Origin: Bdellovibrio sp.
GTDB taxonomy: Bacteria > Bdellovibrionota > Bdellovibrionia > Bdellovibrionales > Bdellovibrionaceae
NCBI GenBank assembly: GCA_036677065.1
Contig: JAKFBS010000001.1
Location: 616,137-640,136 of the forward strand
DNA length: 24,000 bases
Direction: 5' to 3'
Under the pieces are notes generated by a model. It saw nothing but the letters and a program-made list of their open reading frames with translations, made no database searches and was not told the origin of the DNA. Below are positions 1 to 24,000 of the stretch, one piece after another. The stretch's first letter is position 1, and every line of letters begins with the position of its first letter. The position numbers and the translations under genes were made by a program.

Positions 1-690
1 ACAGAGCACGCTAAAGGCGCTGAAGTAAAAGATTTAAAAGAATTCTGGCATGTCGGTCGCGAAGTTCCAGACGATCACCAGTTTTCTAAATACTATCCAA
101 AAAATATTTGGCCAGATGATAATCTTGCCGAATTTCGCCCGGTGTTCGAGAAATTGTTCGCGCAATTAGAAACTGCCGGCATCCAAATGATGGAAGCTTT
201 AACTTATCCGTTAGAAGTTGAAAAAACTTATTTTAAAAATATGGTTCAAGAAGGTAATTCGATTTTACGTTTACTTCATTACCCACCGATTCCTGAAGGC
301 ACTGATCCTCGTTGCATCCGCGCTGCGGCTCACGAAGATATTAACTTTATCACGATCTTACCTGCGGCTACGCAATCGGGCCTGCAATTAAAAGATCGCG
401 ATGGCACATGGTTAGACATCGAATCTGATTTTGGCACATTGATCGTTGATGCTGGTGACATGTTAGCGCGTATCACGAATGAAGTGATTCCATCGACTAC
501 TCACCGTGTGATTAACCCGCAAGATGGTACGAATAAATCTCGTTATTCAATGCCATTCTTCATGCATCCACACCCAGAAAGCTTATTAAGCTGTCTGCCT
601 TCATGTCGCGGTGCTGGGGCTAAATACCCGGATATCACGGGTCACGAGTTCTTAATGCAAAGACTTCGCGAAATCGGCTTAATCAAATAG
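1..690 (+). CDS. 2-oxoglutarate/Fe(II)-dependent oxygenase (isopenicillin-N-synthase-like family), 5' end outside window
   Basis: Frame 1 is open from base 1 (TEHAKGAEVKDLKEFWHVGREVP...), so the ORF-track Met at 142 is internal. Candidate HxD...H iron triad (AAHEDINF, TTHRV) and an Arg-x-Ser 2OG-binding motif (SRYSMPFF) occur in typical order. Stop at 688-690. Confidence 0.75.
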   Translation, partial: TEHAKGAEVKDLKEFWHVGREVPDDHQFSKYYPKNIWPDDNLAEFRPVFEKLFAQLETAGIQMMEALTYPLEVEKTYFKNMVQEGNSILRLLHYPPIPEGTDPRCIRAAAHEDINFITILPAATQSGLQLKDRDGTWLDIESDFGTLIVDAGDMLARITNEVIPSTTHRVINPQDGTNKSRYSMPFFMHPHPESLLSCLPSCRGAGAKYPDITGHEFLMQRLREIGLIK

Positions 691-719
691 TTTTAAATCG
701 TTACCCAAGCAAAAAAATA

Positions 720-752
720 ACGCAGGGTCTAGTAAGACCACTGCGTTTTTTG
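720..752 (+). terminator. Rho-independent terminator after the oxygenase gene
   Basis: Stem acgcag+ggtc / gacc(a)ctgcgt with loop tagtaa, followed directly by tttttgctttt. Confidence 0.7.
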
Positions 753-784
753 CTTTTGGCCTCTAGTAATGGTTTCATTAAGAC

Positions 785-1444
785 ATGAAAACATTTCTTT
801 TAATTTTATTGTCGTTAGTTTGCGTTGCCCAAAACTCTTTGGCCGCCGAGCCAGCATACTGTAATCCAGAAACTTTTTTTGAAAAAGAAATTGAAACACA
901 AGCTGGGATTTGGCGTCATCACACCTTTAGATTTGGCGATGTGATTTTATTAGGTGGAGCGATCGGCTACAGTAATCCATTAAAGATCACAGGCTTTGCC
1001 GAAGAAAATTCGACAGCAACATCAGCAGAAAAGTACTGCACTTGGTATTACAACGACGGCAATGATTTTGCCTCTACTTTGTTTAACCATCATTACGTGA
1101 CCAATCCGCAAAAAGTGACAGAAATTACTGGTCCGCAAGAGTATCGTGAAGTTTTAAAAGATCAGTTTGCAAAAGCTAACTTGAGTTTTTTATCATGTTT
1201 AGAAAATCATAAATACCTGGCGATGGGCTGTAATGGTCAAATGCACCGTGGGCCTACAGTCTTTGGAATGTTGTTAAGCTTTTCGGGCTGTAGTTCGAAA
1301 AATTCTTTAGCGATCGTAAATAAGTTGTGGGGTAAGAACGGCGTTAAACCAGAAGTTCGCCAGGCGATTATCGAAGAAGGTTATAAGCTAGGAAACGATG
1401 ATCCGCAGGCTCGTTTAAGAATGCAAAAGGTTCTGGGTTATTAG
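785..1444 (+). CDS. Exported protein, paralog 1 of a tandem pair, with CX5R P-loop-like motif (putative PTP/DSP-superfamily-like phosphatase; function unproven)
   Basis: 219 aa. N-terminal Sec signal (MKTFLLILLSLVCVAQNSLA/AEP). Motif MGCNGQMHRGPT equals Cys-X5-Arg followed by Gly-Pro-Thr. Five Cys residues are conserved with the paralog. Confidence 0.8.
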   Translation: MKTFLLILLSLVCVAQNSLAAEPAYCNPETFFEKEIETQAGIWRHHTFRFGDVILLGGAIGYSNPLKITGFAEENSTATSAEKYCTWYYNDGNDFASTLFNHHYVTNPQKVTEITGPQEYREVLKDQFAKANLSFLSCLENHKYLAMGCNGQMHRGPTVFGMLLSFSGCSSKNSLAIVNKLWGKNGVKPEVRQAIIEEGYKLGNDDPQARLRMQKVLGY

Positions 1445-1540
1445 TTCAAAGGCTAGTTTTCTAGCCTAAGGTCTGCTGAATTTACGCGACTTTCATACCG
1501 ATAGGATAGGGATTCAATAACCCTAACCATTGGATGTATA

Positions 1541-2200
1541 ATGAAAGCATTTCTATTAATTTTATTATCTGTAGTTACTTTAGCCCAGGTCGTTGCTGCT
1601 TCAGAGCCGGCTTATTGCGAACCTGAAAACTTTTTTAAGAAAGAATTTGATCCACACGAAAATATTTGGCGCGATCATGCGTTTAAGTTCGGTGATGTTG
1701 TTTTATTAGGTGGAGCGATCGGCTACAGTAACTCGCGCAAAGTGGCTGAATTTGCAGAAGAAAATTCAACAGCTTCGGCAGCCGAAAAATACTGTACTTG
1801 GTACTACAACGAAGGCAACGACAATGCGGCGGGGTTATTTAACCATCATTTCGTTTCGAATCCTAAAAAAGTCACGACGGTCACAGGCCCTAAAGAGTAT
1901 CGCGCAGTTTTAAAAGATCAGTTTGCAAAATCAAAGAACAGTTTTTTATCGTGTTTAGAAAAGCATAAAATTTTAGTGATGGGCTGTAATGGCCAAATGC
2001 ACCGCGGACCAACCGTGTTCGGAATGTTATTGGGCTTTTCGGGTTGTAGCTCGAAAAATGCATTAACGATCGTAAATAAGCTTTGGGGTAAAAATGGTGT
2101 TAAACCAGAAGTGCGCCAGGCAATTATCGAAGAAGGTTACAAGTTAGGAAGCGAAGACCCAGAGGCCCGCCTAAGAATGCAAAAAGCCTTAGGTTACTAA
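1541..2200 (+). CDS. Exported protein, paralog 2 of the tandem pair, with CX5R P-loop-like motif
   Basis: 219 aa and collinear with 785-1444 without gaps. By my hand count 167 of 219 positions are identical. The C-terminal third, including MGCNGQMHRGPTVFGMLL and IVNKLWGKNGVKPEVRQAIIEEGYKLG, is almost invariant. Confidence 0.8.
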   Translation: MKAFLLILLSVVTLAQVVAASEPAYCEPENFFKKEFDPHENIWRDHAFKFGDVVLLGGAIGYSNSRKVAEFAEENSTASAAEKYCTWYYNEGNDNAAGLFNHHFVSNPKKVTTVTGPKEYRAVLKDQFAKSKNSFLSCLEKHKILVMGCNGQMHRGPTVFGMLLGFSGCSSKNALTIVNKLWGKNGVKPEVRQAIIEEGYKLGSEDPEARLRMQKALGY

Positions 2201-2253
2201 GAGCAGGTAGTCTAAGGTTGTCGGTAAAGTAAAAAAAGAGTAATCTTACTTAC

Positions 2254-3030
2254 ATGAGAAAAGATTTGTTATTAGGAATTGGAGCCACGTTATTTGCGAT
2301 GGCTCTTTTTTATTTCGCGGATAATCCAACTGCAAAATTAAATATCGGAAAAAATAAAATTGATTCTGATGGCGACTACGGCGTGCCAGCCAATAAAAAA
2401 ATATTAAATGACGAAGTGGCTGAAGCTCAGGCAGCTATATCTGCACGCTCGGCGGTTTCAGCACCTTCAGAAGCTCTGAAGGCGGGAACGGCTCGTGATA
2501 CCATTTCAAAAAATTTCGTAGAGCACTTAAAAACCATCGGCACCTGTTTGAAAATCAATCCTGCGATTGATAACCCAACAATCGAACCTACGTATGATAA
2601 CTTGTTAATTAGCCTTCGTCCGGCCATTGGTGAGCTTGTGGTGCAAATGGATGACTGGACGCAGATGGATCTGCAAAGTCCCGATGGCAGCCGTAAGCGC
2701 ATCCGTACAGAGGTAAATTACGAAAACCCGAATGCTCCGGTTAAGTACGTGCAGCTTTATCATATCAACGATCAGGGTTTTCCTGAAATGCAGCAAGTTG
2801 ACGCTGAAAAAGCGCGTAATCCATCAGATGATTATATTAATTATTTACGTGGTGGTGCTGATTTAATGTTAAATGAACGCGGAAGCCGCGTGTATTTTCA
2901 AGAGGGCGAAGAGATCGTTCTTGTTGAAAGATCTGGTGTGATTGAATCTTTTTCATTAAGCAAAAACGGAAAAACAGTCAGTTGCACTGGCTTAGATGCC
3001 ATCAATTCGAACTGTCAGTGTGTTCAATAG
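2254..3030 (+). CDS. Hypothetical membrane-anchored or exported protein
   Basis: 258-aa ORF. N-terminal hydrophobic helix (LLLGIGATLFAMALFYFA). Cys-rich C-terminal end (CTGLDAINSNCQCVQ). I recognised no family. Confidence 0.6.
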   Translation: MRKDLLLGIGATLFAMALFYFADNPTAKLNIGKNKIDSDGDYGVPANKKILNDEVAEAQAAISARSAVSAPSEALKAGTARDTISKNFVEHLKTIGTCLKINPAIDNPTIEPTYDNLLISLRPAIGELVVQMDDWTQMDLQSPDGSRKRIRTEVNYENPNAPVKYVQLYHINDQGFPEMQQVDAEKARNPSDDYINYLRGGADLMLNERGSRVYFQEGEEIVLVERSGVIESFSLSKNGKTVSCTGLDAINSNCQCVQ

Positions 3031-3075
3031 CGTGTCTTCGACACGACAATAACGTGATCGCTTTAAGCGATCACG
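3031..3075. terminator. Two adjacent stem-loops between convergent transcription units
   Basis: cgtgtc-ttc-gacacg (3031-3045) and the perfect 9-bp stem cgtgatcgc-tttaa-gcgatcacg (3053-3075). No strong U-tract on either strand, so terminator function is uncertain. Confidence 0.4.
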
Positions 3076-3134
3076 ATGTGAGTTACGATAAGAGCAGCAA
3101 GTACAACCATTAATGACATATTTAAGTTATTCAT
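3063..3134 (-). CDS. Candidate small hydrophobic peptide (23 aa, MNNLNMSLMVVLAALIVTHIVIA)
   Basis: Strong Shine-Dalgarno-like aaagggga lies 9 nt upstream of the ATG at 3134. The C-terminal 17 residues form one hydrophobic helix. The stop codon lies in the loop of the 9-bp hairpin. An alternative ATG at 3119 would give 18 aa. The longer 62-aa track ORF has no comparable support. Confidence 0.3.
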   Translation of the reverse strand: MNNLNMSLMVVLAALIVTHIVIA

Positions 3135-3355
3135 AGGATTATTCCCCTTTCTTGGATCTATACATAGAACTATTTTTACTACATTTCCACTGTCATAATC
3201 CTGACAGGCATTAACTTCATGAAGTGACAAATATCGAAAATTAGATGTCATCTGATTAGACGATTGGGTTTCTATGCCCGTTAAAATTAAGCTTATTGTG
3301 GCCAGTAAAGTGCTTTAAAACCTTCGGAACCCTAAAAGGGCTGAAGGACGTATTT

Positions 3356-4909
3356 GTGAAAAAGCTTGGAATCTATCTGTTTTTAGCGATTTTATTGCAG
3401 AGTTTTACTGCCTCAGCAGATCTTTGGACTGTGACCCAACAGTGGTCGCCAGAGCTTGAAACCCAGTATCAAGAGTGGGTAAAAACCAATGCTAAAGTCG
3501 ACATGTTTTCGCGTGAATTTTTAGATGCAAAAAAAACTGTTTTAAATCCTTATTACGGCATGACTACTGACTGTGCTGATACGGTTTACGCTTTACGTGT
3601 TATTTTCTCTTTCGAAAATGGTCTTCCATGGGCTATTAGAAATCCCGCAAGCCCTAAAAAGGTGATTGCGCAAACGATGAAGCGTTTTGATAGTTATCCA
3701 GAAGGCGTTCCGCGCTTGCGAGCTTTTTTCAATATGCTATTTGATATCGTAAGTACAACTAGCTTACAGCACGACACTTATCCTGTTTCGATTAATAAAA
3801 TTCATCCAGGCGTGATTATTTTAACTGCGAAAATCAACCATCACTCGTGGACGATTGCAGGTATCGACGCTAAAGGAAATCCTCGTTTAGTGTATAACTC
3901 GGTTGTTGGTAAAGCTTCAGGTTCTAAATTACAACAGCGTTCAAGCTGGCCAAATCCGTTCTGGGTATTTCAGCCAGATGAAAAGCTAACAGATCCAAAT
4001 GATCCATTGTCTGCAAAATTTAAAGTTCCGGTTTATGTACTTGATAGCTATGCAGGATTTCGTTACTGGATTCCGATTGATAAATTAACAACTGATATAC
4101 GCTTGCTTCCTGAATACAGCAACGATCAGTATGAGCTGGATTTAAAATCGTGGAAACAAACTATTCAATCTAAATTAGCGACTAAAAAAGAATCTCTGCA
4201 AGAAGTGGTCGAGCGCCTGTTAAAAGATGCTTGTGATGATGTTAAGCAACGTATTACAGCAGTTGATGAAGCGGATCACTACAGAAAATTATTAAAACAA
4301 GCTCAAGAAAAAGAAGCAGCTTTGATTATGGCAAAAGCCAGCATGTTGCCGATCGAAGAAAAAGATCAAGACTTGTTAGATATTTTAAAAGAATACAATG
4401 CTGATAAAAATGCTCTGGCTAATCCGCAGTGTTTAACGGCGAAACAATACGACCAACTTTCAACACCAAGCCGTGATAAACGTTTATTTGATGCCGTGAT
4501 GTTAGCGCGCGCTTACTTTGTGCACGCGATGGAAGTCGGCGGAACTAAAGCATTCAGTGCGATTCGTTTAAAGCAGTTTAAAAGAATTTTTGCTCGTCCG
4601 GATAAACCTGCACGCGTTGAATCTGATTTAGCAACGGCTCCGATTACAGCCGGCGAGCTTTCAATTTGTCGTGTGAAAATCGGTAAAGAAACTTTAGATA
4701 TGGCTGAAATTAAACGCCGCTTATTTAAAAGCTACCTGTCTTCGAATCCGAATGAAGATCTACTTGGTCGCTGGGGCGCCCGCGCAGCTAAGCCATCTGA
4801 ACTAGCGGCAAGCTGTTCGACTTACGGCGAAGTTTATAGCGCGTATGATTTAGATCAAGCCGAAGTTGAAGCACAGAATGAAATTCAAACTTTTAAAGGT
4901 ATGAACTAA
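3356..4909 (+). CDS. Exported hypothetical protein with possible Cys/His peptidase-like core and a helical C-terminal half
   Basis: The track ORF begins at TTG 3296. GTG 3356 is preceded by aagga (3344-3348) and yields a canonical signal peptide, (M)KKLGIYLFLAILLQSFTASA/DLW. TDCADTVYALRV and INHHSWTIAG resemble the Cys and His motifs of NlpC/P60 or DUF1175-type papain-fold proteins; this match is weak. Confidence 0.65.
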   Translation: MKKLGIYLFLAILLQSFTASADLWTVTQQWSPELETQYQEWVKTNAKVDMFSREFLDAKKTVLNPYYGMTTDCADTVYALRVIFSFENGLPWAIRNPASPKKVIAQTMKRFDSYPEGVPRLRAFFNMLFDIVSTTSLQHDTYPVSINKIHPGVIILTAKINHHSWTIAGIDAKGNPRLVYNSVVGKASGSKLQQRSSWPNPFWVFQPDEKLTDPNDPLSAKFKVPVYVLDSYAGFRYWIPIDKLTTDIRLLPEYSNDQYELDLKSWKQTIQSKLATKKESLQEVVERLLKDACDDVKQRITAVDEADHYRKLLKQAQEKEAALIMAKASMLPIEEKDQDLLDILKEYNADKNALANPQCLTAKQYDQLSTPSRDKRLFDAVMLARAYFVHAMEVGGTKAFSAIRLKQFKRIFARPDKPARVESDLATAPITAGELSICRVKIGKETLDMAEIKRRLFKSYLSSNPNEDLLGRWGARAAKPSELAASCSTYGEVYSAYDLDQAEVEAQNEIQTFKGMN

Positions 4910-4969
4910 AGTCCAGATTACACAGTAGTCCTCTGGGGAAAAGCTCATGACTTCGATAAACTAGAGGTC

Positions 4970-6073
4970 ATGAAGTATTTATTATTTTACACGATGGTTT
5001 TGCTTTCGACTGCGGTCAAAGCTGAGATTGTCGAATTCAAATTACAAACTGAAAATCAAGCCTGCAAAGGGCTTTCACAAGTTGTTATTACTCAGGATAA
5101 AGTGGTGTTGTATCAACTTGAAGTTCCGATGTATGGAACGGGCCAAATTCACTTACTAACTGGCAACTACCAAATCGATGTGATCAATAAAGAAGGTTGC
5201 ACTTATCAGAACCTTATTCAAATTTCTGATCTGCCAAATAAATTGATCGAAGTAAAATTAGAAATGCAACCGCGCAAGCCCGCAATGACTTTAGAAGCTT
5301 CTGGCGGCATGACTCAGGGTTTTAATCCGATGAGCTATAATTTATGGCCGTCACCCTGGTGGGGTGGCTGGGGTTATAACCAATTTAACACGCAATTTTA
5401 TTCTCCCTGTGGTTGGAGCATGTATGGCTGCAGTGGTAATTCTTATCCGCACAACGGCAATATCGCTATGGGAAAACCGAATATTTATTTCGCCGGCAAA
5501 GATGAAGGAAAATTTAAATTAAAATTTACAGACGATAATTTTAATTTTTTAGCAACAGTTCCAAGTTTTAAAGGCAAAGAAATTGGCGGCGAACTTCGTA
5601 AAGGCAGTATTTATAACGAGAACACGTGGTATCCGTATTTATTTTACGATGCCCGTATCAACGATGACCACTTACAAAACAACCAAGGCTTTTGCGGAAC
5701 CCGTAAAGAGATCTTTCAATTTATGATGGAAGGTTTAAAAAAATACGAATTTCCAAATGAAGCCAGAACCGATTTTGCAGAATACTGGTCAGTTAAAATC
5801 CCTGAAGCCTTACGCTACTGCGTTTTTCCCCAAGCTAGTGCACAGTTAGATAAAGCAGCGCCGCTAGAAATTACTTTTGATGATAAATCACAAGTGCAAA
5901 CTGAAAGACTATTCTATTTAGTGATTCCGCAAGACTACAAAGGTAAACGTATTCCTGCTAAGTCGAATAAGTTTTCAGATAAACCAAAAAATACATGGAA
6001 GCACTATTCACGCACCGTGATTCCAAAAATGGCTTACATCTATGAATGGGGCGTGGGATTTATTTTCGAATAA
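4970..6073 (+). CDS. Exported hypothetical protein
   Basis: 367 aa. Signal peptide MKYLLFYTMVLLSTAVKA/EIV. Trp/Gly/aromatic-rich segment (WPSPWWGGWGYNQFNTQFYSPCGWSMYGC). No family recognised. Confidence 0.65.
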   Translation: MKYLLFYTMVLLSTAVKAEIVEFKLQTENQACKGLSQVVITQDKVVLYQLEVPMYGTGQIHLLTGNYQIDVINKEGCTYQNLIQISDLPNKLIEVKLEMQPRKPAMTLEASGGMTQGFNPMSYNLWPSPWWGGWGYNQFNTQFYSPCGWSMYGCSGNSYPHNGNIAMGKPNIYFAGKDEGKFKLKFTDDNFNFLATVPSFKGKEIGGELRKGSIYNENTWYPYLFYDARINDDHLQNNQGFCGTRKEIFQFMMEGLKKYEFPNEARTDFAEYWSVKIPEALRYCVFPQASAQLDKAAPLEITFDDKSQVQTERLFYLVIPQDYKGKRIPAKSNKFSDKPKNTWKHYSRTVIPKMAYIYEWGVGFIFE

Positions 6074-6099
6074 AAAAAGGGGCTTTTAAGGCCCCTTTT
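6074..6099. terminator. Bidirectional intrinsic terminator between convergent genes
   Basis: aaaaa-ggggc-ttttaag-gcccc-tttt. A GC stem is flanked by an A-run and a T-run. It lies between the stop at 6073 (+) and the valS stop at 6104 (-). Confidence 0.8.
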
Positions 6100-6103
6100 C
6101 ATT

Positions 6104-8803
6104 TTACTGAAAGCGAGTTAACGCTTCCTTAAGTGAAACGACTTGAACTTTTGATTGCGCCAACAATAATCTATCAGCCGCAATTACATCTTCATCAGCG
6201 TTTGCTACGAATTTTTCGTTAGATAATTTATTCGTAAGCAAGTTGATGTCTTTATCAAGTTTTTCGATTGTTTTTTGAATACGTTTTAGCTCTTCATCAA
6301 AATCGACCAAACCTTCTAAAGGAATAATCACTTTAACTTGTGTGTCTTTTACTGATACCGAAGTTACGGCACATTTCATTAAATCGCCATCTGCACCGAT
6401 ATCTAAAGTTTCTAAACGACCGATGGTCATTAACGCTGTACGGTTATCGCTTAACGTTTTTTGAACAGCATCATCAGTTACGCCTAGACGAACTTTAAGT
6501 TTAATAGCCGGGCTAATACGATTTTCACCGCGAATATTACGCATAGCTGTGATCACTTCTTTAACGATATCAATTTCATGCTCTGCTTTTTTACTGCCGA
6601 ATGCTAAGAATTCGCGATCATTTGCCGTGGTTGGGTAGTTATCGATAATACAAGCTTCAGCTTTTAGCGGAAGTTTGGCATAGATTTCTTCAGTGATAAA
6701 CGGGCAGAACGGGTGAAGTAATCTAACGATGCGATTTAAAACATGCGCCATCACTAATTGCGTCGCTTGTTTTTGTTCTGCATTTTGTCCAGATACGATG
6801 GGTTTAGAAAATTCAATGTACCAATCGCAGAACTGATTCCAGATAAATTGGTAAAGTTCTAATGCCGCTTCAGAGAACTTTTCGCCCTCTAAGGCTTCTT
6901 GCACTTTTTTCTCGGTATCGCCTAGTTTTGAAATAATCCATTGGTCAAATACGCTGATGTTCGCTTTAGCCGGCATAGCTTTAAGGCCTTCAGCTGGAAT
7001 CGGCATATCAGAAATATTTGATAAGACGAAGCGAGACGCATTCCAAACTTTATTCATAAAGTTACGGTAGCCCTCTAAACGTTGTTCAGAGAATTTAAAA
7101 TCTTTACCGCTAAACAGATGCGCTAAGAAACTAAAACGTAAAGCATCAGCTCCGTATTTATCGATCATCTCGATTGGATCGATTGAGTTACCTAAAGATT
7201 TAGACATCTTGCGGCCTTGGGCATCGCGAACAAGCCCGTGAACATAAACTGTTCTGAACGGAACATCTTTTTTAAACTCAACACCCATGACGATCATTCT
7301 GGCAACCCAGAAGAAAATAATATCGTGACCAGTAACTAAGTAATTTGTCGGGTAGAAAGTTTTTTGTGTTTCAACAGAGTGTTGATCTTCATTAGGCCAA
7401 CCCATTGTTGAAAAAGGCCAAAGAGCAGATGAAAACCAAGTGTCTAATACATCTTCTTCTTGAGAAATCTTAGTGCTGTTGCAGTGATCACAGTGTGCAG
7501 GCGTGGTTTCTGCTACCGTGTGTTTTTCGCAATCATGGCAGTGCCATGCGGGAATACGATGCCCCCACCATAATTGGCGCGAGATACACCAGTCTTCAAT
7601 GATATTCATCCAGTGAAGATAAACTTTTGTCCACGATTCTGGTTCAAAACGGATTGTGCCAGATTCAACCACACGTTTTGCAGGAACAGCTAGCTCTTCC
7701 ATTTTAAGAAACCATTGCTCAGACATAAATGGTTCAACGATAGCGTCTGTACGCGAACAGTGACCCACTGAATGCATGTGTGGTTCTTCTTTAACTAATA
7801 GGCCTTGTGCTTTTAAGTCTTCACAAACTTTTTTGCGAGCTTCTATAACTTTTAAACCTTGGTAAGGACCAGCGTTTTCGTTCAATAGAGTTTTTTTAGT
7901 AAGAATATTAATAAATTCTAATTTGTGAGTTTTACCGATTTTGTAATCGTTAAAATCATGGGCCGGAGTAATTTTCACAACACCTGAACCAAAAGCGAGA
8001 TCTACATAAGTGTCAGCGATGATTTTAATTTTACGATTGATCAACGGAACGGTTACAGTTTTTCCGATTAAATGTTGGTAACGAGTATCGTCCGGGTGAA
8101 CACATAATGCCGTATCACCTAACATCGTTTCAGGACGAGTCGTAGCTACAGTTAACATTTCATCAGTGCCATCAACAGGGTAGTTAATGTGGTAAAGAGT
8201 TCCTTTAACTTGTTTGTGTTCAACTTCAAGATCAGAAATTGCAGACTCTAACGGGCCTGACCAATTGACTAAACGTTGGCCTTTATAAATTAAATTCTTT
8301 TTGTATAAAGAAACAAAAGTTTTACGAACAGCTTTTGAAACGCCGTCATCTAAAGTAAATGTGGCGCGTTCCCAATCACATGAATCACCTAAACGACGCA
8401 TTTGATTGTAAATACGATCGCCGTATTCGTGTTTCCATTCCCAAACTTTTTCTACGAATTTTTCGCGGCCTAAATCATGACGGGTAACGCCGCCATTTTT
8501 CTTTAACTCTTTTTCAACTACTGTTTGTGTCGCAATCCCTGCGTGATCTGTTCCTGGTAACCACATGGCATTAAAGCCAGACATACGCTTCCAGCGGATT
8601 AATAAATCTTGAATCGTGTGATCAAGTGCGTGGCCTAAATGTAAAAAGCCAGTGACATTTGGAGGAGGTAAAATAATAGAAAACGGAGGTTTTGTTGATT
8701 GATCTTGGGCTTTGAAATAGCCTTTGTCTTCCCACTGTTTGTAAACAGTAGCTTCAACGTCTTGTGGATTATAACGATCGGCGAGCGTAGTAGGATTTGT
8801 CAT
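6104..8803 (-). CDS. valS: Valine--tRNA ligase
   Basis: 899 aa. Class I HIGH-type motif (PPNVTGFLHLGHAL) and a verbatim KMSKS motif (GRKMSKSLGN). Cys cluster (CHDCEKH...CDHC). C-terminal coiled coil. Length and overall sequence are typical of ValRS. Confidence 0.97.
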   Translation of the reverse strand: MTNPTTLADRYNPQDVEATVYKQWEDKGYFKAQDQSTKPPFSIILPPPNVTGFLHLGHALDHTIQDLLIRWKRMSGFNAMWLPGTDHAGIATQTVVEKELKKNGGVTRHDLGREKFVEKVWEWKHEYGDRIYNQMRRLGDSCDWERATFTLDDGVSKAVRKTFVSLYKKNLIYKGQRLVNWSGPLESAISDLEVEHKQVKGTLYHINYPVDGTDEMLTVATTRPETMLGDTALCVHPDDTRYQHLIGKTVTVPLINRKIKIIADTYVDLAFGSGVVKITPAHDFNDYKIGKTHKLEFINILTKKTLLNENAGPYQGLKVIEARKKVCEDLKAQGLLVKEEPHMHSVGHCSRTDAIVEPFMSEQWFLKMEELAVPAKRVVESGTIRFEPESWTKVYLHWMNIIEDWCISRQLWWGHRIPAWHCHDCEKHTVAETTPAHCDHCNSTKISQEEDVLDTWFSSALWPFSTMGWPNEDQHSVETQKTFYPTNYLVTGHDIIFFWVARMIVMGVEFKKDVPFRTVYVHGLVRDAQGRKMSKSLGNSIDPIEMIDKYGADALRFSFLAHLFSGKDFKFSEQRLEGYRNFMNKVWNASRFVLSNISDMPIPAEGLKAMPAKANISVFDQWIISKLGDTEKKVQEALEGEKFSEAALELYQFIWNQFCDWYIEFSKPIVSGQNAEQKQATQLVMAHVLNRIVRLLHPFCPFITEEIYAKLPLKAEACIIDNYPTTANDREFLAFGSKKAEHEIDIVKEVITAMRNIRGENRISPAIKLKVRLGVTDDAVQKTLSDNRTALMTIGRLETLDIGADGDLMKCAVTSVSVKDTQVKVIIPLEGLVDFDEELKRIQKTIEKLDKDINLLTNKLSNEKFVANADEDVIAADRLLLAQSKVQVVSLKEALTRFQ

Positions 8804-8822
8804 AGCTATCTAAGATAGCAAT

Positions 8823-9152
8823 TTAGCCTCGGTCAGTCACCATTTGCTGATAACCGCCATCAATTAGATAGACGTTTGTATAACCTTTTTTTTCTAAACT
8901 ATTAGCGATGCGCTCAGATTGCTTGCCATCAGGGCATAATAACAAAAGAGCAAAGTCTTTCGGGATCTTACGCTCATCTAATTCTTGCTGGAGCTGGCTT
9001 TCGGTGGTCATGATCTGCCAAGCTTCGACATGCATTTTTTGAATCGAAGAATACCAAGGGGCAATATCAGTTCCAAAATTAAAGAACATAAAGGGAACGC
9101 GGTTTTCGATCAGATTATTTAATTGGTAATAGCCGATTTTATTAAAACTCAT
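8823..9152 (-). CDS. Single-domain rhodanese-like protein
   Basis: 109 aa. Active-site-loop-like LLLCPDGKQSERIA and C-terminal VYLIDGGYQQM. The start ATG overlaps the upstream MFS stop (ATGA at 9149-9152). Confidence 0.7.
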   Translation of the reverse strand: MSFNKIGYYQLNNLIENRVPFMFFNFGTDIAPWYSSIQKMHVEAWQIMTTESQLQQELDERKIPKDFALLLLCPDGKQSERIANSLEKKGYTNVYLIDGGYQQMVTDRG

Positions 9153-10414
9153 ACGTTCGCCTTTTTTGCATGATCTGGAAGATCTTTAAAAATCATAAAA
9201 ATAATCGTTAATGCAAATAGCGTGAAAGCGCCAGCCAGTAAAAATGGAGATCCTTTAAATGCGCTTTGTAGCAAAAAGCCGCCAATCGGTGGCCCAATGA
9301 CTCGGCCTAACGCCGATAAACTTTGCGTTGTTCCCATAGCTAAACCTTGTTCTTCTGGGGGAACAAGAAGAGAAACACTTCCCATAAAAGCAGGGTTGGT
9401 TAATCCATGGCCTAACGATAACAGGGTCATCGTAATACCCATAGCCGGAATACTTGGCGCAAATGCAATTCCTGCAAGTCCTAAACCTAATAAAAGTAAT
9501 CCCAGACAAAGAACTTTCTTTTCGCCCACTTTAGGTAAAAGGCGACGCACGAGAAAACCCTGCGTGAAAACAATGATTACACCGATGTAAGCAAATCCAA
9601 AACTGACTTCTTTGATGTTCCAGTTAAAAACTTCTTTCATGTAAAGCACTAAAGAAGATTCCATTAAAGCCATCGCCAGTGTTGCTAGCGCAAAGCAGGT
9701 CATCAATGGGCCGACAGTTTTAGTTTTGAAGTAACGAGCAAGGTGAGACAATTTTTTTGCTTTTTCAGCACTGTTTTTAGCGCGTGTTTCTGGGCTGATG
9801 GATTCTTTTAAATTAAAGTAAGCAAAAATAAATGTGAACAAACACAACAGCGCTACGCCAAAAGAAGAAAACCCTGCGATAAAACCCATGTCAGTAGACA
9901 TCGTTTCGGCCCAAATAGTTAAACCGCCACCGATCGCTGGTCCGAATAAAAATCCTAAACCAAAAGCTACGCCAATCACGGCCATACCCTTAGATCTATT
10001 TTCTGGAGTCGTCACATCAGAAACATAAGCCGAAGCCGTTGAAATCGATGCGCCAAAAAAGCCGGTTAAAATACGCGCGACAAAAAGCATTTCTATTGAA
10101 CGTGAATACGCTAAGACCAAATAAGAAATCATTTCACCCAAAAGGCAGTACATTAAAATGGGTCTGCGGCCGTAGCGATCTGATAGTTTTCCCCAAAACG
10201 GAGCAAAAATAAATTGCATCAAAGAATAAGACGCCATCAGTAAGCCGGCAATCCAAGGGGTTGCGCCGTAGTGAACACTTAAAAGGGGAATCACTGGAAT
10301 GATCATTCCAAAACCTAAAAGGTAAATGAAAACTGTGAAAAATATGACGATAAGTGGTTTTGAATTTGGGTTGCTCATATTAGCCGATCTAGACCTTTGT
10401 CTTCTGCTTTTCAT
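9149..10414 (-). CDS. MFS transporter (DHA1 / drug:H+ antiporter-like)
   Basis: About 12 hydrophobic helices. MFS motif A is present as GKLSDRYGRRPIL. The start is uncertain: ATG 10414, or ATG 10378 (MSNPNSKPLIV...). Confidence 0.85.
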   Translation of the reverse strand: MKSRRQRSRSANMSNPNSKPLIVIFFTVFIYLLGFGMIIPVIPLLSVHYGATPWIAGLLMASYSLMQFIFAPFWGKLSDRYGRRPILMYCLLGEMISYLVLAYSRSIEMLFVARILTGFFGASISTASAYVSDVTTPENRSKGMAVIGVAFGLGFLFGPAIGGGLTIWAETMSTDMGFIAGFSSFGVALLCLFTFIFAYFNLKESISPETRAKNSAEKAKKLSHLARYFKTKTVGPLMTCFALATLAMALMESSLVLYMKEVFNWNIKEVSFGFAYIGVIIVFTQGFLVRRLLPKVGEKKVLCLGLLLLGLGLAGIAFAPSIPAMGITMTLLSLGHGLTNPAFMGSVSLLVPPEEQGLAMGTTQSLSALGRVIGPPIGGFLLQSAFKGSPFLLAGAFTLFALTIIFMIFKDLPDHAKKANV

Positions 10415-10442
10415 ATATAAACTCGGTTACACTGGTGTGGCT

Positions 10443-11645
10443 ATGAAAAAAACATCAAATACACTGCGTTCTAAGGTTAATTTTGTCGTCCTAACGATGA
10501 CACTTTTTTCAACTGCTCAAAGCTGGGCGTTTTTTGATCCCTATCAGGTGTATCGCCCGCAAAGATTCGATTTGGCCGTAGATGCCCAATTTTATAAAAC
10601 CACAGCCAATTTCGATTCAGGTGGTGAAAAAATCGACTTACCTTTTGAAAATAGCTTTCAAATTATCGATGTGAATCCCCAATTACGCTGGGGAATGTTT
10701 CGTGACCTTGGGGTTCGTTTAGGCGCTAATATTGGCTCTTCTGAATCGGTTGATCCAATCAATACACGTAATAATTCTACAGTAAATCGTGTGGATGTCG
10801 GGGCGGATTACCAATTATTAAATTATGAATCTTTTCAAACGATCGTCGATTTTGAATATTCTCACCCTATGGAAAAAATCGATGTCGCCACTGATTCTTC
10901 GTTAAACAGTAACGGGGCTTCTGAAATTAAACCAACGCTGATCATGAGAATGGATTTAGGAAGTTTTTACCCGTACGCCTATTTGGGCGGAAACATTCGC
11001 AATGAAGGCTTATCAACACTATTAACTTATGGTGTTGGCGGAGAATTTCGTTTTTCAGAATTAGGGTTAGGCGCCGTTGTTGAAGGTTTTAGTTCGGTTA
11101 AGGATGATGAATTCACCAATTCGGCTTCACGCCGCGATCTGATCACGACACGCGTGAATGGTGGCAGTAAAAAGTTTTATTCAATCAATCCAAATGCATT
11201 AGCCGCAGAAGTTTTTTTAAATTTTGCCATGACAGAATGGATTAAGTTTAAAGCTTACGGCGGAGCTGATGTAACGGGATCAAATACCTCACAAGGATTT
11301 TTTGTCGGCGGTGCGCTGACATTGACTCTTGATTATGGCAATGGCAGCGATGATCTTGAAGAGCAACGCGTGATTCGTCGGTCACAGCGTCCGGCAAAGA
11401 AAGTAAAAAAACCAGTCGATAACGGTTTCAAAGAAAGCACTGATGATGGAGTAGACCAAAATTATTTTAAATCAGTAGATCCAAGTAATGATGATTACGT
11501 GCAACCGATTGAAGAAGAGCAGCAACAACCAGCACCCCAAAATGGAACCAGCTCTAGTGTTAACCCAAGTACACAAGGTGATTTGGATCAGCTCGGTTAT
11601 CAAATCAAATTAAAGAAACTTAAAAAGAAAAAGAAAAATCAGTAA
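10443..11645 (+). CDS. Putative outer-membrane beta-barrel protein with disordered Lys-rich C-terminal tail
   Basis: ATG 10443 gives the signal peptide MKKTSNTLRSKVNFVVLTMTLFSTAQSWA/FF. The track start at 10326 overlaps the divergent MFS gene. Alternating hydrophobic pattern with many Gly/aromatic strand ends. The final 99 aa (from 11346) are charged and low-complexity and end in KLKKLKKKKKNQ. Confidence 0.6.
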   Translation: MKKTSNTLRSKVNFVVLTMTLFSTAQSWAFFDPYQVYRPQRFDLAVDAQFYKTTANFDSGGEKIDLPFENSFQIIDVNPQLRWGMFRDLGVRLGANIGSSESVDPINTRNNSTVNRVDVGADYQLLNYESFQTIVDFEYSHPMEKIDVATDSSLNSNGASEIKPTLIMRMDLGSFYPYAYLGGNIRNEGLSTLLTYGVGGEFRFSELGLGAVVEGFSSVKDDEFTNSASRRDLITTRVNGGSKKFYSINPNALAAEVFLNFAMTEWIKFKAYGGADVTGSNTSQGFFVGGALTLTLDYGNGSDDLEEQRVIRRSQRPAKKVKKPVDNGFKESTDDGVDQNYFKSVDPSNDDYVQPIEEEQQQPAPQNGTSSSVNPSTQGDLDQLGYQIKLKKLKKKKKNQ

Positions 11646-11762
11646 GGCGCTTCGTGGCTATTTGCCACAGTAGCCTTTCTTATTACAATCATAACAAAAT
11701 AAATAATGACAAGTTTTGTAAGCCTTGATAGCTTGTCTCTATTCTATTGAAAGGAGAATCAC

Positions 11763-11846
11763 ATGATTACAAATATTAATACGCACGCCTTAGAGCAAAC
11801 ATTAGCCGTCGAAATGTCCGATTCTCCTATGGCACATCAATTCTAG
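11763..11846 (+). CDS. Candidate small ORF (27 aa, MITNINTHALEQTLAVEMSDSPMAHQF)
   Basis: A strong SD, gaaaggaga, ends 5 nt before the ATG. The ORF lies in an otherwise non-coding region of about 380 nt. Nested inverted repeats follow (gattctc...gagaatc, attcta...tagaat). No homology recognised. Confidence 0.25.
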   Translation: MITNINTHALEQTLAVEMSDSPMAHQF

Positions 11847-12029
11847 CAATCTAGTTAGAATCAAAAAGAGAATCCAAACAAAATTAAAGAATGAATCGCG
11901 ACTGGCCGTCCGCGATAATTAACATTATCGTCAAAGCTCGTTGTGGGTTTTTTCATTCTAAAATTTCAAAAAACAGATCAATTATTTTTATTTAACCGCA
12001 CTCGGAAACGAGCGCAAAAAGGATATTTT

Positions 12030-12281
12030 ATGAAAAACGCTAAAAATTATTTAGCATTATACGAAAATTGGGAAAATTCAAACGCGGAGGAGCTTTGGCG
12101 CCTTTGGAAAAGCGTTCTGAAGTGTATTAGCCTGATCGCTTACTCATTTCACGCCATCGTGAAACTAGCGATCGGGTTTTTATTAAATTCTAATTATTTA
12201 GTTAAGCACAACGAATTCGGAAAACTACCAGAAGAAATTTCTGGTAGTTTTTCTAACAATCAGAACTGGTATCGTAATTAA
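12030..12281 (+). CDS. Hypothetical small protein (83 aa)
   Basis: The internal ATG at 12030 is preceded by aaaaagga. The 112-aa track ORF starts at GTG 11943 with no RBS. One hydrophobic stretch (ISLIAYSFHAIVKLAIGFLL). No family recognised. Confidence 0.3.
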   Translation: MKNAKNYLALYENWENSNAEELWRLWKSVLKCISLIAYSFHAIVKLAIGFLLNSNYLVKHNEFGKLPEEISGSFSNNQNWYRN

Positions 12282-12291
12282 TGCCAGTTCT
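12262..12291. terminator. Stem-loop between convergent genes
   Basis: 8-bp perfect stem agaactgg / ccagttct with a 14-nt loop spanning the stop codon at 12279-12281, then ttatc. No clear U-tract. Confidence 0.3.
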
Positions 12292-12302
12292 TTATCTACA
12301 CT

Positions 12303-12905
12303 TTACAAGTCTTGAGTTTTTAGGCCATTGTTTGGATTTACACCCTTAGAATGAATATCAGTTACGCCATTGGTATGAATATCAAAAAGAGTTTTAATCA
12401 GATCTGAATATTCTTCAGTCGTTTCTGCATAACGAGTTGTTGGATTGCCTGGTGACCATGAATTAATAGTTCCAACAGGTTCTTTGTTTTGTTTTAAGTC
12501 AGCCATTGAGTTATATAAATGTAAAATTGGAGTGTCGCAATAATTTGGAGATTTTTCAAAACGTTGAAAAATCTTACAGTAGCCAAGTTTGGCGTAAAAA
12601 ATTCTTCCTGGTTTAAGAATGCCCGCTGTTTTAGGTGGAGCTTTCATTTGAAAGTAGCCAGCAAATTTAGAGCCCTTATATTGAACTTCCTCTTTTGCAT
12701 AAACGAGCGCAAGATTCTGAATAGGAGCTTCGTTATCAAATCCAGTAATAGCCGAATTGACTCTAAGTTGAAGAACGCGATCGTAATTCGCTACACTTCT
12801 TTCAACATTTGTTTTTACAGGTTGTGCTGCTGATTGAGTGACCATTGGTTGATGTGCGCATGAAAATGCAAACACAGCGAATAAAGCAGATAATAAAAGT
12901 TTCAT
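12303..12905 (-). CDS. Hypothetical lipoprotein
   Basis: ATG 12905 is preceded by a ggaga RBS. MKLLLSALFAVFAFSC has a lipobox-like FAFS/C. The track N-terminal extension to 12968 lacks support. Confidence 0.6.
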   Translation of the reverse strand: MKLLLSALFAVFAFSCAHQPMVTQSAAQPVKTNVERSVANYDRVLQLRVNSAITGFDNEAPIQNLALVYAKEEVQYKGSKFAGYFQMKAPPKTAGILKPGRIFYAKLGYCKIFQRFEKSPNYCDTPILHLYNSMADLKQNKEPVGTINSWSPGNPTTRYAETTEEYSDLIKTLFDIHTNGVTDIHSKGVNPNNGLKTQDL

Positions 12906-12997
12906 AAATTTTTCTCCGTTATACATCTTAGCGTTTAGCGCGAAAGACACATAGTCCAGATTAGGCAATGCCTAGAACAATGTCAGAGTTATAGATG

Positions 12998-13013
12998 AGC
13001 CCCCGAGGGGGCT
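12998..13013. terminator. GC-rich stem-loop downstream of divIVA
   Basis: agcccc-cgag-ggggct, with only a short ttt on the plus strand. Located between the divIVA stop (13097) and the lipoprotein start (12905). Confidence 0.3.
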
Positions 13014-13096
13014 TTCCTAAGATTGTGTTGTCGTACATGTTGTAAATCGTCTTGGGAGGGGCGATTTGGTTTTAGATTTTTTATTTTTTGTAAGAA

Positions 13097-13582
13097 CTAT
13101 TCAAGATCTATGTTTTGCATGCGCATTTTCGGCATGTAGGTTTCAGCTTGTTCTAATAATGACAAGTGGGCCTGAGCCATGGCTTTAAGATTGGCTTCGA
13201 ATTGCATTCTTGATTTTTTAAGATCAGAAATTTCAGTATAAATTTTACGTAAAGAGTCTTTTGCATCGCGCGTGATTGTTTCTGCCTTTTGTTGGGCGTC
13301 AGCAATAACTAATTTGCATTCGTGTTCTGCTTCTTGTTTCATTTGATCTGATAACTTAGTTGCTTGTGTGATAGCGCTGCGTAAGACATTATCGCGATCA
13401 CGAAATTCGTGAAGCTGTAATTCTTTTTCTTTAAGTTCTGCAGTTAGTGTTTGAATTTGTTGTGCAAGATTTTCAGTTTGCGCAGCAATAATCGTTAAAA
13501 AATTCACAACTTGTTCAGGATCAAAGCCCATCATCTTGCGATCAAAGGTCTTATTGATAATCTCAGTTGGGTAAAATTTCAT
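13097..13582 (-). CDS. divIVA: DivIVA-domain cell-division/polarity protein
   Basis: 161 aa. N-terminal DivIVA signature (INKTFDRKMMGFDPEQVVNFL) followed by an uninterrupted coiled coil. A ggagga RBS precedes the ATG. Confidence 0.85.
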   Translation of the reverse strand: MKFYPTEIINKTFDRKMMGFDPEQVVNFLTIIAAQTENLAQQIQTLTAELKEKELQLHEFRDRDNVLRSAITQATKLSDQMKQEAEHECKLVIADAQQKAETITRDAKDSLRKIYTEISDLKKSRMQFEANLKAMAQAHLSLLEQAETYMPKMRMQNIDLE

Positions 13583-13734
13583 TTAATTCCTCCATGAATC
13601 AAATTACGAACCCGTTGGTCTCTATTTAAGTATAGGCAATCCTTGCCCTAAAAAAAAGTCGAGTCCAAGGATGTGGTCATATCCTGTACCTTAGGAGGAG
13701 GACCTAAAGTCGTGCTGAATTGTGTCGTTTAAAC

Positions 13735-14580
13735 TTAGCTTAGACCTAAGTCTGTCTGGCGAGAGATTTCGCGTGAGCGAAGGGCTGCTTTTTCAAAGCT
13801 GATGCGTAAAGCGCGTTCGATCTCTAATTCGCGCATCGAATTTAAACCAGCGGCTGTAACCCCTTTTTTAGAAGTCACACGTTGTTGTAATTCTTCGATA
13901 TCAACACCTGAAGATTGAGCAGCTAATAAAGATGCGCCGACAAAAGTTTCAATCGTCATCACTTTAGCCTGTTCAGGGGTAAAGCCATGTTCAATGATCC
14001 AATCTTGCCAGTACATCATCATTTCAAAAACAAAGCCTGTACCGCTTGAACAAGAAATCATTAAAGCATCAAATTGGTCTTCAGTGTCTAATTCTAATAT
14101 TACGCCTAAGCCGGAAAACAGATCTTTCGTGATTTCAATAACCGCGACATCTTTTTTATGCGCCAGTAATCCTAAAACACCGCGACCAATTAATGATGGT
14201 GTGTTTGGCATAAGGCGAACTAGGCGGCCTTGCGGAATTAATTTTTCCAACGAGTGCATTGGGATGCCCGCAGCTAATGAGATGATGATTTGATTTTCAT
14301 CAAAAGCTGAAACTAAATTTGCCATCGCTGCAGGTAAGTCTTGCGGTTTCATTGCTAAAATTACGATGTCGCACTCTTCAACGATTTGTTCGTTATGTTC
14401 GCGAATTTCGATTTGATATAATTCTTTAAGCTTAAGGGGTTTACCCGGAGTGCGGTTCGAGACAAAAATTTGATCCGGTCTCATGAGTTTTGACTCAATG
14501 ATTCCTTTAATTAGGGCCTGAGCCATGTGTCCTGCGCCGATGAAACCAATTTTGTAAGACCGAAGTAAAGGATGAGTCAT
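13735..14580 (-). CDS. proC: Pyrroline-5-carboxylate reductase
   Basis: Start taken at ATG 14580 (MTHPLLRSYKIGFIGAGHMAQAL), which gives 281 aa. The longer track ORF would overlap the upstream gene by 86 nt. Rossmann GxGxxA motif, AMKPQD, and C-terminal VTSKKGVTAAGL typical of P5C reductases. Confidence 0.9.
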   Translation of the reverse strand: MTHPLLRSYKIGFIGAGHMAQALIKGIIESKLMRPDQIFVSNRTPGKPLKLKELYQIEIREHNEQIVEECDIVILAMKPQDLPAAMANLVSAFDENQIIISLAAGIPMHSLEKLIPQGRLVRLMPNTPSLIGRGVLGLLAHKKDVAVIEITKDLFSGLGVILELDTEDQFDALMISCSSGTGFVFEMMMYWQDWIIEHGFTPEQAKVMTIETFVGASLLAAQSSGVDIEELQQRVTSKKGVTAAGLNSMRELEIERALRISFEKAALRSREISRQTDLGLS

Positions 14581-14590
14581 ACTCGTTAGG

Positions 14591-15811
14591 CTACTGTATT
14601 TTTTGTCTTTCGCCAAATAAAACCGTGCCGATTCTGATCCATGTCGCACCTTCTTTGAGGGCGACTTGATAATCATGGCTTGTTCCCATTGAAAGTTCTT
14701 TAATTTGTAAGCGGTCAGCCAAGTTTTTTAATTTTTTAAAATGAATTTGATTGTCTGCAGCGTCGTTTTGCAACGGCGGCATGGTCATTAATCCTACGAT
14801 CTTAACATTTGAAAGCCGAGTCAGATTTTCCCATGCGGCAATAACGCTGGCTTCGTCAAAACCCGCCTTAGTAGCCTCGTTCGCAAGGTTGACCTGAATA
14901 AAAATCTTTTGCACATGGTTGATTTCTGAAGCCTTTTTTGAAACTAATTCGGCTAGTTCCAAAGAATCGATGGCATGTAAATAGGCAAAATTATTTTTTA
15001 AATATTTTACTTTGTTTTTTTGGATCGGGCCGATCAAATGCCACTCTAAATTTAAATCTTTTAAGGCTTCGATTTTTTCTAAAGCTTCTTGAATATAGTT
15101 TTCACCGAAAGCGCGCTGACCTTGGCTGGCTAAATCGCGAATTTTTTCGATCGGCTGAAGTTTGCTGACCGCCAGTAAATTCTGACCAGCAGAAAGCTGA
15201 GCTTTGATTTGCGCCAAAGGTGATTTTTCAAAAGTCCAATTTTTACCAGCAAATAATTTTTCTAAAGCTGTCAAAGGCAAGCCCACAACGTTGTTGTAGT
15301 CTCCCACAAACTTTTCCACAAATTTTCCGCCTAAACCTTGGATGGCGTAAGAGCCCGCTTTATCCATCGGTTCGCCGGTTTTGATGTAATCCCAGATGTC
15401 TTGATCAGCTAAATTTTTAAAATAAACCTGCGATGTCTCAATATGAGAAATAATATGACCATTACTTTGGTCCAGAAGAATGATTGCGGTTTTTACTTCA
15501 TGCATTTTGCCTGAAAGTTTTTTCAAAGTATTAAACGCATCCTGTTCGTTTTCAGGTTTTCCGATCGCTAAATTTCCTAAACAAACCATCGTGTCTGAAG
15601 CCAAAATAATACCGCCTGGATTTTTGTCAGGACATTGGTCCAGACAGGCCAGAGCTTTTCTTTTTGCGATGTCGATTATTTGCTCGTCTAAGCTTAGGTT
15701 TTCATTCGGGATTTCCGATATAAAGACTGGGAATGAGACAAAATAATATCCGGCTTTTTTTAGAATTTCAGCGCGGCGTGGAGATTGCGAAGCAAGGACA
15801 ATTTTTTTCAT
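14591..15811 (-). CDS. Fusion protein: N-terminal Maf nucleoside-triphosphate pyrophosphatase domain plus C-terminal YggS-family PLP-binding domain
   Basis: Single uninterrupted 406-aa ORF. Residues 1-188 are Maf-like (VLASQSPRRAEIL, ILASDTMV, DKAGSYAIQG). Residues about 197-403 are YggS/COG0325-like (LLAVSKLQP with the PLP Lys, FGENYIQE, WHLIGPIQKNK, ELSMGTSHDY, IRIGTVLFG). Confidence 0.85.
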   Translation of the reverse strand: MKKIVLASQSPRRAEILKKAGYYFVSFPVFISEIPNENLSLDEQIIDIAKRKALACLDQCPDKNPGGIILASDTMVCLGNLAIGKPENEQDAFNTLKKLSGKMHEVKTAIILLDQSNGHIISHIETSQVYFKNLADQDIWDYIKTGEPMDKAGSYAIQGLGGKFVEKFVGDYNNVVGLPLTALEKLFAGKNWTFEKSPLAQIKAQLSAGQNLLAVSKLQPIEKIRDLASQGQRAFGENYIQEALEKIEALKDLNLEWHLIGPIQKNKVKYLKNNFAYLHAIDSLELAELVSKKASEINHVQKIFIQVNLANEATKAGFDEASVIAAWENLTRLSNVKIVGLMTMPPLQNDAADNQIHFKKLKNLADRLQIKELSMGTSHDYQVALKEGATWIRIGTVLFGERQKIQ

Positions 15812-15841
15812 TCAAATTAAATTTAAACCAAAAGAGGATCT

Positions 15842-16747
15842 ATGGGTAGTGCTGAACTCATGTTATTTACCGGGCTCATCTTAGCGGGTGTGTCGGTTTA
15901 TCTTTTCATGACTTCCATTTTGGCGGGTAAACCCGGCGAAGCTCAATTGCAATGGGCGAGCGGCACTGAACCAGTTAAATCTAAAAATGGAATCATCAAT
16001 CTTTGTCGCCCGATGGTGCATCAGTTCACTCTGCAGCATGCGGCTAAATTTAAATCAGAACAATATCGTAAAAAAATTCGTCATCTGATTAAAACGGGCG
16101 GCATGTCGTCAGAGATGAACGAAGATGAATTTATCGGTTACCAATTGTTTTTAGGAATCGCGTTTCCAGTGTTTATTAACATCATGAATTTTTCTTTGGA
16201 TCTTGGTTTTTCGCCATTGATTCTTTGTATGCTTGGAGTGGTTGGCTGGTTTATGCCACAAATGCATTGTAAGGCGCAAAAAAGTGCCAGAGCCCTAAGT
16301 GTTCAGGCAGATATGCCATTTTTTATCGATCTACTTGCCTTATCAGTTGAAGCCGGTCTTGATTTTTTCGGAGCGATCCAAAAAATCGTGGATAAAGTTG
16401 CTGATCCAAATTCAGTTCTGGCTGATGAATTAAAAACCGTTTTGAAAGATATCAAAGTCGGTTCGTCAAAAACAGATGCATTAAAAGAAATGGCAGCCCG
16501 TTTAGACATGCCCGAGATCACAAGTTTCGTGGCGGTGTTAATCGATGCGGAAGCAACAGGTGCAAGTATCGCGCAAGTGTTAAAAGATCAATCGGTGCAA
16601 ATGCGTTTAGAACGGTTTGTGCGTGCAGAAAAAGCCGGGGCGCGAGCTTCGCAATTAATTTTATTACCATTAATGGGATTTATTTTACCAGCGGTATTTA
16701 TCATGGTGTTTGGCCCAGTGGTATTAGGATTTGTTTACGGAAAATAG
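15842..16747 (+). CDS. Type II secretion system F-domain protein, TadB/TadC (CpaG/CpaH)-like inner-membrane platform
   Basis: 301 aa. One N-terminal TM, a central TM pair and a C-terminal TM. A single GspF/T2SS-F-like cytoplasmic domain (ADMPFFIDLLALSVEAGLDFFGAIQKIV...VLKDIKVGSSKTDALKEMAARL). Size and single-domain layout match Tad platform proteins rather than PilC/GspF. Confidence 0.75.
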   Translation: MGSAELMLFTGLILAGVSVYLFMTSILAGKPGEAQLQWASGTEPVKSKNGIINLCRPMVHQFTLQHAAKFKSEQYRKKIRHLIKTGGMSSEMNEDEFIGYQLFLGIAFPVFINIMNFSLDLGFSPLILCMLGVVGWFMPQMHCKAQKSARALSVQADMPFFIDLLALSVEAGLDFFGAIQKIVDKVADPNSVLADELKTVLKDIKVGSSKTDALKEMAARLDMPEITSFVAVLIDAEATGASIAQVLKDQSVQMRLERFVRAEKAGARASQLILLPLMGFILPAVFIMVFGPVVLGFVYGK

Positions 16748-16759
16748 GAAATAGGGATT

Positions 16760-17116
16760 ATGGCGAAACTTTATAAAATACAACACGGTGATAAAGCCGA
16801 GCTTCTGATTGAAAATCTAGAGCTGGCCGAATCATTTTTTGCCCGTGGTAAAGGTTTGCTTGGCAGAAAATCTTTAGCGATTAATAACGCGCTTTGGATC
16901 AAACCCTGCAACAACATTCATACCTGCTTTATGAATTTTTCTATTGATTGTATTTTCGTAAATAAAAAAATGGAAATTGAAAAAATCGTTTCAGGTGTAA
17001 AGCCCTATAAGATTGTTGGTCCATATTGGAAATCGGCTTCAGTTTTTGAAACTGCAGCAGGATGCGCGCAAAAATGGAACCTTCAGGTAGGAGATCAGTT
17101 ATATGTGGTCAGTTAG
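16760..17116 (+). CDS. DUF192-family protein
   Basis: 118 aa. The pattern ARGKGLLGRKSL...LWIKPCNNIHTCFMNFSIDCIFVNKKMEI...VFETAAG...QVGDQL matches my recollection of the DUF192/COG1430 consensus. Begins 12 nt after the previous stop. Confidence 0.6.
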   Translation: MAKLYKIQHGDKAELLIENLELAESFFARGKGLLGRKSLAINNALWIKPCNNIHTCFMNFSIDCIFVNKKMEIEKIVSGVKPYKIVGPYWKSASVFETAAGCAQKWNLQVGDQLYVVS

Positions 17117-18770
17117 AGTATTGTCCGGTCCACAAACCGGACAGATCTTTGATTTAAAAATGGGTAAAAACCTGCTAGGTCGGGGAATGAACTGTGATTT
17201 TAAAATCACCTCGGGTGGTATTTCTAAAGACCACTGCGAAATTCACGTTTATAAAGATAAAGTGATCGTGGTTGATTTAAAATCAAGTAACGGAACCTTC
17301 GTAAATGGTGTAAAAATTCAAAATTCGATTATTAAACTGGGTGATAAAGTCAGCGTGTTCGATGTGATTATGGATGTGATTCCGTCTCCGGATATTCGTC
17401 CAAAACCAACAGCAGCACCTCGTCCGGTCGCATTGCGTCCGCGACCAGCACCGCAACCACAACGCCAAATGCCTCCACAAATGTACAACCAGCAACCTCC
17501 GGCATATCCAATGCAAGGCGGAGCTGCGATGCAAGCGCAAATGTATCAACAACCACTGAATGGAGTTCCGCCACAACAAAATAATTTTGGTGCGGCTATA
17601 GAAATGCCAAAAACTTTTGGCGAGCGCATTGATGAGTACATGGAAAATGTAGTGATGCCGGTATTTTATAAAATGTCGGTGGTGTTTCCATTTAAACAAG
17701 TTTTATTAGGAATGATGATTCTATTTGTCGTGTTCGTGACGATAGCTTCGATGTTTCCGTTAACGACAATTTTACGCGAATCTAATTTTAATGAAGCCGC
17801 AAAACGAGCAAAAAGTGTGGCGCGTGCGATGGCACGTATTAATGAACAGGCTTTATTATCCGGACAAATTAATAACCTAAATGTGAGCGAAGCATTAAAA
17901 GAAGATGGCATTAAAGAAGCTATCATTATTATGCAATCAGATGGTTCGGTGGTTGCTCCGACTGAAAAAGTCGGTCGTGATATGTCGAAATCTTTTGTGA
18001 TTCAAGCACGTAAAGAACCGCGTGCTCATGCTGCCCCTGTTGATGACAATACCATTGGTGCAAGTCATCCGATTGCAGCTTATGATCCATTATCAGGTGA
18101 AACTACTGTTAAATATGTAGCGATTGTCTTTTATGATATCAGCTCATTAAATGTGGACGATGGCCGTGTGATCAGTTTATTTATGCAAACGCTAGTGATC
18201 TCGGCGTTATTTGGCATTGGATTATATTTATTGTTCTCGCGTTTAATCGAATTTCCAATTCGTCAGTTGAACAAACAAATTGATACGGCCTTACGTGAAA
18301 AGTCAGATCGCACAGAAGTGGCTTTTGATTACCCTGAATTACAAAAAGCTGTGGCCAACGTAAACCTGCTTTTAAATCGTATGTGGAATGGTTTGAGTGA
18401 TTCTGAAACTATTAAACCAAGTCAAAATCGCGATGTCGAATTTTCACAAATGGTGAATATGTTAACTCAGCCTGCAGCAGTCATTTCTGCAAATGGGTCA
18501 ATTACTTCGTGTAATCATCAATTTGCAACTTTGGTGCAAACTGTACCTGAAGCTTTAATAGCGCAAAGTTATATGACAATTACCGATCAAGCGATGGTAC
18601 AGAATTTAGAAAGTTTAATGAGCCGAGCGCGCGAATTAGTTTATGAAACGCATCGAGATAAAATTCCGTTTTCTCAGTTTGAGTGTGAAATATTCTTGCA
18701 GGCGTTTTTAGACAGTGCCGGCGCACCAGAATACTTTTTTGTAAGTTTAACCAAGGTGAATGAGGAGTAA
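17103..18770 (+). CDS. FHA-domain membrane protein: FHA, P/Q-rich linker, TM, periplasmic PDC/Cache-like region, TM, HAMP-like, PAS-like
   Basis: FHA hallmarks LGRG...ISKDHCEI...VVDLKSSNGTFVNG...LGDKV (aa about 24-88). Low-complexity P/Q aa 95-165. TM aa about 198-222 and 356-379. HAMP-like IEFPIRQLNKQI...DYPELQKAVANVNLLLNRM. PAS-like FSQMVNMLTQPAAVISANGSITSCNHQFATLV. Overlaps the previous gene by 14 nt. Confidence 0.8.
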   Translation: MWSVRVLSGPQTGQIFDLKMGKNLLGRGMNCDFKITSGGISKDHCEIHVYKDKVIVVDLKSSNGTFVNGVKIQNSIIKLGDKVSVFDVIMDVIPSPDIRPKPTAAPRPVALRPRPAPQPQRQMPPQMYNQQPPAYPMQGGAAMQAQMYQQPLNGVPPQQNNFGAAIEMPKTFGERIDEYMENVVMPVFYKMSVVFPFKQVLLGMMILFVVFVTIASMFPLTTILRESNFNEAAKRAKSVARAMARINEQALLSGQINNLNVSEALKEDGIKEAIIIMQSDGSVVAPTEKVGRDMSKSFVIQARKEPRAHAAPVDDNTIGASHPIAAYDPLSGETTVKYVAIVFYDISSLNVDDGRVISLFMQTLVISALFGIGLYLLFSRLIEFPIRQLNKQIDTALREKSDRTEVAFDYPELQKAVANVNLLLNRMWNGLSDSETIKPSQNRDVEFSQMVNMLTQPAAVISANGSITSCNHQFATLVQTVPEALIAQSYMTITDQAMVQNLESLMSRARELVYETHRDKIPFSQFECEIFLQAFLDSAGAPEYFFVSLTKVNEE

Positions 18771-18778
18771 AGCACTAG

Positions 18779-20002
18779 ATGTCGACGGCTGAAAAGCTTA
18801 ACCCCGCAGTTCAAATTAAATTGAAAGTGCTGAAAGGACCGCATGAAGGGCAGTCTTTTCACCTTGCAAAGAGCTCGTTTACTTTAGGACGTGGTCCTGA
18901 GAACGAGGTCGTTTTAATTAATGATCCGCAGATCAGTCGTCAGCATGCGCGTTTACAAGTGGTTGGCCAAGATATCGAAATTATCAATTTAAGTAAAAAA
19001 AATAAAGTGATGGTGGGATCAGAAGAAATCCAAAAATGGAAACTGATCAACGATTCTACTTTTGTTATCGGTGATACAGAACTTCAAATTGCTTTTGAAA
19101 TTGAAAAAATCACCCCCGTAGCGCCGCTACCGCAATTAGTGCCTATGAGCAATTTGCCAGCGTTGCCAACACCGCCAGTAGACGGTGGAGCGCCAGCTCC
19201 GATTCCTGCGCCGCAAGCAAAAGCACCAAAAATAAAACAACAACCGGCTCAGCGAAAGCCAATGTCTGCGCCCGCAATGCGCCAACAAGCGCCGGCGCAA
19301 AGACAACAGCAAATGCAAGCACGTGGTGCGATGGCTCCGGGACGACCGATGCAACCACAAATGCAAAGACCAATGCAGCCGCAACAACAAAATGCGCAGG
19401 CAAATTTAGGTTATGCAAAACCACAGCAAGCAAGTGCGGGATTTTTTGCAAATCCAAAAGTTCGATTTTATTTAATCGTAGGCATAGCGGTCTTTAGTCT
19501 AGTTTATTGGCTGAATATGGAAGAGCCCAAAAAAGCTCAATCTACAGAGATTAAGTCGACTTTAAAATATGAAGATGAATATCTTCTTAAACAAAATTCG
19601 GTCACTGAAAAAGAGCTAGACCTGAAACGTAAAAACCAATTGGAGCAAAAGAACTCGCCGACCAATTTACGTATCCAAGAGAACTTTCAAAAAGGAATGC
19701 GTGATTTTCAGTTAGGCAATTACACTCGCTCCCTAGACTTTTTTCAGGTTGTTCTGAACTTAGATTCAAGCCATGTCATGGCCCGTAGGCATTTATATTT
19801 AGCAAAAATCCGCTTCGATGAAATCGTAAAAGCGAAATTAGCACTTGGAGAAAGTTATTATCAGAAGCATAATTTTAAAATGTGCCTGGCTAATTACCAG
19901 CAAGTTTTGACTATGCTTCAGGGTAAAAACAACGACCAAAGTTACCAAACAGCCCAAAGCATGTCAGAAAAGTGTCAACTGGCAGCTGAGGGAATTCGTT
20001 AA
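18779..20002 (+). CDS. FHA-domain membrane protein: FHA, P/Q-rich linker, TM, TPR-like periplasmic domain
   Basis: LGRGPENEVVLINDPQISRQHARL...IINLSKKNKVMVG...IGDTEL (FHA with a non-canonical S-x-N-G region). P/Q-rich aa about 112-220. TM FYLIVGIAVFSLVYWLNM. TPR-like pairs (FQKGMRDFQLGNYTRSLDFFQVVLNLD; LGESYYQKHNFKMCLANYQQVL). Begins 8 nt after the previous stop, with a gaggag RBS. Confidence 0.8.
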   Translation: MSTAEKLNPAVQIKLKVLKGPHEGQSFHLAKSSFTLGRGPENEVVLINDPQISRQHARLQVVGQDIEIINLSKKNKVMVGSEEIQKWKLINDSTFVIGDTELQIAFEIEKITPVAPLPQLVPMSNLPALPTPPVDGGAPAPIPAPQAKAPKIKQQPAQRKPMSAPAMRQQAPAQRQQQMQARGAMAPGRPMQPQMQRPMQPQQQNAQANLGYAKPQQASAGFFANPKVRFYLIVGIAVFSLVYWLNMEEPKKAQSTEIKSTLKYEDEYLLKQNSVTEKELDLKRKNQLEQKNSPTNLRIQENFQKGMRDFQLGNYTRSLDFFQVVLNLDSSHVMARRHLYLAKIRFDEIVKAKLALGESYYQKHNFKMCLANYQQVLTMLQGKNNDQSYQTAQSMSEKCQLAAEGIR

Positions 20003-20004
20003 AT

Positions 20005-22086
20005 ATGTCGAGACTGAAAGTTATATTAAGGGGAGCACAGATCAGTGACTTAAACCTTAGCCCCGATCGTGAATACGTCGGTGGCCGTAAGGAAAGTTGT
20101 GATATCCGTTTGCAACCTGAAAAAGGAATCTCGCGCGAACATTTCAAATTAAAATTTGAAGAAGGCCGTTGGGTATTAACTTCGCTCTCGCGATTTGGCG
20201 AAATCTTTTCTTTAGGGCAAAGAGTTGAATCAACTCCGCTTGAGCATGGCCAGGTTTTTCAGATTCCCCCGTATGAATTCACTTTAAGCGATATACCGGA
20301 TTCACAGAGTGATAGCGTCAATGCGAACGAAATGCCAGAGGCTGGCGAAAACGAACGTACGGTTATTGGCGTAGCCCAGCAGGTTCCGTATATCAAAATG
20401 ATGTCTTCAGATGGCGCTGTTCGAGAAATGCTTCGTTTAGAAGTAGGCGATGTCTGGGCTGCTGGCCGCGATCCATCATGCCAAATTATTATTCCTGATC
20501 AACGCGTAAGTCGTCGTCAATTTGAAGTTAGAAAAATTAATGGTATTTACACGATCATCGATTTAACCAGTGTGAACGGAACCTTCTTAAATGGTTCACC
20601 CATTTCAAGCACTGATCCCCAGCCATTAAAATCCGGTGATGCGATCACAGTTCTTGATAACACAATGTACTTCGAACTTCATGATCCAAACTTTCAATAC
20701 CGTATGGAACGCATTGAAGTTCCACCATTGCAAATGGCCGGTGCTGCAGGCCTGGACGATCTTGAAGAAATTGGTCTTGATGAAATTCCACTAGAAGAAG
20801 AACAATACGATCCGAATCAGGATATGAATTACCCGCAAGAAATTGATCAAGGTTATTACCAAGATCAGTTAAATCCGGATGGCAGCCCCTTTACGGGAAT
20901 GCCGCAGGAACAAATGCAGGGTGATTACTACAACATGCAACAGGGTGAACAAGCTTCTGAGCAACAAGGCCCACCGCCAACACCAATTGTTCAGGCCTGG
21001 AACAGATTTAAAAATAACAAACCCGTTTTCTTTTCAGTGATCGCTTTATTTTTGGTCGGCATGTATTTTTTAAGTGATATGATGAATGCGCCAGCGCCGC
21101 AAAAGAGCGGTCAGCAACAGGCTTTTAATCCGGATGATCCATTGTCACGCTTAAAACCAGAAGAGCGTGAAAATGTTAATCTGTGGTATAACAATGCTGA
21201 AAAAGCCCTTCGTCAGCAGGCGTTCACTATTGCTAAAGAAAACTTAGATAATATTCATAAGCTAATGCCATTGGGATATAAAGATTCAAAACTTTATGAA
21301 GCTGAAGCTTTAAATGGTGAACAAACTTTATTAACTCAGCAAGAAACAGAACGTCGCGAAAAAGAACAGGCTGAATTACAGGCCCTGATCAAGGCCACAT
21401 TAGAAAAATGTGAAAAGGCCATTGTGCCTGAAACCACTCCGGAAGGTTTGCAAGATTGCTTAGCGCCGGTGACAATCAATGATCCGACAAATGCAGACGC
21501 CGAAAGAATGTTAATGCAGGTTAGAAAAACAATTTCTGACCGCTTAGCTAAAGAAGAAGCAGAACGTGTGGCAAAAAATCAGCGCGAAGAATTGAAAGAA
21601 ATTTTTGAACGCGCAGAAAAAGTTCATGAAACTGGTTTTCCGAAAAAAGCCATTAAAGCTTACCGCGAAGTTATTGATAGTGATCTTCCGGATCCAGATG
21701 GATTAAAAGACACGGCGGCACTGCGAATTAAATTTATACAAAAAAAGTTAGAAGAACGTAATGCTAATAATATTTCAAGTGCTGAGCTTTATTTAAAAGA
21801 CGGTAAATTTAAAGAAGGCATCATGGCTTTGCGAGCGGCTTTGCAATTTGATCCCGATAATCAAACGATCAAAGATAAAATCGAACGTTACTCAAATGAT
21901 TTACGCAATCAGGTGAAGGTGATGTACCAAGAGTCAATCATCGATGAAAATTTTGGTTATGTAGATGGCTCTGATACCCGCCCGGGTGCAAAAGATAAAT
22001 GGAAAAAAATTATCGATATAGATTTAGAAGACGGCGATTATTACCGTAAGGCCTTCATTAAGTTAAAACGCTATGGAGTATTATAA
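20005..22086 (+). CDS. Tandem-FHA membrane protein: divergent FHA1, canonical FHA2, acidic/Q-rich linker, TM, long coiled-coil/TPR-like periplasmic domain
   Basis: FHA1 is VGGRKESCDIRL...ISREHFKL...LTSLSRFGEIFSLG, in which the NG position is lost. FHA2 is AAGRDPSCQIII...VSRRQFEV...IIDLTSVNGTFLNG...SGDAI. TM VFFSVIALFLVGMYFLSDMM (aa about 340-359). Begins 2 nt after the previous stop. Confidence 0.8.
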   Translation: MSRLKVILRGAQISDLNLSPDREYVGGRKESCDIRLQPEKGISREHFKLKFEEGRWVLTSLSRFGEIFSLGQRVESTPLEHGQVFQIPPYEFTLSDIPDSQSDSVNANEMPEAGENERTVIGVAQQVPYIKMMSSDGAVREMLRLEVGDVWAAGRDPSCQIIIPDQRVSRRQFEVRKINGIYTIIDLTSVNGTFLNGSPISSTDPQPLKSGDAITVLDNTMYFELHDPNFQYRMERIEVPPLQMAGAAGLDDLEEIGLDEIPLEEEQYDPNQDMNYPQEIDQGYYQDQLNPDGSPFTGMPQEQMQGDYYNMQQGEQASEQQGPPPTPIVQAWNRFKNNKPVFFSVIALFLVGMYFLSDMMNAPAPQKSGQQQAFNPDDPLSRLKPEERENVNLWYNNAEKALRQQAFTIAKENLDNIHKLMPLGYKDSKLYEAEALNGEQTLLTQQETERREKEQAELQALIKATLEKCEKAIVPETTPEGLQDCLAPVTINDPTNADAERMLMQVRKTISDRLAKEEAERVAKNQREELKEIFERAEKVHETGFPKKAIKAYREVIDSDLPDPDGLKDTAALRIKFIQKKLEERNANNISSAELYLKDGKFKEGIMALRAALQFDPDNQTIKDKIERYSNDLRNQVKVMYQESIIDENFGYVDGSDTRPGAKDKWKKIIDIDLEDGDYYRKAFIKLKRYGVL

Positions 22087-22088
22087 TC

Positions 22089-22667
22089 GTGAAATCAAAA
22101 ATTAATTCGCATAACGGCGATCAAAAGTTTCCCCAAACCAAATTACACAGTTTGTTAAATGATAATTTACTGATTTGCATTCGTTTGTGGAGTGGCCCAG
22201 AGGCCGAACAAAAAGCCGTTGATGAAATTTCAAGATATCTTTCTGCGGCTGATGCAGACTTAGAAGTGACAACGCCCTTTGATTATATTGAAAGCTTATC
22301 TTCATTATCAAATAAAGTGCGTGTAGCTTTGTTGTTGGCCAACGAAGCCATTTATTTAGATAATAAAGAAAGATATACCCAAGGCTATGAAATCGCGATT
22401 TGTTACAAGCATAACAAAGAAATCAGTATCGGATCGGTGGGCCGTTTTGCATTTACTGCAGAAAAAAAAGATAAAAACTTTACCATATTTGAATCAGGTG
22501 CATTTTTAGATGATTTAGTGTTATTACCCACAGATTTATTGGGCATCGAACGCGAAGTAGATATTAAATGCACTTCGGTTTCTACGCGTGATTTAGAGGC
22601 TATCCAAATTAGCTCAACGTTTGACGAAAACACTTATTGGCAAGCGCATCTTAATCAATTCGATTAG
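22089..22667 (+). CDS. Hypothetical protein, possibly a degenerate PP2C/SpoIIE-like fold lacking metal-binding Asp residues
   Basis: GTG start 2 nt after the previous stop. LICIRLWSGPEAEQKAVDEISRYL, LLLANEAIY and YEIAICYKHNKEISIGSVGRFAFTAEKK line up in order with the PP2C motifs (xVxDGxGGxxxGxxAS, lxxAnxxl, GtTlvxxxxxxxxlxxxxvGDSRxy). The Asp positions are substituted. Eye-level pattern match only. Confidence 0.55.
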   Translation: MKSKINSHNGDQKFPQTKLHSLLNDNLLICIRLWSGPEAEQKAVDEISRYLSAADADLEVTTPFDYIESLSSLSNKVRVALLLANEAIYLDNKERYTQGYEIAICYKHNKEISIGSVGRFAFTAEKKDKNFTIFESGAFLDDLVLLPTDLLGIEREVDIKCTSVSTRDLEAIQISSTFDENTYWQAHLNQFD

Positions 22668-22680
22668 CGTTAACTTAATA

Positions 22681-24000
22681 TTACAAAACAAAAATTGGAT
22701 CGACAAAAATCAATGGATGATACCAAACTTTATTAGGCTGGTATAAACCCCACATGTTTTCTAAAGCCAGATTCCAAATCGCGATTTTAATTTCTTCAAA
22801 ATATTTTTTACGACTTAACTCATAAGTTAGTTTTGCTTTTTCAGGGCTTAAATCAAATAGACTTGCGTGTTTAAACTTTAAATAGTCGACGAATAAACTA
22901 TCATGACAAGATTTTAGCTGTGAAAGGCTTGTTGGTGGTTTGCTGATCAGATTTAAACACCCCGAATAGGCCATATCTAGTTTTGTCAGATCTAATTTGT
23001 CGATCTGTTTATTTTTAAGCTGCTGATTTAACCAGTACAGATAAAGTGGATGGTTTTCAGAAATTTTTAACGAGAAAAATTCAGCAGCAGGTAAAGTGTT
23101 TTTTAAATAATCCCGGGCGATCGTAGAGCCATTGTCTTCAATGGGAGTAATGCTCGTCATAAATAAACGACGGATGCTTGGAATATCCTGCTCGGTATTT
23201 TTTTTGTTGTTAAGGTTAACGACTTCAAAACGGTCGGTCGCTAAATTAAAAATTTCGGTTTCTTCTTTGCGATCTATAACCAGCAATGTCGGACTAATAA
23301 TCGCAAAGTTTAATTGTAAGGGTGATTTGATCCATGTATTAGAGGCTTCAACCAACAGCTGGCGAGTGCCGGCGATGCTGTCAGAGGCCTCACTGTAAAA
23401 TTGACTGAGGTTTAACACTGGAAATCCATCAAGCGTTGAAGGTTCGTCAGACTCGAAGAAATGCTTAAGTGTATAACCTATGTCGGCCAGACTTATGGGG
23501 ATGTCATTCTTCCACGAAATACCTTCATCGCCTTGCATGCGTGGAGGTTTGATTAAAAGTGACACAAGCGTATTTTCAGAATGTAAATTTAAAAAAGCAG
23601 TTTCATTTAGGCGGTTATAATTATTGCTGCCGCGCAAACCTACAACGTAAACGTAAGTTTTATCCCAAATGCCGCGATCTTTTAGTTCAGTGATAAAGTT
23701 AAAGAGTTTTTCGTCTAATCTTTCAAGGTTAGTTGATGTCGTATCAAGTTCATTTAAAGCCTCGATTTCAGAATTGGTAATAACCGCAAAAAATGGGGTT
23801 GAGTCTTCTTTTTGCCAATCTAAAAAGCTTTCTGAAGTGGTTTTGAAATCTTTAATAATTTGGTTTGAATATTGAGCGGCTGCTGAATCGTCGAAGGTAT
23901 CAAAGTATTTCGATAAGCCAGTCTTTTTAAGTACATGCGGGTTGCCAGCGAAAAACCCAGTGCGATAACTTTTGTGATACGCAGCCTCTTGTGCGGTTTT
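22681..24000 (-). CDS. Sulfatase/alkaline-phosphatase-superfamily (LtaS/MdoB-like) protein with C-terminal extension, 5' end outside window
   Basis: The minus-strand frame stays open from 24000 through the track start (TTG 23637), reading KTAQEAAYHKSYRTGFFAGN...VYVVGLRGSNN. The order of YRTGFF, TPFFAVI, LERLDEKLFNFITELKDRGIWDKTYVYVVGLRG, LVSLLIKPP and SLADIGYTLKHFF follows sulfatase-family blocks (GYxT, kPFF, yxDxxlgxxxxxLkxxGxxdnTxxxxxgDHG, vPlii, DiaPTll). Confidence 0.6.
   Translation of the reverse strand, partial: KTAQEAAYHKSYRTGFFAGNPHVLKKTGLSKYFDTFDDSAAAQYSNQIIKDFKTTSESFLDWQKEDSTPFFAVITNSEIEALNELDTTSTNLERLDEKLFNFITELKDRGIWDKTYVYVVGLRGSNNYNRLNETAFLNLHSENTLVSLLIKPPRMQGDEGISWKNDIPISLADIGYTLKHFFESDEPSTLDGFPVLNLSQFYSEASDSIAGTRQLLVEASNTWIKSPLQLNFAIISPTLLVIDRKEETEIFNLATDRFEVVNLNNKKNTEQDIPSIRRLFMTSITPIEDNGSTIARDYLKNTLPAAEFFSLKISENHPLYLYWLNQQLKNKQIDKLDLTKLDMAYSGCLNLISKPPTSLSQLKSCHDSLFVDYLKFKHASLFDLSPEKAKLTYELSRKKYFEEIKIAIWNLALENMWGLYQPNKVWYHPLIFVDPIFVL

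Follow-up and report, generated by a model that had tools for sequence, protein, structure and literature searches.

The window, a stretch of 24,000 nucleotides from a Bdellovibrio sp. genome, contains at positions 15842-22667 of its plus strand six packed open reading frames with intergenic gaps of 12, −14, 8, 2 and 2 nt, and an ORF check bore out the coordinates and spacing proposed by a first-pass annotation. A Shine-Dalgarno-like motif is present at each of the six starts. The tight gene spacing is compatible with translational coupling; promoter and terminator scans of the block gave a chance-level result. The genes, here called p1 to p6, and their features are the following.

15842..16747, plus strand: p1, TadC-type inner-membrane platform protein of a Tad pilus, 301 aa, orthologue of Bd0470/KilH
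16760..17116, plus strand: p2, DUF192 protein, 118 aa (Pfam)
17103..18770, plus strand: p3, FHA-fused, kinase-less WalK-like sensor, 555 aa (Pfam, NCBIfam, AlphaFold2, structural matches)
17103..17384, plus strand: cytoplasmic FHA domain of p3, residues 1-94 (Pfam)
17700..18248, plus strand: TM1, periplasmic alpha/beta sensor domain and TM2 of p3 (hydropathy, AlphaFold2)
18249..18755, plus strand: putative cytoplasmic HAMP-like two-helix unit and PAS domain of p3 (AlphaFold2, structural matches)
18779..20002, plus strand: p4, FHA domain, Pro/Gln-rich linker, one TM and periplasmic TPR-like C-terminus, 407 aa
20005..22086, plus strand: p5, FHA-A, FHA-B, acidic/Gln-rich linker, one TM and periplasmic coiled-coil/TPR region
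22089..22667, plus strand: p6, cytoplasmic PP2C-fold pseudo-phosphatase, 192 aa, GTG start

Synteny of the block in relatives, a check proposed by that annotation, was found well beyond the window. Among the species representatives of Bdellovibrionales whose sequence extends downstream of TadC by 6.2 kb or more, p1-p5 are colinear in 56 of 56 loci and p6 lies directly after p5 in 54, being missing in the two most divergent ones; because of this colinearity, the gene order is not due to chance and the whole block is under selection. The ORFs of p2 and p3 share 14 nt, which is also the median overlap across the 56 loci. The block is likewise kept in Bacteriovoracaceae and beyond. The window matches a Logan metagenome contig at 100% identity, and its TadC shares 98% identity with that of the MAG Bdellovibrio sp. 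LC033, 92% with that of the epibiotic predator B. qaytius and about 68-70% with those of Bdellovibrio sensu stricto genomes.

The already published "tadC locus" of B. bacteriovorus HD100, the operon Bd0470-Bd0475, is orthologous to the block, which is its Pseudobdellovibrio counterpart, since gene order and domain layout agree with the published descriptions (PMC12034629, PMC6561027) and residues of Bd0474 map onto p5 orthologues. Both have six genes, and the order is shared: TadC comes first, a double-FHA-TM-TPR protein fifth and a small "hypothetical" protein sixth. The HD100 genes are described as one operon required for predation. The host differs, and the residues contacting Bd0075 are mostly not conserved in the window. 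A WalK-like third protein, a DUF192 protein in second place and a PP2C-derived sixth protein are not described in the Bd0470-Bd0475 literature searched. The roles of these genes had been taken as wholly uncharacterised, which does not hold for two of them. The Bd0470::tn mutant shows no prey attachment, killing or rounding, whereas the Bd0474::tn mutant attaches to prey without killing or rounding it, and both were complemented (Duncan 2019, PMC6561027). Interactions have also been reported: that of Bd0474 with the TPR protein Bd0075 was shown by two-hybrid, and one between Bd0473 and Bd0475 was predicted with a borderline ipTM of 0.604 (PMC12034629). In addition, TadC-mCherry is found at the invasive pole and a tadC deletion was not obtained (Tesseur 2026, bioRxiv 10.64898/2026.07.08.737194).

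The first protein, p1, has one T2SSF domain, located C-terminally at residues 161-290 (Pfam, 6.7e-17, 62.1 bits against a gathering score of 25.2), and hydrophobic segments at about 6-24, 97-137 and 272-290. Its homologues carry the JGI name "tight adherence protein C", and its identity to the second T2SSF gene (TadC position) of the unsplit loci L090 and L092 is 32-36%, versus 26-29% to the first (TadB). The assignment of p1 as the TadC platform subunit is directly supported. The second protein, p2, matches DUF192 (4.7e-17, 62.3 bits against 27) and lacks a signal peptide or TM; no structurally solved relative was found by sequence. A DUF192 gene is present in 56/56 Bdellovibrionales loci and in L085-L092, standing after the FHA genes in L090, and is a constant member of the block; no published description of this constancy was found.

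By its position, p3 is the likely orthologue of Bd0472. Its FHA domain (Pfam, 1.5e-14, 54.6 bits against 20.7) keeps G26, R27, S41, H44, N63 and G64 invariant in the homologue comparison. TM helices at about 200-218 and 356-382 enclose a periplasmic alpha/beta domain (about 219-355, AlphaFold2 pLDDT 75-86), which is followed by the HAMP-like unit (about 383-440) and the PAS domain (about 443-551). The first-pass assignment of PAS, HAMP and TPR domains stood in part: Pfam gives sub-threshold matches for PAS (E 0.0017 in p3) and TPR and none for HAMP, whereas the AlphaFold2 model shows two helices (353-398, 411-429) and, at a pLDDT of about 88, a PAS fold. The best PDB match in a structure search is the full-length WalK model 9a5d_A (E 1.4e-13), and NCBIfam WalK aligns with residues 197-518; together with the modelled helices, these two matches suggest the HAMP unit. 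HisKA or HATPase domains occur in none of the 120 p3 homologues listed. The first of the three FHA proteins, p3 is a WalK-like sensor lacking the kinase core, a nature for which no published description was found.

The next protein, p4, likely orthologous to Bd0473, has its FHA domain at residues 16-104 (FHA 1.6e-10, 41.7 bits against 20.7; Yop-YscD_cpl 2.2e-15), a TM at about 228-248 and the sub-threshold TPR match; across 67 orthologues, its GR and SR residues show a conservation of at least 95%. The orthologue of Bd0474 is p5, whose FHA match (3.6e-30, 104.6 bits against 20.7) covers two stretches, FHA-A at about 10-96 and FHA-B at about 131-231 (Pfam core 153-215), followed by a TM at 341-359 and the periplasmic coiled-coil/TPR region at 360-693. 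This agrees with the published layout of Bd0474, namely FHA domains at 2-100 and 134-241 and an extracytoplasmic TPR region at 363-673 (PMC12034629). The published interface residues of Bd0474 are found 12/12 in the p5 orthologues of two Bdellovibrio sp. loci (L022, L032) and 11/12, with identical numbering, in that of L026. The Bd0075-Bd0474 interface is poorly kept in the p5 of the window (3/12 identical); this and the borderline Bd0473-Bd0475 prediction count against the explanation favoured below.

A Pro/Gln-rich linker follows the FHA domain on its C-terminal side in each of p3, p4 and p5. Pfam matches above gathering scores uphold the T2SSF, DUF192 and three FHA proteins as first annotated, with two FHA domains in p5, and hydropathy agrees with the claimed succession of FHA domain, linker, single or paired TM and periplasmic region. 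That p3-p5 are inner-membrane proteins whose cytoplasmic FHA domains keep the pThr-contacting Arg and Ser is directly supported, as are their periplasmic parts, a PAS/Cache-like sensor in p3 and TPR/coiled-coil domains in p4 and p5. In all four FHA domains, conservation of the GR and SR/SxxH residues reaches 95% or more. Neither p4 nor FHA-A of p5 conserves the Asn of the NG motif, a point that, like the two loci missing p6, speaks against the favoured explanation.

The sixth protein, p6, is likely orthologous to Bd0475. Pfam, NCBIfam and PDB-sequence searches gave no support for a PP2C identity. Its predicted structure (AlphaFold2, pLDDT 89.6, pTM 0.87) has PPM/PP2C-fold proteins as all of its best 50 Foldseek matches, PstP and Stp1 among them; tPphA is matched with E 4.6e-9 and TM 0.69, and the T6SS phosphatase PppA (6jkv, E 4.3e-8) is among the best structural matches. 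Profile-profile alignment with PP2C_2 proteins from the same operon position reached a probability of 92.5% and E 4.7e-7 (hhalign). The PP2C motifs NED, DGxGG and DG have become PQT, R32-L-W34-S-G and SST, while DN is absent, and the RLWSG that replaces DGxGG is invariant in the sixth protein. Conversely, the sixth gene of L085 and L087, unclassified metagenomic loci with flanking genes common to the Bacteriovoracaceae MAG locus L088, is PP2C_2-positive with intact NED, DGFGG, DG and DN motifs. Between the window and Bdellovibrio sensu stricto, p6 is far more diverged than TadC, with phmmer scores of about 70-80 bits versus 380-416 in close relatives. The proposal of a PP2C-like pseudo-phosphatase is therefore borne out by predicted fold, profile-profile homology and motif loss: that p6 is a PP2C homologue which has lost its metal-binding aspartates is directly supported, and the sixth protein descends, by degeneration, from a PP2C encoded in the operon, whose motifs look intact in distant relatives. 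No published description of this origin was found.

The family PF16697 (Yop-YscD_cpl), which is of the phospho-independent YscD type, also matches p3, p4 and p5 above its gathering score of 33.2 (47.5, 57.1 and 66.5 bits), an observation against phospho-reading that would allow a purely structural role. It is unlikely that the FHA proteins are phospho-independent parts that surround the Tad platform as a ring in the inner membrane or as an alignment scaffold, similar to YscD/PrgH (SctD), with no kinase or phosphatase role. Such a scaffold would fit the PF16697 matches, the topology of FHA domain, one TM and periplasmic domain, the PrgH-like HHpred match of M. xanthus MXAN_4649 (Seef 2021, PMC8460266), the phosphatase that, judged from its motifs, appears catalytically dead in the lineage of the window, and the lack of a nearby kinase gene, none being found in the window or within 10 kb in the relatives examined, which also weighs against a phospho-reading mechanism. 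However, the conservation of the phosphate-contacting Arg and Ser, the PAS-like and TPR periplasmic parts in place of ring-building motifs, the intact-looking PP2C of the Bacteriovoracaceae-type loci L085 and L087 and a Hanks kinase (Pkinase) gene after the FHA genes in L092 argue against this scaffold. The Bd0474 mutant still attaches, which is against a role in basic assembly if attachment is Tad-dependent (PMC6561027).

The annotation had also proposed that the machine is split across loci, in accordance with the report that tadC lies apart from tad locus 1, adjoining FHA/TPR/PAS genes (Tesseur 2026). In L086 the block is followed by genes for Flp-type pilins, a Peptidase_A24 prepilin peptidase and TadE-like proteins, and in L090 (a Candidatus Schekmanbacteria MAG) and L092 (an unclassified contig) it stands within complete Tad loci including a TadZ-TadA fusion, TadB, a secretin and RcpC. 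The splitting appears to be secondary, because L090 and L092 carry the same genes inside complete loci. That TadB, the TadZ-TadA ATPase, the RcpA secretin, RcpC and pilins are encoded elsewhere in Bdellovibrionales and contiguously with the block in distant lineages is directly supported.

These distant loci bear on a further reading, judged quite improbable, in which the five genes after tadC are an independent envelope-signalling module. This module would sense contact or stress, share the location and expression of tadC without acting on Tad itself, and feed other processes, for example gliding motility or the secretion of enzymes that modify prey. In its favour, the Bd0474 mutant differs in phenotype class from the TadC mutant (PMC6561027), Bd0474 binds Bd0075, which is no Tad protein (PMC12034629), the sensor input of p3 (periplasmic domain, putative HAMP, PAS) is complete as is typical of signalling proteins, a response-regulator gene follows the block in Bacteriovoracaceae-type loci, and a 2025 review suggested that kil-cluster FHA proteins couple prey contact to motility arrest. 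Nevertheless, linkage to TadC is kept across very long evolutionary distances whatever the neighbours, complete Tad loci enclose the FHA genes in L090 and L092, in L086 these genes stand between tadC and pilin/prepilin-peptidase genes, and the spacing fits translational coupling.

The block is probably the tadC locus of a predatory Tad (Kil-like) type IVc pilus machine with an FHA accessory and regulatory complex; its most likely function is that of a membrane-spanning, phosphothreonine-reading complex of this machine. At the pole that contacts prey, the three FHA proteins would assemble around the TadB/TadC platform, and their periplasmic domains may sense or hold prey-contact partners, as in the published example of Bd0075 and Bd0474. 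Their FHA domains would dock onto partners Thr-phosphorylated by a Hanks kinase encoded elsewhere, and this docking could couple prey contact to the post-attachment steps of pilus action, prey remodelling and killing. In this scheme, the pseudo-phosphatase would no longer erase the mark and more likely binds the FHA proteins without catalysis, as a partner or latch, and the DUF192 protein may be a small cytoplasmic partner that is obligatory and whose translation is coupled to that of p3.

Among known systems, the closeness to the Kil apparatus named in the first-pass annotation is confirmed: in M. xanthus the FHA+TPR gene MXAN_4648 and the FHA gene MXAN_4649 adjoin the platform gene kilH (MXAN_4650), whose B. 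bacteriovorus orthologue is Bd0470 (Seef 2021, PMC8460266). Both are Tad-like machines of predators, with phospho-signalling only proposed for Kil. Unlike the isolated TadC of the block, KilH adjoins KilG (MXAN_4651) and KilB; the published table has two FHA genes versus three, the FHA proteins being compared by description, and no DUF192 or PP2C-like gene (PMC8460266), and the ATPase KilF itself bears an FHA domain. WalK-type sensor histidine kinases share with p3 the order of TM, extracytoplasmic PAS-like domain, TM, putative HAMP and cytoplasmic PAS, but p3 lacks the DHp (HisKA) and catalytic (HATPase_c) domains and has an FHA domain and disordered linker before TM1. The P. aeruginosa T6SS Thr-phosphorylation pathway (PpkA kinase, PppA PP2C, Fha1, TagQRST) similarly encodes FHA and PP2C-family proteins with a trans-envelope machine and has periplasmic or TPR sensor components. 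In contrast, the machine of the block is a type IV filament, its operon has no kinase, its PP2C homologue is apparently dead, and its FHA domains are part of polypeptides that also carry membrane anchors and periplasmic domains, those of the T6SS being soluble. Finally, SctD (YscD/PrgH) resembles the FHA proteins, which match PF16697 above threshold, in its N-terminal cytoplasmic FHA-like domain, one TM and periplasmic domain, whereas its FHA-like domains lack the pThr-binding residues conserved in the block and its periplasmic part consists of ring-building motifs rather than TPR or PAS-like domains.

The genes p1 to p6 form a compact block on the plus strand of the window, with the following layout:

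15842-16747, plus strand: p1, TadC; PF00482 (T2SSF), 62.1 bits, residues 161-290 of 301 aa
16760-17116, plus strand: p2, DUF192 protein; Pfam DUF192 above gathering score
17103-18770, plus strand: p3, FHA/sensor protein; Pfam FHA above gathering score
18779-20002, plus strand: p4, FHA protein; Pfam FHA above gathering score
20005-22086, plus strand: p5, double-FHA protein; Pfam FHA above gathering score, twice
22089-22667, plus strand: p6, PP2C-fold protein; predicted fold and profile-profile comparison

The first-pass annotation had described six closely packed reading frames, and both their coordinates and their spacings (12, −14, 8, 2 and 2 nt) hold; a Shine-Dalgarno-like motif precedes all six start codons. 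Its T2SSF, DUF192 and FHA assignments for p1, p2 and p3-p5 are borne out by Pfam above gathering score, and a hydropathy scan agrees with the topology proposed for the FHA proteins, namely a cytoplasmic FHA domain, a linker, one or two transmembrane (TM) helices and a periplasmic part. Its PAS and TPR calls are sub-threshold, and its HAMP call is without Pfam detection. All three FHA proteins also match Yop-YscD_cpl (PF16697) above gathering score. Opposite-strand reading frames within p3 and p4 (17283-17699, 17666-17926 and 19136-19457) were considered and taken as by-products of Pro/Gln-rich coding sequence.

Synteny was examined by scanning one genome per GTDB species with a TadC alignment, and the best 80 loci belong to Bdellovibrionales only. 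The colinearity count was restricted to loci with 6.2 kb or more of sequence after TadC; all 56 of these keep the order and orientation of p1-p5, and in 54 a p6 homologue follows directly. The two loci lacking it are the most divergent ones and carry unrelated genes at that position. The p2/p3 overlap has a median of 14 nt across the 56 loci. The neighbours on both sides are conserved too: Maf, YggS, ProC and DivIVA are encoded upstream on the opposite strand, and downstream come a sulfatase-like gene and ExbB/ExbD. Positions 7103-24000 of the window are 100% identical to the Logan metagenome contig L084. For the window's TadC, the MAG "Bdellovibrio sp. LC033" has a counterpart with 98% identity and B. 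qaytius one with 92%; p6 shares 86% identity with B. qaytius CIK05_02470. The close relatives are classified as Pseudobdellovibrio.

Scans for sigma-70 promoters and terminators gave matches at chance level only. The divergent starts of maf-yggS (minus strand) and tadC (plus strand) are only 30 nt apart (15812-15841), so that the tadC promoter must sit within the maf coding sequence; on the plus strand upstream of tadC, a sigma-70-like site was not found and a search for a sigma-28-type pattern was also empty. At the other end, the sulfatase-like gene (22681-24000, minus strand) is the 3′ part of a 558-aa gene running off the window end, of which the listed 318-aa reading frame with a TTG start is an incomplete version. 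This gene and p6 are convergent, and the 13 nt separating their stop codons are too few for an intergenic terminator.

The upstream neighbours have features of their own. A 406-aa reading frame at 14591-15811 (minus strand) fuses Maf (residues 3-187) to a YggS-type Ala_racemase_N domain (200-402). The same call is made on the identical contig L084, in the more distant loci L002 and L003 maf and yggS are two separate genes (203 and 219 aa) that overlap, and in B. qaytius the YggS part alone is called. The ProC reading frame (13735-14676, minus strand) is 313 aa long from its first start and overlaps maf-yggS by 86 nt; its true start is probably further downstream, since on the identical contig the gene is called at 281 aa. 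Two tandem paralogues on the plus strand (785-1444 and 1541-2200), of 219 aa each and 76% identical, have signal-peptide-like N-termini and no Pfam match. The reading frames 2254-3030, 3296-4909 and 4970-6073, also without a Pfam match, appear secreted or membrane-bound.

According to Pfam and hydropathy, p1 is a polytopic inner-membrane protein of about 300 aa with a single GspF/T2SSF domain. Against the distant Tad loci L090, from a Candidatus Schekmanbacteria MAG, and L092, full-length BLAST alignments to the second T2SSF gene (TadC) have 32-36% identity and partial ones to the first (TadB) 26-29%, and homologues of p1 carry the name "tight adherence protein C". These comparisons point to p1 as an orthologue of TadC, the second platform gene, rather than of TadB. 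No TadA ATPase, TadB, RcpA secretin or Flp pilin was detected by Pfam within the window; in B. bacteriovorus, the Tad partner genes are encoded elsewhere in the genome (Tesseur et al. 2026, bioRxiv 10.64898/2026.07.08.737194). TadC homologues of the Bacteriovoracaceae type (P0201, P0204, P0205, P0208, P0216, P0218 and P0219; L085 8001-9518; L088 38-1483) have an N-terminal extension of 170-235 aa without a Pfam domain. The possibility that long TadC homologues (400-530 aa) are FHA-TadC fusions was discarded, as Pfam finds T2SSF only and the extension has no known domain. For p2, no sequence match was obtained among solved structures, and the DUF192 literature gave no functional lead.

The block corresponds to operon Bd0470-Bd0475 of B. 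bacteriovorus HD100, with the same six genes, order and domain layouts, a link that draws on the published residue numbers and domain boundaries of Bd0474 together with the literature. [quoted passage not shown] 2019, PMC6561027). In another study, Bd0470-Bd0475 were stated to be one operon, Bd0474 was found to bind the TPR protein Bd0075 in two-hybrid, and an interaction between Bd0473 (FHA) and Bd0475 was predicted with an ipTM of 0.604 (PMC12034629). The published layout of Bd0474, with FHA domains at 2-100 and 134-241 and an extracytoplasmic TPR region at 363-673 (PMC12034629), is that of p5. Two Bdellovibrio sp. loci, L022 and L032, have p5 orthologues with all 12 of the published Bd0474 interface residues, and the p5 orthologue of a third (L026) has 11 of the 12 with identical numbering, which ties the p5 family to Bd0474; the window's own p5 is identical at 3 of the 12.

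The "tadC locus" has been named and is separate from tad locus 1, and the neighbours of tadC bear FHA, TPR, PAS and HK domains. A deletion of tadC was unobtainable, TadC-mCherry is found at the invasive pole together with RcpA and RomR, and the B. bacteriovorus Tad machine has a TadZA fusion (bioRxiv 10.64898/2026.07.08.737194). Bd0470 is the orthologue of M. xanthus KilH (MXAN_4650), beside which lie MXAN_4649 (FHA) and MXAN_4648 (FHA+TPR); a signalling role for the many FHA proteins has only been proposed (Seef et al. 2021, PMC8460266). The first-pass annotation had stated that Kil carries FHA genes and has relatives in Bdellovibrio-like predators, and both points are right. The RomR proximity-network and Bdellovibrionota comparative-genomics papers do not mention the block genes. 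What the locus is, and that it belongs to the Tad machine, can be stated with high confidence.

In p3, hydropathy places TM helices at about 200-218 and 356-382, flanking a stretch of about 140 aa, and a single helix was located in both p4 (about 228-248) and p5 (341-359); each protein has a Pro/Gln-rich linker C-terminal of its FHA domains. The AlphaFold2 model of p3 is good per domain, and its overall pLDDT of 67 is due to the linker. From the N-terminus, it comprises the FHA domain (1-94), a disordered segment (97-169), a long TM helix and an alpha/beta periplasmic domain; then comes the second TM helix, extended by a pair of HAMP-like helices, and last the PAS domain (443-551, pLDDT about 88). 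Among PDB structures, a full-length WalK model ranks first (9a5d_A, E 1.4e-13, 420 columns), with PAS domains and the FHA protein GarA next, and the NCBIfam WalK alignment spans residues 197-518. p3 has the WalK-type input module (TM, sensor, TM, HAMP, PAS) and terminates after the PAS domain, at 555 aa. Since Pfam detects neither HisKA/DHp nor HATPase_c in p3 itself or among its 120 listed homologues, p3 is a kinase-less WalK-like sensor with an N-terminal cytoplasmic FHA domain.

The p3 FHA domain has invariant G26, R27, S41, H44, N63 and G64. In p4 and in the first and second FHA domains of p5 (p5-A and p5-B), Gly-Arg and Ser-Arg are conserved to at least 95% across 66-67 orthologues. Conservation of the FHA Asn is limited to p3 and p5-B, and the p5-B of the window has Gln in place of the His of Ser-x-x-His. 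The conservation of phosphate-contacting residues favours, without proving, true phosphothreonine reading. The relationships of p3, p4 and p5 reach beyond their FHA domains in L086, L088, L091 and L092, as seen by BLAST.

By sequence, p6 matches nothing in Pfam, NCBIfam or a profile search of PDB sequences, and hhalign against an approximate PstP query gave no identification. Its AlphaFold2 model, built from a 46-homologue alignment, has a pLDDT of 89.6 and a pTM of 0.87, and the whole Foldseek top 50 against the PDB consists of PPM/PP2C-fold proteins. The best match is tPphA (E 4.6e-9, TM 0.69), and Pseudomonas T6SS PppA, PstP and Stp1 are also in the top 50. The matches include the TAB1 and RssB domains, which are known to be pseudo-phosphatase-like.

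Related loci with a TadC 30-40% identical (L085, L086, L087, L088 and L089, of which L088 is from a Bacteriovoracaceae MAG) have a sixth gene encoding 226-246 aa. PP2C_2 scores 27.0 bits in L085 and 31.9 in L086 against a threshold of 24, SpoIIE scores 25.4 in L087 against a threshold of 25, and the sixth proteins of L085 and L087 retain all four metal-binding motifs (NED, DGFGG, SDG and DNQT). Profile-profile comparison was needed, as the p6 HMM does not pick up these distant PP2C-like proteins directly; hhalign then aligned the p6 family with the PP2C-positive proteins at the same operon position (prob 92.5%, E 4.7e-7, 167 columns). The p6 family differs at each motif:

PP2C motif 1 (NED): PQT in the p6 family
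PP2C motif 2 (DGxGG): invariant R32-L-W34-S-G
PP2C motif 8 (SDG): SST
PP2C motif 11 (DN): C-terminal segment deleted

Because the metal-binding acidic residues are replaced, p6 is classed as a pseudo-phosphatase and not as an enzyme. It is a homologue of a PP2C encoded in the operon; its catalytic residues are gone, yet it is still strongly conserved. The loop D-A-D-L-E-V-T-T-P-F (22257-22280, residues 57-64) is nearly invariant in the p6 family, and within D57-x-x-x-T61-x-P63-[FL] the D...T.P core is common to dead and catalytically intact-looking forms; this loop could be a docking or phospho-acceptor site.

In distant loci, the block is found together with other Tad genes. On L086, an unclassified metagenomic contig of 52% GC, the genes directly after it encode a pair of Flp-type pilins (G-x-x-x-x-E-Y), a prepilin peptidase (Peptidase_A24) and two TadE-like proteins:

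L086 15008-16933, genes after the block: pilins with GQSMTEY and GQGITEY; TadE-like proteins with GQALVEY and GQSTVEF

L090 (1365-15049) is one uninterrupted Tad locus, contiguous with the FHA trio and DUF192, in the order TadG-like, RcpC, secretin, TadZ-TadA fusion (757 aa), TadB, TadC, FHA-PAS, FHA-TPR, FHA-TPR, DUF192 and TPR. L092 starts with pilins/TadE, RcpC, secretin, TadZ-TadA fusion, TadB and TadC and continues with a DUF192 fragment, FHA, FHA, a second T2SSE ATPase and Pkinase, the last two (12970-16545), including a 581-aa Hanks-type kinase, lying directly after the FHA genes. A Hanks kinase accompanies FHA genes only in this distant locus; Pkinase had no match in the scanned window reading frames of at least 80 aa or in the 10-kb flanks of the relatives. 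From the gene content of L086, L090 and L092, the FHA/DUF192 set travels with the TadZA-fusion Tad subtype, and in Bdellovibrionales the tadC locus seems to have split off secondarily. A second rival reading, in which the genes after tadC are an independent signalling module merely linked to it, is considered improbable; in L090 and L092 the FHA genes lie within Tad loci.

In Bacteriovoracaceae-type loci, a response-regulator receiver protein, whose C-terminal part is uncharacterised, follows the PP2C-like gene, and L087 has a PilZ-domain protein about 2 kb upstream of tadC, beside mreB:

L085 15357-16598: response-regulator gene
L087 15009-15725: response-regulator gene
L088 7480-8925: response-regulator gene
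L089 16380-17675: response-regulator gene

As to mechanism, p3, p4 and p5 would assemble at the Tad platform into an accessory complex that spans the membrane, with periplasmic domains engaging contact-dependent partners, e.g., Bd0075, and FHA domains binding partners phosphorylated on threonine by a kinase whose gene lies at another locus. The inactive PP2C would serve an FHA protein as a non-catalytic partner, and the FHA complex and p6 may link attachment to those later stages in which the Bd0474 mutant is defective. The ancestral sixth gene looks, from its motifs, like an active PP2C, and this together with the Hanks kinase in one lineage supports real phosphothreonine signalling. Phospho-dependent coupling is about as likely as not; combined with locus identity and Tad membership, the overall account is likely.

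In a bolder and less probable reading, the FHA trio, DUF192 and a PP2C-family protein would be ancient integral parts of a distinct Tad subtype, not loosely attached regulators, and the Bdellovibrionales phosphatase would now be the non-catalytic latch of a contact-triggered clutch. This subtype, with its TadZ-TadA fusion, may cover Bdellovibrionota, Myxococcota (Kil) and at least one Candidatus Schekmanbacteria MAG. The phosphatase would have changed from a phosphothreonine eraser into a latch holding FHA or phospho-protein partners, and the clutch would license the steps after prey attachment.

The block is kept in B. qaytius, an epibiotic predator (bioRxiv 10.1101/506055), as well as in periplasmic predators, which suggests that it serves contact rather than invasion as such. 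How prey contact becomes killing or invasion is an open question for predatory bacteria, and the Tad/Kil FHA proteins are published candidates for this link (PMC8460266; bioRxiv 10.64898/2026.07.08.737194). In Bdellovibrionales, a phosphatase that is dead but strongly conserved offers a concrete, testable pseudo-enzyme.

The system is already known and partly characterised, and the window, a further orthologue, adds no new system. Useful annotations and hypotheses concern four points not found in print in literature searches: the PP2C ancestry and decay of Bd0475/p6, the character of p3 as a WalK-like sensor devoid of a kinase core, the invariable presence of DUF192 in the block and the unsplit loci with a kinase outside Bdellovibrionota. 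Bd0475 has been called a hypothetical protein (PMC12034629), and a search for "Bdellovibrio" with "pseudophosphatase" returned nothing. Compared with known systems, the T6SS-type threonine phosphorylation pathway has a co-encoded Hanks kinase, whereas the window block has none. The main rival to phospho-dependent coupling is that the FHA proteins are a phospho-independent structural scaffold of the T3SS SctD (YscD/PrgH) kind, with which p3-p5 share only the cytoplasmic-domain profile PF16697. This is judged unlikely: unlike SctD, p3-p5 have TPR or PAS-like periplasmic parts in place of ring-building motifs, and they retain the phosphate-binding residues.
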